This document shows positions 1 to 64,000 of a stretch of 64,000 nucleotides of DNA, one piece after another. Under the pieces are notes generated by a model, which was not told where the DNA came from, did not search any database, and saw nothing but the letters and a program-made list of their open reading frames with translations. The DNA is taken from the NCBI GenBank assembly GCA_016871155.1, contig VFZO01000003.1, forward strand, positions 1,663 to 65,662, given 5' to 3'. The first letter of the stretch is position 1; each line of letters starts with the position of its first letter. This stretch comes from Acidobacteriota bacterium (GTDB lineage: Bacteria; Acidobacteriota; Terriglobia; Bryobacterales; Bryobacteraceae). Both the position numbers and the translations under genes were made by a program.

Positions 1-773
1 GTATAGGCGCCGTGGACGCGGTCGCCCAGGTGGAGCAGGACGCCGCCGTAGTCCTCGGTCGTGATCTTGACCTCTTCATAATCGGAGGGTTGCAACTTCT
101 TGCCGGCAAAGGTTTGAATCGCGACCTTGGGACGGCGGCGGGTCTTGTGGAACGTGGCCAGATCGGCGCAAAGGCCGGTGATGGAAAGGCCGGTCAGGTG
201 CTGGATCATGTCCATCCAGTGCGAACCGATATCACCTACTGCCCGGAGGCGGCCGTTGGCCTTGGCGTCGATCCGCCAATTGAAATCTGTGTCATAGAGC
301 AGCCAGTCCTGCGAGTAGGTGCCTTGCACGTGGAGGATCTCGCCGAGTTCGCCAGCGGCGATGTACTGGCGGATGTGTTGAACGACCGGGTAGTAGCGGA
401 GATTGTGGCAAACGGCGTTTGGCAGCTTTTTCTTGGCGGCGAGTTTCACCATGCCGTCGGCCTCCTTGCTGGTCATGGTCATCGGCTTTTCGCAAAGGAC
501 GGCTTTGCCTGCTTCGAGAGCCGCCATCGACATCGGATAGTGGAGCGCGTTGGGGGTCAGAATGTGAACTGCTTGAATGGACGGGTCCTTCAGGATGTCC
601 TTGTAGTTGCCTGTAGTCTGTTCGACGCCAATTGAGGCACCGAACTTGGCGGCCGATTCGGCGCTGGAGCCCGCAACGGCGGCTACGTCGACATTGCCAA
701 GCCGGCGAACCCCTTCGGTGTGTACCCTTCCCATGAATCCGGTTCCGATGATCGCCGTACGAATGCGTGCCAT
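1..773 (-). CDS. Gfo/Idh/MocA family oxidoreductase, partial (C-terminus lies beyond the window start)
   Basis: Not in the supplied track because it is open at the window edge. My own reverse-strand translation from ATG 773..771 gives MARIRTAIIGTGFMGRVHTEGVRRLG...GKAVLCEKPMTMT... This shows an N-terminal GxGxxG Rossmann motif and the EKP motif typical of the family. Track ORF 12..635(+) is its antisense shadow. Confidence 0.8.
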   Translation of the reverse strand, partial: MARIRTAIIGTGFMGRVHTEGVRRLGNVDVAAVAGSSAESAAKFGASIGVEQTTGNYKDILKDPSIQAVHILTPNALHYPMSMAALEAGKAVLCEKPMTMTSKEADGMVKLAAKKKLPNAVCHNLRYYPVVQHIRQYIAAGELGEILHVQGTYSQDWLLYDTDFNWRIDAKANGRLRAVGDIGSHWMDMIQHLTGLSITGLCADLATFHKTRRRPKVAIQTFAGKKLQPSDYEEVKITTEDYGGVLLHLGDRVHGAY

Positions 774-850
774 AGATGGTTGCTCTGTTTCCTTTCGAAT
801 GTCGCTACTCCGTCTACTTTATCAAGTGTGGGCTAAACTGGACGTTTCGG

Positions 851-1117
851 ATGCGAATACGAATCCGCGTAGCGGGCCACCGCAAGGAAGCGACCCGAGC
901 CGCCGCTCTGACGGGATCGATGCTTTTAACACCTGTATCATTGGGGCTGTTCAGCCTGGGCGGATGGCGTCTGCTAGCCGACATGGACGTGACGGCGCGG
1001 TTCTTTATTGATCGAGGGCCGCTGTCGCACTGGCAGACTTGGCTGGCGCTTGCGCTGATTTTGCAGACCGGGGCGTATTTTCTTAGCCGATTTGGCGAAA
1101 ATTCGCGAGAGGGTTGA
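851..1117 (+). CDS. hypothetical small membrane protein (paralog A of a tandem pair)
   Basis: Internal ATG (851) of track ORF 776..1117. The product MRIRIRVAGHRKEATRAAALTGSMLLTPVSLGLFSLGGWRLLA...FFIDRGPLSHWQTWLALALILQTGAYFL aligns by eye along its length with the next ORF (shared P, F, L, W, F-I--G-L--W--W, G-A). It has two hydrophobic segments. The start codon is uncertain (920 is an alternative). Confidence 0.35.
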   Translation: MRIRIRVAGHRKEATRAAALTGSMLLTPVSLGLFSLGGWRLLADMDVTARFFIDRGPLSHWQTWLALALILQTGAYFLSRFGENSREG

Positions 1118-1203
1118 GCAAAGAATTCCGTCTTTTCCGCGATAAGAAGTAGTGAGTGCAACCAGCGGCGCGAGTGCCGCATCCAAATGGGTAAGAGGTT
1201 GCA

Positions 1204-1443
1204 GTGCGCTATATGAAACGAAGAATCCTAATCATGCAGTCGGAGGCCGTTACCGCGGCCGGAGTGATCCTGGCGCCGATGGCGGCCGTGGCATTCGCGT
1301 TAGCTCTGTGGGGCTTGTTCGCGCAAACGGCCGTGGCCGGCCAGTTTCCGATCTCCCAGGGTGCGCTGGCCGATTGGCGTTTATGGATGCTGATTGCCGT
1401 CACGCTGGAAGTGGGCGCCTGGAGGCTTGGCGCACAGAGATAG
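1204..1443 (+). CDS. hypothetical small membrane protein (paralog B of a tandem pair)
   Basis: 79-aa track ORF with two hydrophobic segments (VILAPMAAVAFALALWGLFA and WRLWMLIAVTLEVGAW). It is colinear and similar to 851..1117. Its stop lies 30 nt before the rhomboid start. Confidence 0.4.
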   Translation: MRYMKRRILIMQSEAVTAAGVILAPMAAVAFALALWGLFAQTAVAGQFPISQGALADWRLWMLIAVTLEVGAWRLGAQR

Positions 1444-1473
1444 CGGGGACTACGCTATCCTCAAGTTTCGGCG

Positions 1474-2211
1474 ATGGGTTCGACATCAAGAAGTTGGCAG
1501 GGTGGATCCTCCTCGTCTGGGATGCTGACGACGGGCGTGAAATGGCTACTGATAGCCAATGTCGGCATGTTCCTGGTGCAGTTTGTTCTGTACTTCGGCT
1601 TCGGCATTGGCCTGGATTTTCTAAAGCTCACTCCCTCGCAGACGGTGCGCGGATTCATCTGGCAGCCGTTTTCGTACATGTTTCTGCACTCGGTGGGCGG
1701 TGCAAGCCACGTTCTTTGGAATATGGTCTCGCTGTTCTTCACGGGTCCAATGTTGGAGGCGAGTTGGGGCCGGAACACATTCCTGAGGTATTGGCTGTGG
1801 TGCGGCGCGGGAACGGGAATTCTTGTCATCGCGGCCAGCTACCTGACCGGAACCGAATCAATTAGCACGATCGGCTGCAGCGGAGCGATTTTCGGACTGC
1901 TCATCGCGTACGGAATTTTGTATCCGGACATCCTGTTCTTCGGAATCATCAAAGCTAAGTGGTTCGTCCTGATCCTCGGCACCGTGCAGATTATCGACGG
2001 CATTGCCCAGCGCAGTTCGGCGGTCAGCTACGTTGCGCACCTGGGCGGCATGCTAGTGGGCTATTTGTTGATTCGCACGGGATTTTTCGGCAAGCGCCGC
2101 GGGCCGGACATCGACCCGTTCGCTGTCGCGCAAGGCTGGTATCGCGACTGGAAACTCGCGCGGGCGAAACGCAAGTTCGAAGTCTACATGCGCAAGCAAG
2201 GGCGGCAGTAG
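1474..2211 (+). CDS. rhomboid family intramembrane serine protease
   Basis: Carries WQPFSYMFLHS...HVLWNM (rhomboid HxxxN region), the catalytic GCSGAIFGLL (GxSG) and a downstream AHLGGMLVGYL histidine helix. The protein is multi-TM. Confidence 0.85.
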   Translation: MGSTSRSWQGGSSSSGMLTTGVKWLLIANVGMFLVQFVLYFGFGIGLDFLKLTPSQTVRGFIWQPFSYMFLHSVGGASHVLWNMVSLFFTGPMLEASWGRNTFLRYWLWCGAGTGILVIAASYLTGTESISTIGCSGAIFGLLIAYGILYPDILFFGIIKAKWFVLILGTVQIIDGIAQRSSAVSYVAHLGGMLVGYLLIRTGFFGKRRGPDIDPFAVAQGWYRDWKLARAKRKFEVYMRKQGRQ

Positions 2212-2213
2212 AG

Positions 2214-3203
2214 CTAGCGAATCAGGCCTGGCGTATCGACCGGATATTGGAATAACGATTTGCCAGCGGTAACGTAGAGAGTCTTGTTGTCCGGTCCTCC
2301 GAACGCCGTGTTGGTGATCGTGTCTTCAGGAATCGGGATGAACTTCGTCAGCGTGCCATTCGGCGCGATTACGTAAACCCCGCATTCCGTGTCGAGTGTC
2401 TCCGGCGTGCCACGTTTTCGATGAAGGCCGGCGGCGGCATAGATGTTCCCTTTTTCGTCGACGGCCATTCCATCGGCGCTGCGGCCCGGATAGAAGTTGT
2501 AGTGGACGCGCATGTTTGAGACCGTGCCATCGGCGGCCAGATCGAAGGCGCGGAGCGCGCGCGTGCCGCCTTCTTTCTTGTGGGCCTCAATTAGATAGAA
2601 CGTCTTGTCGTCGGGTGAGATCATGGGGCCGTTTGGCCACTCCGTGTCCGGCGCTACGAGGATGCGGGAGATCTTCCCATCGGTATCGATGCGATAGACG
2701 CCCGAAACGCCAGTGGCGTTCTTCGTGCGCACCGGCGCCTGCGAAGTGGCATCGGGAACCGGATCGGTAAAATACAGCCGGCCCTTGCCGTCGATGGTCA
2801 CATCGTTCGGTGCGTTGAACGATTTGCCTTCGAACGTTCCGGCGATCACTTCCACCTTGCCTGTCTTCATGTCGGTGCGTGTGACGCGCGGGGCGGCGTG
2901 TTCCGGATCGGAGCCCTCGCAGGCGATCAGGCGGCCCTGCGCATCGAACAACAGCCCGTTGGCGCGATTCGAGTCGGCGCGGAAAACGTCGTTCTTCTTC
3001 GTCCCCGGATCGTGGCGCATAATGCGGTTGTTCGCAACATCGGTGAAATAGATGAATCCGTCTGGACCCTTCGCGGGACCCTCAGTGAAGGCGACGCTCG
3101 CCGCGACGGTCAGCTTGATATCTGCCTCCGTCTCCTTCTTCTTCAGTTCTTCCGGGTTACAGGAAAGCAAAAGTGCGGACAGGGCCGGCAGTGCGTAACG
3201 CAT
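2214..3203 (-). CDS. SMP-30/gluconolactonase/LRE-like beta-propeller lipoprotein
   Basis: Lipobox LLLSC at the N-terminus. Has FTEGPAKGPDGFIYFTDVANNRIMRHDP and repeated NGL/PNG/DG blades typical of the SMP-30/gluconolactonase family. Starts 15 nt downstream of the ASPIC gene stop on the same strand. Confidence 0.8.
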   Translation of the reverse strand: MRYALPALSALLLSCNPEELKKKETEADIKLTVAASVAFTEGPAKGPDGFIYFTDVANNRIMRHDPGTKKNDVFRADSNRANGLLFDAQGRLIACEGSDPEHAAPRVTRTDMKTGKVEVIAGTFEGKSFNAPNDVTIDGKGRLYFTDPVPDATSQAPVRTKNATGVSGVYRIDTDGKISRILVAPDTEWPNGPMISPDDKTFYLIEAHKKEGGTRALRAFDLAADGTVSNMRVHYNFYPGRSADGMAVDEKGNIYAAAGLHRKRGTPETLDTECGVYVIAPNGTLTKFIPIPEDTITNTAFGGPDNKTLYVTAGKSLFQYPVDTPGLIR

Positions 3204-3218
3204 ATCCTGAGGATGCTA

Positions 3219-4814
3219 TCACGGCTCCCGGATGTCGAGATGCTGGCGGGTCCGAACGTTGGTCAGGGTCTGCCGTTTGCCGCTGGGCCACTCGATTTCC
3301 ACCTTCGGCAGCAGGGCTTCCGAACCGAAACCGAATACGAGCGCGATGTCGCTTTGGCTGCAATAGCTGGAACCGCTGTGCACGGCACGCCACTGGGAGC
3401 CGATGCGAACGATGGCGCCCAACGCGGAGCGGTTCGATGTGGTGCCCTTCAGCCGGAACGAGACATAATTATTCCGGTTACCGCCATCGTTGCGATACAG
3501 CACGGCGCGGCCGTTGTTATTGGAAATCAGCACGTCCAAATCGCCGTCACGGTCGTAATCGGCGTAGACGGCGCCGCGGGCGACCAGCGGCCGCGTAAAT
3601 GCGAGGCCCACCTGCTTACTGACATCGGCGAACCGGCTCTTCCCTTCGTTCCGGAAGAGCAATGGCGGCTGCTGAAAGGTAACCTTCGGCTGCACGCGCC
3701 CAATGTCCTCCTCGATATGGCCATTCGCGGCGAAGATGTCGGGACGGCCGTCGAGATCGTAGTCGAAGAAGAAGACGCCAAAGGCGAGGGAAAGCAGACT
3801 GGCGCGGCCGATGGGACTGCGCGGAGCTTCGTCGACGAACAGACCGTTGCCCTCGTTGTGGTAGAGGCCCAGCATCTGGTTCGAAAAATTCCCGACCAGG
3901 ATATGGGCGCGGCCGCTGCCATCGTGATCGATGGCGTCCACGCCCATGGCGCCGCGAGCGACGCCATCCTCGCTGAACGCAACGCCGGCCTGGACGGCGA
4001 CGTCGGTGAACGTGCCGTTCCGGTTGTTGCGGTAGAGCTTGTTGGGCTGTGTGTCGTTGGCGACGAAAAGATCGGAATACCCGTCGTTGTTGAAATCGAA
4101 CACCGCGATTCCAAGCGCTTTCGAGCCAGGGTCGCCGACGCCCGCTTTGAGCGTGACATCTTCAAACCGGCCGCCGGCGTTGCGGTACAGCTTACCCGGA
4201 ATGCCTTTGTAACTCTCCGGCGTGCAGTAGGACTTTTGCGACCCGTCGAGCGAGCAGCGGACATCGCCCTGGGCGGTCCACTGCACGTAGTTGGCTACGA
4301 AGAGATCGGCGCGGCCATCCTTGTCGTAATCGAAAAACGCGGCACTGGAGCCGAAGCCCTTGTTAACGATACCGCTTGCGGCGGTGATGTCCTTGAATTT
4401 GAAGTTGCCTTCGTTGCGGTAAAGCCGGTCGCCTTCGAGCGCGGTGATGTAGAGATCGTCGCGGCCGTCGTTGTCGATATCGGCAAAGGCCACACCTAGT
4501 CCGTAGACCTCTACGTCAAGGCCGGAGCCCCGTGTGACGTCGGTGAACGTGCCGTTGCGATTGTTGCGATAGAGGGCGTGGGTGGAGCGGCGGCCGCGGG
4601 GCGTCCAGTCCCGGCTATTGACGAAAACGATGTCCGGCCAGCCGTCGCCATCCGCGTCGATGAAAGCGCAACCCGCTCCCATTGTCTCTGGCAGCCACCG
4701 TTTTCCGGCCTTGCCCGCGTTATGCGTGAAGGCGATTCCGGCTGCTGCAGTGGCGTCGGTGAACTGAACAGGCTGCGCCGCGAGGCTGAGCGAGAGGAGG
4801 AGAACGATTCTCAC
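3219..4814 (-). CDS. secreted FG-GAP/VCBS repeat protein with C-terminal ASPIC/UnbV domain (CRTAC1-like)
   Basis: Signal peptide MRIVLLLSLSLAAQP. Has multiple D-x-D/N-x-DG-x-x-D repeats (FIDADGDGWPDIVFVN, FADIDNDGRDDLYI, FDYDKDGRADLFVAN, FDFNNDGYSDLFVAN), recurring YRN..NGTFTDV, and a C-terminal SGSSYCSQSD UnbV-type motif. The GTG start at 4814 overlaps the upstream stop (GTGA). Confidence 0.9.
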   Translation of the reverse strand: MRIVLLLSLSLAAQPVQFTDATAAAGIAFTHNAGKAGKRWLPETMGAGCAFIDADGDGWPDIVFVNSRDWTPRGRRSTHALYRNNRNGTFTDVTRGSGLDVEVYGLGVAFADIDNDGRDDLYITALEGDRLYRNEGNFKFKDITAASGIVNKGFGSSAAFFDYDKDGRADLFVANYVQWTAQGDVRCSLDGSQKSYCTPESYKGIPGKLYRNAGGRFEDVTLKAGVGDPGSKALGIAVFDFNNDGYSDLFVANDTQPNKLYRNNRNGTFTDVAVQAGVAFSEDGVARGAMGVDAIDHDGSGRAHILVGNFSNQMLGLYHNEGNGLFVDEAPRSPIGRASLLSLAFGVFFFDYDLDGRPDIFAANGHIEEDIGRVQPKVTFQQPPLLFRNEGKSRFADVSKQVGLAFTRPLVARGAVYADYDRDGDLDVLISNNNGRAVLYRNDGGNRNNYVSFRLKGTTSNRSALGAIVRIGSQWRAVHSGSSYCSQSDIALVFGFGSEALLPKVEIEWPSGKRQTLTNVRTRQHLDIREP

Positions 4815-7381
4815 AGGCTGGACTCGTGATCGTGAATCATCTGGCGTTCGTTATTGGCTTCCTTGCTGTTGAGCCGCGTTTTCTGCGTGATAGCCTGAGA
4901 GGACTCATCCGCCTTGAACCGCTGAAAGAGCTTCTGTTCGCGCTCGGCCTTCGCCGTGTCGCCCAGACCGCGATAGGCGAGCATCAACGTGTAGTGGGCT
5001 TGCACGTCTTCCGGGTCGATCGAAAGGACCAGGCGGCCGGCCTCGACGCTGGCTTTGTAGTCGCGCTTCAGAAACTGAATTCGAGCCACCTGGTTCTGCG
5101 CGACGCGATCGCGCGGGTACTGCTCCGTGACCTTCGCCAGACTGGCCAGCGCGGCGTCGTAATCGCCATCGGCCTTCTGCACCAGCGCGTGGAAGAAATG
5201 GGCCCGAGCTAGCTGCGGCTGCAGTTGGAGGGCCTTTTGCAGAAACGGTTTCGCGGCCTCGGTTTCACCCTCCTGAATAAGCGCACGCGCGACGTTTAGC
5301 CAGCCGTCCGCATAACTAGGTTCCGCTTCGGTTACACGGCGGAAGGCGTACTCAGCGCCTTTCAAATCACCCTGCAATAGCATTCCAATGCCCCAATCGT
5401 TCCAGCGCTCACGGTCTTCCTTGCGAATCACGGGTTTCCAAACGGTCTTGGCCGCCCCGACAGGAAGCGCCGTTTTCGCCTCGGCGATGGTGGTGATCGG
5501 AAGAACAGGCGGGTTGGTTTCAAACGAGAAGTTCGTGTAGAAATGACTGAACTTGCGGTGGTTCAACTTCAAGTGAAAATCGATGGGACCCTTCGCATCC
5601 TTTGGGATTTTGAACTTGTAATGAACCACGTCGGCGGCGCCGGGCGGAATCAGGCGCACATAGAGCGAACTGCGCGCCTGCCAGGCGTTGCGCTTGTTGA
5701 TGTGGTTCCCTTCCGCGTCCAGCAGGTAGGAACGGTAGAAGTGAGCGCCCGGATCCACGGGGCCATCCGGTTTGGTGCGGCCGCTGTGAAAGACGGTCTT
5801 GCCCGCCGCGTCCACGCCGATGAGTTCAAGCCAGATATCGAAGGCGTCAACGGTGCCGCCCGGGAAAAAGTGGCCGATCTTGCGTGTTCGAATCACGGCG
5901 TCCAGACGGACTGTGTCGCCGGGCTGGAACTGCACGCCGGCGCGATCCAACGGCGCGGCCACATCACCCACTTCGCGGAGAAAGACCTGCGTGTTCTGTT
6001 CGGCCTCTTCGCCGACTCCGAACGTCGTCATGGCCTGCTGCGCCGCTTCGCCCGCTCCCCGGCGGCTCTCCGATGGTTCATTGCCGCGAACGGGGGAGGC
6101 CGCGAACAGGTCCACGGTGATAAACCCGGATTGCAGGAATTTTTGTGTTTCCTCCAGTTGCTTGGCGTCGTTGTTCACATGCGCCACGGCCGTGTTCGCT
6201 GCCGCGAAGCGATGATTGTGCACCATTCCGCCGCGGTTCCCCGGATCGTTGGACTTGACGAGCGGCATGTGGCAATCGCCGCAGGTCTGGGACTTGGGCG
6301 GGTAATAGAAGCTGCGCGCGCCCTGCCCACTGACGCCGGACGCCTGCCAGTTGTCGTAATCGTTGAAGCCGCGCAGCCAGCGGTAGTTATTCACCGGAAC
6401 GTCGAGGTGTACTTTATGGCACGTCGAGCAGTACTCGGCGTTGTCCTTGCGCATGAAGGGCTTGAGAAAGGTCTTTCGGTGCGGCTCAGGATCCAGGTAG
6501 GTTAGGAACTTGTCGAGCGCCCGAATGTATCGGTTGCGGCTGGAAGCGAGTTCGTGCAAAGGCGGGTACTCGATCGTGAAGCCGCCGTTGCCCATGGACG
6601 AATCGACGTGCGAGATCGAATGGCACGAAACGCAGCCAAGTCCATTTTGCGCTTCGGGCGTTTCCACCTGTTCCTTAATTGGCTTTTCGAAACGGCCGTT
6701 GAAGAACACTGCATGGTCGTGGCAGCCGGCGCACCATTTGCTCGGCGTGGTCCCAACGGAGTCCTGCATATGCTCAATCGACTTCCGGTAGAACTGGTTG
6801 TTGAAGCTGGCGAAATGGTGCATCGACGAGTTCCACTGCTCGTAGATGTCTTTGTGGCACTCGCCGCAGAGCTTCGAATCCATGAAGAAATCCGACGGAA
6901 TGGTGGTCTTCACGTTCGTCGTAGCGCTGGATGGGAAAAAGGGGCTGGACGGACCGTCGCCTTCTTCCTCCATGCTGACCGGGACGATGTCCGGGTTCAC
7001 GATGCGGGCTTCCTTTCGCGGAAACAGCGCCAGGACGGCACCGGCAAGCGTCAACGCGGCCACCGCGTTTCGCAGCTTGGGCCATTCGGCGGCGACGAAC
7101 AGTGCGGTGAGAACACCGATTCCAATATGCGTCCACAGGAGTTGCTGTTGCGGAAAAGTAGCGCCAAGATATGCCAAACTAGCGCCGGTGACGAAGACTC
7201 CAATAGAAAGCCACCGCAACGGACCGCGCAGAAGCCGGACACCCAGGGCAAAGACCACGATGCCAAGAACCAGGTGGAGCAGCACGTTGGTCATGTAGAA
7301 GATGCTGGCTTCGGCAAACGCACCGATGTAAGCGGTGTTCGCAAGCAGAATCAGAAAGAGAATGGCAATTGCGCGGTTCAC
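4811..7381 (-). CDS. membrane-anchored pentahaem c-type cytochrome with C-terminal TPR domain
   Basis: Five CXXCH motifs (CGECH, CAGCH, CVSCH, CSTCH, CGDCH), 4-5 N-terminal TM helices and C-terminal TPR repeats. I place the start at GTG 7381..7379 (VNRAIAILFLIL...), which overlaps the upstream TGA (GTGA). The track ORF extends to 7735 inside the upstream gene. Confidence 0.85.
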   Translation of the reverse strand: MNRAIAILFLILLANTAYIGAFAEASIFYMTNVLLHLVLGIVVFALGVRLLRGPLRWLSIGVFVTGASLAYLGATFPQQQLLWTHIGIGVLTALFVAAEWPKLRNAVAALTLAGAVLALFPRKEARIVNPDIVPVSMEEEGDGPSSPFFPSSATTNVKTTIPSDFFMDSKLCGECHKDIYEQWNSSMHHFASFNNQFYRKSIEHMQDSVGTTPSKWCAGCHDHAVFFNGRFEKPIKEQVETPEAQNGLGCVSCHSISHVDSSMGNGGFTIEYPPLHELASSRNRYIRALDKFLTYLDPEPHRKTFLKPFMRKDNAEYCSTCHKVHLDVPVNNYRWLRGFNDYDNWQASGVSGQGARSFYYPPKSQTCGDCHMPLVKSNDPGNRGGMVHNHRFAAANTAVAHVNNDAKQLEETQKFLQSGFITVDLFAASPVRGNEPSESRRGAGEAAQQAMTTFGVGEEAEQNTQVFLREVGDVAAPLDRAGVQFQPGDTVRLDAVIRTRKIGHFFPGGTVDAFDIWLELIGVDAAGKTVFHSGRTKPDGPVDPGAHFYRSYLLDAEGNHINKRNAWQARSSLYVRLIPPGAADVVHYKFKIPKDAKGPIDFHLKLNHRKFSHFYTNFSFETNPPVLPITTIAEAKTALPVGAAKTVWKPVIRKEDRERWNDWGIGMLLQGDLKGAEYAFRRVTEAEPSYADGWLNVARALIQEGETEAAKPFLQKALQLQPQLARAHFFHALVQKADGDYDAALASLAKVTEQYPRDRVAQNQVARIQFLKRDYKASVEAGRLVLSIDPEDVQAHYTLMLAYRGLGDTAKAEREQKLFQRFKADESSQAITQKTRLNSKEANNERQMIHDHESSL
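6269..6868 (-). other. haem-binding region: five CXXCH motifs of the cytochrome-TPR protein
   Basis: The first motif CGECH is encoded at 6868..6854 and the last, CGDCH, at 6283..6269. The pattern C..CH...Y..W..S.H resembles multihaem cytochrome c554-like domains. Confidence 0.8.
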
Positions 7382-10200
7382 CGGCGGGTCACCAGCGGAC
7401 GCGTCAATCGAAGCGCCGGACGGGTGTTGTAACGCTCTATCCAATCGCCGCCGGGGTGCGCTTCCGTCGCCGGGTACGGATACCGGCTCATGCCATGGTG
7501 CGGCAGCGGCAGCACGGTTTGCGAATGCGCGGTATTTGGATCGCGGTCTTTCGCCCAGCCATCCACCTTGAGAAGATACGATCTCGTGTACCCGGCTGCA
7601 ACGGATGGCAGATTTGCGTCGAACTGAAGGGTCAGTTCGTCGCCGCTGCCCATAATGATCAGCTTGTCGTCCACGGAGGCGGCCAGTTCGTTCACGTCGC
7701 CATAGCGGGTGTATAAGCCCGGCGTGGGGTTCCACATTGACGAGGCTGCGACGCGCTCATAGTGAAAGCGCTCCGGCTCCCGCCGAGCGGGGTGAATTGT
7801 GACAGCGGAAAATCCGCGGAAGTGCAGATCGGCGTCCAGCAACCGGGACCGGTGAGTGACCGTTTTCGGCGGCGTCACGTCGGACGACAGGAACGCATCG
7901 GTCCAATGAACGTCCAGGTTGGTATCGATGCGAAGCCGGCCCGACGGCAGTTCGCCAAGCTCGACCACGATGGTCTTTGGCTTGCCCGCGGGGAGACCCA
8001 TGTCCTCCACGATGGTGCGCCAGGTGCCGTCCGGGTTCTGCGCCTCCAGCTTGGGAAAGCGCATTTGCCGGCCGCGCGTTTGGGCGGCTTGCAGGAAGTT
8101 GGAACCATCGGCCCAGTCGACCCAACCCGTCAGCACCAGCAACGATCGCGCGGGCACGATAGGACCGAAGTCGAAGGTGTTGCCCGTCCGCCGGGCGGGA
8201 ATGCGCGTGCGCGTCGCGAAGAGTTTGAACGCCGGAAACGGCGGCGCCTTGAACTTATCGTTGACGTGCAGCACTGTGCCGGCTGGATGGTCTACGGCGA
8301 GCAGTTGGACCTCGTCCAGATAGGCGACTTCGCTCAACTCTTCTGTAATGCGGATCTCGAACTTGCCGTCTCGCGGCTGCAGAGCCGCAGGCGGAATCTG
8401 AATGTACTCGTCGTGATCGACTGGAAAATACTCGCCGTCGCCCGAAGACGCTCCCAGCGGTGCGACGCCAAGCACATCGGTAATGTAGACGAACTCGCGG
8501 CCGTTCCACGTCCAAATGTGGGGGCAGGATCCGCTAAGCCGTTGCGCCTCCTTGTAGAGATACGCTTTGTTTGCCGGTTGGCGCGTCTCGTTCTGAATCA
8601 AACCGTTCGGCCAGGTGATGCGCACAGTGTCGGCGCTTTTCGCGGCGCCCAACGAGAAAGTAAGCGGCGAACCCGTGTAGAAGCGCTTCTGATAAAGGCG
8701 GCCCGCCTTCACTTCCACCTCCGCGGCAAACGCGAGCTTCGCGTTCTTCACACCTTCCAGTTGCACCGTGATCCAGTTGCCACGCGGCAGCGAGGTGTTG
8801 ATCTGGCGCACAAGGCCCGTGGCTGTCACCGCCCATTGATCCACCCGGCCATCGCGGTCGATATCGTCCGCCACAGCGTGTTCCACCGGCTCCAGATGGC
8901 CGTCGCCATTGAAATCGCCGGCGCCGTGCCATGCGCCCTGGAACTCGTAAAGTCCAGTCGACTTGAGATCGAAGGGCGGCGCGAGCGTTCCCCGCACCGG
9001 AGCACCGGTGACGAACTTGCCGCCCAACTGATCACGATGGAGCCGCACGCTGCCGTCGGCGTAGGACATGGCGACGTCGGTCGCCTTCGAATCCGGTTCG
9101 ACGCGAAGCGCGAAGGCCTGGACCGGTTCACCGGCGCCAAATGGCCAGGGCTGCGCGTTGAAACCGCGGTCGCCTTCGTTACGAAGCAGCTTCGGCTTCG
9201 CGCCAAGCAGAAGAAGGTCAAGATCGTAATCGTGATCGTAGTCAAGCCAGAATGCGTTTCGATAGACGCCGTCGTCCAGGCGCCGGTTGAGTTTTCCAGC
9301 GGTCCAGAGCTCCACGCCCTTCGGTGTCAACACGGCGGCATCGATCACACCGTCGTTGTTCGCGTCGCCCGCCGCCGCACGAAAACCGGCGGCCCGCCAG
9401 CGCGTGAGTCCCTGGCGGTTGACCAGATAGACACCGGCATTCGAAGATAGCAGCAACCCGTCCGGAACAACTTCCAAATGCGCCGTCGCGGCGTCGACGG
9501 GAACCTTCACGGGTGTGCTAGCAAACTTCGCCACAAGCGCGGAAGGCGCGGTCTGCGGCTCGACTTCGTCGAGAATTTCCGAGTACCATCCCCATTCCAA
9601 ATCCTCTGGGACCGCCTCGCCCTCCTTTTCTTTCTTCAAGCTTTGGAAGGCGTCTAGTTCGCGCTTAGCGTCGTCGGCCTTGCCTTGCTGCCTGTAGAGA
9701 TTGAAGAGCTGGAAGTGAGGGCCAAACAGGCGGGGGTCGAGTTCCAACGTGCGTCGAAACTCGGAGACCGCTGCGGCGATGTCACCCGATTGCTTTAGCA
9801 GTACCCCGAGATTGTAATGGCCCGGGGCGTCGTCGGGAACTAGCGCGAGAAAACGCCGGAACTGGGCCAGCGCCTTATCGGTCTCGCCGAATTTCTTCCA
9901 TTGCAGGCCCAGGTTGAACCAAGTGTGAGGAAGGTCCGGCCGGTCCTTCTGCACTTGCTCCAACTCGGCCATGCCTTCCTTTGTCATACCGGCGCGAAGC
10001 AAGGCAAGTCCGTAATTCAGCCGGTCCTTGGGTTCGCGCGGGTTAAGTGCGACGGCCTTCGCGAATTGCGCCACGGCCTCTCTATGCGTTGTGGGATTCT
10101 CAAAGAACGCCTTGCCAAGATTGCGGATTTCGGCCAGTTGCTGTGCCGGAAGCAGCGGCAACGCCAGGAGTGCGCCAAGGCGCGAAAGGATCCTCACCAC
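7378..10200 (-). CDS. secreted TPR + FG-GAP/VCBS + ASPIC/UnbV protein with a large uncharacterised C-terminal domain
   Basis: Start chosen at GTG 10200 (VVRILSRLGALLALPLLPAQQ looks like a signal peptide), because the track start at 10326 would overlap the divergent A2M gene. Has N-terminal TPRs, FG-GAP-like segments (GDANNDGVIDAAV, LDYDHDYDLDLLLLG, GDFNGDGHLEP, DDIDRDGRVDQ), a UnbV-like block (...TVRITWPNGLIQNE), and then about 380 aa without a motif I recognise. Confidence 0.8.
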   Translation of the reverse strand: MVRILSRLGALLALPLLPAQQLAEIRNLGKAFFENPTTHREAVAQFAKAVALNPREPKDRLNYGLALLRAGMTKEGMAELEQVQKDRPDLPHTWFNLGLQWKKFGETDKALAQFRRFLALVPDDAPGHYNLGVLLKQSGDIAAAVSEFRRTLELDPRLFGPHFQLFNLYRQQGKADDAKRELDAFQSLKKEKEGEAVPEDLEWGWYSEILDEVEPQTAPSALVAKFASTPVKVPVDAATAHLEVVPDGLLLSSNAGVYLVNRQGLTRWRAAGFRAAAGDANNDGVIDAAVLTPKGVELWTAGKLNRRLDDGVYRNAFWLDYDHDYDLDLLLLGAKPKLLRNEGDRGFNAQPWPFGAGEPVQAFALRVEPDSKATDVAMSYADGSVRLHRDQLGGKFVTGAPVRGTLAPPFDLKSTGLYEFQGAWHGAGDFNGDGHLEPVEHAVADDIDRDGRVDQWAVTATGLVRQINTSLPRGNWITVQLEGVKNAKLAFAAEVEVKAGRLYQKRFYTGSPLTFSLGAAKSADTVRITWPNGLIQNETRQPANKAYLYKEAQRLSGSCPHIWTWNGREFVYITDVLGVAPLGASSGDGEYFPVDHDEYIQIPPAALQPRDGKFEIRITEELSEVAYLDEVQLLAVDHPAGTVLHVNDKFKAPPFPAFKLFATRTRIPARRTGNTFDFGPIVPARSLLVLTGWVDWADGSNFLQAAQTRGRQMRFPKLEAQNPDGTWRTIVEDMGLPAGKPKTIVVELGELPSGRLRIDTNLDVHWTDAFLSSDVTPPKTVTHRSRLLDADLHFRGFSAVTIHPARREPERFHYERVAASSMWNPTPGLYTRYGDVNELAASVDDKLIIMGSGDELTLQFDANLPSVAAGYTRSYLLKVDGWAKDRDPNTAHSQTVLPLPHHGMSRYPYPATEAHPGGDWIERYNTRPALRLTRPLVTRR

Positions 10201-10217
10201 CTCTGATTTTACCTGCT

Positions 10218-10233
10218 GGCGGCGAAAGCCGCC
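10218..10233. other. GNRA-tetraloop hairpin in the divergent intergenic region
   Basis: GGCGGC-GAAA-GCCGCC, a perfect 6-bp stem, followed by AATTTTACAAA. It lies between the FG-GAP operon start (10200) and the A2M start (10279). Function unknown. Confidence 0.3.
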
Positions 10234-10278
10234 AATTTTACAAAGGACACAAAATTCCGACCCTATACTGTTGCCAAG

Positions 10279-13200
10279 ATGCTTCGGGGATTGTTGGTAC
10301 TGAGCTGCGTGCCGCTGGGCGCGCAACCGTGGAAGGCGGCGGCCACCGGTTGGGTTGCGGATGAGCTGACCCTATCGGTGACCGGACCGCCCGGCGAGGG
10401 GACATTCACAGCGGCCTGGCTGTCGCCGGAGGACAATGAGCGGAGTGGCGCCACGGTGAAGGCGGCGGTCCCCGGAACGGTCCGGGTACCTCTCCGCTAC
10501 CCGAAGGACGCTATGGGCGAGTTTGGGCTCACGCAACGGATTCGCTGGACCGTCTCCGTTGGCGGCCAGACCCTGGAGGGCATCGATTCTCTTAGTCGAT
10601 TATCACGCTCCCTCTTTACCCTCGACGCCGTGCATCCGGCAACGATGGACAGCGAGGGATTTGCGGTAGTGCATGCCCGGACCTACCATCCGGGATCTGG
10701 ACGACCTTTGCCCGATGTGGAGGTGACCCTTAGGTATAAGAACCAGCGAGTCCAAGCCCAAACCGGTAAGGACGGAATCGCCGTTCTGCGCATGCGTCCG
10801 GTCATCGAGGGAAGTCATCCTCACATGGAGCTAACGGCCAACCTCGACGGCATTTCGCAACTGCGGCAGATCTGGCTCTCGCCGGCCGCCGAGGGCTCCG
10901 TCGTCGTGCAAACGGACAAGCCGGTCTATCAGCCTGGCGACCGGTTTCGCTTCCGGCTGATTGCCAGGCATGCCGACGGCCGGCCAGCACCGGGGCGGGA
11001 ACTCGACGTGAACCTGGAAAACGCTGAGGGCCAAGACGTTGCGGAGGTGCGGGTGACGACGAACAGGTTTGGCGCCGCGGCGGGGGAGTTTGCGATCCCG
11101 AAAAACGCCGAGGCCGGAGAATTTCGGCTCGAGATCGACGGAGATGGACTTGATGGGACGCACACGTTTCCCGTGAAACCGTATCTACTTCCGCTCTTCG
11201 CGTTGAGCGCGGCGAAGAACCGGCCCTTCTACCGGCCCGGTGAAGCCGTCGAGATTCGCGTGGAGGCGAAGCACCTGGACGGGCGGCCGGGAATAGGAAT
11301 GCTCATCGAGGATTCGCTTGGCGGCCGGGCGGTGCTGGATGACCGGGGTTCCGCCACCTTACGGCACACGGCGACGGAAGGCAGCGAAGAGCTCAAGATT
11401 GCCGCGACCGACCCTCTGACCGGGCGCACGGAGAAGCGGATCGAACGATGGCGAACCAGCCGGGAGGCTCTTCGGGTGCGCACCAGAACCATGGCGGGGA
11501 CGCACATGCTCTTCGTCACGACGCCAGACGGCCGGCCCGCCGAAGGTGTTCCAATTTTCCGCAACGGCGTGGAGGCGGCCAGAACGTCTCGCTACGGGCT
11601 CGCTGGGATTACCGGCACGGTTTCCGGTCAGTGGCGGGCGTCAACGGTAGGATTCGATCCCAACTGGTCCATCGGCGAACCTTTGACTATTCAGGGCGAA
11701 TCGCTCGTGATCCCAGGCGAGCCGATTCACGCGACGCTTGTCGCCCAGACCGACCTGCCGTCCGTGATTGTCCGGGTGATGGCGAACGATTCTCTGTATT
11801 TTCTGCGCTGGATGCCGTTGCACCGCGGCGCGAACAAGATCGAGATCCCCTGGAAACCGGAGATGCGCGGCTTAATGACGTTGACCGCGAACGCTGGCTC
11901 GTTCCATGAGGCGGAAGCGAACCTTTACGCGCCGGTTCCACGCGGGTTGGCGTTCAATATCAGAACCGGCAGCGCCTCCTACCGGCCCGGCGAAACGGCC
12001 GATCTGCTCCTGGACACGGATGGGCGCCCGGCGTCGGTGGGTTTGGCGATCGTCGACCAAGCCCTGCTTCAGCGCGGCGGCGGGTTCGATTGGAACTCGA
12101 AGCTTCGAACCTCCGAGCTTGACGCCGTTACCGATGCGCAGCGAAACGACCCGGCCTGGCAGCAGTACGCCCGGTGGATGATCGGCGCCAGACGGGTTCC
12201 TCGCCGGCCTGCGGATGTCGAGATCCCCTCGGTTCGGATTTCGAGAGAGTTCGGAGCCTTTCGGCACCGTGTGTGGATGTCCCTTCACGAGGAGCGAGAG
12301 CGCTCAACCTACGATGTCTACCACCCGGTTCGAACCCGGTCACAAATCGAAGCTCTGTTTAGGAGAACCAAGCTGCTTGCCGCGCTCCCAGCCGATCCTT
12401 GGGGCCGGCCGTTGCGGTATTCCGTCGAACTGAGTAGCCGTTACGCGGAGATCGTCCTCAGGTCAAGCGGACCAGACATGACCCCAGACACGCTTGACGA
12501 CTTCGAGGCCACCAGGTACCAATGGAATCTCTATGAAGGGTTGGAACGGTATGTGGAGCGCAACGCGCCGAGTGACACGCGGGACCTAATGGCGTGGTTA
12601 CGCCGCCAGCGGATTCCGGCCGCCGCCTACTCCGATCAAATGGGGCAGCGATTGCGGGTGATCTTCGTCCCGAACGGCCGGCACTTCGGACACCGGCTTG
12701 TGAACAGCGCGAATGAGGACGTCGGCTACGCTTCGTTCCAATGGTTCAAGTCGACGGCGAACCGAATCCAGGCCAGCCTGATCGCGAATCCGCGCCCGCC
12801 GGGCAACCAGTCCGAATGGAACGGGCACCTGTCTAGTCACAGGATCACGCTTCCTCGTGACGCAACCGGCGCTCCTCTGGCGGTTCGCTTCGCAACCGAC
12901 AAAGAAGCGGCGAGTCTGCATCGGCGAATCACGCGAATGGACTACGGCGGCGCACGCTACGACTTCGATCCGGAGGTACACGCGAGAACGATCGAAATTT
13001 GGACAACGGGCGCCGAACCCGCATTGCTCGCACGATTTCGCGCACCGATCCTTGAGGCGCCTGCAACTGCGGCGGGACGAGTACTGGCTGGGAGCGCAGC
13101 AGTCTTCGGTGACGTGGTCGATGCGACCGGCGCCGCTATCGCGAACGCCAAAGTCGAACTGTTCAGAGGGAATCGCGTTCCGGCGGCACGTGTCGCGTCC

Positions 13201-15438
13201 ACCCAGTCCAACGAATCCGGTTCGTTCACGTTCGTCCGGATCGAGCCCGGCGTCTACACGCTTCAATTTTATGCACCCGGTTTCCGGACTCTGCGGATCG
13301 ATAATGTCGCCGCCTATGCCAACACGCTCACACCCGTCGAAGCGCAGTTGGACGTAGGGACGGTCTCACAGTCCGTCGAGGTCAGCGGCGAAACACCGCA
13401 GGTGGACACCCAAACGGCATCGGCGCAGGCGGAGGTGGCAACTGAGAACGCGCCGCCACCCCTGCCTCGAACCGAGTTTCCCGAGGTGATCCACTGGCAA
13501 CCGCTGCTCGAAACGGACGAGCGCGGGAACGCTTCGGTATCGATGAGGCTGCCTGGCTCGTTGACAACCTGGCATGTGGAGGCGTTTGCCTCGGACGAGC
13601 TCGGCCGCTCCGCCAGCGCCACCACAGCCTTCGACACGCGCCTGCTCTACTTCCTTACGCTGGATCCGCCTGTCCGGCTGACGGAAGGCGACCGCATCGA
13701 GTTGCCGGCGCAACTGCACAATCTGTCGGACGCCGCGCAAAAATCGAAGATCGACGTAAAGGCTTCTCCGAGCCTGCGGGTGGAATCACCGCCCGGCCAG
13801 GCTCTGGTGAACGCCGGCGCGTCGGCCCTCCTTCCTCTGCTGGTGACCGCGAGGGCGGCCACGAAAGCCGCGGACCTATCTGTAACGGCCAGGGGAAGCA
13901 CGCACTCAGACGCGCTGACAAGGCGATTGCTGGTGGAACCTCGCGGCACGAAGCTGTTCACCGCCGACTCGACCTATCGCGGCGGCCGGTCGGAGCTGCG
14001 GGTAACGCTCCCGGCCACGCGCGGGGAATTGGAACTCCGTCTGCGGAGCGGACTGGAATCGCGGCTCGAAGCCGCTATCGAAGCGTTGGTCCAACTGCCG
14101 CACGGTTGCGGTGAGCAGATCACCTCCACCGCATTTTCGTCCGTTCTGTATCTGGAGCAATTTCCGGAGGGGCGGCGAGCCGAAGGGGCGAGACAGGCGA
14201 TCGCATCGGCGGTCCAAAGCTTGGCGTCTCGCCGCTCGAAAGGCGGACTGTCCTACTGGCCCGGCGGAAACGCGGACCTTGTGCTCACTGCCTACGCATT
14301 GCAGTTCGCCCACCGCGCGAATGCGCGGGAACTAGTGGATTCATTCAGCAAATTTCTAGAGGCCGCACGGAATCGGGACGGATTGTGGGGCCGGATCTCG
14401 GACGATACTTATGTCACGTACTCGCTGGCCGTCACCGGCCATAGGGACGCCGCGAAGAGTGTGTGGCCTCAGGTTGCAAAAGCCGTTGGAAGTGATGCAA
14501 ACAGTAACGATATCGTGTTGGCAACACTGACGGCGCAGATCTTGGGGGACGAAAAGTTCGCGTCGAAAGGGTTGGCGCGCATCGCCCAACTTGCCGAGCA
14601 AAGCGGGGCGGACACGTACTGGCCCGCTGGGGAGCGTTCGTATTTTGGGTACTCCGTCAGCCGTCTGTCCATGGACACAACGGCACGGGCGGCGGCGGCG
14701 CTATTCGCTTCGCCAGACCCGGCCCACCGGGAGTTGACGAGCCGCGCCCACGGCGCGCTGCTGCGGGCTCGGGATTCCCAGGGAATCTGGAGAACTTCGC
14801 AGACGACCGTGCTGGCAATGGATACTCTGCTCCGCCATACGCCTAGAGCGGCGGCCGAAGACATCGCTGTCCGGGTGACCGCCAACGGCACGGCCATGGA
14901 ACCGGTGAAACTTTCCGCCGCGGATTCCCGCACGCTGTCGCTCACCCATCTCGCCAACGGCGGGGAGAACGTCATTGTCATCGAATCCGGATCCAGCGCT
15001 CCTCTCGACTCGCAGTTGGTGGGGGAGTACAGCGCCCCATGGCCGCAAGCGCCACAGCCCGCACGTTTGGGTGCGCTACGGTTGACGGTCGAATCCAGGC
15101 TTGGAAAAGAAACGGTAAGCCGGAACGAAGCGGTGGAGGTGGCAACGAGCGTCCGCTGTGAAGGCGGCTGCAACGGGAACATGCTGCTGGTGGACATACC
15201 GTTGCCGCCCGGCGCGCGCGTCGACGAATCGTCGATCGACTTGAGCCGCGCGCGCCACGAAGCCTATCCGGACCGCGTCACTTTCTACCTGTGGGCGCAA
15301 ACGGCAGTGCAGGAGATCAAGTTCCGGATGCTGCCCGCGCTGCGAATGATCGCTACCGTGCCACCGGCCACGGCGCGGTTTTACTACGCGCCGGAGACCG
15401 TGGCCATCGCGGCGCCGGGGATGTTGACGGTCGAGTAA
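10279..15438 (+). CDS. alpha-2-macroglobulin family protein with intact thioester motif and inserted domains
   Basis: Signal peptide MLRGLLVLSCVPLGAQP. Has MG-type repeats (QTDKPVYQPGDRFRFRLIAR, NRPFYRPGEAVEIRVEAK, SASYRPGETADLLL), an A2M domain (FPEVIHWQPLLETDERGNASV...LTTWHVEAFA) and the thioester LPHGCGEQITSTAF. About 400 aa are inserted before the A2M domain (see findings). Confidence 0.9.
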   Translation: MLRGLLVLSCVPLGAQPWKAAATGWVADELTLSVTGPPGEGTFTAAWLSPEDNERSGATVKAAVPGTVRVPLRYPKDAMGEFGLTQRIRWTVSVGGQTLEGIDSLSRLSRSLFTLDAVHPATMDSEGFAVVHARTYHPGSGRPLPDVEVTLRYKNQRVQAQTGKDGIAVLRMRPVIEGSHPHMELTANLDGISQLRQIWLSPAAEGSVVVQTDKPVYQPGDRFRFRLIARHADGRPAPGRELDVNLENAEGQDVAEVRVTTNRFGAAAGEFAIPKNAEAGEFRLEIDGDGLDGTHTFPVKPYLLPLFALSAAKNRPFYRPGEAVEIRVEAKHLDGRPGIGMLIEDSLGGRAVLDDRGSATLRHTATEGSEELKIAATDPLTGRTEKRIERWRTSREALRVRTRTMAGTHMLFVTTPDGRPAEGVPIFRNGVEAARTSRYGLAGITGTVSGQWRASTVGFDPNWSIGEPLTIQGESLVIPGEPIHATLVAQTDLPSVIVRVMANDSLYFLRWMPLHRGANKIEIPWKPEMRGLMTLTANAGSFHEAEANLYAPVPRGLAFNIRTGSASYRPGETADLLLDTDGRPASVGLAIVDQALLQRGGGFDWNSKLRTSELDAVTDAQRNDPAWQQYARWMIGARRVPRRPADVEIPSVRISREFGAFRHRVWMSLHEERERSTYDVYHPVRTRSQIEALFRRTKLLAALPADPWGRPLRYSVELSSRYAEIVLRSSGPDMTPDTLDDFEATRYQWNLYEGLERYVERNAPSDTRDLMAWLRRQRIPAAAYSDQMGQRLRVIFVPNGRHFGHRLVNSANEDVGYASFQWFKSTANRIQASLIANPRPPGNQSEWNGHLSSHRITLPRDATGAPLAVRFATDKEAASLHRRITRMDYGGARYDFDPEVHARTIEIWTTGAEPALLARFRAPILEAPATAAGRVLAGSAAVFGDVVDATGAAIANAKVELFRGNRVPAARVASTQSNESGSFTFVRIEPGVYTLQFYAPGFRTLRIDNVAAYANTLTPVEAQLDVGTVSQSVEVSGETPQVDTQTASAQAEVATENAPPPLPRTEFPEVIHWQPLLETDERGNASVSMRLPGSLTTWHVEAFASDELGRSASATTAFDTRLLYFLTLDPPVRLTEGDRIELPAQLHNLSDAAQKSKIDVKASPSLRVESPPGQALVNAGASALLPLLVTARAATKAADLSVTARGSTHSDALTRRLLVEPRGTKLFTADSTYRGGRSELRVTLPATRGELELRLRSGLESRLEAAIEALVQLPHGCGEQITSTAFSSVLYLEQFPEGRRAEGARQAIASAVQSLASRRSKGGLSYWPGGNADLVLTAYALQFAHRANARELVDSFSKFLEAARNRDGLWGRISDDTYVTYSLAVTGHRDAAKSVWPQVAKAVGSDANSNDIVLATLTAQILGDEKFASKGLARIAQLAEQSGADTYWPAGERSYFGYSVSRLSMDTTARAAAALFASPDPAHRELTSRAHGALLRARDSQGIWRTSQTTVLAMDTLLRHTPRAAAEDIAVRVTANGTAMEPVKLSAADSRTLSLTHLANGGENVIVIESGSSAPLDSQLVGEYSAPWPQAPQPARLGALRLTVESRLGKETVSRNEAVEVATSVRCEGGCNGNMLLVDIPLPPGARVDESSIDLSRARHEAYPDRVTFYLWAQTAVQEIKFRMLPALRMIATVPPATARFYYAPETVAIAAPGMLTVE
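14107..14118 (+). other. thioester motif CGEQ of the alpha-2-macroglobulin
   Basis: tgc ggt gag cag is in frame with the 10279 start. The context QLPHGCGEQITS matches the canonical A2M/C3 thioester site. Confidence 0.85.
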
Positions 15439-15728
15439 GTCAAGGTTTGTTGGTTTTGAGTCGAATATCGACAGTGGGAGGTCCCGGGCCCGTCTCGGAG
15501 ACTGGCCACATCGCCGTCGCGCATGCCTCAGACGCCCGTTTGGACTCCGAGCGAGATGGAGATGAATTGGCTGACGCCGTCCGATTCATGTGGGTTATCG
15601 AGGCGAAGGAGCGAGGACCGCAGGTAAGCCACAGCGGCAAGGATCGGCAGTAGTCGGGTCGCCGGGCACTTTGACGCCATTACCGGCAGCCCGGCAGCCG
15701 CAAACCTCTTCCGCGCCCCACGACCCAG

Positions 15729-17162
15729 TTGTTATGCTGGAGTATTCGCTTGAAAATCGGATTCGTTAGCCTCGGATGCCCTAAAAACCTCGTTGACACG
15801 GAGGTGATGATGGGCAACATCTCTTCCTCCGGCCACACGCTTACCGCGTCGCCGGAAGAAGCGGACGTTATTGTCGTCAACACGTGCAGCTTCATTGACC
15901 CCGCGAAAAAAGAATCGATCGACACGATTTTGGAGATGGCCGAGTACAAGAAAACCGGTCGCGCCCAGCGCCTGGTTGTGGCCGGCTGTCTGGTGGAGCG
16001 GTTCCGGAACGAGATCGCCGAACAGCTTCCCGAAGTGGACGCGGTACTTGGCACCAACGAACTCGACAAGGTCGCAGCTCTGTGCGAGGGACTGACACCA
16101 AAAGCCGAAACCCCGGCGCCATATCTGTATCACGATCTGACGCCGCGCGTCCGTACCACGCCGCGCCATTTCGCCTACATGAAGATCGCCGAAGGCTGTG
16201 ATCATCCTTGCACCTTCTGCGTGATCCCACAGTACCGCGGCGCGTTTCGCAGCCGGCGGTTCGAGAGCGTGATCGCCGAGGCGACGAACCTATTTCAGGA
16301 AGGTGTGCGCGAGATCAACCTGATCGGCCAGGATACCACCTGTTACGGCGAGGATCTGGGCCTGCAGGACGGACTGGCTGTGCTGCTGGAGCGCTTGGCC
16401 CAGATCCCCACGGATCACGAAAAGTGGGTGCGCTTCCTGTATTGCTATCCCAATCGCGTCACGCAGAAGCTGCTCGACACCATCGCCGCCAACGCCGCGC
16501 TGGTGAAGTACATCGACATGCCGCTGCAGCACGCCTCGCGTAACATATTGAAACGCATGAAGCGCGGATCGAACGGCGATCAGTTCCTGAAACTGCTAGA
16601 GCGAATCCGCGCCACCATTCCGGGCGTAGCGATTCGAACGTCGATGATCGTAGGCTTTCCCGGTGAATCGGCGGCCGATTTTGAGGAACTCTGCCAATTC
16701 GCCGAGGCCGCCCGGTTTGACCGTTTGGGCGTCTTTACCTACTCCGATGAGGACACAAGCGAAAGCTGGAAGCTCGACGGCAAGGTGGACGCGAAGACCA
16801 TCTATAACCGCAAGCGGAAATTAATGGCCGTGCAGCGCAAGATCAGCCTGCGCCGGAATAAGCAACTGGTGGGCAGCGAATGCACAGTGCTGGTGGAAGG
16901 ACCGTCGAAGGAATCGGAGCTACTGTGGGAGGCGCGTCTTTCCACGCAAGCCCCGGATATCGACGGCGTCTGCTACATCACCGATCCGGGCGAGGGACCG
17001 CTGGCGCCCGGCCAGTTCCGCCGGATGCGTGTGACCAAGGCACACGACTACGATCTGGAAGGCGAACTGCTGGATACAGGCGTGGCCCAGCCGGCGCCGC
17101 CGCGTCCACTGTTCCCCATTCTGGCCGCGCACAATGTGCCGAACGCCCTGCCGCATCGCTAA
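15729..17162 (+). CDS. rimO: ribosomal protein S12 methylthiotransferase RimO
   Basis: KIGFVSLGCPKNLVDTE N-terminus (classic for RimO), radical-SAM CDHPCTFCVIP (CxxxCxxC) and a C-terminal TRAM-like domain. The track start is TTG 15729; TTG 15750 (LKIGFVSL) is an alternative. Confidence 0.9.
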   Translation: MLCWSIRLKIGFVSLGCPKNLVDTEVMMGNISSSGHTLTASPEEADVIVVNTCSFIDPAKKESIDTILEMAEYKKTGRAQRLVVAGCLVERFRNEIAEQLPEVDAVLGTNELDKVAALCEGLTPKAETPAPYLYHDLTPRVRTTPRHFAYMKIAEGCDHPCTFCVIPQYRGAFRSRRFESVIAEATNLFQEGVREINLIGQDTTCYGEDLGLQDGLAVLLERLAQIPTDHEKWVRFLYCYPNRVTQKLLDTIAANAALVKYIDMPLQHASRNILKRMKRGSNGDQFLKLLERIRATIPGVAIRTSMIVGFPGESAADFEELCQFAEAARFDRLGVFTYSDEDTSESWKLDGKVDAKTIYNRKRKLMAVQRKISLRRNKQLVGSECTVLVEGPSKESELLWEARLSTQAPDIDGVCYITDPGEGPLAPGQFRRMRVTKAHDYDLEGELLDTGVAQPAPPRPLFPILAAHNVPNALPHR

Positions 17163-17172
17163 AATCGCTCGT

Positions 17173-17349
17173 ATGAAGTGTCCCATCTGCAAAAAGGAAG
17201 TGGCATTCACCGATCCGGAGATGCCGTTCTGCAGCCCGCGCTGCCGTCTGCTGGACCTAGGGAATTGGGCGTCGGAGAAATATGTGATTTCCTCGCCGAT
17301 TCCGCCGGAAGATCTGGAGAACTTTCCGGTCGACGGGAAGCCGAATTGA
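17173..17349 (+). CDS. yacG: DNA gyrase inhibitor YacG (zinc finger)
   Basis: MKCPICKKEVAFTDPEMPFCSPRCRLLDLGNWASEKY matches CPxC...FCSxRCxxxDLGxW. I use the internal ATG 17173 rather than the track start 17134, which overlaps the rimO end. Confidence 0.8.
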   Translation: MKCPICKKEVAFTDPEMPFCSPRCRLLDLGNWASEKYVISSPIPPEDLENFPVDGKPN

Positions 17350-17780
17350 GCGGACGCCTGGCGACGTGGATCGCCACATGGTTCGGCTGCGGCTATGTGC
17401 CGAAGGGTCCCGGGACCGCCGGGGCGCTGGGCGGTCTGGCTGTCGCCTGTCTGCTGCCGGGCCACATGCCGTGGCTGGTCGCTGGGACCCTCCTGCCATT
17501 TATCTGGGCGGCCGATACCTACGCGAAGCGAAACGGCGCGAAGGATCCGCAGGAAGTAGTGGCCGACGAGGTAATCGGACAGTGGATTACGCTGCTGGGC
17601 GCAACCAGCCTGGCCTCCCCATGGACCTGGCTGATGGCTTTCGCCCTTTTTCGCGCCTTTGACATCCTGAAACCCCCGCCAGTCCGGTGGTTTGAAAAGC
17701 TGCCCGGCGGCGTTGGCATCGTCATGGACGATGTGGCGGCCGGGATCTACGGCGCGCTAGTACTTCGGCTGTTAACGTAA
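17346..17780 (+). CDS. pgpA: phosphatidylglycerophosphatase A
   Basis: WFGCGYVPKGPGTAGALGG, ADEVIGQWITLL and FRAFDILKPPPVRWFEKLPGGVGIVMDDVAAGIY are typical PgpA blocks. The start is placed at TTG 17346, overlapping the yacG stop (TTGA). The start is uncertain. Confidence 0.8.
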   Translation: MSGRLATWIATWFGCGYVPKGPGTAGALGGLAVACLLPGHMPWLVAGTLLPFIWAADTYAKRNGAKDPQEVVADEVIGQWITLLGATSLASPWTWLMAFALFRAFDILKPPPVRWFEKLPGGVGIVMDDVAAGIYGALVLRLLT

Positions 17781-17783
17781 CGG

Positions 17784-19004
17784 TTACTGCACTTTGCCGC
17801 GGGCGTCGACCGCCCAAATGGCTTCCACCTGCTGCCCGCGAACTGCGATCATCTTATCGTAGAGGTTCACACTGGGATCGCAGTGCGGGATAACCAGTTC
17901 CACACGATCACCGAGGTTTACCTTTTTCGCGGCCCCGCGCAGGTCGAGCTTTCCGTGCTCGTCGCCGCCAAACGAGAATTTCGTTCCTTTCAGCGCGCGG
18001 GCCTCCGGCGGGAAGGGTTTGTCGGTGGAGAACGCCTTTAGGCCAGCGTCGAGGATCACGAAATCGTCGCTGGGTTTGCTGTAGGCGGTGGCCAGGACGG
18101 TCAGCGAGTTCTTGAAGTCGCCGTAGAATTCGCCGCCATCCTTGCTGCCGATGCGGTTATAGTCGATGTCCATGAACAGGAAGCTGCCGGGCTGAATCTC
18201 GGTAATGCCGTCGATGTGGGAATCGATATTGTAGGTCCCAGTGGAACCGCCGCTCAGCCAGGAGCACTCGATCCCCTTTTTCTCGAGGATGCGCCGGGTC
18301 TCCACTGCCTTGCCCATAGCCTCCTCGGAACCCTTCTTGCGATTTTCGAAGCCCAAGATGTGAGCGCAGTGGCCCGCGTAGGCCTGGATGCCTTTGAACT
18401 TCAGGTTCGGCTGCTTCACAATATGTTCCACCAGGCCGGCGGCAGGCTCGCCGGGCGTGATGCCGGTGCGGCCCGCGACGGCTAGGTCCACCGCGACATT
18501 GATTTTCTTGCCGGCGGCCCGGGCCGCCTCATTCAGGTCGGTCGTGTTCTGTGCGTTGTCGACAACGAAAATGGTGTCCGGCTTCCGTGCGGCCAGCCGC
18601 ACGGCCCGCTCAATCCGGTACCGGCCCACCATGGCTGTCGTGAGCAGCAGGCCACCGACTCCCCGATCGGCCAGCACCTCGGCCTCGCCGATCTTGGCGG
18701 CGCACGCGCCTACGGCGCCCGCCTTCAGACAGCGATGAGCAATCTCGGCGCATTTATGGGTCTTCGCGTGCGGACGAAACGCGCGGCCCTGCTGCTTCAG
18801 GTACCCCGTCATCGTCGAGATATTCGATTCCAGCGCATCCAGATCGACGACCAACGACGGTGTTGGCAGGTCCTCTTTCAAAAGTTTCCCCTTCACATTC
18901 CCGCTCGCCAGGATCTTCTCCACCTCGGCCCAGGTTCTGGGTGCACCTGCCAAGACGGCTGGCGCTGTAGAGAGTAGAATGCGGCGTGTGACCATGCTCC
19001 TCAC
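17784..19004 (-). CDS. DSD1-family PLP enzyme (D-serine dehydratase / D-threonine aldolase-like, alanine racemase N-terminal fold), apparently exported
   Basis: TPSLVVDLDALESNI...RPHAKTHKCAEIA (PLP-lysine context of the D-threonine aldolase/DSD1 family) and C-terminal ...VIPHCDPSVNLYD. The N-terminus (M)VTRRILLSTAPAVLAGAPRTWA looks like a twin-arginine signal. The GTG start at 19004 overlaps the msrB stop (GTGA); ATG 18995 is an alternative. Confidence 0.75.
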   Translation of the reverse strand: MRSMVTRRILLSTAPAVLAGAPRTWAEVEKILASGNVKGKLLKEDLPTPSLVVDLDALESNISTMTGYLKQQGRAFRPHAKTHKCAEIAHRCLKAGAVGACAAKIGEAEVLADRGVGGLLLTTAMVGRYRIERAVRLAARKPDTIFVVDNAQNTTDLNEAARAAGKKINVAVDLAVAGRTGITPGEPAAGLVEHIVKQPNLKFKGIQAYAGHCAHILGFENRKKGSEEAMGKAVETRRILEKKGIECSWLSGGSTGTYNIDSHIDGITEIQPGSFLFMDIDYNRIGSKDGGEFYGDFKNSLTVLATAYSKPSDDFVILDAGLKAFSTDKPFPPEARALKGTKFSFGGDEHGKLDLRGAAKKVNLGDRVELVIPHCDPSVNLYDKMIAVRGQQVEAIWAVDARGKVQ

Positions 19005-19573
19005 ATCATACGCCCTTGGGCCACGAATCGCAGCGCGGATTCGTTGATACAGTAGCGAAGGCCGCTGGGCTCCGGACCGTCATGAAAGACGTGGCCGAGG
19101 TGTCCGCCGCAGCGCTGACAGGCGACCTCGATCCGCTCCAGCCCCAATTCCACATCCGTGCGAGTGCGGACGTTGCGCGCGTCGGCAGGCGCCCAGAAAC
19201 TCGGCCAGCCGGTGCCGGAATCGAATTTTTCGGTCGAGCGGAACAGCGCCGTTCCGCAGCCCGCGCAGCGGTAAAGGCCTCGCTCCTTTGCGGCATGGTG
19301 GGTACCGGTAAAGGGTGTGTCGGTGCTGCCATGGCGCAAAACATAAAATGCCTGGTTCGAAAGACGGGCTCGCCAATCGGCCGGCTCCAACACCACTCTC
19401 TCCACGGTTTGCACGCCGAGCGGCCGCCCGTCGTTATCGTCGAACTCGGCGATTTCCACCGGTCCGGGCAAAACGGTCTCCACCGTGCCGCGGCGCGAAG
19501 TCAACGCGACCAAACCGGCAAAAGCGAAGGGCGCGATCAGCAGTGCCCGACGCCGCTCCAGGGCTTCCCACAC
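19001..19573 (-). CDS. msrB: peptide-methionine (R)-S-oxide reductase MsrB with an N-terminal export-like segment
   Basis: YRCAGCGTALF...GWPSFW...EVACQRCGGHLGHVFHDGP...RYCINS-like core (two CxxC pairs plus the catalytic RYCIN). The start is placed at GTG 19573 (VWEALERRRALLIAPFAFAGLVAL), 2 nt after the upstream stop. The track start at 19786 lies inside the upstream gene. Confidence 0.85.
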   Translation of the reverse strand: MWEALERRRALLIAPFAFAGLVALTSRRGTVETVLPGPVEIAEFDDNDGRPLGVQTVERVVLEPADWRARLSNQAFYVLRHGSTDTPFTGTHHAAKERGLYRCAGCGTALFRSTEKFDSGTGWPSFWAPADARNVRTRTDVELGLERIEVACQRCGGHLGHVFHDGPEPSGLRYCINESALRFVAQGRMM

Positions 19574-19575
19574 AC

Positions 19576-20847
19576 CTAGAGAGTAGCGTTTTTCAGGTAC
19601 GCCGGCATCCCCTGCTTTGTCGCCTTCAGGATGCCTAGAATATTGCGCCGATCCGCAACGGTCAATCCAGCGTACTTCTTGCCCATGGCGTTGCCGGTGA
19701 GAACCGTATGCAATCGTCGGTACACCGCGTCGAGCGCCTCCGGCGGCATTCCGTCGAACGCCTCTGAGTAGATCATGTAACTGCACGGAAAACGGAACAA
19801 CCGCTTCGTCAGGTCTAACTGGCGCAGTCCCCTTCCCTGCGGGTCGAACGGTCCTCTCCCAGAAAACTTCTCTGCGAAGCCGCTGGAACCGATGACCGGT
19901 CCCGGCAGCGGCGCCTCCTCGACGAACAGCAAGTAGTCGACGAGTTCTTCGGCCGCTTCGCGAATGCGGCGCCGTGTGGAATCGGAACGGGTGGCCGGCG
20001 GATCGCCGAAAATGCCGTTCATCGTCCGCTGGTGGTGCAGTGCATGACGTACCTCGAAGTTCACGCGGACCAGCAGGTTGGTCATCTGCGTCTGGTGCTC
20101 CAGCACCATTAGTGCCACGACATCGCTATTCGGCGTCAGGTACCGGGCCGGATCGAAGCGGCCTTGAATTTGTTGCAGCGACTCCGGCTTATCCCGCTCC
20201 ACCGCGACCATATTCCCCATGTGTTTGCCGGTCTGTTTGCCGGTTACGTACCAGCCGCCCCAGCGATCCTCAAGGGGACTGCGATGATCGGTAATCTTCG
20301 TGCCGGCCTGAAACATGGGGTAGCCGGAGGGTTCCGAGACTACGCTTCGGACGACCAGGCCCGGCACGCCCAAGGTCGCCGTGGATTGGTGGCACTGCAA
20401 GCACGTATCGCGGCGCTCAAAGCGAGGCTTGGCCAGATCTTCCTGATCGAGCGAATAAAAGATAACACCCTGTTGCGGGTCGAGCGACGTGACTTCGACA
20501 ACATCGCCTGTCTGCACAAAGCCGACAGTCACGTCGTCGTTGAAGTAGAGAGCGCGGGGCATCCGCGGTGTGATGCGGGGCGCCTGGAAACTGGTCTTCG
20601 AAAACACCATGACCTGCGACTCGACCGGCACGTCCAGCACCTTCAGGACGGCGGCCAGATAACCGGTGCCGTCATCGCGAAAGGAGAGTTTTTCGCGGCC
20701 GTCGGCAAGCTTCCGATTCAGGCGTGTAATGGGGTCATTCGTCGGACGTTTCGTGTATTCGATCGCCTCGTGATCGAGCGAGACCAGGAACGATCCGCCG
20801 AGCCCGGCGAAGGCGGCCACGGACAAAAACCAAAAACTAGCGCGCAT
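19576..20847 (-). CDS. hypothetical exported protein with a single CXXCH haem-binding motif
   Basis: Signal-like N-terminus MRASFWFLSVAAFAGLGG. One CLQCH motif is encoded at 20403..20389. I recognise no other family motif. Confidence 0.7.
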   Translation of the reverse strand: MRASFWFLSVAAFAGLGGSFLVSLDHEAIEYTKRPTNDPITRLNRKLADGREKLSFRDDGTGYLAAVLKVLDVPVESQVMVFSKTSFQAPRITPRMPRALYFNDDVTVGFVQTGDVVEVTSLDPQQGVIFYSLDQEDLAKPRFERRDTCLQCHQSTATLGVPGLVVRSVVSEPSGYPMFQAGTKITDHRSPLEDRWGGWYVTGKQTGKHMGNMVAVERDKPESLQQIQGRFDPARYLTPNSDVVALMVLEHQTQMTNLLVRVNFEVRHALHHQRTMNGIFGDPPATRSDSTRRRIREAAEELVDYLLFVEEAPLPGPVIGSSGFAEKFSGRGPFDPQGRGLRQLDLTKRLFRFPCSYMIYSEAFDGMPPEALDAVYRRLHTVLTGNAMGKKYAGLTVADRRNILGILKATKQGMPAYLKNATL

Positions 20848-21283
20848 GCAGCACCTCCAATCCGGTCGCGCACAACGGAAGATGCTGTTTGCCGCCTGCG
20901 ATCAGTTCATCCAACGTCGTCGACGCAAACGCCCGCTCCACAAGGGAATATGCGTCGTCCAGCCGCCGGTGCAGCGGACACAGGTTCACGCCATGTTCCT
21001 TCAGTCCCAGCGGGCACGTTTGAATACGCGGAATCGGATCCACCGCGTTGACCACCGTCAGCATCGAGATCTCCGATGCGGGTCGTGCCAGCCGGAAACC
21101 GCCATTGCGGCCTCGCTGGGAATCCACGACGCCGGCCCGGGCCAATTGTTGCAGGACCTTCGACAAGTAGTCCTCCGGCACCAATGTGGCCTCGGCGATG
21201 CGTGTCGCGGTCGCCGGTTCGTCCGGGTGCGCCGCTAGCCACGTTACAGCCCGCAGCGCATATTCGAGAGTGGTTGAGAACAT
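20837..21283 (-). CDS. Rrf2 family transcriptional regulator
   Basis: MFSTTLEYALRAVTWLA...TRIAEATLVPEDYLSKVLQQLARAGVVDSQRGRNGGFRLARP is the canonical Rrf2 winged helix. Cys residues occur in ...IQTCPLGLKEHGVNLCPLH. It is the first gene of a four-gene minus-strand operon. Confidence 0.9.
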   Translation of the reverse strand: MFSTTLEYALRAVTWLAAHPDEPATATRIAEATLVPEDYLSKVLQQLARAGVVDSQRGRNGGFRLARPASEISMLTVVNAVDPIPRIQTCPLGLKEHGVNLCPLHRRLDDAYSLVERAFASTTLDELIAGGKQHLPLCATGLEVLHAR

Positions 21284-21358
21284 CCAGGACGATTATACGA
21301 TAACCGGATCTTTTTATCTAGTTATTGTTCGGAGACCCCATTTGATACCCTCAAAACC

Positions 21359-21823
21359 ATGCGAAAACTTCTCATAGCCCTCAGCCTGATTGCCCTGCCC
21401 GCCTTTCCCCAATTGGCAACAAAGAAGACACTCACCCTGGAAGCTGCCAAGAAGATCGTTGCAGCAGCTGAAGCGGAAGCCCGGAAAAACAACTGGAACG
21501 TGGTTATTTGCGTGGTCGATGAAGGCGCCAGCCTGCTCTTTTTGGAGAAGATGGACGGCACCCAGATCGGGTCAGTCGACATCGCCCAGATGAAGGCTCG
21601 CACCGCGATCAAAATGAAGCGTCCATCCAAAGTCCTTGAGGACGCCGTGGCCGGCGGCCGCAACGCCGTGCTGAAACTGCCGGACGTATTGCCGGTAGAA
21701 GGTGGCTTGCCGTTGACCGTGGACGGCGCGTTTATCGGAGCGATTGGCGTCAGCGGTGTGACCTCCCAGCAGGACGGTCAGATCGCCGCCGCCGGTTTGG
21801 CAGCCCTCGCTTCCATGAAGTAA
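21359..21823 (+). CDS. GlcG/HbpS-like (DUF336) haem-degrading/haem-binding family protein, secreted
   Basis: Signal peptide [18 protein letters not shown], then [36 protein letters not shown]...[16 protein letters not shown], the DUF336 pattern. Confidence 0.8.
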
Positions 21824-21837
21824 CGAGGGCTGGTATA

Positions 21838-21876
21838 CTAAGAGAACGTGCGTTTTGCGCACGTCCCACCTCTTAG
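21838..21876 (+). promoter_or_regulatory. two-tier hairpin between glcG-like stop and rpmI start (leader structure or terminator)
   Basis: CTAAGAG a ACGTGCG ttttg CGCACGT cccac CTCTTAG. There are two perfect 7-bp stems (21838-44/21870-76 and 21846-52/21858-64). It ends 12 nt before the rpmI ATG and has no U-tract. A TATACT hexamer sits at 21835..21840. Confidence 0.35.
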
Positions 21877-21887
21877 GAATACAATCC

Positions 21888-22082
21888 ATGCCAAAGTTGA
21901 AGACCCACAAAGGCGCCGCCAAGCGCTTCAAACGGACCGGTACGGGCAAGGTTAAGCGCCGTCATTCTTTCGCGCGCCACATCCTGACCTCCAAATCGTC
22001 CGGCCGGAAGCGCCGTCTTGCCCAAGGCACGATCATGGATCCCGCCAATTCCCCGGAAATGGCGCGGATGCTGCCTTACTAG
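21888..22082 (+). CDS. rpmI: 50S ribosomal protein L35
   Basis: [26 protein letters not shown]... is the canonical L35. The internal ATG 21888 of track ORF 21855..22082 is used. Confidence 0.95.
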
Positions 22083-22177
22083 GCAGCCGGCTAAACCACC
22101 CGAGCGGCCGAGGCGCGAGGCACGTGCCCGTTCCGCCGGTAATACCTACTGAAACGAAAAACAACAAGGAGTAAAAC

Positions 22178-22534
22178 GTGCCCAGAGTAAAACGCGGTAC
22201 AAAGCGTACCGACAATCGCAAGAAAACACTCGAACTTGCGAAAGGCTTTTTCCTCAACAAATCGAAGCTGCACCGCTTCGCGCAGGAAGCCGTTGAAAAA
22301 TCGCTGATATACGGCTACAAGGGCCGCCGCCTGAAGAAGCGCGACTTCCGCTCGCTGTGGATCGTTCGCATTTCGGCCGGTTGCCGCGCCAATGGCATCT
22401 CCTATTCAAAGTTCATGGACGGCCTGAAGAAGGCTTCCATCGACCTCAACCGGAAGATCCTTTCCGACATCGCAACCAACGACGCCGCCGCGTTCACATC
22501 GCTTGTAGATAAGGCCAAAGCGGCGATCGCCTAA
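22178..22534 (+). CDS. rplT: 50S ribosomal protein L20
   Basis: (M)[24 protein letters not shown]...[17 protein letters not shown] is the canonical L20. It has a GTG start preceded by AAGGAG. Confidence 0.95.
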
Positions 22535-22560
22535 CACCCCAACCCCAGAGGAATCACACT

Positions 22561-22866
22561 ATGGATTTCGAACTGGAGGATGCAGACTCGTTGAGCGGCC
22601 TGGAGGATCGTGTCCTCCGGGCCGTCAATCTTGTAACGTCCCTCAAGGAAGAGAACGCTCAGCTCAAAGCCCGGCTGGCCACGGCCGAGTCCATGGCGCA
22701 GGCCGCTACCACCGCGCGCGAACAAGCGGAGTCCGTGCTGGCGGACTTTAGAGCCAACAGCGGTAAAGCCGAAAAAGAGTTAGAACTTCTGCTGGCGGAA
22801 CGCAAGCAGGTGAAGACCCGCATCGAAAAGTTGCTGGGACAGATGGACCTATTGAGCGCTACCTAA
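22561..22866 (+). CDS. coiled-coil protein, ZapB-like (cell-division associated)
   Basis: 101 aa with heptad-rich sequence (LEDRVLRAVNLVTSLKEENAQLKARL...ELELLLAERKQVKTRIEKLL). It lies immediately upstream (1-nt gap) of zapA, and AGAGGAA precedes the ATG. Confidence 0.55.
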   Translation: MDFELEDADSLSGLEDRVLRAVNLVTSLKEENAQLKARLATAESMAQAATTAREQAESVLADFRANSGKAEKELELLLAERKQVKTRIEKLLGQMDLLSAT

Positions 22867-22867
22867 T

Positions 22868-23137
22868 ATGTCCAACGGCGCGGCACCAGAAAAGAAAACA
22901 GTACGCGTCAGCATTTTCAATCAGTCGTTCTCCCTGGCTACAACCGGAGATGAAGCCGACGTGGAAGAGCTCGCCCACCGGGTGGATGAGCTGATGAACA
23001 AGATCGCGCGGGGCGCCAACACCGACGCCTCGCGCATCGCGATTCTGGCCTGCATGCATCTGGCGGACGAACTCAGGACCGCCGAGTCCAAGCATCGCAA
23101 GTTGAGCCATATCCTGGAAGACACCCTTAAGCCTTAG
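22868..23137 (+). CDS. zapA: cell division protein ZapA
   Basis: VRVSIFNQSFSLATTGDEADVEELAHRVDELMNKI......RIAILACMHLADEL fits the ZapA family pattern (V.I.G..Y.L, then a helical tail). Confidence 0.75.
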   Translation: MSNGAAPEKKTVRVSIFNQSFSLATTGDEADVEELAHRVDELMNKIARGANTDASRIAILACMHLADELRTAESKHRKLSHILEDTLKP

Positions 23138-25449
23138 CCGCCCGGGCACTTCGCCACGATTGCTTTGGCCCGTTTCACAGCAGGCGCCGTCTGGGCCCGG
23201 AACGACTCCGTGGCCTTCCCCTCAACCACCGCCAGCACCTCCCGGCCCAATCCACACGCTCTCGCACGATTCCCGAGCCCGTCGTAGGTCTGCGCCAGGT
23301 CCGAGAAGGCCCAAAAGGCCTCCAACCGTATTGACTGGTTCCCTGGATCGGCGGCGCGCATCGCTCGGAACTCGACGGCCGCTTCCTCACCGTGTTTCAC
23401 GGCCTCGGCCTTATGACCGGAATCAAGTGAAGCCCGGCCCAACCGGTCGAGCGAGGCAGCCACACGCATCCGCGCGACAGCGCTCTTGGGATCCTCCGCC
23501 AAAATCTCTCTGCGAATGGCCAGTTGCTCCACGTACAGCACCCGCGATTCCTCGTGCCGGCCATTCCGTCCGGCAAGCGCCGCCAGCAGACCTATGTCAA
23601 CCCCGAGATTCGCACGCGCGGCACGCCGGTCGGGACCCTCGAAGCGAATCTTGTCGAGTCTATAGGCCTCCCGCGCGTGCGGCTCAGCCCCGGCGAAGTC
23701 GCGGCCGTTCAATAGCGTAGTCGCCAGCCAATGGTGCGCCTCCGCGAGACGCTGCTGCGCACGCGGATCGTTTGGCGCCGCCTCGGCAAGTTCCTTGCGC
23801 AGCGCCAGCGACTCACGCAACAGTTCAACCGCTTCCTTGTCCTTTCGCTTTCGCGCGAGGGCATCCCCTAGCTGCTTCAGCGCGAAGGCCAGTTGACCCC
23901 GGTCCGTGCCGGCGCGAGCGAGCGCCACGGACTCAGTCGCGGCGGCGATCGCTCCGTCGCTATCACCGCGCAGGGTAGACGCACTGGAAACGGCTCGCAG
24001 TCCCTCCACCAGAGCGCGCCGCACCGCCGGATCCGAGCTGCGCCGTTGCAAGCGCCGCGCGATGGCGACAGCCTGGCGGGCGCTCGCTAGCGCGTCCTCC
24101 GTCTTGCCAATCGATGCGCCGCCCAGGTCCTTCCCCTGGATGTCCGCCATGCGCAAATAGCCCCGAACGACGTCCAGTTGCACCTGTTCCGGTGCGTTTT
24201 CGTCCTTCGCCAGAGCGTCGAGGTAGGACAAGCTGCGCGTTACGATCATCTGCCTCGCCGGCAGCGAGCCCGGCAGCGATTCCACGGCGTCATGCATCTC
24301 AAACATCACCGAGCGCGCCAGCGAGTGCACCTGATCGAACCTGGCCGCGGCCAACCGCGCTTGCCAGAAAGCAATGCCCCCCGTGACGCTTAACGCTATT
24401 ACGGCCACCGCCGCCGCTCCAACAGCCCATCGGTTTCGCGCAACGAACTTTCCGAACTGGTAGGCAAAGCTGGGCGGCCGGGCTTCGATCGGGAGGCGGT
24501 TCAGGTAGTTCTCAATGTCGCGCGCGAACGCCGAGACCGAGTCGTAGCGCTCCTCCGGCGACCGCCGCAGAGCTTTTCTGGCGATAATGGCCAGATCGCC
24601 GGTCATAGGAACGTCGCGCACCTCTTCTTGGCCCACCCGCTCCACGACTTCGCCGATCTCGAGACCCGTCAACCTCCGGGGCACGCTTCCGCCGAGCAGT
24701 TCGCACATCAGAACGCCGAGTGAATACACATCGGCCGCGGTTGTGACCGGCTTTCCGAGAATCTGTTCGGGACTGGCGTAGTCGGCCGTATAAGCGCGCA
24801 CGCCGGTGGTCTGCGCGGCGGCCCCGCTCTCCAGAAGTTTGGCGATCCCGAAGTCGAGCAGCTTCACGGTCCCATCGGCCGTGACCAGAATGTTATCCGG
24901 CTTCAAATCGCGATGAACCACCAACGAACGGTGCGCGTACTGAACACCGGCGCACACTTGCAGCAACAACCGGAGCTTGCGGTCGGTTCCGTGCGGCTTC
25001 GAGTACTCCGCGATCGGAACCCCGTCGACGTACTCCATCACCAGATAGCGGAAGCCGAACTCGGTGACCCCGGAATCCAGCAGCCTCGCGATGTTCGGGT
25101 GCTCCAAACCGGCCAGGATTCTCGTCTCGCCGGCCGCCTGAACCAGAACGACCTTGATGGCCACTCGCTTGTCGAAGTCGCCGTCGATCCGCTCTCCCTC
25201 GTAGACGACGCTCATGCCGCCCCGGCCCGCTTCCCGGACGGCGCGGTATGCGCCAAAAATCTGCCCTCGGAAATCGGTGAGCGGCGCGGCGAGGAACTCG
25301 CCCATCCCGCCCTCCGCCTTCAAAAGCTCCATAACCTCCGCGTACGCGGCTCCGCTGCATTGGGAGCGGACGAATTCGGTGCGCCGCCCAACCGGCAGCT
25401 CCATCGCCGCGTTGAACACCTCCTCAACGCGATTCCATGTTTTCCCCAT
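23134..25449 (-). CDS. Ser/Thr protein kinase with TM segment and C-terminal TPR-like domain
   Basis: Kinase subdomains are present: GRGGMSVVYEG, VAIKV, HRDLKPDNILV, DFGIAK, YASPEQ. A TM helix follows (AVGAAAVAVIALSVTGGIAFW), then a long helical repeat region. Confidence 0.9.
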   Translation of the reverse strand: MGKTWNRVEEVFNAAMELPVGRRTEFVRSQCSGAAYAEVMELLKAEGGMGEFLAAPLTDFRGQIFGAYRAVREAGRGGMSVVYEGERIDGDFDKRVAIKVVLVQAAGETRILAGLEHPNIARLLDSGVTEFGFRYLVMEYVDGVPIAEYSKPHGTDRKLRLLLQVCAGVQYAHRSLVVHRDLKPDNILVTADGTVKLLDFGIAKLLESGAAAQTTGVRAYTADYASPEQILGKPVTTAADVYSLGVLMCELLGGSVPRRLTGLEIGEVVERVGQEEVRDVPMTGDLAIIARKALRRSPEERYDSVSAFARDIENYLNRLPIEARPPSFAYQFGKFVARNRWAVGAAAVAVIALSVTGGIAFWQARLAAARFDQVHSLARSVMFEMHDAVESLPGSLPARQMIVTRSLSYLDALAKDENAPEQVQLDVVRGYLRMADIQGKDLGGASIGKTEDALASARQAVAIARRLQRRSSDPAVRRALVEGLRAVSSASTLRGDSDGAIAAATESVALARAGTDRGQLAFALKQLGDALARKRKDKEAVELLRESLALRKELAEAAPNDPRAQQRLAEAHHWLATTLLNGRDFAGAEPHAREAYRLDKIRFEGPDRRAARANLGVDIGLLAALAGRNGRHEESRVLYVEQLAIRREILAEDPKSAVARMRVAASLDRLGRASLDSGHKAEAVKHGEEAAVEFRAMRAADPGNQSIRLEAFWAFSDLAQTYDGLGNRARACGLGREVLAVVEGKATESFRAQTAPAVKRAKAIVAKCPGG

Positions 25450-25484
25450 CTAGCGATTAGACCGCAAAACGGCGCCCGGTAGGG

Positions 25485-25673
25485 TTAGGGAATATTGGCT
25501 TCCACCGGTTTCGGAGGAATCGTGAACCGCCGCCCAAACGAGGTCGAGTTTGCGTTCTGCTGGTAGGACTCCATCGCCTCGCGGTTTTCGGGGCGATTCG
25601 GGCAAATCGCACAACGAGTGCCGGTGCACTTGTACGTTTCGCAACAAACTGTCCGAACCATGATCAACGACAT
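25485..25673 (-). CDS. hypothetical small Cys-rich protein
   Basis: 62-aa ORF (or 58 aa from MVRTV...) with five Cys in 14 residues (CCETYKCTGTRCAIC). It sits in a lower-GC gap between the TBDR stop and the kinase start and is preceded by a good sigma70-like promoter. No family recognised. Confidence 0.4.
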   Translation of the reverse strand: MSLIMVRTVCCETYKCTGTRCAICPNRPENREAMESYQQNANSTSFGRRFTIPPKPVEANIP

Positions 25674-25684
25674 TGCTTTTTACT

Positions 25685-25712
25685 AGGATACCTGAATGCA
25701 AACCGATTGCAA
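25685..25712 (-). promoter_or_regulatory. candidate sigma70-type promoter for the Cys-rich small ORF
   Basis: Minus strand: TTGCAA (25712..25707), a 16-nt spacer, then TATCCT (25690..25685). The predicted start site is only about 5-10 nt upstream of ATG 25673, so the mRNA would be near-leaderless. Confidence 0.25.
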
Positions 25713-25735
25713 GTATCTCTTGAAAATTTTTCCGC

Positions 25736-28700
25736 TCAGAACGCGAGGCGCAAACCGAACTGCATGCGCCGAGGCTCTAAGGCGGACAGAATACGCCCAA
25801 AATTGACGTTTAGGTTCGTCTCTACCTGTCCCGGTAGCGGGCGGCTGGGTTGAAAACCGGTGTTCGGCAAGTTGTAGTTTACGGTATTCAAAGCGTTAAA
25901 CAGCTCCCACCTGGTCTCCAGCCGGAACCGCTCTTTCAGGCTGAACGTCTTGAACAGCGAAAAGCTCAAGTCGTTCAGGCCGGGGCCGCGCGTCGACGGC
26001 AGCGTGCGTGGCGCGTTGCCGATGGTGAAATCCGGGGGATTTGCGAAAGCCTGGGTATTGAACCAGCGTGCGGGAGTCCGCTCTCCGCGCGGCAGAGTTG
26101 GATTTCCGGTTACGTTGGGGTAGCCGATGCCGGTGAAGTTGTTTGTCCCGCGCACCACCAGCGGCGTGCCCGTTTGCAGAGTCCAAATCCCATTCAACTG
26201 CCAACCGCCGAATGCGCCGCGCGTCATCCGGCCGGAGTTTTTGGCAAAGGGCAGTTCCCACAGGCCGCTCGCCACCATGCGCTGGGACACGTCGTCGGAG
26301 TCAATGGCCCGGTCGATTCTCCGGTTCAAACGCCCGATCCGGTAGTCGCCGGAGCCGGCAGCGGCGTCGCCGCCGCCCCCGATGGCCTGGCTCTCGCTGA
26401 TCAGCTTGCTCTTGGTGTAGCTCAACAGCGCGGAGACGCCGCCGGAGAAGCGCTTCTCGAGCGAGGCCTGCAAGGAGTGGTAGATGGTGCTGAGGCCGTT
26501 GTTCGCCCAAGTCGACACCGAGCCGTAGTCGGGAAAGGGCCGCAAAATTTGCTGCCTCTGCACGCGCGCCGCGCTGAGCGGTCCCGCTGTGATTTGTCCG
26601 AAGTACGGGTTGTCCACCAAATCCTGCAAACGCAATCCGAACGCGAAGTGCACGGGGTCCAACTGGTTCAGGTTGTAGTTCGCGCCGAACAACTTCGTCC
26701 CCTTGCTGCCCGCGTAGACGCCGGACACAACCCAACCGGCGCCGGCCGCGCGTTGAATCGCAAAATTCCACTGTTGTATGTAGGGAGTCTGCGCACCACG
26801 CGTCTGCGCGCGCACGTCCAAGCCGCGGGAAGCGCTAGGGCCGCCCGCCGCGCCCAACGGCTGGACCAGGGAAGCGGGGCCGGCGCTGTACCGGAACGCT
26901 CGTTCGATACCAGGCTGGGCCGAGGCGAACGGCGTGTCCACCGAGTAGCCGAAAGCGTTGGCGTTGTCCGGATTCAGGTTGCCGGATTCAACCATCGAGT
27001 AAATCAAGCCGTAGGCGCCGCGAATCGCCATGCGGCCGTTCCCCTTCGGATCCCAGGCGAAACCGAATCGCGGGCCAATATTGTTGTGGTCGCGATCGAC
27101 AATCGTCCGCGGATAGTCCCCCGCCCCGGCGTAGTTGAGTACTCCGGGTAGCCGGGTTTGCGGATTGATCGCCACCGGATCGAAGTTCGACGCTCGATTG
27201 TGCAGTTCGGTCCCGCCGAAGCTGGCGTCGTAGCGAACGCCTAGGTTCAGGGTCAAGCGGCGTGTGATCTTCCAGTCGTCCTGCAGAAATACCGCGAACG
27301 GGTTGGCGCGGAACTGGAAAAACGGCCGAACGCCCAGCGTTCCGCTCGAAACCTCTCCCAGCAAGAACGTCGCCATGCCGAAACCGGTGCCGGCCGGGCT
27401 CTGCGGATTGTTCGTCAGGTCGGCATTGAAGTTAAACGAACCCGACGGCTGCGAACGGTTGATAAAGCTCAACCGCCACCACCGAAAATCGGTGCCGGCC
27501 TTGAAGTTGTGATTGCCCCGCGTGATAGTGAGCGAGTCGGCGATCTGAATAATCTGCTGCGCGCGCAGTCCGCCCGAAAACGCCGCGCTGCCGATGTTGA
27601 GCAGTCCCGCTACCTGCACCGGCGGAAACTGATCCTGCGGAATGATGGACGGATAGCCAAGCTGTCGCGGCCAGTTCTGATCGAAGCTGGGATGCAGGAA
27701 AGGCAGCCATTGGCGGGTGGCGCCGAATCGAAAATCGTTGAGAATCGACGGCGACAGAATTTTCAAGTGGTTCAACACGGCGTTGTGGTTGTCGCGTTGG
27801 TCGTTGCGCGCCGATGGATCGGCTGGCCCCAGGCCCCAGCCGCGGTCGTTCCGCGTATTGCGCGTGGACGAATAGCGGAAAAAGATCGAATCCGCGTCGT
27901 TAAACCGGTGATCGATACGCGTATTTGTCACTCCTTGATCCGAGAGCGATCCAACAAGCGAGACGAAATTGTTTGTGTTCGTATTCGTGTCCGTCGGCGT
28001 GGCGTTCGGCAACGGCATGAACGGCAGAACCTTTAGCGACAAGGGGTCCATCCGGTTCTGCGGCACGATGTTGTTCGGAAACAGGTCGCGGATCGAACCG
28101 GCGCCGTTGGGATTCCGGCGCGTGGTGGCCGGGTCATAGATGGGGATTAAACCTCCCTGGGGCGTGCGCGTCGCAGAAAAGTTTCCGGCGCGCTGCAAAT
28201 CGGTTGCGACCGTGCCGATACGCGGCGAGCCGGTCGACCGCCACTTCCACTGCTCATAACCGGCGAAGAAGAACGTCCGGTTCTTGCCGTTGTAGATCTT
28301 CGGAATGAGCACCGGCCCGCCCACGGTTCCGCCGAAATGGTTGTAGCGCAGCACCTGCTTGATCCGGCCTGTGCGCCGATCGGGCTGTGTCGAAAACACA
28401 TTGCGAGCGTCCAGCGCGTCGTTACGAAGAAAGTGATAGAGACTGCCGTGAAACTCGTTGCCGCCTGACTTCGTCACGGCGTTCACAACGCCGCCCGACG
28501 TCTGGCCGAACTCGGCCTTCAGCGCGTTCGTCTCCACGCGGAACTCGGCCACCGCGTCCACCATCGGCACCACACTGATCTCGTTGTGGACCGCCGCGGA
28601 GTTGGAAACGCCGTCCAGGAAGAACTGGTTGCCGTAGGCCGGGCCGCCGTTGATCCGGATCTGCGAAAACCCCTGATTGCTGATCTCCGCGAAGCCGTCG

Positions 28701-29185
28701 GTCGTGTTGATCCTCGGCGTCACACCGGCCACGACCTTCACCAGATTGAACACATGCCGCCCATTCAAGGGAAGTTCTTCGATACGCTTCTGCTCGACGA
28801 CGGTGCCAAGCGAGGAGTCCTCCGTTTGCACGCGCGCCACCTCCGCGGTGACGATCACGCTCTCGGTCACCTGGCCTATCTCGAGCTGCACGTCGACCCG
28901 AAGCCGTTGGGCGACTTCAACGATCAAACCGCTGCGCCGCACACTTTTGAAACCGGTCTGAGCCAGCGTCAGCTCATAGCGGCCCACCGGTATCGAAGGA
29001 ATTACGTAGGTTCCGTCGCCGGACGTGGCACCCCTGAAAGTCAGGTTCGTCGACGTATTGCGAACCACGACCTCCGCGCCGCCCACGCCAGCCGACTGCG
29101 GATCGGTCACAGTGCCGGTGATTGTGCCAAGAGGAGATTGGGCAAAGCCAGGAATCGCCAGCAACAACAACGCGAAGCGTGCCAT
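25736..29185 (-). CDS. TonB-dependent receptor with N-terminal carboxypeptidase-regulatory-like domain (TBDR-2)
   Basis: Signal peptide MARFALLLLAIPGFAQS. Has a GTITGTVTDPQSAGVGGAEVVV...GTYVIPSIPVGRYELTLAQTGF CarboxypepD_reg module, a plug region (LPLNGRHVFNL), a long beta-barrel and a C-terminal ...FGLRLAF. Confidence 0.9.
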   Translation of the reverse strand: MARFALLLLAIPGFAQSPLGTITGTVTDPQSAGVGGAEVVVRNTSTNLTFRGATSGDGTYVIPSIPVGRYELTLAQTGFKSVRRSGLIVEVAQRLRVDVQLEIGQVTESVIVTAEVARVQTEDSSLGTVVEQKRIEELPLNGRHVFNLVKVVAGVTPRINTTDGFAEISNQGFSQIRINGGPAYGNQFFLDGVSNSAAVHNEISVVPMVDAVAEFRVETNALKAEFGQTSGGVVNAVTKSGGNEFHGSLYHFLRNDALDARNVFSTQPDRRTGRIKQVLRYNHFGGTVGGPVLIPKIYNGKNRTFFFAGYEQWKWRSTGSPRIGTVATDLQRAGNFSATRTPQGGLIPIYDPATTRRNPNGAGSIRDLFPNNIVPQNRMDPLSLKVLPFMPLPNATPTDTNTNTNNFVSLVGSLSDQGVTNTRIDHRFNDADSIFFRYSSTRNTRNDRGWGLGPADPSARNDQRDNHNAVLNHLKILSPSILNDFRFGATRQWLPFLHPSFDQNWPRQLGYPSIIPQDQFPPVQVAGLLNIGSAAFSGGLRAQQIIQIADSLTITRGNHNFKAGTDFRWWRLSFINRSQPSGSFNFNADLTNNPQSPAGTGFGMATFLLGEVSSGTLGVRPFFQFRANPFAVFLQDDWKITRRLTLNLGVRYDASFGGTELHNRASNFDPVAINPQTRLPGVLNYAGAGDYPRTIVDRDHNNIGPRFGFAWDPKGNGRMAIRGAYGLIYSMVESGNLNPDNANAFGYSVDTPFASAQPGIERAFRYSAGPASLVQPLGAAGGPSASRGLDVRAQTRGAQTPYIQQWNFAIQRAAGAGWVVSGVYAGSKGTKLFGANYNLNQLDPVHFAFGLRLQDLVDNPYFGQITAGPLSAARVQRQQILRPFPDYGSVSTWANNGLSTIYHSLQASLEKRFSGGVSALLSYTKSKLISESQAIGGGGDAAAGSGDYRIGRLNRRIDRAIDSDDVSQRMVASGLWELPFAKNSGRMTRGAFGGWQLNGIWTLQTGTPLVVRGTNNFTGIGYPNVTGNPTLPRGERTPARWFNTQAFANPPDFTIGNAPRTLPSTRGPGLNDLSFSLFKTFSLKERFRLETRWELFNALNTVNYNLPNTGFQPSRPLPGQVETNLNVNFGRILSALEPRRMQFGLRLAF

Positions 29186-29197
29186 TCCAGCAGTGTA

Positions 29198-29869
29198 CTA
29201 TCGCGTATCGAAACGGAGTGTGAAAATCAGCGTAACCGATTGGTACCGTTTTCCTTCGTACGTGCCGGCCACCGGCTCTTTCACCGCAACGTGCAACTGC
29301 CATTCTCCCGGACCTTGCAGATGGAACGAAAACTCCCCGGCTTTGCCCGTGGTGGCCTTCATGGCGCCCGGTGGAAGTTCGCCGCTCTCGCTCTTGTCGT
29401 GTTTGTGCTCTCCGTCGTGTCTGCCTTGCTCCGACGTGTAGGCCGATATCAAGGCACCCGCCAATGGTTTGCCGTTCCGGAGAAGGCGGAACCGGCCCGG
29501 ACCCGTCCCAACGATATCGACGGGCAATGTCTCAGGACTGTGCTTTGCGACGCCGCCACGAAACGCTTTCGCACCATAGAGCACCAGCGTGGCCGGACCG
29601 TGGCCCTCATAGACGCCGTACGTGTGGCTCATGGGGTATCCGGCAGCCGCACCCAAATCCAGCGCATCGCTCTCCACCTTGGCTTGTACCGGGCCGTACC
29701 CGCCCTTCTCATCGAGTGTCCAGAGTTTGGCCTTCTGAAAACCCTCAATCCGGGCACCCGTCATCCGGTCGTGCGGAAACACGCCAAAATGGAGCTTCCC
29801 ATTGGTCTCAATCCATGGCCAGTGCGCAAACGCCGGCACGGCAAGTGCTAAAAACGTGAATTTTTTCAC
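29198..29869 (-). CDS. DUF4198-like periplasmic protein with His/Asp/Glu-rich loop
   Basis: Start placed at GTG 29869 (VKKFTFLALAVPAFA signal peptide), overlapping the upstream stop (GTGA). The mature N-terminus HWPWIE... resembles the H-x-F-W start of DUF4198. The loop GRHDGEHKHDKSE is encoded at 29425..29387. Track ORF 29198..30220 over-extends. Confidence 0.7.
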   Translation of the reverse strand: MKKFTFLALAVPAFAHWPWIETNGKLHFGVFPHDRMTGARIEGFQKAKLWTLDEKGGYGPVQAKVESDALDLGAAAGYPMSHTYGVYEGHGPATLVLYGAKAFRGGVAKHSPETLPVDIVGTGPGRFRLLRNGKPLAGALISAYTSEQGRHDGEHKHDKSESGELPPGAMKATTGKAGEFSFHLQGPGEWQLHVAVKEPVAGTYEGKRYQSVTLIFTLRFDTR

Positions 29870-30222
29870 GGCAGTTTTCCTCCCTCCGGCACATACACGA
29901 TCTCTCCGTTTTGCAAGCGGTACGCGGTTCCCAACCGTTCGCCGGCGCCGCGGCCCTGCTCGCCGGTTGCTTTGAGGGTCTCGATCTTGTTTCCCTTCTT
30001 GATCACCATCTCCATATCCGGCTTCCCAGGATTCGTGACGATAGTCACATCCTGTTGGGAGAGCCGCGCCGCCATGCCGGCAACGTTGCCCTTCGAGAGC
30101 AGCGCCAGCAGCATGGCGACGACAAGAACTATGCTGGCGTCGAACAGGTTGATCAAGCCAAGCAGCGGATCGGCGCTGTCTTCTCCCTGGCCGCGAAAAC
30201 GGTTCCCGGTGCGGCGCCACAT
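29866..30222 (-). CDS. single-pass membrane protein in ExbD/TolR position (DUF2149-like)
   Basis: MWRRTGNRFRGQGEDSADPLLGLINLFDASIVLVVAMLLALL has one TM after a charged N-terminus, then a small soluble domain. The ATG at 30222 is 1 nt after the TBDR-1 stop. The family assignment (DUF2149 versus ExbD) is from memory of the NLFD...TM pattern. Confidence 0.6.
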   Translation of the reverse strand: MWRRTGNRFRGQGEDSADPLLGLINLFDASIVLVVAMLLALLSKGNVAGMAARLSQQDVTIVTNPGKPDMEMVIKKGNKIETLKATGEQGRGAGERLGTAYRLQNGEIVYVPEGGKLP

Positions 30223-30223
30223 A

Positions 30224-33058
30224 TCAGAACACAACCTTCAGCATCATCTGGAACTGCCGCGCTTCGCCTGCAGTGAGAATTCGACCGAATAGGGCGTTAC
30301 CTAGGTTGTTGATCGGCACGTCGTAGTTGGCGCGGTTCAGAGAGTTGAACGCCTCGGCGCGGAACTGCGCCTGCCAGCGTTCGGTCAGCCGGAACGTCTT
30401 CTGCAGAGAAACGTTCAGGTCGAAGAAGTTCGGGGCCACCTCGCTATTCCTTCCCAGCGTGCCCACGGTACCATTGGCCGGCACGACGTTGGAGCCCGGA
30501 ACAAGGGAGAACCACTGGCTTCCCCGGCGCGTCCGGTCGATGGTACCCGGCAGCGCGTGAATGCGGTTGTTGAGCGTTCCGAACGGGTTGTTCGAATTGG
30601 CCAGCAAGGAGAACGGAGTGCCGCTGCGCCGGAACACAAGGCCCGTCAACTGCCAACCGCCCCAGGGAAGATCATAGACGGAGTAGAGCGTTAGCAGGTG
30701 CGGCTGGTGGAAATCGGAAACCGCGCGGTCCAGGTTGAAGTTCCGGTCGTCAATCGGCAGCAGCGCCGTGTCGGAAGCATTGTCGATGGCCCGAGAAAAC
30801 GTGTAGGTCGCGCGGACGGATAGCTTGCGGCTCCACTGTGTGTTTAACGAAGTCTGAAACGCGTTATAGTTCGACATCGCGCCTGCCGACAGATACGTGA
30901 CCACCCCGGTCGAAGGGTCCGGCCGCAGATTCGGTGGAAGGTTCTCACCGCCGTTGGGGCGCAACGTCCGGGGCAGTTTCAAACCGCGGTTGCCAACATA
31001 TGCCACACTCAGCACCGTGCCCGGATTAAACATCTTGCGTTCGATTGTCAGGTTCCAGTTCTGCACATAGGGATTGACGAGCGACGAATCCACCCGATAC
31101 CGGTCGGATCCGATAACCGCCCCGGCCAGCAGATCCGGGAACCGGGGCATAAACCGGGAGAACGTCGTCACCTGCGGGGGCGTGTAGCGCGATTGGGCGA
31201 TGAAGTCCATCTGCAGCGGCGAGTAGAACATGCCATAGCCGCCGCGCAGGATGGTTGCGCTCTTTCCCCCGATATCCCAGGCAAATCCAGCGCGAGGCGC
31301 GAAGTTGTTGCGGTCAGCCGCGTAGCGCTGTGACAACCGGCCAAACTTCTCGCTTGGCACGCCGTAGTACTCGTGCCTCAGCCCGAGGTTGAACGTCAGG
31401 TGCGGCATGGCCTTCCAATCGTCTTGCAGGTACCAGCCCATTTCCCGGTTTCTTTGATCGATCCGGCTATCGCCGATCGCCCGCGAGTACGTCAGTGGCG
31501 CGCCGGCCAGGAATGCCGGAATCGACGGGAAGATCATGGTCCCATTAAAGTTGCGATCACTCGTGGAGTTGTACTGGATCATGCGAGCGATCACGCCGCC
31601 CTTCAACACATGCCGGCCCAGCGTATAGCTCAAATCGTCCGCGAAGGTGAAGTTATGCGTTCGGGTTTGAGTGGGGGGTATGAACGTGCCGAGGCGGGGC
31701 AGGCCAGTGACAAGCAAGAGGCCGATGCGCCCGTTCACCGCCGGATCCCCCATGGACGGTGTGGACGGAGTGACCTGCGAATAGTAGGTGGAGTACGTAC
31801 CGCGAAACTGATTGAACGTACGGGAGCTGAGAGAAGAGTCCAGGCTCACCACGGCGGAGTGCGAATGATTGACCGTGTCGGCGTTACCGGCGCCGAGCCG
31901 GTCACGCGTCGGGCCGATCGCGTTCACCCAGTTCCGGCGCGCGGCTAGACGATGCTTCACGGAGACCTGATAGTCCAAACGCACAATCCCCGTAAGCGTT
32001 GTCGTGGGACTGGCGACTGCAGCGCTCTGTAGATTTGTGCCGGGAATGTTCGGCTCCGGGTAGTAGGTGAGCAACGGCCGTACGGCGGGAACGGCACGAG
32101 CCCGATCAGCGGCGGTGAGCGTGGCGATCGTCGACGATGAGCGAAACGCATTGCGCGAGTTCACCTCATAACCGCCAAAAAAGAAGAGCCGGTCCTTTCG
32201 AAGGGGCCCACCGAGCGTCACGCCCGGCATATTCACGCGAACCGGATTTCGAGAAGTCAGCAATGTATTTCGCGCATTCAGCGCCTCGTTTTGAAACAAG
32301 TAGTAGGCCGAGCCGTGCCAATCGTTCCCGCCTTGCTTCGTCACGAGATTCACCACAGCGCCCGACGCCCGTCCGAACTCCGCCTTGAAATTCGATGTCT
32401 GCATCTCGAACGCTTCGACAGTCTCCATGGAGACCGGTTGTTCGGTCAAACCGCGGCCGAGGAGATTACCCGATACCGGATCGTTGTACTCCGCCGAATC
32501 GACCATCGTATTCACAGCGCCGATCGGCCGGTTGCCATTCACCGTAAACGGAGCGTGCGCCGCCGACGCGAACCCGACGCCCGGCGTTTGATACGACAAC
32601 GCGCGGTAGTTACGGCCCTGCCCGCCGGCGATCATCGGAATGTTGGCGACTTCGCGCGGTGTGTAGTTGGAGCCGCGTACGCCGCTAGCGGCTACACGTT
32701 CGATCTCCGCCACGCGGCCCTCCACAACCACGGCCTCGCGCACGGTGCCCAACTCCAACCGGACCGTGCGCGAAACCTCCTGACCAGCGATCAATTCGAT
32801 GCCGCTGGCCTTGTAGCTGTTGAAACCGTCCTTCTCGACCGCCAGCGAGTAGCTTCCGGTCACCAGCCCGGGTACGCGGAACATGCCAGCGTCGGTCGTC
32901 CGCATGGTGCGGGTCTGGTTAGTCGACGCAGACTTAACCGTCACCAGCGCGTCGTTGATCGGCCCGCCGGCCGGATCGAGTACGGATCCACTCAGATATG
33001 CGTTAATTCCCTGGGCCATTACAAATGGCGCGGCGAACAGAGTTATTGCTAGTTTCAT
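30224..33058 (-). CDS. TonB-dependent receptor with N-terminal carboxypeptidase-regulatory-like domain (TBDR-1)
   Basis: Signal peptide MKLAITLFAAPFVMAQG. Has a LSGSVLDPAGGPINDALVTVKS...GMFRVPGLVTGSYSLAVEKDGF module, a plug, a barrel and a C-terminal ...MMLKVVF. The ATG at 33058 overlaps the cobN-like stop (ATGA). Confidence 0.9.
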   Translation of the reverse strand: MKLAITLFAAPFVMAQGINAYLSGSVLDPAGGPINDALVTVKSASTNQTRTMRTTDAGMFRVPGLVTGSYSLAVEKDGFNSYKASGIELIAGQEVSRTVRLELGTVREAVVVEGRVAEIERVAASGVRGSNYTPREVANIPMIAGGQGRNYRALSYQTPGVGFASAAHAPFTVNGNRPIGAVNTMVDSAEYNDPVSGNLLGRGLTEQPVSMETVEAFEMQTSNFKAEFGRASGAVVNLVTKQGGNDWHGSAYYLFQNEALNARNTLLTSRNPVRVNMPGVTLGGPLRKDRLFFFGGYEVNSRNAFRSSSTIATLTAADRARAVPAVRPLLTYYPEPNIPGTNLQSAAVASPTTTLTGIVRLDYQVSVKHRLAARRNWVNAIGPTRDRLGAGNADTVNHSHSAVVSLDSSLSSRTFNQFRGTYSTYYSQVTPSTPSMGDPAVNGRIGLLLVTGLPRLGTFIPPTQTRTHNFTFADDLSYTLGRHVLKGGVIARMIQYNSTSDRNFNGTMIFPSIPAFLAGAPLTYSRAIGDSRIDQRNREMGWYLQDDWKAMPHLTFNLGLRHEYYGVPSEKFGRLSQRYAADRNNFAPRAGFAWDIGGKSATILRGGYGMFYSPLQMDFIAQSRYTPPQVTTFSRFMPRFPDLLAGAVIGSDRYRVDSSLVNPYVQNWNLTIERKMFNPGTVLSVAYVGNRGLKLPRTLRPNGGENLPPNLRPDPSTGVVTYLSAGAMSNYNAFQTSLNTQWSRKLSVRATYTFSRAIDNASDTALLPIDDRNFNLDRAVSDFHQPHLLTLYSVYDLPWGGWQLTGLVFRRSGTPFSLLANSNNPFGTLNNRIHALPGTIDRTRRGSQWFSLVPGSNVVPANGTVGTLGRNSEVAPNFFDLNVSLQKTFRLTERWQAQFRAEAFNSLNRANYDVPINNLGNALFGRILTAGEARQFQMMLKVVF

Positions 33059-36000
33059 TGATTTCTCCTGCGAACACCAAACAAGAAGACGGCCGCCAGC
33101 GCCGTCACAGCCGCACCGCCGAGCAGCGAGTTGCGAACCGTGGCCGGCATAGGAGCGGACTGCGATTCGCGAACCAGCTTTTGGCCCGCGACCAGGGCGG
33201 ACGCCGGCGAGTTGGCCGAACGGCGGAGCGCCTCCGAAAAGTTCTTCGAAAGCAATGTCCCGCTCTGGTTGCCCGGAGCGTTCAAATGCTTTTGCACGAA
33301 CGCCTGCAACGCCTGATTTCCCGTTGTGCGTTCACCGCCGGAGGTTCCGTGACGCGCCACCGATCCGGCGAAATCGTTCGCCAGCCGCTCCAGCGTTTGC
33401 GCGTCAGCCTTCCAATATCCGTTTCTGGCAGCCTCCAACAGGACGGCCGAAAGGTTTTGGAACGCATAGGGGTTCTTCTTGTCGAACCACTCCTTCATTC
33501 CTAGCTTCTCGCGGTCATCCACGTATACCGCGTGAATCTCGTCCCACACATAGCTCTTCACGGCATCCGGTTTGGTCACCTGCCAGCCATACAGGTTGGA
33601 CGAGAGTTTCGCGATTTCGGAGGCGCCGGAGAAGTCGTTCTTTTTCATGCCTTCGATCCACTTCCGGTTCCAATATTGCGCCCGCAAATCCGTGACCAGC
33701 GCCTCTTCCACTGTCTTTACGCGGGTCTTACTCACGTCGCGCGTATCCGCCATGTAGGCTGCGGCATTCTGGCCCGTAGTATCGCGGATAGCCATCACCA
33801 TCCCGCCCGAGTACTCAAAATAGTGGTCCAACGTAAGCGCCGAAATTGTATTCGACGAGTGAGAGATCGACACGGCCTCCGTACCCTTCAACGCAGTCTC
33901 GTAGAGCTTCGGCGTCTTCTGGCCCCACGGGACCCCCTGTGTATAGACCGCTCCGGCGCGCTCCAAATACTCGGCGGTCAGTTCTTTTGTGCTGGTATAT
34001 CCGCCGGAATTCGAGACGCCGCCAGTCAAGCCGGTTCCGTATCCGCCGGGCCCATTCGAGAAGACGCGGGCGTTCGATAGCTGCCGCGCCTCCTTGGCTG
34101 ACAGACCCGCCTCCTTCAGCGCCAGTTCTATCTCGGTGGAGCCTTGCGCCACGTAATTCTCACCGTCGGTGGCCAGCACAGCCAGCCGCACTGCCTTGTC
34201 CAACAATTCCATCCGGTCGGGGAATGAGTCGCGGAACTGTCCCGCCGCCTGCAGAACGACATCCACACGGGGCCGCTGCAACTCGGTCATAGGAATCACT
34301 TCCAGGTCGATCACAATGCCCCGCTGATCCCACACTGGTTTCACGCCCATCAGATAAAGGGCTTGGGCCAAGTCAGCGCCGTATTGGCGAACCAGTTCGG
34401 TCGGCCACAGGTTGAATCCGGCTTTTCTCGGATACCGTCCCAGGCGCTTCTTCTCCGCCTGAAGCAACTGCTGCCCTAACTGAACGCCAACCTCCCATGC
34501 TGCGCGCGTTGGGATCTCGGCTGGGTTCACACCATAGAGGTTCCGGCCCGTGGGCAGCGCCGCCGGCGTACGAACCGGGTCTCCACCGCCCCCTGGCCGG
34601 ACGTACCGGCCGTCCAGTGCGCGCAGCGTTTGTTGAATCTCCAACGCGGATTCGGCGAACGCGGCTTTCAAAACGGCTACGCGCGTGGCATCGTCGGAGG
34701 ACGCGGGCAGGGGCGCCTCGGTTTCAAACGCCATGCTCACCGGGCTGTTTGCCTGTCGCTGTGCAACGCCTGGCGGCGGCGAGCCGATTTTGGGAATCCA
34801 TGCCGGATGCCCACTGGCAATGGGCGCCGGCTTTGCGGGCTGCGTCTCCGGCGCGTACGAGCGCTTGCCACTACCCGGCGTCGGCGCCATCGGGCGGGTG
34901 AAGGACGCTGGAGAAATAGCGACGGCCGGCGCAGCCGCCATTAACTGGCCCACACGTTCGGCGGCGCGGCGCCGATCGTTGTTCGAGGCCTTCAGAAAAC
35001 CGGATCCAAGGGTCTCCGCAATCGATAAACGCAGATCGCGGTCTTCGTCCGCAACGCCGTGAACGTGCATGCCCACGGGAATGCGCGACTCCTCCAACTC
35101 ATCCAAAAACGCGTCCAACCGCGATACCTGCTCGTCGTCCGGTGGAGATTTTCGGAAGTCCAGCCGGAGATCTTGATCCAGCTTCCGCGAAGTTGCGATC
35201 TCGCGAATGCGCGCGCGCATCTTCTCCTTTAGCGCTCCTGCCTCGGTCTGCAGGAACCGCTGCGTTTCGCGATAGAGATCGGCCACTTCTTGGTCGGATT
35301 CCGAAAGCTGCGCGGCCTGAATCGGCGGTGTCTGGTGGCTCACCAACACCGCGGAGCCTCTTCGCTTCGCAATCAGACCCTCGCCGACGTTGTCCATCGT
35401 GTAGACGTAGATGTTCGGGAGGGCGGCAACCACGCGATCGGACCAGTCGTCGTCCAGCTGTCCCACGGACCGGCCAGGCAGGAACTCATACGTTCCGTGC
35501 GTACCGTAGTGCACCAAGGCGTGAGCCTTATGCTCGTGCTGTAGCCACCAATACACCGCCAAGTACTGGTGGGGCGGCGGTACGGTGTCGGAGTGTGCAA
35601 GCTTGGAGTCCATCACTGCGCCGCGGGCCGGCTGGGGCAGCAGCGTGACGTTGCCAAACTGCAACGTTGGAATCACGAAGTAATCCTTGCCATCTTTGCG
35701 CGCCGCCATGAAGGTACCGGGCGCCGGGCCGTATGCCGCGGTCACGGCGGTACGCAACGTCTCCGGCAAGGTCGCGAACCACTGGTTGTATCCCTCCACC
35801 GGCAGCAGCGTCACTCCTCGCTCCGCAACCAGCTTTTCCAGTTCGCCGGGCTCGGCTTCGCTTACGTTGCGCCCGCGACCCTGCATCATTTGCAGCAGCG
35901 CCTCCGGGTCCCGAGGGGGGTTCTGCACGTTGTATCCCGCCGCCTGCATCTCCGCAAGGAAACGCACCAGGCTGCGCGGAACGTTCAGACCCGACGCGGT

Positions 36001-37146
36001 GAAATCCGCCTTACCGATCCCATTGAAATAGACGACAGCGACGCGTTTCTCCGCCTTCGGCGTCCGGCGAAGCGCCACCCATCGTTCGGCCCTGTCGATC
36101 ACGCGCTCAATCCGCGATTCAATGGGCGCCTCCACACGGCGTCCCTGACCGTCCTTCACCATGCCCTCAATCAACGTCGGCTCGATTGTGCCGTCCAGTT
36201 CGCTCACCACGGTTCCGATCGCAAGACCCGGCCCGCGGACGCCGTCCTTGGTGGCTTGATACTCGTCGATCGTCTTCTGTTCGAACATCAGCGTCAGGCC
36301 GCGCACCACGGGCGCGTCCACTTTGGTGTTCAACATCTCAACGCCGCGCTCCCCTTGATAGAAACGGCCGTGCGAGCGGTTGAGGATTAGATCGGGGCGA
36401 ATCTCTTCCAGGAACTGTCCCATTTGCGTCGCGCCAAACATCGGCGCCACATTGAAGTTCCGTTTTTCGAATGCGCGCACCAACCCGTCCGTGCCGGCCG
36501 TTATGCCCGTCTTCCAACCCTGCGCGAAGTCGATGGCAATCCACGGACGGTCTTTTTTCTCGCGGCCCGATTTGGCATACCACGCCTTGTAGCCGGCGGT
36601 GGATGTGTGGATCTCTTCGGAGTCCGGGTGGTAGAAGCCATTCTCCGGCAGTGGAGCGGGCGGCTCCACTCTCACGTCGCGGCCGGTGTATTCCTTCGTC
36701 AGGAAATTCAACAACCGCGCCCAGTTTTCTACGCCTCCGTTCGAAAAATAACCGGCCACGGGTTTGTCCCGCCCTTCGAATTCGGCGTTCCCGATTCGCA
36801 TGTTCGTGCTCTGCCGCGGCGGCAGCACGATGACCTTCGCGCCTGTGTTCACCGCATCGGTGAACGACTGCTGCGCCGGCTTCGAATACGGTTCTGCGCG
36901 CAAGCCATTCACAATCACCACTCGAAACGGAGAAAGCCCAAAAGGTTTCGCCGCCGCGTCTACGGTCTCGCGTGTCCACGCTTCAATGGCAATTCCGCTC
37001 TTCGCCGACGCCTTTTCCGCAAGCATCGTCAACTGGTCTGGGAAGCCAAGAAACAATATTTTCGGGCGTGTGACCGCGCGATAGGTAAAATAGCCGCCCG
37101 CCAGAACCGTAGCAGCAAATAGTCCGCTCCAAAGGTACCGTTTCAT
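33055..37146 (-). CDS. CobN/Mg-chelatase-family large subunit homologue, predicted bitopic-anchored (TM at both ends)
   Basis: 1363 aa with the CobN hallmark block ALVHYGTHGTYEFLPGRSVG. N-terminal TM MKRYLWSGLFAATVLAGGYFTY and C-terminal TM LLGGAAVTALAAVFLFGVRRRNQ. A Pro/Ala-rich linker lies mid-protein. ATGA overlaps occur on both sides. Confidence 0.85.
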   Translation of the reverse strand: MKRYLWSGLFAATVLAGGYFTYRAVTRPKILFLGFPDQLTMLAEKASAKSGIAIEAWTRETVDAAAKPFGLSPFRVVIVNGLRAEPYSKPAQQSFTDAVNTGAKVIVLPPRQSTNMRIGNAEFEGRDKPVAGYFSNGGVENWARLLNFLTKEYTGRDVRVEPPAPLPENGFYHPDSEEIHTSTAGYKAWYAKSGREKKDRPWIAIDFAQGWKTGITAGTDGLVRAFEKRNFNVAPMFGATQMGQFLEEIRPDLILNRSHGRFYQGERGVEMLNTKVDAPVVRGLTLMFEQKTIDEYQATKDGVRGPGLAIGTVVSELDGTIEPTLIEGMVKDGQGRRVEAPIESRIERVIDRAERWVALRRTPKAEKRVAVVYFNGIGKADFTASGLNVPRSLVRFLAEMQAAGYNVQNPPRDPEALLQMMQGRGRNVSEAEPGELEKLVAERGVTLLPVEGYNQWFATLPETLRTAVTAAYGPAPGTFMAARKDGKDYFVIPTLQFGNVTLLPQPARGAVMDSKLAHSDTVPPPHQYLAVYWWLQHEHKAHALVHYGTHGTYEFLPGRSVGQLDDDWSDRVVAALPNIYVYTMDNVGEGLIAKRRGSAVLVSHQTPPIQAAQLSESDQEVADLYRETQRFLQTEAGALKEKMRARIREIATSRKLDQDLRLDFRKSPPDDEQVSRLDAFLDELEESRIPVGMHVHGVADEDRDLRLSIAETLGSGFLKASNNDRRRAAERVGQLMAAAPAVAISPASFTRPMAPTPGSGKRSYAPETQPAKPAPIASGHPAWIPKIGSPPPGVAQRQANSPVSMAFETEAPLPASSDDATRVAVLKAAFAESALEIQQTLRALDGRYVRPGGGGDPVRTPAALPTGRNLYGVNPAEIPTRAAWEVGVQLGQQLLQAEKKRLGRYPRKAGFNLWPTELVRQYGADLAQALYLMGVKPVWDQRGIVIDLEVIPMTELQRPRVDVVLQAAGQFRDSFPDRMELLDKAVRLAVLATDGENYVAQGSTEIELALKEAGLSAKEARQLSNARVFSNGPGGYGTGLTGGVSNSGGYTSTKELTAEYLERAGAVYTQGVPWGQKTPKLYETALKGTEAVSISHSSNTISALTLDHYFEYSGGMVMAIRDTTGQNAAAYMADTRDVSKTRVKTVEEALVTDLRAQYWNRKWIEGMKKNDFSGASEIAKLSSNLYGWQVTKPDAVKSYVWDEIHAVYVDDREKLGMKEWFDKKNPYAFQNLSAVLLEAARNGYWKADAQTLERLANDFAGSVARHGTSGGERTTGNQALQAFVQKHLNAPGNQSGTLLSKNFSEALRRSANSPASALVAGQKLVRESQSAPMPATVRNSLLGGAAVTALAAVFLFGVRRRNQ

Positions 37147-38204
37147 GAACGATGACTCCGTTCCAACTCACATTCCGTGACCGCTTGTCCGAACCATTGG
37201 TCGAGCAGAAAGCTCATGCGAACGGTGTCCCGCTCGTACCACGCTTTTCGATACACGCTGATCGCGTAGCACACGCCGCCCGTCAACAGTCCCAATACGG
37301 TCGTCGTAAAGCCGATTTGCAAATTGGCGCCCATCGCTTGCATGTCTCCCTTCGCCAGTCCCGCGAGCGCCGGCTGCAGGGGAATCAGCGTTCCAATCAA
37401 TCCCAACATGGGCCCCGTTTTGGCCATGATGCCCAGGCGATCCAGTCGTGCATGCATCGTGTTTTCGATACCGGCTAGTGCCAGCCCCAACTGCGCGGAT
37501 GGCAGCGTCCTGACGGCGTCCTGAAAAGTTCGCCAATCGCCCCGCAAGCGCAGCGTGGCGAACCGCTCGAGGCTCGTTTCGCCGCGCAGAAAACTCTCCA
37601 CTACAGCGCATGTCTCACGCTGCTCCGCGAAGTCAGCCAGAAATCGAGCGGTCACCCAAACGCCATAGCCAAAAGCGGCGAGTGTTCCCACGAGCGTCGG
37701 CATCAAAAACGCGCTGGACAAGACGTAGAGAATGTCGTGAATGGAGTTCATATCGTTTGGAGAAGGAATCAGCAAAAGAGCGGAGAGATGAGCGGCCGTG
37801 GAAAGCGAGGGCCATGCGGGAAGTAACCGGCCCAGTGTTACTCCAGCCAGGACCCAGACAGTGCCCATCGCGGCTCCGGCGGCCAGTCCGTTGGAGAACC
37901 AGGGAGTCTGCAAAAGCGCTAGCGACCCCGCAATCGCCGCCAATCCGAAGAGCGGAGCCGGCAGCCGCCGCACCGCCGTCCACGGCGCAAACGCAATGGC
38001 GGCCTGCGCCACCAGGATCGAGACCCAAACTAGTGGCTCGCGAATCCAACGGACCGCGGCCTCGAGTGCGACCTGATCCGCCCACCATCCAGCCGCAACG
38101 CACACTGCGAAGGGCGCCGCCCATTGCCGGCCGCGCAATGATGCCGCATCGAGCAGCCATTGCAGAACGGCGATGATGAGCAGGATTGCAGTGATCGATG
38201 TCAT
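37143..38204 (-). CDS. MotA/TolQ/ExbB proton-channel family protein with an extra N-terminal polytopic domain
   Basis: The C-terminal half MAKTGPMLGLIGTLIPLQPALAGLAKGD...ANLQIGFTTTVLGLLTGGVCYAISV is the MotA/TolQ/ExbB channel signature. About 150 additional N-terminal residues form about 5 hydrophobic helices. Confidence 0.8.
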   Translation of the reverse strand: MTSITAILLIIAVLQWLLDAASLRGRQWAAPFAVCVAAGWWADQVALEAAVRWIREPLVWVSILVAQAAIAFAPWTAVRRLPAPLFGLAAIAGSLALLQTPWFSNGLAAGAAMGTVWVLAGVTLGRLLPAWPSLSTAAHLSALLLIPSPNDMNSIHDILYVLSSAFLMPTLVGTLAAFGYGVWVTARFLADFAEQRETCAVVESFLRGETSLERFATLRLRGDWRTFQDAVRTLPSAQLGLALAGIENTMHARLDRLGIMAKTGPMLGLIGTLIPLQPALAGLAKGDMQAMGANLQIGFTTTVLGLLTGGVCYAISVYRKAWYERDTVRMSFLLDQWFGQAVTECELERSHRS

Positions 38205-38224
38205 GATGATGCGAATGCGTTAGC

Positions 38225-38267
38225 AATTAGAATAATTGATAATACCCTCTCACTACATCTCGCGCAA
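38225..38267 (-). promoter_or_regulatory. candidate promoter of the exbB-like/cobN-like operon, overlapped by an AT-rich Fur-box-like element
   Basis: Minus strand: -35 TTGCGC (38267..38262), a 17-nt spacer, then -10 TATTAT (38244..38239). The plus strand at 38225..38245, AATTAGAATAATTGATAATAC, contains the NATWAT hexamers AATAAT and GATAAT separated by one T. This is the most AT-rich patch of the neighbourhood, 21-41 nt upstream of ATG 38204. Confidence 0.3.
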
Positions 38268-38304
38268 GTTGCATTCTGTGGCTGATGTTGTATCGTAGAA
38301 ACCG

Positions 38305-38979
38305 ATGCGAGGGATCGGTTTGGCATTCATCGCAATTGCAGCGGCAGCGCAGGAAGGTGCGATGCTCTTCCAGAAGCACTGTTCGTACTGCCACGGCGCT
38401 GGCGGAGAAGGCGGTCGCGGACCGGATCTCGCGAGCGGACGGTTTCAGCATGCGCGGAATGATGAAGAGTTATTCTTGGTTATCCGGAACGGCGTGCGCG
38501 GCACGGAGATGCCGGCTGTACGCGCCACAGTTGACGAGGTCCGTGCGCTGATGGCCTACGTGCGCTCGCTCCGTGTGCGCGGGGAAAAAACTTCCTCCGG
38601 CGACGCTGCCGCTGGCGAGCGCCTATTCGCACAGTGCGCCGGCTGCCATCCGGCCATCGGCCCTGATCTGCGCACTTCCTCCTTTCGCGGCGCAGCCTTC
38701 ATTCGAGACTCGATAGTCAAGCCTGAGGCCGAGATCGCTGCCGGCTTCCGCGCCATTATAGTGACGGCGAAAGACGGTGTCACAGTATCCGGTATCCGGT
38801 TGAATGAGGACGACGTGTCCGTGCAGTTGCGCACCGCCGATGGCGCGCTGCATTCGCTCCTGAAGGCGGGTGTGGTTTCGATCGATCGCAGCCGGCCGTC
38901 GCTGATGCCGGCGTTCGCCGGACGCCTGACCGAAAAGCAGATCGACGATCTGACCGCTTACGTCATGGGGATGCGATGA
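38305..38979 (+). CDS. dihaem c-type cytochrome (second domain of the Pirellula/Verrucomicrobium-type haem-binding family)
   Basis: Signal-like MRGIGLAFIAIAAAAQ. Has CSYCHG...GPDL and CAGCHP.IGPDL....IRDSIVKPEAEI....DG....G......D.V.V......G.........SLMP....L....IDDLTAYV. Confidence 0.8.
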   Translation: MRGIGLAFIAIAAAAQEGAMLFQKHCSYCHGAGGEGGRGPDLASGRFQHARNDEELFLVIRNGVRGTEMPAVRATVDEVRALMAYVRSLRVRGEKTSSGDAAAGERLFAQCAGCHPAIGPDLRTSSFRGAAFIRDSIVKPEAEIAAGFRAIIVTAKDGVTVSGIRLNEDDVSVQLRTADGALHSLLKAGVVSIDRSRPSLMPAFAGRLTEKQIDDLTAYVMGMR

Positions 38980-40574
38980 AGGCTCTCTTGCTACTGGCCG
39001 CGCTGCCACTCTGCGCGCAAGTTTCAAACGATCGACTGCTAAAGGCGCTGGGCGAGCCCGGCAACTGGCTGATGTATTCGGGCAACTACATGTCCTGGCG
39101 CTACAGCGGCCTGAACCAAATAACGACGGAAAACGTGAAAGGCCTGAAGGTCAAGTGGCTCTATCAGGCTCGCACCACCGAGAAGTTCGAGTCCACACCC
39201 CTGGTCGTCGACGGCGTCATGTACCTCACGCGGCCCGAAAACGAGGTCGTCGCGCTCGACGCCGCGACTGGCCGAGTCTACTGGACCTACGTGCATCGCA
39301 ATCCGGAGCGAACGTTCAACTGCTGCGGCAAAGTGAATCGCGGCGTGGCCATCGCCGGGAACCGGCTTTTCATGAACACGCTGGACATGCACATCATAGC
39401 CATCGATGCGAAAGGCGGGCGCGAATTGTGGAAGACCAAGATGTACGACCACGAAGCCGCGGGCGGTTATGCCGCCCCGGGTGCGCCGCTCGTCGTGAAG
39501 GACAAAGTGATCGTGGGCATGGCCGGCGGTGAGCGGGGTGTTTCGGGCTTTCTCGATGCCTACGACGTGGAGACCGGAAAGCGCGCCTGGCGATTTCATA
39601 CGATCCCTCAACCCGGTGAGGCGAACTTCGGCACTTGGGCCGGCGACTCGTGGAAAACCGGCGGCGCCTCCACTTGGAACTCCGGCGCCTACGATCCCGA
39701 CCTGAACCTCGTCTACTGGGGTACGTCGAATCCCTGGCCGGACTACAACGGCGATTTCCGGAAGGGCGACAATCTCTACTCCTGCTCCGTGATCGCGCTG
39801 GACGCGGAGACCGGCAAACTGCGCTGGTTCTACCAGTTCACGCCGCACGATTTACACGATTGGGACGCCACGCAGGTTCCCGTGCTGTTCAACGGCGACT
39901 ATCAAGGCAAACCTCGCAAGCTCATGGCCTGGCCGAACCGGAACGGCTTTTACTATCTGCTCGATCGAGCCACGGGCGAGTTCCTCCTCGCAAAATCGTT
40001 TGTGCGTCAAACCTGGGTTCGCGGTTTCGACGCGAAAGGCCGGCCGGACGTCATCCCCGGCAACGAGCCAACGCCTGAAGGCAACACCACCACCTTCCCC
40101 GGTGTCGACGGCGCGGCGAACTGGATGTCCCACAGCTACAGCCCCATTACCAAACTGCTCTACACATTCGCTCGCGATGAGCGCCGCGTCTTCACGAAGG
40201 ATCAGCCGCCGCATCCAACCACCGCGCCAGACGCGGCCAACACCGGCCGCTCCTTCCGGCGGCGTCCGCGCTTCGCTCCAGAGGAGAGTTGGGGCCAGGT
40301 AATGGCTTTGGACCCGCTTACTGGCGAAGCCAGATGGACCCATAAAGTCGTCTCGCCTCCCTGGAGTGGTGTGATGTCCACGGCGGGCGGCCTCGTCTTT
40401 ACCGCAACGCTCGAGGGCGTTGTCATGGCCCTCGACGCGAAATCCGGAGAGCGCCTCTGGCACTTCCTGGGCAATGATCGCGTGTACTCCTCGCCAATCA
40501 GCTTCTTTGCCGGTGGCAAGCAATTGGTCTCCGTTCCGGTGGGCGACGTGTTGATTACCTTCGGGCTCGACTGA
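38976..40574 (+). CDS. PQQ-dependent dehydrogenase, methanol/ethanol family (8-bladed propeller)
   Basis: Signal peptide MKALLLLAALPLCAQ. Has NWLMYSGNYMSWRYSGLNQIT..NV..LKVKW, the vicinal Cys pair in TFNCCGKVNRGVA, and repeated W-containing blades. ATGA overlap with the upstream cytochrome gene. Confidence 0.9.
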   Translation: MKALLLLAALPLCAQVSNDRLLKALGEPGNWLMYSGNYMSWRYSGLNQITTENVKGLKVKWLYQARTTEKFESTPLVVDGVMYLTRPENEVVALDAATGRVYWTYVHRNPERTFNCCGKVNRGVAIAGNRLFMNTLDMHIIAIDAKGGRELWKTKMYDHEAAGGYAAPGAPLVVKDKVIVGMAGGERGVSGFLDAYDVETGKRAWRFHTIPQPGEANFGTWAGDSWKTGGASTWNSGAYDPDLNLVYWGTSNPWPDYNGDFRKGDNLYSCSVIALDAETGKLRWFYQFTPHDLHDWDATQVPVLFNGDYQGKPRKLMAWPNRNGFYYLLDRATGEFLLAKSFVRQTWVRGFDAKGRPDVIPGNEPTPEGNTTTFPGVDGAANWMSHSYSPITKLLYTFARDERRVFTKDQPPHPTTAPDAANTGRSFRRRPRFAPEESWGQVMALDPLTGEARWTHKVVSPPWSGVMSTAGGLVFTATLEGVVMALDAKSGERLWHFLGNDRVYSSPISFFAGGKQLVSVPVGDVLITFGLD

Positions 40575-41560
40575 TGCGCTGGGCGATTTGGGCTGCGTCA
40601 ATCGCCTTCGCGCAGGACGGTGCAACGCTTTTTCAAGAGCACTGCGCCCGCTGCCATTCCATCGCTGGCCGGGGCGGCGCCGTGGGCCCGGATCTTGCCT
40701 GGATCGCCCTGGCGCGCACACCCGCACAGTTGCGCAAAGCGCTGCTGGAACCTTCGGCGGAGATTTTCGACGACTTCGCAACCGCAACTGCCGGTGGCGT
40801 CACCGGTGTAATTTTGAACGAGGACGATCTGTCAATCCAGTTGCGGCTGGCCGATGGTTCCATGCGCACGTTTCCGCGCGCATCCGCCCGGCGCACGGGC
40901 GCGTCCCTTATGCCTCCGTTTCGCTCGCTGCCGGCTCCTCACTTGGAGGCCCTGATTCAATACCTCCACACTCTGCGGGGCCAGCCAGTCGAGGCGCGGC
41001 CCAGGCAGCGCACCATTGCAAGGCTCGCCGAGTCGACAGCTTGGATGACACGGCCAAGCCGCGAGGAAGAGGAACGCCCGGAGCAGGTCCTGGACGCGCT
41101 CGCGCTGCGTCGAGACGACACCGTGGCCGATGTAGGCGCCGGCGGTGGCTTTTTCACCGGACGTATCGGACGGCGTGTGCACAAGGTAATCGCGCTAGAC
41201 GTGCAGGCTTCGGCGCTCGAGGCCAATCGCAAACAGATGCCTCCGGGCGTCAATGCGGAGTTTCGCCTCGGCTCCGATCTCGATCCCGCTTCGGTCGACG
41301 CCCTGTTGGTCGCCAACTCCTACCATGAGTTCGCGGAACCGGAAAAGATGCTGGCGATGCTGCGCGCCTCCCTGAAGCCCGGTGGCAGAATGCTGGTAAT
41401 CGAATACCAGAAGGAGAAGCCGGGCCTGCCCATTAACGAGACGCACAGGATGAGTCTGGAGGAGTTGCGAACCGAAATTGAGCCCGCCGGTTTCCGCCTG
41501 GAGCGAATTCTAGATTTTCTCCCGATGCAACACGGTCTCCTCTTTACGGTCGCCAAATAA
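40574..41560 (+). CDS. fusion protein: signal peptide + c-type cytochrome domain + class I SAM-dependent methyltransferase domain
   Basis: N-terminus MRWAIWAASIAFAQDG then LFQEHCARCHSIAGRGGAVGPDL...LLEPSAEI...GVILNEDDLSIQLRLADGSM...SLMPPF...LEALIQYL (same haem domain as gene 38305). The C-terminus has VADVGAGGGFFTG (motif I) ...LVANSYHEF...LKPGGRMLVIEY. The start ATG shares one nt with the upstream TGA. Confidence 0.8.
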   Translation: MRWAIWAASIAFAQDGATLFQEHCARCHSIAGRGGAVGPDLAWIALARTPAQLRKALLEPSAEIFDDFATATAGGVTGVILNEDDLSIQLRLADGSMRTFPRASARRTGASLMPPFRSLPAPHLEALIQYLHTLRGQPVEARPRQRTIARLAESTAWMTRPSREEEERPEQVLDALALRRDDTVADVGAGGGFFTGRIGRRVHKVIALDVQASALEANRKQMPPGVNAEFRLGSDLDPASVDALLVANSYHEFAEPEKMLAMLRASLKPGGRMLVIEYQKEKPGLPINETHRMSLEELRTEIEPAGFRLERILDFLPMQHGLLFTVAK

Positions 41561-41963
41561 GCGGCTTCCATTCATCGGCCCCGCCGAATTCGATCGCCTT
41601 TCCGATAGGCCGCGCCTCGCGCCGCAACAACACCGAATTGCGTTGGTCGGGAAATTCCTTGCGGAGAATTTGATTGCGTGCCGCCGCCGGGGGCGCGGGC
41701 GCGTCGCCCTCCAAAAACACGTCCAGGTAATGGACGCTCGACTTGGCGCCCACGCAGCGCAGCGGCGTATTCTTAATTGCGAAATTCGCCAACACGTAGG
41801 CGCAGGCGGCCTTCTCCGACTCCGCCGGAAACGGCAACTCCCCGGCATGCAAAGTCACAACGATCTCCAGACGCGGCGGATGATAGTCGATCTCCGTCCG
41901 GCTGAAATGAAACTTGTGCGCCGCCAGCTGCGCGATCGCCAGCAGAATTGCGCCAATTCTCAC
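41544..41963 (-). CDS. hypothetical secreted protein translationally coupled to the M1 peptidase (possibly DUF6702-like)
   Basis: GTG 41963 overlaps the peptidase TGA (GTGA). The product VRIGAILLAIAQLAAHKFHFSRTEIDYHPPRLEIVVTLHAGEL... has a signal peptide followed by an HKF-x-x-S-x-T-x-I-x-Y pattern that I recall from small proteins next to M1 peptidases. Track ORF 41544..42194 over-extends. Confidence 0.55.
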   Translation of the reverse strand: MRIGAILLAIAQLAAHKFHFSRTEIDYHPPRLEIVVTLHAGELPFPAESEKAACAYVLANFAIKNTPLRCVGAKSSVHYLDVFLEGDAPAPPAAARNQILRKEFPDQRNSVLLRREARPIGKAIEFGGADEWKPLIWRP

Positions 41964-44272
41964 GGACGTCCGCCCGAGGGCGGCGTCTGTTTCTCTTTCT
42001 GCAGCTCCTGCATGGAATTGTTCTTGTTTCGTTCTTCCTTGAAGATCTGGAACTTCGTCTTCACCGGCTTGCGCGGCCAAGCGTTGTTGACCGGATCGAT
42101 GTCCGCGGTCTCGTTGAGCGGATCCACCTCGATCGACCGGATCTCCTTCCGCGTCGGAATAATCTTTTCGACCTCCAAATTGTTCCGCCGCCAAATCTCC
42201 GCCGGAATGCGAATATCTTCCTTGGTTCCGTCGACGAACTCCACGCGGAGGGGGACTGGCGTCACCAAGCCTCCGGCGTTCTTTAACGTCACGGCGTAGA
42301 AGTTCATCGTGGGATCGAACAGCTTACGCTCGTCGTCCTCGAACTGTTTGACAAACGCGTCGAACGCTTTGCGGTCGGAAGGAAGCACAGTGAATTCGTC
42401 GAACCGGTTATAGAAATCGAGCAATTCCGGAAACTCCTCCACACGCTTCTTCAACGGCTTGTTCCGCTGCTGCGAAAGTGTCACAGGCTCCGCTGCCTTC
42501 TCCCGTTTCGAAATCGGTTTTTCGATCTCCGGGTTGTGGGTGTCCACCGTATAGTGCTTGACGCCCTCCACCGAGACGTCCACGGCTTCGGTCGTGTAGA
42601 ACCAGCCGCGCCAAAACCAATCCAGGTCGGTGCCAGACGCGTCTTCCATCGTGCGGAAGAAGTCGGCAGGCATGGGACGCTTGAAAATAAAGCGCCGCGA
42701 ATACTCCTTAAACGCGAAGTCGAACCGCTCCCGTCCGAGTATCGACTCACGCAGGATATTCAGTGCCGTGGCCGTCTTGTGATATGCGTTGCCGCCAAGG
42801 TTCACGATCGACTCGGAGTTCGTCATGATCGGATCGTGTTCGTCGCTACGCATGTATTCCACTATCTGCGACGGCTCGCCGCGCCGGGAGGGATACTTTT
42901 CCTCCCACTCCTGCTCGGCCAGGTACTGCAAGAACGTATTGATGCCTTCGTCCAACCACGTCCACTGCCGTTCGTCATTATTTACGATCATCGGGAAATA
43001 GTTGTGGCCAACCTCGTGAATAATGACCGAGATCAAGCCATATTTCGTCCGCGCCGGATACGTCTTATCCTCCTGCGGCCGCGGCCCATTGAAACAGATC
43101 ATTGGGTACTCCATCCCGCCGACGGGGCCGTTCACCGAGATCGCGATTGGGTACGGGTACTTAAACGTGTAGCGGGAATACACGTTCAAAGTGTGGATGA
43201 TCGAATGCGTCGAGTACCGCTCCCACAACGGATTGCCTTCCTTCGGATAGTAGGACATCGCCATCACGAAGTTGCCGTCGACATCGTGACCTTGTGCGTC
43301 CCAGATGAATTTGCGCGACGACGCGAAGGCGAAATCTCGAACGTTCTCCGCGTGGAATACCCACGTTTTCTTGCCCGTGGGCTTGTTTTTTTCGTTGGCT
43401 GCCGCCTCGGCTTCGGTAACGATGATCACCGGCTTCTTCGCGGTGCGAGCCTCCTGCAGGCGCTGCCGCTGCGCAGCCGTCAGCACCTCATTCGGGTTCT
43501 GCAACACACCGGTGGAGGCTACAATATGATCGTTCGGCGCGGTAATCCTCACCCTGTAATCGCCAAACTCCAATGTGAACTCACCGGTGCCCAGAAACTG
43601 TTTGTGCTGCCAGCCGTTCACGTCGTTGTAAGCGGCCATCCGCGGAAACCACTGGGCGATCTCGTAGAGCCAGTTGCCATCCTTGGGAAAAAACTCCGCG
43701 CCGGTTCGCCCGGGAATTCGCTTCGAGTTGTTGATCTTGTACTGCCAGTCGAGAGAAAACGTGAAGCGCTTGCCGCTCTCGAGTGGCACAGGAAGATCCA
43801 CTCGCATCATCGTGCGATTGATGTGTCTGTTCAACTCGCGCCCGGCGGCGTCGCGCACCGCGCCAATCCGGTAACCGCCGTCGAACACGTCGTCCATGTA
43901 GCGGCGGAACGTGCCAATCGGGAACTTCTTCCAGTCCGGCGCGGTCTCCGACAGGTAAGTATCCGAATGCGGTTCCCATATGTTCTGGTCCAGTTGTAGC
44001 CACAAGTAAGTTAGCGTGTCGGGCGAGTTGTTGTGATAGGTAATCGAAGCCTTCGCCACGATGCGCTGATTCAGGTCGTCGAGTTCCACGTCAATCGAGT
44101 AATCCGCCCGCTGCTGCCAATACCGGTGCCCAGGTGCGCCGGATGCCGTGCGGTATTCGTTGGGTGTCGGAAGAATTTCCTCAAGCTGTCGAAACTTGTC
44201 CAGCGGGCTTTTCTTGTTCTGAGCAGCCAGTGTGAGGCCAAGAACGATGCCGGTTAGCAACGTTTTCTGCAT
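41960..44272 (-). CDS. M1 family zinc metallopeptidase (gluzincin), secreted
   Basis: Signal peptide MQKTLLTGIVLGLTLAAQ. Has HEVGHNYFPMIVNNDERQWTWLDEGINTF, which is HExxH followed 18 residues later by E. Confidence 0.9.
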   Translation of the reverse strand: MQKTLLTGIVLGLTLAAQNKKSPLDKFRQLEEILPTPNEYRTASGAPGHRYWQQRADYSIDVELDDLNQRIVAKASITYHNNSPDTLTYLWLQLDQNIWEPHSDTYLSETAPDWKKFPIGTFRRYMDDVFDGGYRIGAVRDAAGRELNRHINRTMMRVDLPVPLESGKRFTFSLDWQYKINNSKRIPGRTGAEFFPKDGNWLYEIAQWFPRMAAYNDVNGWQHKQFLGTGEFTLEFGDYRVRITAPNDHIVASTGVLQNPNEVLTAAQRQRLQEARTAKKPVIIVTEAEAAANEKNKPTGKKTWVFHAENVRDFAFASSRKFIWDAQGHDVDGNFVMAMSYYPKEGNPLWERYSTHSIIHTLNVYSRYTFKYPYPIAISVNGPVGGMEYPMICFNGPRPQEDKTYPARTKYGLISVIIHEVGHNYFPMIVNNDERQWTWLDEGINTFLQYLAEQEWEEKYPSRRGEPSQIVEYMRSDEHDPIMTNSESIVNLGGNAYHKTATALNILRESILGRERFDFAFKEYSRRFIFKRPMPADFFRTMEDASGTDLDWFWRGWFYTTEAVDVSVEGVKHYTVDTHNPEIEKPISKREKAAEPVTLSQQRNKPLKKRVEEFPELLDFYNRFDEFTVLPSDRKAFDAFVKQFEDDERKLFDPTMNFYAVTLKNAGGLVTPVPLRVEFVDGTKEDIRIPAEIWRRNNLEVEKIIPTRKEIRSIEVDPLNETADIDPVNNAWPRKPVKTKFQIFKEERNKNNSMQELQKEKQTPPSGGRP

Positions 44273-44319
44273 GATCCAAACTAGCGAATTTCGCGGCGTT
44301 CAGGCAAGCTGGTAGGAGA

Positions 44320-44892
44320 GTGACAGATACAAAGCCCGGCGTCAGCCTGGGAATGTTAGGCATGATTTTGGTGCTGATCGCGATCGGCTCGTTCTTCGCC
44401 GCGCTGGCTGTGGCCTACTGGTTTGCGCTCGCGGACCGGCCGGAGCGGCTGAACGCGCAACTGCCCGTTTGGTTCTGGGCCTCCACCGCGCTCATGGCTC
44501 TCAGTAGCGCCGCATTTCAATGGGCGCGCCGACACTTGCGCTTCGCACGATTGGCCTCTTACCGCCGCTGGCTAGTGATTACCATCCAACTTGGCTTTGG
44601 TTTTCTCGCAACACAACTCATCGGGTGCCAGGATCTCATGGCACAGGGCGTGTATGTCGTCGGCAATCCGCGCGGCTCGGTTTACTTCCTGTTCAGCGGT
44701 GTCCACGCGGCACATCTGATCGGCGGACTTGGCGGCCTTTACTGGCTCTTGCGCCGCGCTGGTCAGCTTCGAGACGGCGAAGAGCAGCCGCTGCGACGCC
44801 ATCGCGCCGCCGCGCGAAACACGGCTGCGTACTGGCACTTCATGGGCCTTATCTGGGCCGGACTCTTCGCCCTTCTCATCATCTGGCGATAA
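44320..44892 (+). CDS. haem-copper oxidase subunit III family protein (orphan)
   Basis: Five hydrophobic helices. FSGVHAAHLIGGLGGLYWLL and YWHFMGLIWAGLFALLIIW resemble the conserved C-terminal helices of CoxIII/CyoC-type subunits. No subunit I or II gene lies nearby. Confidence 0.65.
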   Translation: MTDTKPGVSLGMLGMILVLIAIGSFFAALAVAYWFALADRPERLNAQLPVWFWASTALMALSSAAFQWARRHLRFARLASYRRWLVITIQLGFGFLATQLIGCQDLMAQGVYVVGNPRGSVYFLFSGVHAAHLIGGLGGLYWLLRRAGQLRDGEEQPLRRHRAAARNTAAYWHFMGLIWAGLFALLIIWR

Positions 44893-45622
44893 GCCGCAGC
44901 ACGGCCAGCAACGGACGGTGATCGGAGGCTACCGCCTCTTCCAGCACCCTCGCCTCGACCACTTCCCAGCCCTTTTTGGGGCGGAACAATATGAAGTCGA
45001 TCTGTTTTTTTGGCGTGTCCACCGGAACTGTCGGTGACTCTGCCGCCGTGCTGGTGCCCCACTTCTCGCTTAGCACACTCAACACCGGATCGTCAGGCGG
45101 CGCGTTCAAATCCCCCGCCAGAATCGCGGGCAGGCCAATGGGCAGATTCGCCAGCTCCGCCCCAGCCATACGATCCTGTTCGGAACGGTGGTCGAAGTGT
45201 GCCGCCAGAAACGCGATGTCCGCCGCGCAACGGTAGGGCCTGGTCTCGACCATCAGAATCGATCTTGGCTCCATGTTTGGCGAGTATTCGATGGGGAACA
45301 CGCGAGAGCCCAGGACTTGCCCATTCACCAGAATCGCGTTTCCGTAGGCGCCGCCTCCGTAGCTCATCGAACTGCCGAACACGCCGCGCATTCCCGTCAG
45401 CCGCTCCAACTCACGAACCGTGTCCCTGCCGCCGACGCGTTCGGTCCGGACATCGACCTCCTGCAGCGAGACGATGTCCGGCTTCGCTTCACGAATCACG
45501 CGTCCGATTCGCGCGAAGTCCAACTTTCCGTCCACGCCTTTGCCATGATGAATGTTGTAGGTCAGCACCCGAATTTCGCACGACAGCATGGGGAGCGCGG
45601 CAATCGCGAAAAGCCGTTTCAT
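44879..45622 (-). CDS. endonuclease/exonuclease/phosphatase (EEP) family protein, secreted
   Basis: Has VLTYNIHHGKGVDG, PDIVSLQEVD, the terminal SDHRPLLAVL motif, and an N-terminal signal MKRLFAIAALPMLS. Confidence 0.85.
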   Translation of the reverse strand: MKRLFAIAALPMLSCEIRVLTYNIHHGKGVDGKLDFARIGRVIREAKPDIVSLQEVDVRTERVGGRDTVRELERLTGMRGVFGSSMSYGGGAYGNAILVNGQVLGSRVFPIEYSPNMEPRSILMVETRPYRCAADIAFLAAHFDHRSEQDRMAGAELANLPIGLPAILAGDLNAPPDDPVLSVLSEKWGTSTAAESPTVPVDTPKKQIDFILFRPKKGWEVVEARVLEEAVASDHRPLLAVLRLIAR

Positions 45623-46269
45623 GGAAGCATTTCCTTTAGGTTCTCCCCAGCGGTGCGGGTTCTCTCGTGATTGGGTCCCAGCGATTTCTGAAAGATCGAC
45701 AACGCCCTCCGTTGCAGTGGCACGGCGGCCCAGACGCGCTCCGTCTCAGCGAGCAGCATGGCCAAGTTGTTCAACGTCGTCGCTGTCTCGGGATGGTGCG
45801 GCCCAAACTTTTTCTCGGATTCCGCCAGTGCCGTGCGATACTCCTGCTCGGCCTCTTTCACGCGGCGAAGCGCTTGCAGCGCCTGCGCGTAGTCGTTGCG
45901 CCGTGCCGGCCCCGGCTCTTCGGACAGCGCAGCCTTGTAATGCTCCAGCGCCCGTGCCATGTCGCCCCTGCGCTCGGCGTAGTGAGCCAGCCGAGTCAGG
46001 CAGCGGGCCAGTTCCACGCAGGCGCCGAACAGACTTTCAGCCTCTTCGTGCCGTCCCTGCGCCGCCACGGCTTCGGCGAGGAACAACGGCTCCGCACCGG
46101 CGGCCCGCAGCCAACGCTCGGCCTCCACTGGACGTCCGTTTCGCAGCCAATACAGTCCGAGGTCGCGCTTTGCCATTCTGGAATCCGGTTGCCGCGCGAT
46201 GCGCTCTTCGTGAAGCCTTCCCACAACGGCGGGGTCGAAAAGCTGAAACGCTACCAGAAGCCCTATCAC
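45619..46269 (-). CDS. TPR repeat protein
   Basis: TPR_10/12-like repeats (ALEHYKAAL, EQEYRTALAESEKKFGPHHPETATTLNNLAMLL, RRALSIFQKSLGPNHERT). The GTG start overlaps the ccp stop, and its own stop overlaps the EEP start. Confidence 0.7.
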   Translation of the reverse strand: MIGLLVAFQLFDPAVVGRLHEERIARQPDSRMAKRDLGLYWLRNGRPVEAERWLRAAGAEPLFLAEAVAAQGRHEEAESLFGACVELARCLTRLAHYAERRGDMARALEHYKAALSEEPGPARRNDYAQALQALRRVKEAEQEYRTALAESEKKFGPHHPETATTLNNLAMLLAETERVWAAVPLQRRALSIFQKSLGPNHERTRTAGENLKEMLP

Positions 46270-47153
46270 TCGAGGCCCTCGCGAATCTCCCCCGTCAGCG
46301 CCTCCAGAAACCGCACCAGCGCCGCCTTCTCATCCGCCGTCAGCCGCAGCGGGCGCATCTCCGGATCCAGATTCTTCCGCGCCCGGCCGCCAGCGTTATA
46401 ATGTTCGACGACCGCTTCCAGAGTCGATGCGCTGCCGTCGTGAAAATAAGGCGCGGCCTTTGCGATGTGCCGGAGCGACGGCGTCTTGAACGCGCCGGTG
46501 TCCCGCTGGTCCAACGAAACCAACGCGCGGCCCGCGTCGTCGTCGACGCGTCCCGCGCCTGTTACGTGGAATGCCTCGTCGGTGAGGTTCGGCCCCAGAT
46601 GACAGGAAATGCAGCCGGCCTTGCCGCGGAACAATTGCAGTCCTTTTTGTTGTTGCGCATCCAAGGCCGACCGTTCACCGTTTAAGTAGCGATCGTACGG
46701 CGAGTTCCCCGCCAGAATCGTCCGGACGTAGGTCGCCAGCGCTCGCCGCAACGTGAGTTCGTCCAGCCCGACTTTTGCCGCGGCCTCCGCAACCGGCAGG
46801 TCCATCTCCAGCGGATTGGAGATTGGCTGGGCGACCTGCTGCTCCAATGCCGTCACGCGCCCATCCCAGAAAAACGATTGGCCCCACGCCCTGTTCAACA
46901 ACCTCGGCGATCGCCGGGGCCCCACCTGCCCGCGAATCCCTTTCGCCTTTATCTCGCGGTCCGTAAAAGCGTAGGCCGCGTCGTGGCACGTGGCGCACGC
47001 GATCGTGTTGTCCCGTGATAGCCGCTTGTCGCGAAACAGCCGCCGGCCTAACTCAGCGGATTCCTTCGTGATCGGATTCTCCGGCGGCGCAGGCACGTAG
47101 GAGTCCAGGCCAAGGGGAACGCGAATCGCGAAGCTGAGCACCCATGGAAGCAT
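46266..47153 (-). CDS. dihaem cytochrome c peroxidase (CCP/MauG family)
   Basis: CATCHDAAYAFTD and GCISCHLGPNLTDEAFH, with conserved ...FKTPSLR...APYFHDGS.... Confidence 0.9.
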   Translation of the reverse strand: MLPWVLSFAIRVPLGLDSYVPAPPENPITKESAELGRRLFRDKRLSRDNTIACATCHDAAYAFTDREIKAKGIRGQVGPRRSPRLLNRAWGQSFFWDGRVTALEQQVAQPISNPLEMDLPVAEAAAKVGLDELTLRRALATYVRTILAGNSPYDRYLNGERSALDAQQQKGLQLFRGKAGCISCHLGPNLTDEAFHVTGAGRVDDDAGRALVSLDQRDTGAFKTPSLRHIAKAAPYFHDGSASTLEAVVEHYNAGGRARKNLDPEMRPLRLTADEKAALVRFLEALTGEIREGLE

Positions 47154-47156
47154 GCG

Positions 47157-48605
47157 CTATCCAATAGTACGCCGTGCCAAGCATAGCGCGTCAATCACCC
47201 CGTCAAACGTGTGCGGCAAGGCCTCCGCCGCGATCTCTACGCCGTGAGCACGCATGGTGTCGCTGGTCGCGGGGCCAATGGAAATTCCGTGCGCGCCTTG
47301 GTCCAACAACCGCCGCCCTCCCAGCGCCAGGAAATTCTTCACCGTGCTTGAACTTGTGAACGTCACCCAATCTGCATTCTCCAGCGCCTCGATCGCCGCA
47401 GCGCTGGCGGCGGGCACGACGTTGCGATAGACCTCCACCACATCCACCGTCGCGCCGCGCGCTGTCAGCGCGTCCACCAGCACTTCGCGGGCCTGCGCCG
47501 CCCGGGGAAACAGCACACGCCGCGCCTCCATCGACTCTCCGGCCAAGGCATCCACGGCGCCCTCCGCTACCGAGTTCGCCACTACCAAATCGGCAAGAAT
47601 ACCGTGGGCCGTAAGGGCCGCGGCCGTCGCCGGGCCGATGGCCAAAACCCGCCCGCGTACCGCGCGGGCATCCAACGCTCGCGCACGAAGCGCGGCGAAA
47701 AAATGGGTCACGGCGTGGGCCGAGGTAAAGAGCGTCCAATCGTAGTTCGACAAATCCGGCAAATCCGGATTCACGGGCTCTATTGCAATCACAGGAATCT
47801 CAACAACGCGTGCTCCAAGGTCTCGCAGCCGGTCTCCGCTGCCGCCCTCTGCCCGCGTCACCAACACCGTCTGCCCATGCAGCGGCCGCCGCGCGAACCA
47901 ATCGAGCTTGTCGCCCAGTGCCGCCACTTCGCCGATCACGATCGTCGCCGGCGGCCTCAATGCGCGTGCCCGCTCACCCAAATCCCGCAGCACCGTCCTC
48001 ACTGTGTGCTGCCTCGGCGTTGTTGCCCGCTGCACCACCAGAACCGGTGTTTCCGCCGCACGGCCCGCCTGCATCAAACGCGACGCAATCTCCGCGGCCG
48101 TTGCCAGGCCCATGTAGATCACGAGGGTCTCCGCATGCCCGGCCTTCGACCAATCGATGCGCGATGGATCGTGCCCAGTCAAGAACGTGACAGACGATGT
48201 ATGTTCGCGATGCGTCAGCGGCACCCCCGTGCACGCCGCTAAGCCTAGAGCCGAAGTTACGCCAGGCACCACTTCATACTCGATACCCGCCGCGTGCAGG
48301 GCTTCCAACTCTTCCCCGCCACGTCCGAAAATAAAGGGATCGCCGCCCTTCAGCCGCACCACAATTCGGTGCGCCCGCGCCTTCGCGATCATCAACTCTG
48401 TGATCCCGGCTTGCGGCATCGAATGATTGGCCTTTTTCTTGCCGACGTAGATTTTCTCCGCCCGGGCCGCAACAAGCAGCAACTCCGGCGCGGCCAGATT
48501 GTCGTAAAGCACAACATCGGCGGACTGCAAGATCCGCCGCCCTCGAACCGTGATTAGATCCGGATCGCCCGGCCCTGCTCCAATCAGATAGACCTTCGCG
48601 TTCAC
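47157..48605 (-). CDS. cobA/hemD: bifunctional uroporphyrinogen-III C-methyltransferase / uroporphyrinogen-III synthase
   Basis: The N-terminal half has VYLIGAGPGDPDLITVRG...LKGGDPFIFGRGGEE (SUMT). The C-terminal half is a HemD-like duplicated fold. The start is placed at GTG 48605 (VNAKVYLIGAGPG), overlapping the hemC stop (GTGA). The track start at 48806 lies inside hemC. Confidence 0.85.
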   Translation of the reverse strand: MNAKVYLIGAGPGDPDLITVRGRRILQSADVVLYDNLAAPELLLVAARAEKIYVGKKKANHSMPQAGITELMIAKARAHRIVVRLKGGDPFIFGRGGEELEALHAAGIEYEVVPGVTSALGLAACTGVPLTHREHTSSVTFLTGHDPSRIDWSKAGHAETLVIYMGLATAAEIASRLMQAGRAAETPVLVVQRATTPRQHTVRTVLRDLGERARALRPPATIVIGEVAALGDKLDWFARRPLHGQTVLVTRAEGGSGDRLRDLGARVVEIPVIAIEPVNPDLPDLSNYDWTLFTSAHAVTHFFAALRARALDARAVRGRVLAIGPATAAALTAHGILADLVVANSVAEGAVDALAGESMEARRVLFPRAAQAREVLVDALTARGATVDVVEVYRNVVPAASAAAIEALENADWVTFTSSSTVKNFLALGGRRLLDQGAHGISIGPATSDTMRAHGVEIAAEALPHTFDGVIDALCLARRTIG

Positions 48606-49507
48606 AGCCCTGCCTGCGCCAGGATCATAGAACCGCCGCTGTCGATCAACCGTTTGGCCAATTCCGCGCCCACCGGTACCGGATTCGCTGGCGAACCCGA
48701 CGCGCTCGCGCCAATCGCCAATCCGCCGTCCTGCGATACGACCACTCCGCGCAGATGCAACACGCCGCCTTCGATCACCGCATGCGCGCCCAGCGGCACC
48801 TGGCATCCACCGCCCATCGCCGCCAGCGCGGCGCGCTCCGCCGTCACGCGAGCCCTCGTTCCGGCGTCGTCCAGTGCCAGTACCGCCACATGGCCCGCGC
48901 CCTGGTCCGCGCGCGTCTCAATCGCCAGCGCGCCTTGCCCAACGGCCGGCACAAAACGAGCCGGGTCCAAAAACTCCGTGATTCGATCCTGCCACCCCAG
49001 TCTCTTCAATCCGGCCGCCGCCAGAACAATCGCCGCATACTGCCCTTCGGCTTGCTTGCGCAACCGCGTATCCACGTTGCCGCGCAGGTCGCGTATGTCC
49101 AGGTCCGGCCGTAGCGCCTTCAGTTGCGCTGCGCGCCGCAGCGAACTGGTGCCCACCATGGCTCCTCGCGGCAACCCATCCAGGGTGGAGCCTATCATGG
49201 CGTCGCGCGGATCTTCGCGCTCCGGAAACGCCGAAAGCACCAAGCCCGCCGGCAACTCCGTCGGCATGTCCTTGGCCGAGTGCACCGCCAGGTCGATCGA
49301 ACCTTCCAGCAGCGCTTCCTCGATTTCCTTGGTGAACAGCCCTTTCGTTCCTACCTTCGACAAAGCCACATCGGTGATCTTGTCCCCGGTTGTTTGAATA
49401 ACTTCGATGCGCGTGCCGTGGCCCAGCTCTCGCAGCCGCGTGGCGATATGATCCGCCTGCCACAGCGCGAGCTTCGAACCGCGTGAACCGATTACCAACA
49501 CACTCAT
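48602..49507 (-). CDS. hemC: hydroxymethylbilane synthase (porphobilinogen deaminase)
   Basis: VIGSRGSKLALWQA...I.TTGDK......KGLFTKEIE..LL.G.IDLAVHS.KD.P and GGCQVP. Confidence 0.95.
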   Translation of the reverse strand: MSVLVIGSRGSKLALWQADHIATRLRELGHGTRIEVIQTTGDKITDVALSKVGTKGLFTKEIEEALLEGSIDLAVHSAKDMPTELPAGLVLSAFPEREDPRDAMIGSTLDGLPRGAMVGTSSLRRAAQLKALRPDLDIRDLRGNVDTRLRKQAEGQYAAIVLAAAGLKRLGWQDRITEFLDPARFVPAVGQGALAIETRADQGAGHVAVLALDDAGTRARVTAERAALAAMGGGCQVPLGAHAVIEGGVLHLRGVVVSQDGGLAIGASASGSPANPVPVGAELAKRLIDSGGSMILAQAGL

Positions 49508-50778
49508 GCGTCTCCTTCGCCTCCGCGCAACGCGCGGCGAATCGCCTCAATCTCCGGCCATCCGTCCTCGGCCGCCGCCAATCGCCGGATCTCCCGGATC
49601 GGTCCGTGCGCCACCTTCGCCATCATTGACTTCGTCAGCGCCTCAATCGCTTCTTCTTGCTGTACAGTCAATGCGCCAAGCTTCGATCGGAGCCGCTGTA
49701 CCTCTGCCTGCCGCATCTTTTCCAGGTGCTCCTGAATGGCCACAATCATCGGCGCCGCTTCGCGCACACGCAACCGCGCCACCAGCTTGTCCACTTCCTC
49801 GGCAACAATCGCTTCGGCCGCCTCCGCCTCCGCCTGGCGGCCTTTTCGATTTTGCTCAACGACGCGGCCCAGATCATCGATGTCGTAGAGAAAGACGTTC
49901 TCCAGCGCATTCACCGAAGGTTCGATATTACGCGGCACGGCGATATCGATCAGAAATATCGGCCGCCCCTTCCGCTTCGTGCGCGCCTCTCGCACAAGCG
50001 CCTCCGTAATGATGTAGTGCGGCGCGCCGGACGAGGCGATGACGATGTCGGTGTCTGGCAGCGTCCGGTGGAATTGCTCGTAGTCGACGATGGAGGCGTG
50101 AAACAGCGCCGCCATCTCCTCGGCTCGCGCGCGCGTCCGGTTCGTTACGCAGATCTTGTCCGCACCCGAACGGTGCAGGTGCCGCGCCGCCAACTCCGAC
50201 ATCTTTCCAGCGCCGATCAGCATGACCCGGCAGCCCTTCAGCGATCCGAATATCTCGCGCGCCAATTCTACCGCGGCAAACGAGACCGACACCGCGCTCT
50301 CGCCAATCGTCGTCTCCGTTCGCACACGCTTGGCCACGCTGAACGCGCGGGTCATGATCGTGTCCAGATACTGGCCGAGAACGCCCTCTTCCTTGGCCAC
50401 CGACCAAGCGTCCTTAAGCTGGCCTAAAATCTGGGGTTCGCCCACTACCATCGAGTCCAGCGACGAAGCGACCCGGAACAGATGGCGGATCGCCTCCCGA
50501 TCCTCGAAGTGATAGAAATGCCGGTCCAGATCCAACCGGTGCCCGGGCCGCGACTGTTCCAAAAAACCTGCCACGCCGCGATCGGCGTCGGTGTGTTCAT
50601 CGGCTGCGACCACAATCTCCACGCGGTTGCAGGTCGACAAAATAAAGGTCTCGTGGAACCCGCTCTGCTCGCGAAGCTCCCGCAACGCCGCCGGCAACGA
50701 TTTCTCGTCGAAAGCCAACCGTTCACGCAATTCCACCGGCGCGGTACGATGATTCAGGCCTGTGACGTGCAGTTTCAT
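49504..50778 (-). CDS. hemA: glutamyl-tRNA reductase
   Basis: MKLHVTGLNHRTAPVELRERLAF...STCNRVEI...GAGKMSELAARHL. ATG 50778 overlaps the upstream TGA (ATGA). The track start at 51240 lies inside the upstream gene. Confidence 0.95.
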   Translation of the reverse strand: MKLHVTGLNHRTAPVELRERLAFDEKSLPAALRELREQSGFHETFILSTCNRVEIVVAADEHTDADRGVAGFLEQSRPGHRLDLDRHFYHFEDREAIRHLFRVASSLDSMVVGEPQILGQLKDAWSVAKEEGVLGQYLDTIMTRAFSVAKRVRTETTIGESAVSVSFAAVELAREIFGSLKGCRVMLIGAGKMSELAARHLHRSGADKICVTNRTRARAEEMAALFHASIVDYEQFHRTLPDTDIVIASSGAPHYIITEALVREARTKRKGRPIFLIDIAVPRNIEPSVNALENVFLYDIDDLGRVVEQNRKGRQAEAEAAEAIVAEEVDKLVARLRVREAAPMIVAIQEHLEKMRQAEVQRLRSKLGALTVQQEEAIEALTKSMMAKVAHGPIREIRRLAAAEDGWPEIEAIRRALRGGEGDA

Positions 50779-51593
50779 TTCGCGAGTAACGGACGCAATC
50801 CGGTGTGGGAGAACCACGTCAGCGTGGAGAACAAGAGAACGTAGAACGCCAGAAACGCGGCCCGCCGGCCGCGCCATCCCGCGCTGGTGCGCAGCAGCAC
50901 AACCGCCAGATAGAACGCCCAAGTGAACAACGAAATGTGAACGCGCCCCTCGCCTATCCACTTCGCTCCGGACTCCAGAATCGCCCAGCCGGTACCTGCG
51001 ATTACGCCAAACGTGGTGAAGGCAAACCCTGTAAACATCGCCCGTGTGCTCAGTTGATCCAGTAAGTGCAACGGCGGCAAATGGGTAAAGAAGCGAATCG
51101 GCTCCTTGGTCTTCAAATGCCGCTCCTGCGCGAGATAAAACAGCGACGCCAACGCCATGAATAACGTGGATGTGAAGCCGCCAATATTGAGCAGCACATG
51201 GCCCAGCAGCCACGCATCGCGAAGCCCGCTGCCCGCCCACCTGGCGTCCGGTGCCGTCAGCGCGCCCATCCAGGTCAGGGCCGCCGCAAGGGGAAATGCG
51301 ATCAACCCCAGGCTCTCGAACTCATAGATCCAGACCACCGCCAGGAACGAGATCGACAGCACCAGCGCCAGAAGCGTGACCGTTTGATGAAACTCCTGCG
51401 CCGCCAGGTGGCCCACTGCCACGGACCCCTCCACCACCGCGACGAAATGCAGAATCGCCCCGACACAAAATACTGCCGTCGCCGGGCGCCGCAATACGGT
51501 GCCCCGCCGGAATAGGTAATCCAGAACGTAGACCAGACATGCGGTGTAGCTCACCGCCGCAACCCGGAGCCAGAAAAGGCTCATCTCCTGCAT
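50775..51593 (-). CDS. cytochrome c assembly (CcsA/ResC-like, HemX-type) membrane protein
   Basis: Polytopic membrane protein of the Cytochrom_C_asm type immediately upstream of hemA. This is the arrangement known for Bacillus hemX and many delta-proteobacterial hem operons. Confidence 0.7.
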   Translation of the reverse strand: MQEMSLFWLRVAAVSYTACLVYVLDYLFRRGTVLRRPATAVFCVGAILHFVAVVEGSVAVGHLAAQEFHQTVTLLALVLSISFLAVVWIYEFESLGLIAFPLAAALTWMGALTAPDARWAGSGLRDAWLLGHVLLNIGGFTSTLFMALASLFYLAQERHLKTKEPIRFFTHLPPLHLLDQLSTRAMFTGFAFTTFGVIAGTGWAILESGAKWIGEGRVHISLFTWAFYLAVVLLRTSAGWRGRRAAFLAFYVLLFSTLTWFSHTGLRPLLAK

Positions 51594-51600
51594 GGGTGCG

Positions 51601-51954
51601 TCAGTTGCCCTTCTTGGCTACGAACTCCATGGTACGGTCTTCCGCGCCTTCCGGAACCACCTTCAGCTTCATCTCATTGCCGGAGATCGTGCCTTTGTGG
51701 ACAATACGAAGCTGATTGCCCTGTCGCTCCATGATCATCACCCAGGAGACCTCGTTTCCGTTGATCTTCCCTTCTTTCAGATCTGTTTCGCCCATCTGGC
51801 TGGAAGCGGTTCCCTTCAAGGTCTCGCCGTCAGCCTTCAGCGAATAGGTCACCTGGAAGTCGCCGTTGCTGGTCGACACGGTGGCCACCCATTTCCCATC
51901 GACGTCCGCCGCGAACGCCGCAAGGGCGCAGAATAATAAGCGTACGAGTTGCAT
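51601..51954 (-). CDS. hypothetical small secreted beta-rich protein
   Basis: Internal ATG 51954 gives MQLVRLLFCALAAFAADVDGKWVATVSTSNGDFQVTYSLKADGETLKGT..., a signal peptide plus alternating beta-strand pattern. Its stop lies 7 nt before the hemX-like start. Confidence 0.6.
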   Translation of the reverse strand: MQLVRLLFCALAAFAADVDGKWVATVSTSNGDFQVTYSLKADGETLKGTASSQMGETDLKEGKINGNEVSWVMIMERQGNQLRIVHKGTISGNEMKLKVVPEGAEDRTMEFVAKKGN

Positions 51955-51992
51955 AGGTAGATGATAGCCGAATACGCTGGAAGGTCGAAGCC

Positions 51993-52430
51993 ATGTCACC
52001 CCAACAAAAAGCCCAGGAACTGGGCATCGTATTCGAAAAACAGGTGCCGGGATATCTGAATCTCTGCATTCGAACCGGAAGCCAGCTCTGGAGTTCCGGC
52101 CACGTGAGCACCGTCAAGGGCAAACTAGGTGCCGGAATGACGACCGGCGAAGGCTACGCCGCGGCCAAGGATTGCGCCTCTAAAATCCTGAACTCCGTCT
52201 GGAACGCCCACGGCACGCTCGATGGACTTCGCGTCCTAAAGGTGCTCGGCTGCGTCAACTCCGCGCCGGAGTTCATCGAGCAGCATCTGGTCATCAATGG
52301 TGCGTCCGACCTGCTCCACACCATCTTCGGCAAGGACGGCGACGGCTACCATGCGCGATCGGCCCTGGGCTTCGCGTCTCTGCCGACCGGTGCCGCCGTG
52401 GAAGTTGAAGTAATCTTCGAGATTAAGTGA
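51993..52430 (+). CDS. RidA/YjgF/UK114 family protein
   Basis: ...IRTGSQLWSSGHV...G......EGYAAAKDCASKILNSV...LKVLGCVNS...ARSALGFASLPTGAAVEVEVIFE fits the family pattern. Confidence 0.8.
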   Translation: MSPQQKAQELGIVFEKQVPGYLNLCIRTGSQLWSSGHVSTVKGKLGAGMTTGEGYAAAKDCASKILNSVWNAHGTLDGLRVLKVLGCVNSAPEFIEQHLVINGASDLLHTIFGKDGDGYHARSALGFASLPTGAAVEVEVIFEIK

Positions 52431-53832
52431 GGATGTCCTTCAGGATTCGCCCGTGCACCTCGGTCAGCCGCTCGCGGCGGCCCTGGTGCAGGTAGCTCAG
52501 TCCATCCTGCGTCAGTCCCATCTGGTTCAATAACGTCGCGTGAAGGTCGCGGAAGTGCACCGGCTCAACGGTCGCCTTCAGGCCGATATCGTCGGTCGCG
52601 CCGTAGGCCATGCCGCCTCTGAATCCACCTCCCGAGACCCACATGCTAAAGCCCGTGTTGTGGTGGTCGCGCCCCGTGCCGCGTTCCGATTCCGGACTAC
52701 GCCCGAACTCTCCTCCCCACAGCACGATCGTCGAATCCAGCAACCCGCGGCGTTTTAGATCCGTGATCAATGCCGCCGTTGGCTGATCGGTCAACGCCGC
52801 CATCCGCGAGTGATTCTTCTCGATATCGGAGTGCGCATCCCACTCAGTCTCCCCGCCGCCGCCGCCGGCCACCACACAGATGAACCGCACGCCCTTCTCG
52901 ACCAGCCGCCTCGCCAATAGGCATCGCCGGCCGTAGTCGTCGGTCTGCGGCTTGCCCACGCCGTAGAGATCCAGCGTCTCCTGCGGTTCGTTGGAGACGT
53001 CGAAAATTTCCGGCGCCTCTGTCTGCATCTTGAAAGCGGTGTCATAGGCAGACATCCGCGCCTGAAACTCTTCGTCCTCGCCCAACAAATTCGCGTCGTT
53101 CAGTTGGCGGATAAAGTCCACTGTCTTCCGCCGCCGCTCGTACGCGATGCCTTTTGGCAGGTCGAGATTCAGCACCGGTCGATTTCCGGCCCGGAACATC
53201 GCAGGCTGGAACGAAGCCGGAAGGAATCCGTTCGTATACACAGGCTGCCCCGCTTCGGGCGCGCCGTGCGGGTCCGGCATCACCACGTATGCCGGCAGCG
53301 AGTCCGACTCCGTGCCCAGCCCGTACGCCAGCCAACTGCCCATCGCGGGGAACCCAGGGATCACCCGGCCCGACATCAACTGATACTGCGCCGCCGAGTG
53401 CACCACCATGTCCCCATGCATCGACCGCAGCACGCACAGGTCGTCGGCGATCTTGGCTTGACGCGGGAGCAGGTCCGACACTTCGAGTCCCGACTTTCCG
53501 TACCGGGCGAAAGTCCGCTTCGTTCCCAGCAGCCGCGAGTTCGCGTTGACGTTCTGATATTCCACCTTGCCGAACGCGTCGGGCCTCTTCTGCCCGTGCA
53601 GCTTGTTCAATAGCGGTTTTGGGTCGAACGTCTCCACGTGGGACGGACCTCCCGCTTGAAACAGAAAGATCATCGCCTTCGCTTTCGCCGGAAAGTGCGG
53701 CGGCTTGGGCGCCAGCGGACTCTTCGGAGCGCCCTGCGCGCCCAGCGCGGAGAAAGCGAAGCCGCCGAATCCGCAGAAGCAGTCCGTCAGAAAATCACGG
53801 CGATTGCGAGCACAACGGATATGTTCAGGCAT
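52423..53832 (-). CDS. DUF1501 domain protein (sulfatase-fold, Tat-signal)
   Basis: RRDFLTDCFCGFGGFAF twin-arginine N-terminus, ...MIFLFQAGGPSHVETFDPKP..., ...GRDHHNTGFSMWVSGGGFRGG.... It is the typical partner of DUF1549/DUF1553 proteins. Confidence 0.9.
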   Translation of the reverse strand: MPEHIRCARNRRDFLTDCFCGFGGFAFSALGAQGAPKSPLAPKPPHFPAKAKAMIFLFQAGGPSHVETFDPKPLLNKLHGQKRPDAFGKVEYQNVNANSRLLGTKRTFARYGKSGLEVSDLLPRQAKIADDLCVLRSMHGDMVVHSAAQYQLMSGRVIPGFPAMGSWLAYGLGTESDSLPAYVVMPDPHGAPEAGQPVYTNGFLPASFQPAMFRAGNRPVLNLDLPKGIAYERRRKTVDFIRQLNDANLLGEDEEFQARMSAYDTAFKMQTEAPEIFDVSNEPQETLDLYGVGKPQTDDYGRRCLLARRLVEKGVRFICVVAGGGGGETEWDAHSDIEKNHSRMAALTDQPTAALITDLKRRGLLDSTIVLWGGEFGRSPESERGTGRDHHNTGFSMWVSGGGFRGGMAYGATDDIGLKATVEPVHFRDLHATLLNQMGLTQDGLSYLHQGRRERLTEVHGRILKDILT

Positions 53833-53833
53833 G

Positions 53834-55831
53834 TTAGTTCACGTACAAAAACGCGTTCGTGTTAAAGATGGACAGCGCAAATTCGTTGGCCGCCACCGGG
53901 TCCGGATCGTCCAAATAACTCAAGGCCAGCGTCCTCTCGTTCGCGTTCGGCGCGCGCCCAGTTGCCATCCGCCACGCCAAATCCACCTGCACCGCCTTCG
54001 GATGCTTGCTCAGCAGCGCGGCGAAATCCTTCGCCAGTCGATTCGATAGCTCTCCGTTCAACAACTCCAGCGCCTGCGGAGCGTGCGTCGATTGCTCCCG
54101 CCGCGCGCACGAAAGCAGCGTATCGGGAGAATCAAATACCTGCATGAACGGCAGTATCAGGTTCCGTTTGTAGATCATGTAGATCGTGCGGCGGTCGTGC
54201 TCGCGTATGTCCTTCGTCGCCATCCAATACTGCGGCCGCTTCAAGTCCTTGATCAGCTCCGGGTCGATCGCCGGCAATACGCTGGGTCCGCCCGCTTTCG
54301 GGTTCAGCCGGCCGCTGACAAACAGCATCGAGTCGCGAATCTCCTCCGCCTCCAGCCTCCGCCGGTTCCATTTCCACAGCAACTTATTCGATGGATCTTT
54401 CGCTGCGAAGGCTTTTTCGTCCGGTGAAGCGCTAGCCTGCCTATACGTCGCCGAGTTCATCAACATCCGGTGGAGCGGCTTCAGCGTCCACCCGCCGGCC
54501 ACGAACTGTCCAGCAAGATAGTCCAACAGCTCCGGATGCGTGGGCCGCAGGCCCATCTTTCCGAAATCGTTCGGAGTCGCCACCAATCCGCGTCCGAAAT
54601 GAAAGCCCCATACACGATTCGCCATCACGCGCGCGGTCAGCGGATTCGCCGGGCTCGCCACCCACTCGGCCAGGCGCAGCCTCGGCTTCTCGGTCTCCAA
54701 CGGCAGTTCCGGCGTATCGTCCGGCAGCAGCACGCCGATCGGCCGCATGCCTACGCGCGGGCCCTTGTTGCGATAGTCGCCGCGCTCCAGCATGTGGATC
54801 GGCGTCATCTCGTCTTTCTTGTTGGCGACCGTATAGAAAGCGGTTAACGGCGGTGGAATTCTCTCGTCCAACTCCTCCAACTGCGTCTGCAGCTTGCCCT
54901 TCTCTTCCTCGCTCGCGCGGCGCATTGCGAATCGGAGCCTGCGCATCTCGGCCTCCAACGGATCCATCATGGCCTTGAACTTTGCCTGCTCTTCCGGCGT
55001 CGCGATAAGCACGTCGTGCGCATGCGTCTGCGCGAAGTAGCCTTGCAGCCGGTAGTAGTCGGACTGCCGGAACGCATCGAACTTGTGGTCGTGGCATCGC
55101 GCGCACCCGATCGTCACGCCCAGAAACGCTGCGCCGACGATGTTCGTCATCTCCGTCAGCACTTCCGTCCGCGAACTGGCCACCTCTTGATTGCCCGCGT
55201 TCTTCCGCAGCGGGCCCAGCCGATTGAACCCGCTCGCCACCAGCAGCGTCTCGTTGTTCGGGTCGATCTCGTCGCCGGCCAATTGCTCCTTTAGAAAAAC
55301 ATCGTACGGCTTGTCTTCGTTGAAGGACTGAATCACGTAGTCGCGAAAACGAAACGCGTCGGGCCGGTGCATGTCGTACTCGTAGCCGTCGGACTCGGCG
55401 AATCGAATCACGTCTAGCCAATGCCGCGCCCACTGCTCGCCGTAACGCGGCGACGCCAACAGCCGTTCCACCAGACTTTCGTACGCCTTTGGCGACGGGT
55501 CTTTGACGAACGCGTCCACCTCCGCCACTGTCGGCGGTAATCCGTGCAGATCGTAGGTAACGCGCCGGATCAGCGTCGCCCGGTCGGCCTCCGGCGCTGG
55601 CATCAACTCTGCTTTGCGCAAGCCTTCCAACACGAAGTTGTCGATCGGCGTCCGTATCCACGCGTCTCGAATCGAGGGCGGCAGCGCCGCCCTCCGGGGT
55701 TGAAAGGCCCAATGCCGCCGCTCCACCGCCGTATAGCGGCCGAGCGGCGCGACGGCCACGGGCTCAGCGCTCAGGCCCAACAGGCAAATCGCGGCCGCGC
55801 ATGCGGTTCGACGGCGAAAATCGGATGTCAT
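53834..55831 (-). CDS. DUF1549/DUF1553 (PSD1-type) protein
   Basis: HWAFQP (DUF1549 start), CARCHDHKFD (DUF1553 core), and a C-terminal ...FNTNAFLYVN-type tail. Its stop is 1 nt before the DUF1501 start. Confidence 0.9.
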   Translation of the reverse strand: MTSDFRRRTACAAAICLLGLSAEPVAVAPLGRYTAVERRHWAFQPRRAALPPSIRDAWIRTPIDNFVLEGLRKAELMPAPEADRATLIRRVTYDLHGLPPTVAEVDAFVKDPSPKAYESLVERLLASPRYGEQWARHWLDVIRFAESDGYEYDMHRPDAFRFRDYVIQSFNEDKPYDVFLKEQLAGDEIDPNNETLLVASGFNRLGPLRKNAGNQEVASSRTEVLTEMTNIVGAAFLGVTIGCARCHDHKFDAFRQSDYYRLQGYFAQTHAHDVLIATPEEQAKFKAMMDPLEAEMRRLRFAMRRASEEEKGKLQTQLEELDERIPPPLTAFYTVANKKDEMTPIHMLERGDYRNKGPRVGMRPIGVLLPDDTPELPLETEKPRLRLAEWVASPANPLTARVMANRVWGFHFGRGLVATPNDFGKMGLRPTHPELLDYLAGQFVAGGWTLKPLHRMLMNSATYRQASASPDEKAFAAKDPSNKLLWKWNRRRLEAEEIRDSMLFVSGRLNPKAGGPSVLPAIDPELIKDLKRPQYWMATKDIREHDRRTIYMIYKRNLILPFMQVFDSPDTLLSCARREQSTHAPQALELLNGELSNRLAKDFAALLSKHPKAVQVDLAWRMATGRAPNANERTLALSYLDDPDPVAANEFALSIFNTNAFLYVN

Positions 55832-55862
55832 TGATACACCTGCATTGTATAAAAGTAAGGAC

Positions 55863-55905
55863 GGTCGAAAGTTGACAGGGTTACTCTGTGCCCTGGTCGA
55901 AAGTT
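55863..55905. repeat. perfect 11-nt direct repeat GGTCGAAAGTT x2, 32 nt apart (start to start)
   Basis: The copies lie at 55863..55873 and 55895..55905 in the lower-GC gap upstream of the DUF1549/1553 start (55831). The first copy abuts a TTGACA hexamer (55872..55877). Confidence 0.8.
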
Positions 55906-56082
55906 CAGCCGGAGAGAGTCGAGGCGTTCCGCACAGCCCTGCTCCGCGCCCCGGAAGTCACTATGAAGAAAATGTCCGGCTGCGAAGCCAGTCACCTCAA
56001 TGGCGAAAAGTTCTGCCACGCGCTTGAGGAGACCATGATCGTGCGGCTCGATGAATTTCGCCGCGCCGCCGCGGCCCGGTAG
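55888..56082 (+). CDS. short TfoX N-terminal-domain-like ORF (possibly truncated remnant)
   Basis: PERVEAFRTALLRAPEVTMKKMSGCEASHLNGEKFCHALEETMIVRLDEF follows the TfoX_N pattern (ERV..AL....V.EKKMFGG.....NGKMF......L.VRLD), but it stops after 64 aa whereas my recollection is of roughly 100-aa relatives. Confidence 0.35.
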   Translation: MPWSKVQPERVEAFRTALLRAPEVTMKKMSGCEASHLNGEKFCHALEETMIVRLDEFRRAAAAR

Positions 56083-56141
56083 GGCTCAACTCCCTGCACC
56101 GCCACCCTAGTGGCCGAGACTCCGATGCCGAAGAGGAAAGC

Positions 56142-57569
56142 CTAGCGCTTGACGATTGGCGACTTCGCCAGCGTTGCCTTCATCGTCGCCACCGTATCTT
56201 TGTGCGCTGGGTCTTCGGCCAGGTTTCGCATCTCGTGCGGATCTTTGTCATGGTCGAACAGCGCAACACCGCGCTTGCCGTGGTCCCACTCGGTGTAGCG
56301 CCAGCGCTCCGTTCGGATCGACCGCCCAATCGCCCAGTTCCGAACCGCTACCGTGTGCGCCGGCCGGTTCCAGGCCGCCTCGGGATTTTCCAGCAGCGGC
56401 CGCAAACTTGTTCCCTCGCACCACGGCGCCGCGGGAAGCCCGCAGAGATCCACCAGCGTCGGATACATATCGATGTATTGAACCGTTCGTGAAGATGCGC
56501 GCCCGTCGATTCGAATGCGTGGATCGGAAATGAACAGCGGTCCGCGCGCGGAGACCTCGAATAGCGTGCCCTTCGCCCACATTCCTTTCTCGCTCAGGTG
56601 CCACCCGTGGTCGCCCCAAAACACAATCAGCGTGTTTTTTTCCTGCCCGCTCTCGGCAAGCGCATCCAGAACGCGGCCAAGCTGCTCGTCCATGTAGCTG
56701 ATACAGGCGTAGTAAGCCCGCATTGCCTCGCGCGCCTCCTGCACCGTGAACGATCGTCCGGCGAACAGATCGATGTTCTGGCGGAACTCGTCGCGTGGAA
56801 ATCCGGGCAGATGGCGCGGCTCCGTGTCGAAGTCCGCCGGCAACGGCATCGCCGCCGGGTCGTACATGTCGAAAAACTTCTGCGGCGCCACCAGCGGCAC
56901 ATGGGGCTTGTGAAATCCGGTAGCGAGGAAGAATGGCTTCCCCTCGGCGGCGAACGTTCGCAAGCTACCGATGGCATCGTCGGCGATCGGCGCATCCTGT
57001 CCGCGTGCCCCGCCTGGCAAAGGGCCAATCCGGTTGGCCGCCGCATACTGCGCGGCGTTTAGCAACGCCAGATTACGGTACGGCGAGTACGATTCGTCCC
57101 AGTGCGCGGGAGATAACTTCTGTTGCTCCGCCCTCTGCGCAGCCGTGAACCACCCGGGATTGCCCGGCGTCGCCTCTGCAGGCGCGAAGCCCCGGTTCGG
57201 CCCGTGCCAAATTTTCCCGTGCGTGGCTACGTTGTAGCCGTGCCTCCGGAAATACTCCGGCAGCGTCGCCGCCCCCGGTTCCAATGTTAGCCAGGTGTTG
57301 TTATCCAAGACGCCCGTGGTCGTAGGATACCGGCCGGACAACACCGCAGACCGCGTCGGATTGCAAAGCGGAAATTGGCAGTACGCGTGATCGAACCGCA
57401 CGGCCCGCCGCGCCAACCGGTCGATATTTGGCGTCTTGGCCACCCGGTCACCATACGCCGGAATGCGGCAGTCTAAATCGTCGACGGCGATGAACAACAC
57501 ATTCGGCCGCCGTGCGGCAGTCTGCGCGGCAACGGCAGCGGACAGGAATCCTCGGCGCGTCAAGGGCAT
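56142..57569 (-). CDS. sulfatase (formylglycine-dependent), Tat-exported
   Basis: MPLTRRGFLSAAVAAQTAA signal, PNVLFIAVDDL, and the FGly motif CNPTRSAVLSGR (CxPxR). Confidence 0.9.
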   Translation of the reverse strand: MPLTRRGFLSAAVAAQTAARRPNVLFIAVDDLDCRIPAYGDRVAKTPNIDRLARRAVRFDHAYCQFPLCNPTRSAVLSGRYPTTTGVLDNNTWLTLEPGAATLPEYFRRHGYNVATHGKIWHGPNRGFAPAEATPGNPGWFTAAQRAEQQKLSPAHWDESYSPYRNLALLNAAQYAAANRIGPLPGGARGQDAPIADDAIGSLRTFAAEGKPFFLATGFHKPHVPLVAPQKFFDMYDPAAMPLPADFDTEPRHLPGFPRDEFRQNIDLFAGRSFTVQEAREAMRAYYACISYMDEQLGRVLDALAESGQEKNTLIVFWGDHGWHLSEKGMWAKGTLFEVSARGPLFISDPRIRIDGRASSRTVQYIDMYPTLVDLCGLPAAPWCEGTSLRPLLENPEAAWNRPAHTVAVRNWAIGRSIRTERWRYTEWDHGKRGVALFDHDKDPHEMRNLAEDPAHKDTVATMKATLAKSPIVKR

Positions 57570-57582
57570 CTGGCTCCGCCCA

Positions 57583-60339
57583 TTATAAGGAAGCCCGCCG
57601 TGCCTCCGCCAAAGACTCCTGCGCCCAGCGGTTCCTGGGCGCCTTGTCCGCCAGCTTCTGCCATAGCCGCACGGATTTCTCCGCCATCCTCTTCCGCTCG
57701 GCCTCGGGAGCCGCCGGGTTCCATCGCGGCCAGCGAAGGTGTACTTCCGCCAACCTCATCAACTCGCGAACATTTCGTGGCTCACCGGCGGGGAACGCTT
57801 CCGCTGCCCGGAACGCCTTGCGATACCAATCCGCCGCCTCTTCGGCCGGCTGGGTGTCCCCAAGACTGTTCGTCGCCCGAATCAGGTCATTGCGATAATC
57901 AAAAATCTCCGGCACCTGAGCCGATATACGCTCGAATATCACGACCGCTTGGCGCATCAATTCAAGCCCTCGCCGCCGGTCGCCCGTTGCGACCAGCGCG
58001 CGGCCTAACGCCTCCTGGGAGTTTGCCAGGAGATCGTCGTGCGACACATCGCTCGCTCCGCCGCTTTTTGCCTGCGCCAAGGCCGCCGCAAGCGCCTTCT
58101 CCAGATAGGGTAGCGCTCGCCTCGGCTCATTTTGCAGCAGAACGCAGCCAAGAATCCAATTACCGAACATGCGGTCCTTCACTGAGCGCTCGCTGCCCTG
58201 GTCCTCGACCGCCAACTGCTCCGCGGCGCGCAGCGAATTCATGGCGTAACGCTCGGCAGCCTCTTGATCTCCAAGGTGCAAATGGAAAGCGTGCCCATGC
58301 GCCGAGGCAAGCTGAAAATCCAACGAAAAAATACGTCTCCGCGAGCTAAAACTCTTGGGATCTTTTTCCAGAATCGCCCGGCGGATCGCAGACGCTTCTT
58401 CCAGGGTCCGGACCGCGCCACTCAAATCGCCTGCATCCACTTGAGCTTCCCCCAAATCGTGCAGAAACAGAGACAGGGTTCCTCTCGTGCTCGGCAAAGT
58501 CTTCCGCGGAAGCCATTCGCGAAGCAGCCGTACTGCGGCCGAGTGACGCTCCACCGACTGCTGCGCCTCTCCCAGTTCCAGCAGCGCCTGACCCATAATC
58601 CCCCATGCCTGCGCGATGCGCGTGTCCACTTCGATGTCGTCTCCACGCTGCGGCTTCAGCCGTTCCCACGCGACGATGCTGCGCCGCTGGTGTTCGATCG
58701 CGCGCCTCGCGTCGCCGCTGCTAATGCGAACAAAACCTGTAGTGCGCTCCAGGTTGCCCAAATCCGTTAGCACCTTGGGATCGGCATCGGCCCGGTCCGC
58801 CAAACGAGTCAGAATCGCGATCGCTTTGTCGTAGCTCGCAAGCGCCGCGTCGATTTGGCCCAGCCCGCTTAGCCCGGGATTCCCTTGCACGTCGCCGATG
58901 CGCTTGTACGCCGCGGCTAGTTCAGTCTGCAGCCCGTTCTCGCCTTCCGCTTCGCCGGCCAGGCTATCCAAATACTCCAGCGCCGTGGCCACCACGCCGG
59001 CTCGCAGCTTCGCGGTCCCCGGCAGGTTGGCCATGCCATCGTAGACGTCGAACACAAAGGTGTTGGCCAGCTTCCGCACCTGCTGAAACCGCCGCTCCGC
59101 CTTCGCCGCCTGTGCGTCGGCGCGGCGGGCCTGCAATGCCGTTCCGATGATGCCCGCTGTAAGGCTGATCGCGACAAGCGCCGCCGCCGCCACCGGAACG
59201 CGATTCCGCGTCACGAATTTGCGTGCACGGTACAGGAACGTCTCCGGCCGCGCCAGCACGGGGTGCCCCTCGCGGTGCCGTCGAATATCGCTCGCGAACT
59301 GTTCCACCGAAGCGTACCGCCGGGCCGGGTCCTTGCGCAGCGCCAGCGCCACGATATTGTCCAGGTCGCCGGCCACTTGCCGCCGCAGCCGCGCGTCGTC
59401 CTTCACGGCTTCGCTCGCGGGCCGCACTTCCCTCTGGCAGATCACCCTGAGAAACTCGGCCTCCGTATACACGCCAAACTGATGCGCGCGCTGTTCCGTA
59501 ACCAGTTCATAGAGCACCAGGCCTAGCGAAAACACGTCGGTGGCCACCGTCACCGGTTCGCCGAGCACTTGCTCCGGGCTCGCGTAGTCTGGCGTCAGCG
59601 CCCGCACCCCCGGCCGGGTCAAAGCCTCGCGCATCGACTCTTCATCATCGGATAACAGCAGTTTGGCGATTCCGAAATCCAGCAGCTTCGGAATGCCCTC
59701 TGGCGTTACCAAGATGTTGGCCGGCTTCAGGTCCCGGTGAACGATTAGCTTCTGGTGCGCGTGTTGAACGGCCGCGCACACCTGCTCGAACAGCAGGAGC
59801 CGTTCTTCGATCGGCAGGTTGCGCTCACGGCAATGCTCCGCCAGCGGCCGGCCCTCCACGTACTCCATTACAAGGTACGGCAGTCCTCCGGGCGTGGCAC
59901 CGCCGTCCAGCAACCGCGCGATGTTCGGATGGTTCAACGAAGCCAAAATGCGGCGTTCGTGCCGGAACCGGTCCACGATCAGTGCGGTATCCATCCCGCG
60001 CTTCACCACCTTGATCGCCACCTGCTGACGGAACTCCCGGTCGCTGCGCTCTGCCAGATACACCATGCCCATTCCGCCCCGCCCAAGTTCTCGCACCACC
60101 GTATATCGGTCTATCTGCGCCGGTAGAGCATCGGCATCGGCGGCCGCGGCCACCGCCGTCTCCTGCACCGCCGCCAGAATGCGGGAATCGCTGTCGTCCG
60201 AATGCCGCAACATGCCGTTCACGGCGTCTAACAGCTCCGCGTCGCCAGCGGCCTCGCGTTCCACAAACGTGGCCCGCTCGGCCTCTGGAAGTTCGGCCGC
60301 CGCCAGGAAGAGTTGTTCAATCCGCTGCCAACGGTCCAT
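57583..60339 (-). CDS. Ser/Thr protein kinase with TM segment and large TPR domain
   Basis: GRGGMGMVYLA, VAIKVV, HRDLKPANILV, DFGIAK and YASPEQ, followed by a TM helix (VAAAALVAISLTAGIIGTAL) and about 500 aa of TPR-like helices. The start lies 3 nt after the sigma-factor stop. Confidence 0.9.
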   Translation of the reverse strand: MDRWQRIEQLFLAAAELPEAERATFVEREAAGDAELLDAVNGMLRHSDDSDSRILAAVQETAVAAAADADALPAQIDRYTVVRELGRGGMGMVYLAERSDREFRQQVAIKVVKRGMDTALIVDRFRHERRILASLNHPNIARLLDGGATPGGLPYLVMEYVEGRPLAEHCRERNLPIEERLLLFEQVCAAVQHAHQKLIVHRDLKPANILVTPEGIPKLLDFGIAKLLLSDDEESMREALTRPGVRALTPDYASPEQVLGEPVTVATDVFSLGLVLYELVTEQRAHQFGVYTEAEFLRVICQREVRPASEAVKDDARLRRQVAGDLDNIVALALRKDPARRYASVEQFASDIRRHREGHPVLARPETFLYRARKFVTRNRVPVAAAALVAISLTAGIIGTALQARRADAQAAKAERRFQQVRKLANTFVFDVYDGMANLPGTAKLRAGVVATALEYLDSLAGEAEGENGLQTELAAAYKRIGDVQGNPGLSGLGQIDAALASYDKAIAILTRLADRADADPKVLTDLGNLERTTGFVRISSGDARRAIEHQRRSIVAWERLKPQRGDDIEVDTRIAQAWGIMGQALLELGEAQQSVERHSAAVRLLREWLPRKTLPSTRGTLSLFLHDLGEAQVDAGDLSGAVRTLEEASAIRRAILEKDPKSFSSRRRIFSLDFQLASAHGHAFHLHLGDQEAAERYAMNSLRAAEQLAVEDQGSERSVKDRMFGNWILGCVLLQNEPRRALPYLEKALAAALAQAKSGGASDVSHDDLLANSQEALGRALVATGDRRRGLELMRQAVVIFERISAQVPEIFDYRNDLIRATNSLGDTQPAEEAADWYRKAFRAAEAFPAGEPRNVRELMRLAEVHLRWPRWNPAAPEAERKRMAEKSVRLWQKLADKAPRNRWAQESLAEARRASL

Positions 60340-60342
60340 GCA

Positions 60343-60936
60343 CTACTCCCGCGCCGCCCCGCCGCTCATCTGCCAGTGCAGAAACGCATGCGCCACCTGC
60401 AGGTCGCGCCGCACGGTTATCACAGCGACTCCGACCACTTCGGCAATCTCCTCGATACTTAGGCCGCCAAAATACTTCAACTCCACAATCCGGCTCTTGC
60501 GCTCATCCTCGGCCGCCAGTTTGGCCATCGCCTGATCCAGCGCCAGCAGATCGCAGTCGCCCGGCCCGCCCCGGCCGCCGGCATCGAACGCCTCGATCAA
60601 CTCCAGCCTGGGCACGCCCGCCCCCCGTTTCTCGCTGTTGTGGCTCCGCGCATACTGCACAAGGATCTGCCGCATCACCCGCGCCGCCACGGCCAGAAAG
60701 TGCGTCCGGTCGTTCAGTTCTAGATTCGCCGCCTGGGCCATTCGAATCCAGGCTTCATTTACCAGCGCCGTGGCCTGCAACGTATGTCCGCTTCGCTCCC
60801 GCGCCATCTGCCGGGAGGCGATGCGGTGCAGTTCGTCGTAAACCAGGGGTAAAAGCGTATCCAGGGCCGCTTGGCTACCCTGCCGCCATTCGCCTAGCAG
60901 GCGGGTGATGTGCTGTTCCACGCGTCTACGTTGCAA
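60343..60936 (-). CDS. ECF-type RNA polymerase sigma factor (PF07638 / TIGR02999-like)
   Basis: ITRLLGEWRQGSQAALDTLLPLVYDELHRIASRQMARERSGHTLQATALVNEAWIRM is the hallmark N-terminus of this ECF subgroup. The C-terminal region-4 HTH is LSIEEIAEVVGVAVITVRRDL. Confidence 0.9.
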   Translation of the reverse strand: MQRRRVEQHITRLLGEWRQGSQAALDTLLPLVYDELHRIASRQMARERSGHTLQATALVNEAWIRMAQAANLELNDRTHFLAVAARVMRQILVQYARSHNSEKRGAGVPRLELIEAFDAGGRGGPGDCDLLALDQAMAKLAAEDERKSRIVELKYFGGLSIEEIAEVVGVAVITVRRDLQVAHAFLHWQMSGGAARE

Positions 60937-60969
60937 TGTAGCACGCCATAACGGCGTACCGGAAAGCGG

Positions 60970-63645
<2,676 letters not shown>

Positions 63646-63651
63646 GGCCTC

Positions 63652-63987
63652 TCACCCCTCCGTCCGCAGCAGGCGGGTGATCGCGGAAACCCGCCGCGTC
63701 CAATCCGCCGTCTCGGCATCAAGCCGCTTCCGTCCCAACCGGGTCAACGAGTAGTACTTCGCCCGCCTGGCATTCGGACTCCGCCGCCACTCGGCTTCGA
63801 TCTCCCCCACCCGCTCCAGCCGCTGAAAAGCCGTCAACAGCGAGCCCGGATTCACCTTGAACACGCCCCGCGAAACCTGCTCAATTCGCTGCGCGACCCC
63901 AAACCCATGCATCGGTTCCAAGCTCAGAGTCTTGAGAATCAGCATGTCAAGCGTTCCCTGAATAACGTCGGTGCCGGGTTCGTCCAT
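63652..63987 (-). CDS. PadR family transcriptional regulator
   Basis: GTLDMLILKTLSLEPMHGFGVAQRIEQVSRGVFKVNPGSLLTAFQRLERVGEIEAEWRRS.....KYYSLT..G is the canonical PadR winged helix. Confidence 0.9.
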   Translation of the reverse strand: MDEPGTDVIQGTLDMLILKTLSLEPMHGFGVAQRIEQVSRGVFKVNPGSLLTAFQRLERVGEIEAEWRRSPNARRAKYYSLTRLGRKRLDAETADWTRRVSAITRLLRTEG

Positions 63988-64000
63988 AGAGGTAAAGTAT

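Follow-up and report, generated by a model that had tools for sequence, protein, structure and literature searches.

A six-gene operon of a freshwater acidobacterium encodes what we read, with a probability of roughly 0.55, as an envelope system for metallo-tetrapyrrole uptake and metal stripping, built on the four-part core of the hmu and PA1922-25 operons. TBDR-1, perhaps together with TBDR-2, would bring a metal-tetrapyrrole complex, most likely haem, into the periplasm, where a CobN-like protein, fixed by its two end helices to the periplasmic side of the inner membrane, would strip off the metal at a His/Glu plus Asp-His site resembling that of HmuS. A secreted DUF4198 protein would capture the released divalent ion and hand it over to an importer encoded elsewhere. 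The fused MotA-ExbB-like protein and the DUF2149 protein would be obligate membrane partners of the chelatase, plausibly forming a proton-conducting unit in place of the absent cytoplasmic AAA+ subunits.

Operon structure and promoter region

The window (the whole stretch of DNA analysed, 64 kb) carries all six genes on its minus strand. The coordinates and overlaps given by the first-pass annotation were borne out by the open reading frames, by reading the sequence itself and by genes called independently on metagenome assemblies (JGI and Logan) of the same organism, whose products have the lengths of Table 1. As read from the sequence, the first two junctions (MotA/ExbB-like to CobN-like and CobN-like to TBDR-1) are ATGA overlaps, a 1-nt gap separates the TBDR-1 and DUF2149 genes, DUF2149 and DUF4198 share a GTGA overlap and a 12-nt gap precedes TBDR-2. 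We conclude that the six-gene set is a real operon.

Table 1. Location of the operon's genes and promoter-like region in the window
Feature	Position	Strand	Basis
Promoter-like region	38224-38267	-	Hexamers and inverted repeat
MotA/ExbB-like gene	37143-38204	-	ORF, 353 aa
CobN-like gene	33055-37146	-	ORF, 1363 aa
TBDR-1 gene	30224-33058	-	ORF, 944 aa
DUF2149 gene	29866-30222	-	ORF, 118 aa
DUF4198 gene	29198-29869	-	ORF, 223 aa
TBDR-2 gene	25736-29185	-	ORF, 1149 aa

Upstream, a 100-bp intergenic region is common to the operon and a divergent cytochrome c / PQQ dehydrogenase operon. It holds a -35 hexamer TTGCGC (38267-38262), a 17-nt spacer and a -10 hexamer TATTAT (38244-38239), directly followed by a 6-3-6 inverted repeat, CAATTAttcTAATTG (38238-38224); the operon leader is ~30-35 nt long, and no other 30-mer of the window is as AT-rich as 38215-38244. 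In each of L001-L007 the orthologue of the first gene is preceded by the equally spaced arrangement TTGCGN-N17-TATTCT, after which comes a locus-specific dyad such as ATTCTCATC-N6-GATGAGAAT. The promoter region gave no convincing match to the classical Fur, Zur, NikR, IdeR or Irr consensus, and across the 64 kb window no Rfam family reached its gathering score and no riboswitch was found.

We also looked for partners that such a system might be expected to have. A domain scan of every non-overlapped ORF of at least 300 aa in the window, and of most smaller ones, turned up no ChlI, ChlD, CobS, CobT, TonB or HmuY among the scanned ORFs, confirming the earlier view that the window holds no AAA+ partner, TonB or HmuY. 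No cob genes adjoin the operon. Since hemA, hemC and cobA-hemD are encoded 9 kb away, the organism is not a haem auxotroph. A literature search found no characterised acidobacterial version of the system, as the first-pass annotation had supposed.

The six products

All six domain assignments made earlier were upheld by Pfam profile searches. The CobN-like protein scores 998 bits with CobN-Mg_chel (PF02514), and every score with the NCBIfam CobN and BchH equivalog models falls under the cut-off. Among PDB profiles the best is HmuS (9d26, 640 bits), followed by ChlH (410) and CobN (390). Its closest characterised relative is thus HmuS, the haem dechelatase of gut Bacteroides (PMC12583661, PMC13227078, PMC11681262), with ~33-41% identity in local alignments. 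A neighbour-joining tree places its clade as sister to the Bacteroidota HmuS clade, outside it, and canonical CobN far away. Window residues H259, H550, E589, D1107 and H1108 correspond to HmuS H254, H538, E577, D1208 and H1209; His-538 and Glu-577 are kept throughout the chelatase superfamily, and in canonical CobN position 254 is Gly, Ser or Ala and position 1209 is Asp. At the position of HmuS Met-79, an axial ligand of the site-1 haem, stands L82 (Leu or Arg throughout the clade), and the domain IV insertion, with 3 Met and 17 Pro in 145 aa, is proline-rich, not methionine-rich as in HmuS. Judged by its sequence, the CobN-like protein is a class I chelatase large subunit of the HmuS-like branch and a putative metallo-tetrapyrrole dechelatase.

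The protein begins with a signal-anchor and closes with a transmembrane helix that ends in RRRNQ. With membrane helices at both termini, most of the chain is predicted to lie in the periplasm, which supports the envelope location proposed for this protein earlier. HmuS likewise is membrane-bound and has been reported to be periplasm-exposed (PMC12583661, PMC13227078). The C-terminal anchor goes with a neighbouring DUF2149 gene: such a gene is present at 13/13 loci with an anchored CobN-like protein and at 0/29 with an unanchored one (Fisher 4e-11).

The first gene encodes a polytopic inner-membrane protein, with hydrophobic segments mapped along the sequence. MotA_ExbB (37.6 bits; cut-off 22.9) spans aa 238-327 within a C-terminal half (aa ~152-335) that forms a three-helix MotA/TolQ/ExbB-type channel domain; the best PDB sequence matches, the MotA and PomA stator subunits, are weak. 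Fused to it are ~150 N-terminal aa making up a domain of 4-5 helices, which in some acidobacterial relatives is a separate gene: a 180-aa protein of L088 aligns to aa 42-147 of the window protein (E 6e-4) and to the fused L001 protein (E 1e-4). This domain occupies the position of HmuT in Bacteroidota and of DUF2162 in archaea, with homology to either undetected.

The DUF2149 protein (98.8 bits), of the family of HmuV and PA1925, crosses the membrane once, by an N-terminal helix with an NLFD motif, and continues into a small beta domain in the periplasm; N25, L26, F27 and D28 are invariant across 54 homologues, and D28 is the membrane-helix Asp. An AlphaFold model (pLDDT 68) predicts a helix at 19-54 and six strands. 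ExbD and TolR also have a conserved membrane Asp, and the gene sits in the ExbD position next to its MotA/ExbB-like partner. Neither Pfam, nor a PDB profile search, nor Foldseek of the predicted fold detected any likeness to ExbD or TolR. Of the original label, "ExbD-position/DUF2149-like", the DUF2149 identity, the position, the single-pass build and the membrane Asp hold; ExbD homology is undetected.

DUF4198 scores 33.9 bits, just below its cut-off of 34, and precomputed Pfam annotation of an identical protein lists it without marking it as weak or faint. Since GGAGG lies upstream of the GTG at 29869 and a signal peptide opens there (KKFTFLALAVPAFA, followed by HWPW), this start, chosen in the first-pass annotation, is the right one. 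A longer, 340-aa reading from the mechanical ORF list was rejected: the N-terminal stretch that it adds is rich in arginine and runs across the DUF2149 gene in a different frame. In the mature protein the predicted first residue is His, and a His-rich loop, HDGEHKHD, was read from the sequence. DUF4198 proteins are periplasmic metal binders, most with an N-terminal His (PMC12663993, PMC12537917); among characterised members, Zcp binds Zn (PMC12663993) and another binds Ni via its N-terminal His (PMC12537917). The window protein is a secreted, putative periplasmic divalent-metal binder.

Both receptors match the Pfam families CarboxypepD_reg, OMP_b-brl_4 and TonB_dep_Rec_b-barrel, and neither has a separate Plug match at E <= 0.01. 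TBDR-1 is an outer-membrane receptor with CarboxypepD_reg at its N-terminus. It has no sequence match at E <= 0.01 among solved TonB-dependent receptors, and it was rejected as an HmuR orthologue (E 0.008), the likeness going no further than the general fold. Orthologues lie directly 3' of the CobN-like gene in L001, L003-L007, L048, L083, L088 (61% identity) and L089 (48%), which marks TBDR-1, by sequence comparison, as the conserved receptor partner of that gene. TBDR-2 was found in same-population assemblies. In every close relative whose downstream sequence extends far enough (L001, L004, L007) it is missing after DUF4198, where convergent genes stand instead; the closest counterpart, at 35% identity, is an additional receptor lying 3' of the L089 cluster. 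TBDR-2 is an accessory, lineage-specific addition outside the conserved unit.

Linkage across phyla and comparison with known systems

In close Bryobacterales relatives five of the genes keep their order and TBDR-2 is in none; in more distant acidobacterial loci the four-gene core is kept and its order changes. A DUF4198 gene 3' of DUF2149 occurs only in L001, L003, L004 and L007, the nearest clade. The idea of a conserved six-gene unit thus had to be given up. With the sole exception of the L081/L082 genome, all acidobacterial loci examined show linkage of the CobN-like, MotA/ExbB-like, DUF2149 and receptor genes; in that genome L081, a member of an acidobacterial paralogue clade, stands alone next to an ABC ATPase. 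Archaeal loci combine DUF2162, MotA/ExbB and DUF2149 with a secreted CobN-like protein; NikR adjoins this cassette, and no receptor match was seen in the archaeal loci examined. Archaea have no outer membrane. Because they keep the trio all the same, it appears to work with the chelatase and not only with receptors. The MotA/ExbB-like and DUF2149 pair is never without a third membrane domain, placed where HmuT or DUF2162 stands. This pair appears from its linkage to belong to the chelatase rather than to be a spare ExbBD, and the first-pass pairing of the two with the chelatase is strengthened by the archaeal trio and the 13/13 versus 0/29 count.

Classical class I chelatases (CobNST, and ChlH/BchH with ChlI and ChlD) are cytoplasmic, soluble and AAA+ ATPase-driven, and insert metal. 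The window protein shares their large-subunit fold family (PF02514) and the His-538 and Glu-577 equivalents; unlike them it is membrane-anchored, predicted to face the periplasm, linked to MotA/ExbB-like and DUF2149 genes and without an AAA+ partner nearby.

The Bacteroidota operon hmuYRSTUV also combines a TonB-dependent receptor with N-terminal CarboxypepD_reg, a CobN-like protein that is anchored at both ends and shares the His/Glu and Asp-His site as well as the His-254 equivalent, MotA/ExbB-family HmuU with DUF2149 HmuV (PMC11681262), and an extra polytopic module by the MotA/ExbB gene (HmuT there, the fused domain of undetected homology here); neither operon has an AAA+ partner or a TonB gene. 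The window operon differs in gene order, in its receptor, which is not an HmuR orthologue, in having no HmuY, in Leu for Met-79 and a proline-rich insertion for hmu's methionine-rich one, and in adding the putative DUF4198 metal binder and a second receptor. Its host is a free-living tetrapyrrole prototroph, unlike hmuYRSTUV hosts. The contrast with hmu drawn in the first-pass annotation holds for HmuY, the second receptor and DUF4198; it was too sharp elsewhere, as hmu has the same HmuU and HmuV pair.

Pseudomonas PA1922-25, which has the same core (PMC4542158, PMC9431628), was absent from that annotation. In P. aeruginosa, PA1922-PA1925 unite a receptor, a CobN-like protein without CobST, a MotA/ExbB-family protein and DUF2149 in one operon, and in the proteobacterial loci of this type examined (L046, which has the same layout, and P0047-P0054) the CobN-like protein carries a C-terminal anchor, as in the window. 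Zinc depletion induces PA1922-25 45- to 147-fold and Zur binds it (PMC4542158, PMC8531726, PMC9431628), whereas the window has no recognisable Zur box. The CobN-like protein of PA1922-25 falls in a different clade, most examined members of which have no His-254 equivalent, the receptor there is a classical Plug plus barrel without CarboxypepD_reg, and that operon has no DUF4198. In Geobacter lovleyi, plasmid pSZ77 carries a cobN-exbB-exbD-tonB cluster with two receptors, for which a role distinct from the classical cobaltochelatase was already proposed (PMC3403914). This cluster and that of Variovorax (L087, with a relative of the trio) resemble ours in a CobN-like gene without CobS/CobT, TonB-system-type genes and two flanking receptors. 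Both lie among cobalamin synthesis or salvage genes, and the Geobacter one has a TonB gene; the window operon, in contrast, has no cobalamin genes and no B12 riboswitch, which would be too long for its 100-bp intergenic region.

Substrate, energy and alternative explanations

The first-pass annotation suggested an envelope chelation/dechelation and uptake machine; the envelope location and the chelatase-linked pair have stood, and proton-motive-force coupling is something we still infer. As the trio occurs with B12 salvage in Variovorax, NikR in archaea and Zur in Pseudomonas, its family does not fix the substrate. The operon could instead be a Zn/Co/Ni-starvation acquisition system like PA1922-25, with iron and haem not the main targets: a metal chelate or corrinoid would enter through the receptors, and the CobN-like protein would strip or transfer the metal to DUF4198 in the periplasm. 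We regard this as possible, if on the unlikely side. The gene core shared with a zinc-responsive, Zur-bound operon and the like layout of L046 speak for it, but PA1922-25 lacks a characterised function, the tree puts our protein by HmuS and not in the proteobacterial clade, and it keeps the HmuS-specific His-254 that most proteobacterial proteins examined lack. The sole characterised DUF4198 proteins bind Zn or Ni, and the window copy has a His-rich loop; yet iron limitation also induces DUF4198 genes in other bacteria (PMC12663993). That NikR adjoins the archaeal cassette and that the organism makes its own tetrapyrroles fit starvation too, against which no Zur or NikR box is recognisable here.

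A different division of labour would make the MotA/ExbB-like and DUF2149 proteins a dedicated ExbB/ExbD pair that energises both receptors via a TonB encoded elsewhere, the CobN-like enzyme acting alone without energy; this fits either substrate model. The MotA_ExbB domain of the first gene and an ExbD/TolR-like membrane Asp in DUF2149 agree with it. The same scheme has been published as the working model of HmuU and HmuV (PMC12583661, Fig. 1 legend), and in vitro the soluble form of HmuS turns haem into protoporphyrin IX in the absence of HmuTUV (PMC12583661), so that the pair's energy is not demonstrably needed for the chemistry. We nevertheless consider it unlikely, given that the pair stays linked to CobN-like genes in archaea, which have no outer membrane or receptors, follows membrane-anchored CobN-like proteins (13/13 versus 0/29), always comes with the third membrane domain, includes a DUF2149 protein of no detectable ExbD/TolR homology or fold, and has a TonB gene in neither operon nor window. 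That the protein is an ordinary cytoplasmic CobN of aerobic B12 synthesis, with CobS/CobT elsewhere and transport neighbours by chance, is highly improbable: databases do label close homologues "cobaltochelatase subunit CobN" and cobA-hemD is in the window, but the CobN equivalog scores are far under their cut-offs, its clade is far from canonical CobN, which has no such anchors at both ends, residues 254 and 1209 are HmuS-type, its reading frame overlaps membrane and receptor genes, and no cob genes adjoin.

Metallo-tetrapyrrole uptake with metal stripping is itself opposed by several observations: Met-79 replaced by Leu, the proline-rich insertion, no HmuY, a non-HmuR receptor, tetrapyrrole prototrophy, no Fur/Zur/NikR box, the varied trio contexts, the solitary L081, the activity of soluble HmuS without HmuTUV and the undetected ExbD/TolR homology of DUF2149. 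Altogether, the layout is known in outline from hmu and PA1922-25, and the window operon is an uncharacterised acidobacterial variant of it.

Gene structure and control of the operon

Our ORF listing returned the six minus-strand genes at the coordinates of the first-pass annotation, and their junctions, read from the sequence in gene order, are an ATGA overlap, a second ATGA overlap, a 1-nt gap, a GTGA overlap and a 12-nt gap. Independent gene calls on the JGI and Logan assemblies of the same organism agree, with identical product lengths (353, 1363, 944, 118, 223 and 1149 aa); the nearest genome records are Bryobacteraceae and Bryobacterales MAGs at ~75% identity. A 340-aa alternative for the fifth gene was rejected, its additional part being arginine-rich and overlapping the DUF2149 gene in a different frame. 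We take the 223-aa reading of this DUF4198 gene to be right because the GTG at 29869 is preceded by GGAGG and opens a signal peptide. A scan for promoters and terminators within the operon gave nothing exceeding shuffled expectation, a null result that is consistent with a single transcript and proves nothing.

The operon promoter coincides with the most AT-rich 30-mer of the 64 kb (23/30 A or T in a sequence of 61% GC). The promoter is conserved: relatives carry TTGCGN-N17-TATTCT, and the -10 in the window is TATTAT. Strong dyads lie 3' of the conserved -35/-10 in the relatives and differ from locus to locus. When the window was scanned for Fur, Zur (three types), PerR, NikR, IdeR and Irr sites with consensus sequences, of which those for Zur and Fur come from other phyla and may not be the acidobacterial ones, no convincing box was seen at the operon promoter. 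It is the window's best PerR-like 7-1-7 match (10/14 positions), which is unconvincing, and its match to the Zur/Fur consensus from other phyla is no better than background. Riboswitch control was also rejected: no Rfam family attains its gathering score in the window, and the intergenic region, at 100 bp, is too short for a cobalamin riboswitch.

The genes around the operon are listed in the table. As a tetrapyrrole biosynthesis cluster is present, the organism is not a tetrapyrrole auxotroph; the Pfam domains of its 578-aa glutamyl-tRNA reductase begin at residue 161, so that 160 N-terminal residues form an extension or, possibly, reflect a mis-set start. The HbpS-like gene and its divergent regulator gene may be another module close to the operon that is related to haem or iron. 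PQQ-type propeller genes like that of the divergent operon also lie near CobN-like genes in three other acidobacterial loci (L081, L004 and L007). Since HmuS, the Bacteroides haem dechelatase, depends on an electron donor, a redox partner in the periplasm is conceivable here. No terminator-like hairpin was found 3' of TBDR-2, the last gene of the operon.

Features in the window and in the compared loci
Sequence	Position	Strand	Feature
Window	4811-15438		Several large secreted proteins, including a 1719-aa alpha-2-macroglobulin-like protein
Window	4811-7735		TPR protein with MtrC-like multihaem cytochrome domains
Window	20837-21283	-	Rrf2-family regulator gene
Window	21359-21823	+	HbpS-like 'haem-degrading' protein gene, divergent from the Rrf2-family gene; 4 kb downstream of the operon
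Window	25450-25735		286-bp gap from TBDR-2 to a downstream Ser/Thr kinase gene; promoter-like TTGCAA-N17-TATCCT; 83-aa cysteine-rich ORF (CC..C..C..C motif), not among the JGI gene calls
Window	25736-38204	-	Six-gene operon
Window	38215-38244		Operon promoter
Window	38305-41560	+	Divergent operon with a 100-bp promoter region in common with the CobN-like operon; cytochrome c, PQQ-dependent dehydrogenase, cytochrome c-methyltransferase fusion
Window	47157-51240	-	Tetrapyrrole biosynthesis cluster ~9 kb from the operon; fused cobA-hemD (549 aa), hemC, glutamyl-tRNA reductase
L081 (Acidobacteriota)	9194-15615		Paralogue of the CobN-like gene, 47% identical, both terminal helices; between ABC ATPase and PQQ_2 propeller genes
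L087 (Variovorax)	1-14000		MotA/ExbB-like, DUF2149 and CobN-like genes inside a cobalamin salvage cluster: btuB-like receptor, cbiA, cobU, btuFCD, cobO, bluB-like gene, cobD, cobC
L009 (Archaea)	5613-13888		Cassette of DUF2162 predicted transporter, MotA/ExbB-like, DUF2149 and secreted CobN-like protein of 1525-1656 aa; also in L010, L011, L012, L025 and L028
L008 (Halobacteriota contig)	68-12595		Three CobN-like paralogues in tandem (1079, 1486 and 1484 aa); DUF2149 gene between the second and third

Identity of the CobN-like protein

The 1363-aa protein matches Pfam PF02514 (CobN-Mg_chel) over its full length (998 bits, profile positions 2-1090 of 1090), which places it in the class I chelatase large subunit superfamily (CobN/ChlH/BchH/HmuS). 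A canonical CobN would also match this profile; that reading is rejected on equivalog cut-offs, tree position, diagnostic residues and membrane anchors. All nine NCBIfam CobN/BchH equivalog models score below their cut-offs (the best gives 798 bits where 1248 are required), and among solved structures HmuS (PDB 9d26) leads by a wide margin at 640 bits, followed by ChlH (410) and CobN (390). Neighbour joining on 116 members of the superfamily placed the acidobacterial proteins as the sister clade of Bacteroidota HmuS, with canonical CobN, ChlH and BchH outside the half of the tree that these two share. Mapping of the site residues by pairwise alignment to 9d26 and by the 116-sequence alignment equates H550, E589, D1107 and H1108 with HmuS His-538, Glu-577, Asp-1208 and His-1209, the residues of catalytic site 2, and shows the HmuS-specific site-1 ligand His-254 to be kept as H259; in canonical CobN, position 254 is Gly, Ser or Ala and position 1209 is Asp (HmuS numbering). 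The H538A variant of HmuS is inactive (PMC12583661). The protein opens with a hydrophobic segment (aa 5-24) and closes with a transmembrane helix (aa ~1338-1357), after which comes RRRNQ; in alignment this helix coincides with the one at the C-terminus of HmuS. Membrane binding and a reported exposure to the periplasm are documented for HmuS proteins (PMC12583661, PMC13227078), and the bulk of the CobN-like protein is likewise predicted to be periplasmic.

Not every mark of HmuS is present. Met-79, an axial ligand of the site-1 haem along with His-254, is replaced by Leu-82, with Leu or Arg throughout the acidobacterial clade. The domain IV insertion sits at the same place as in HmuS but is proline-rich: of the 145 aa between its anchor motifs, 3 are Met and 17 are Pro, where the long HmuS homologues P0034, P0041 and P0044 have 14-26 Met. 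As Met-79 and the Met-rich insertion are both missing, we describe the protein as HmuS-like without placing it in the HmuS family. The authors of that family defined it by at least 50% identity to B. thetaiotaomicron HmuS together with a complete hmuYRSTUV operon (PMC12583661), and by this definition the protein falls outside it: identity is below 50% (33-41% in local alignments to Bacteroidota HmuS homologues), and there is neither HmuY nor a detectable HmuT homologue. Among all non-overlapped ORFs of at least 300 aa and most smaller ones of the 64-kb window we found no ChlI, ChlD, CobS, CobT, TonB or HmuY, in line with the first-pass statement that the window has no AAA+ partner and the locus neither a TonB gene nor an HmuY-like lipoprotein.

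The conserved unit and its partner proteins

The first-pass hypothesis calls for the six-gene order to be conserved in relatives; locus comparison gave a smaller unit. The order ExbB-like, CobN-like, TBDR-1, DUF2149, DUF4198 is kept in the four close Bryobacterales loci with enough sequence (L001, L003, L004 and L007), and shorter contigs agree with it as far as they extend. TBDR-2 is absent from every locus with enough downstream sequence; what comes after DUF4198 in L001 and L004 is convergent genes. The four-gene core is retained in acidobacterial loci further removed, with differing order and extras: L083 has an additional ABC-2 transporter upstream, L088 runs 180-aa protein, ExbB-like, DUF2149, CobN-like, receptor, and L089 has three receptors. 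The conserved unit thus amounts to four genes, with DUF4198 limited to the nearest clade and TBDR-2 to this population. In one acidobacterial genome (L081/L082) a paralogue stands alone beside an ABC ATPase gene, with no MotA/ExbB, DUF2149 or receptor gene near it; a DUF2149 gene (P0209) is probably located elsewhere in that genome.

The first protein matches Pfam PF01618 (MotA_ExbB) with 37.6 bits (cut-off 22.9) through a three-helix C-terminal module with hydrophobic segments at 157-184, 266-284 and 297-317; its PDB sequence matches, to MotA and PomA, are weak (E 0.05-0.4). The gene is a fusion, as the separate 180-aa membrane protein of L088 aligns to the N-terminal part of its product. This N-terminal module occupies the position of HmuT in Bacteroidota and of DUF2162 in Archaea. 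BLASTP and profile-profile comparison detected no homology to either (hhalign probabilities 0.4% and 8.7%), and the alignments support only fusion and fission of the module within the acidobacterial clade.

The DUF2149 protein matches Pfam PF09919 (the HmuV/PA1925 family) with 98.8 bits (cut-off 27.1). D28 of the NLFD motif, in its single N-terminal transmembrane helix, is invariant in 54 homologues, and may be likened to the essential Asp in the membrane helix of ExbD and TolR. The proposal that the protein is ExbD-like nevertheless failed on homology: it has no match to the ExbD Pfam even at E <= 10, its profile retrieves no ExbD or TolR chain from the PDB, and Foldseek with a model of moderate confidence (pLDDT 68) gave nothing below E 0.5. 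Membership of ExbD/TolR is accordingly unsupported; DUF2149 resembles these proteins in architecture only. The DUF2149 gene adjoins a MotA/ExbB-family gene in Bacteroidota, Proteobacteria, Archaea and two acidobacterial loci (L088 and L089); in the window operon and the loci nearest to it, the two are separated by the CobN-like gene and the receptor gene.

Profile searches upheld the first-pass domain assignments for MotA_ExbB, CobN-Mg_chel, DUF2149 and both receptors, and left DUF4198 just short (PF10670, 33.9 bits, cut-off 34.0, profile positions 136-208 only); the precomputed annotation of an identical protein lists PF10670 without marking it as weak or faint. A PDB sequence search with this protein gave no match at E <= 1, its AlphaFold model is unusable (pLDDT 44.7), and three homologues were retrieved. 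The signal peptide is followed by an N-terminal His (AVPAFA/HWPWIE, the slash marking the cleavage point) that is invariant in the three aligned homologues. An N-terminal His occurs in 79% of the DUF4198 family (PMC12537917), and its two characterised members are periplasmic Zn and Ni binders (PMC12663993, PMC12537917). The CarboxypepD_reg domain of the 1719-aa alpha-2-macroglobulin-like protein cross-matches DUF4198 weakly, which shows a likeness between a transthyretin-like sandwich and the C-terminal half of that profile. Both receptors carry CarboxypepD_reg, OMP_b-brl_4 and TonB_dep_Rec_b-barrel in Pfam, with strong barrel matches, and neither gives a separate Plug match at E <= 0.01; TonB-box-like motifs (EAVVVEG and ESVIVTAE) can be read after the CarboxypepD_reg domain. 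PDB and NCBIfam searches gave no match informative of TBDR-1 specificity. The score of TBDR-2 as a TonB-hemin receptor (21 bits, cut-off 317) is meaningless.

Linkage across phyla and a proposed mechanism

MotA/ExbB-like, DUF2149 and CobN-like genes also occur as a trio in Bacteroidota, where they are HmuU, HmuV and HmuS (PMC11681262), in a Pseudomonadales locus, where they have the PA1922-25 layout, in the Variovorax cobalamin salvage cluster, in one Planctomycetes locus and in seven archaeal loci. Like PA1922-25-type operons (cf. the Pseudomonadales locus L046; PMC9431628), the window operon unites a receptor, a CobN-like, a MotA/ExbB-family and a DUF2149 gene; PA1922-25 itself is a well-documented Zur target (PMC4542158, PMC8531726). 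In 2012 a Geobacter lovleyi cluster was reported that combines cobN, exbB, exbD and tonB with two receptors and lacks cobST (PMC3403914), and from hmuYRSTUV, HmuY, HmuR and HmuS have been characterised. The N-termini of the archaeal CobN-like proteins resemble signal peptides, and helices lie at their C-termini. NikR lies just upstream in two archaeal loci (L009 and L011), divergently and with an EamA transporter gene, and CbiA- and CobQ-type amidotransferase genes lie downstream of the cassette in L025; this context suggests a nickel- or corrinoid-linked role for the cassettes of those archaea.

The published working assumption for HmuU and HmuV is that they energise TonB-dependent receptors. 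Archaea have no outer membrane, and no receptor match was found in the seven archaeal loci, so the MotA/ExbB-like and DUF2149 pair cannot exist only for that purpose. In the set of loci whose CobN-like gene is full-length and flanked on both sides by 2.5 kb or more, a neighbouring DUF2149 gene accompanies 13/13 proteins with a C-terminal anchor and 0/29 without one (Fisher 4e-11). Judged by this linkage, the pair most likely works with the chelatase.

We propose that a metal-tetrapyrrole would enter via TBDR-1, that the periplasm-facing CobN-like enzyme would remove the metal at its HmuS-like site, and that the secreted DUF4198 protein would take up the ion, a role suggested by its predicted mature N-terminal His and by the Zn and Ni binding of its characterised periplasmic relatives. 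The MotA/ExbB-like protein, DUF2149 and the fused membrane module would serve the chelatase, possibly with proton-motive energy replacing the absent AAA+ subunits. Soluble HmuS works in vitro without HmuTUV (PMC12583661), so energy coupling is hypothetical and not a chemical requirement. By analogy, haem is our best guess for the substrate, since no characterised relative is nearer than HmuS and the protein retains His-254. This guess is weakly held: the protein lacks Met-79 and the Met-rich insertion, a haemophore is absent, the receptor is not related to HmuR, hemA, hemC and cobA-hemD are encoded nearby, and relatives of the trio occur in zinc, cobalamin and nickel contexts.

More broadly, anchored CobN-like proteins may form a class of extracytoplasmic (de)chelatases powered by a proton-driven, stator-like unit of MotA/ExbB, DUF2149 and HmuT/DUF2162 in place of an AAA+ ATPase. 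On that view receptor, PMF-driven dechelatase and DUF4198 acceptor would make the acidobacterial operon a full pipeline that leads from the outer membrane to a metal chaperone in the periplasm, and the same engine would have come to serve haem, corrinoid, nickel or zinc substrates across Bacteroidota, Proteobacteria, Acidobacteriota and Archaea. We hold this reading tentatively, at a probability of roughly 0.3. The first-pass interpretation of the locus as a proton-motive-force-coupled metal or metallo-tetrapyrrole machine of the envelope is in part supported: its gene structure and missing AAA+ partner stand, the six-gene order is not conserved as a whole, and ExbD kinship of DUF2149 was not detected. 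Our literature search found no paper on an acidobacterial version of the operon. The arrangement is not new in kind; what is new is a sister clade with its own set of kept and lost HmuS markers, the DUF4198 link, and the cross-domain linkage that reassigns the MotA/ExbB-like and DUF2149 pair to the chelatase.

It was only in 2025 that HmuS was established as the first true haem dechelatase in biology, and the authors of that work pointed to numerous homologues beyond the Bacteroidota, some of them archaeal. The present locus shows a well-conserved sister clade in free-living Acidobacteriota that has kept the catalytic site and membrane anchoring, is without the haemophore, the Met-rich insertion and one of the haem ligands, and has gained a putative periplasmic metal-binding protein. 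Its value would rise if the proton-driven chelatase reading were true. The comparative result is possibly weightier than the locus: anchored CobN-like proteins always accompany MotA/ExbB-like and DUF2149 genes, even without an outer membrane, and this linkage gives a testable answer to what HmuT, HmuU and HmuV do and to how a class I chelatase fold could work outside the cytoplasm without ATP. It also bears on how abundant soil and lake bacteria gain iron or other trace metals from environmental tetrapyrroles.
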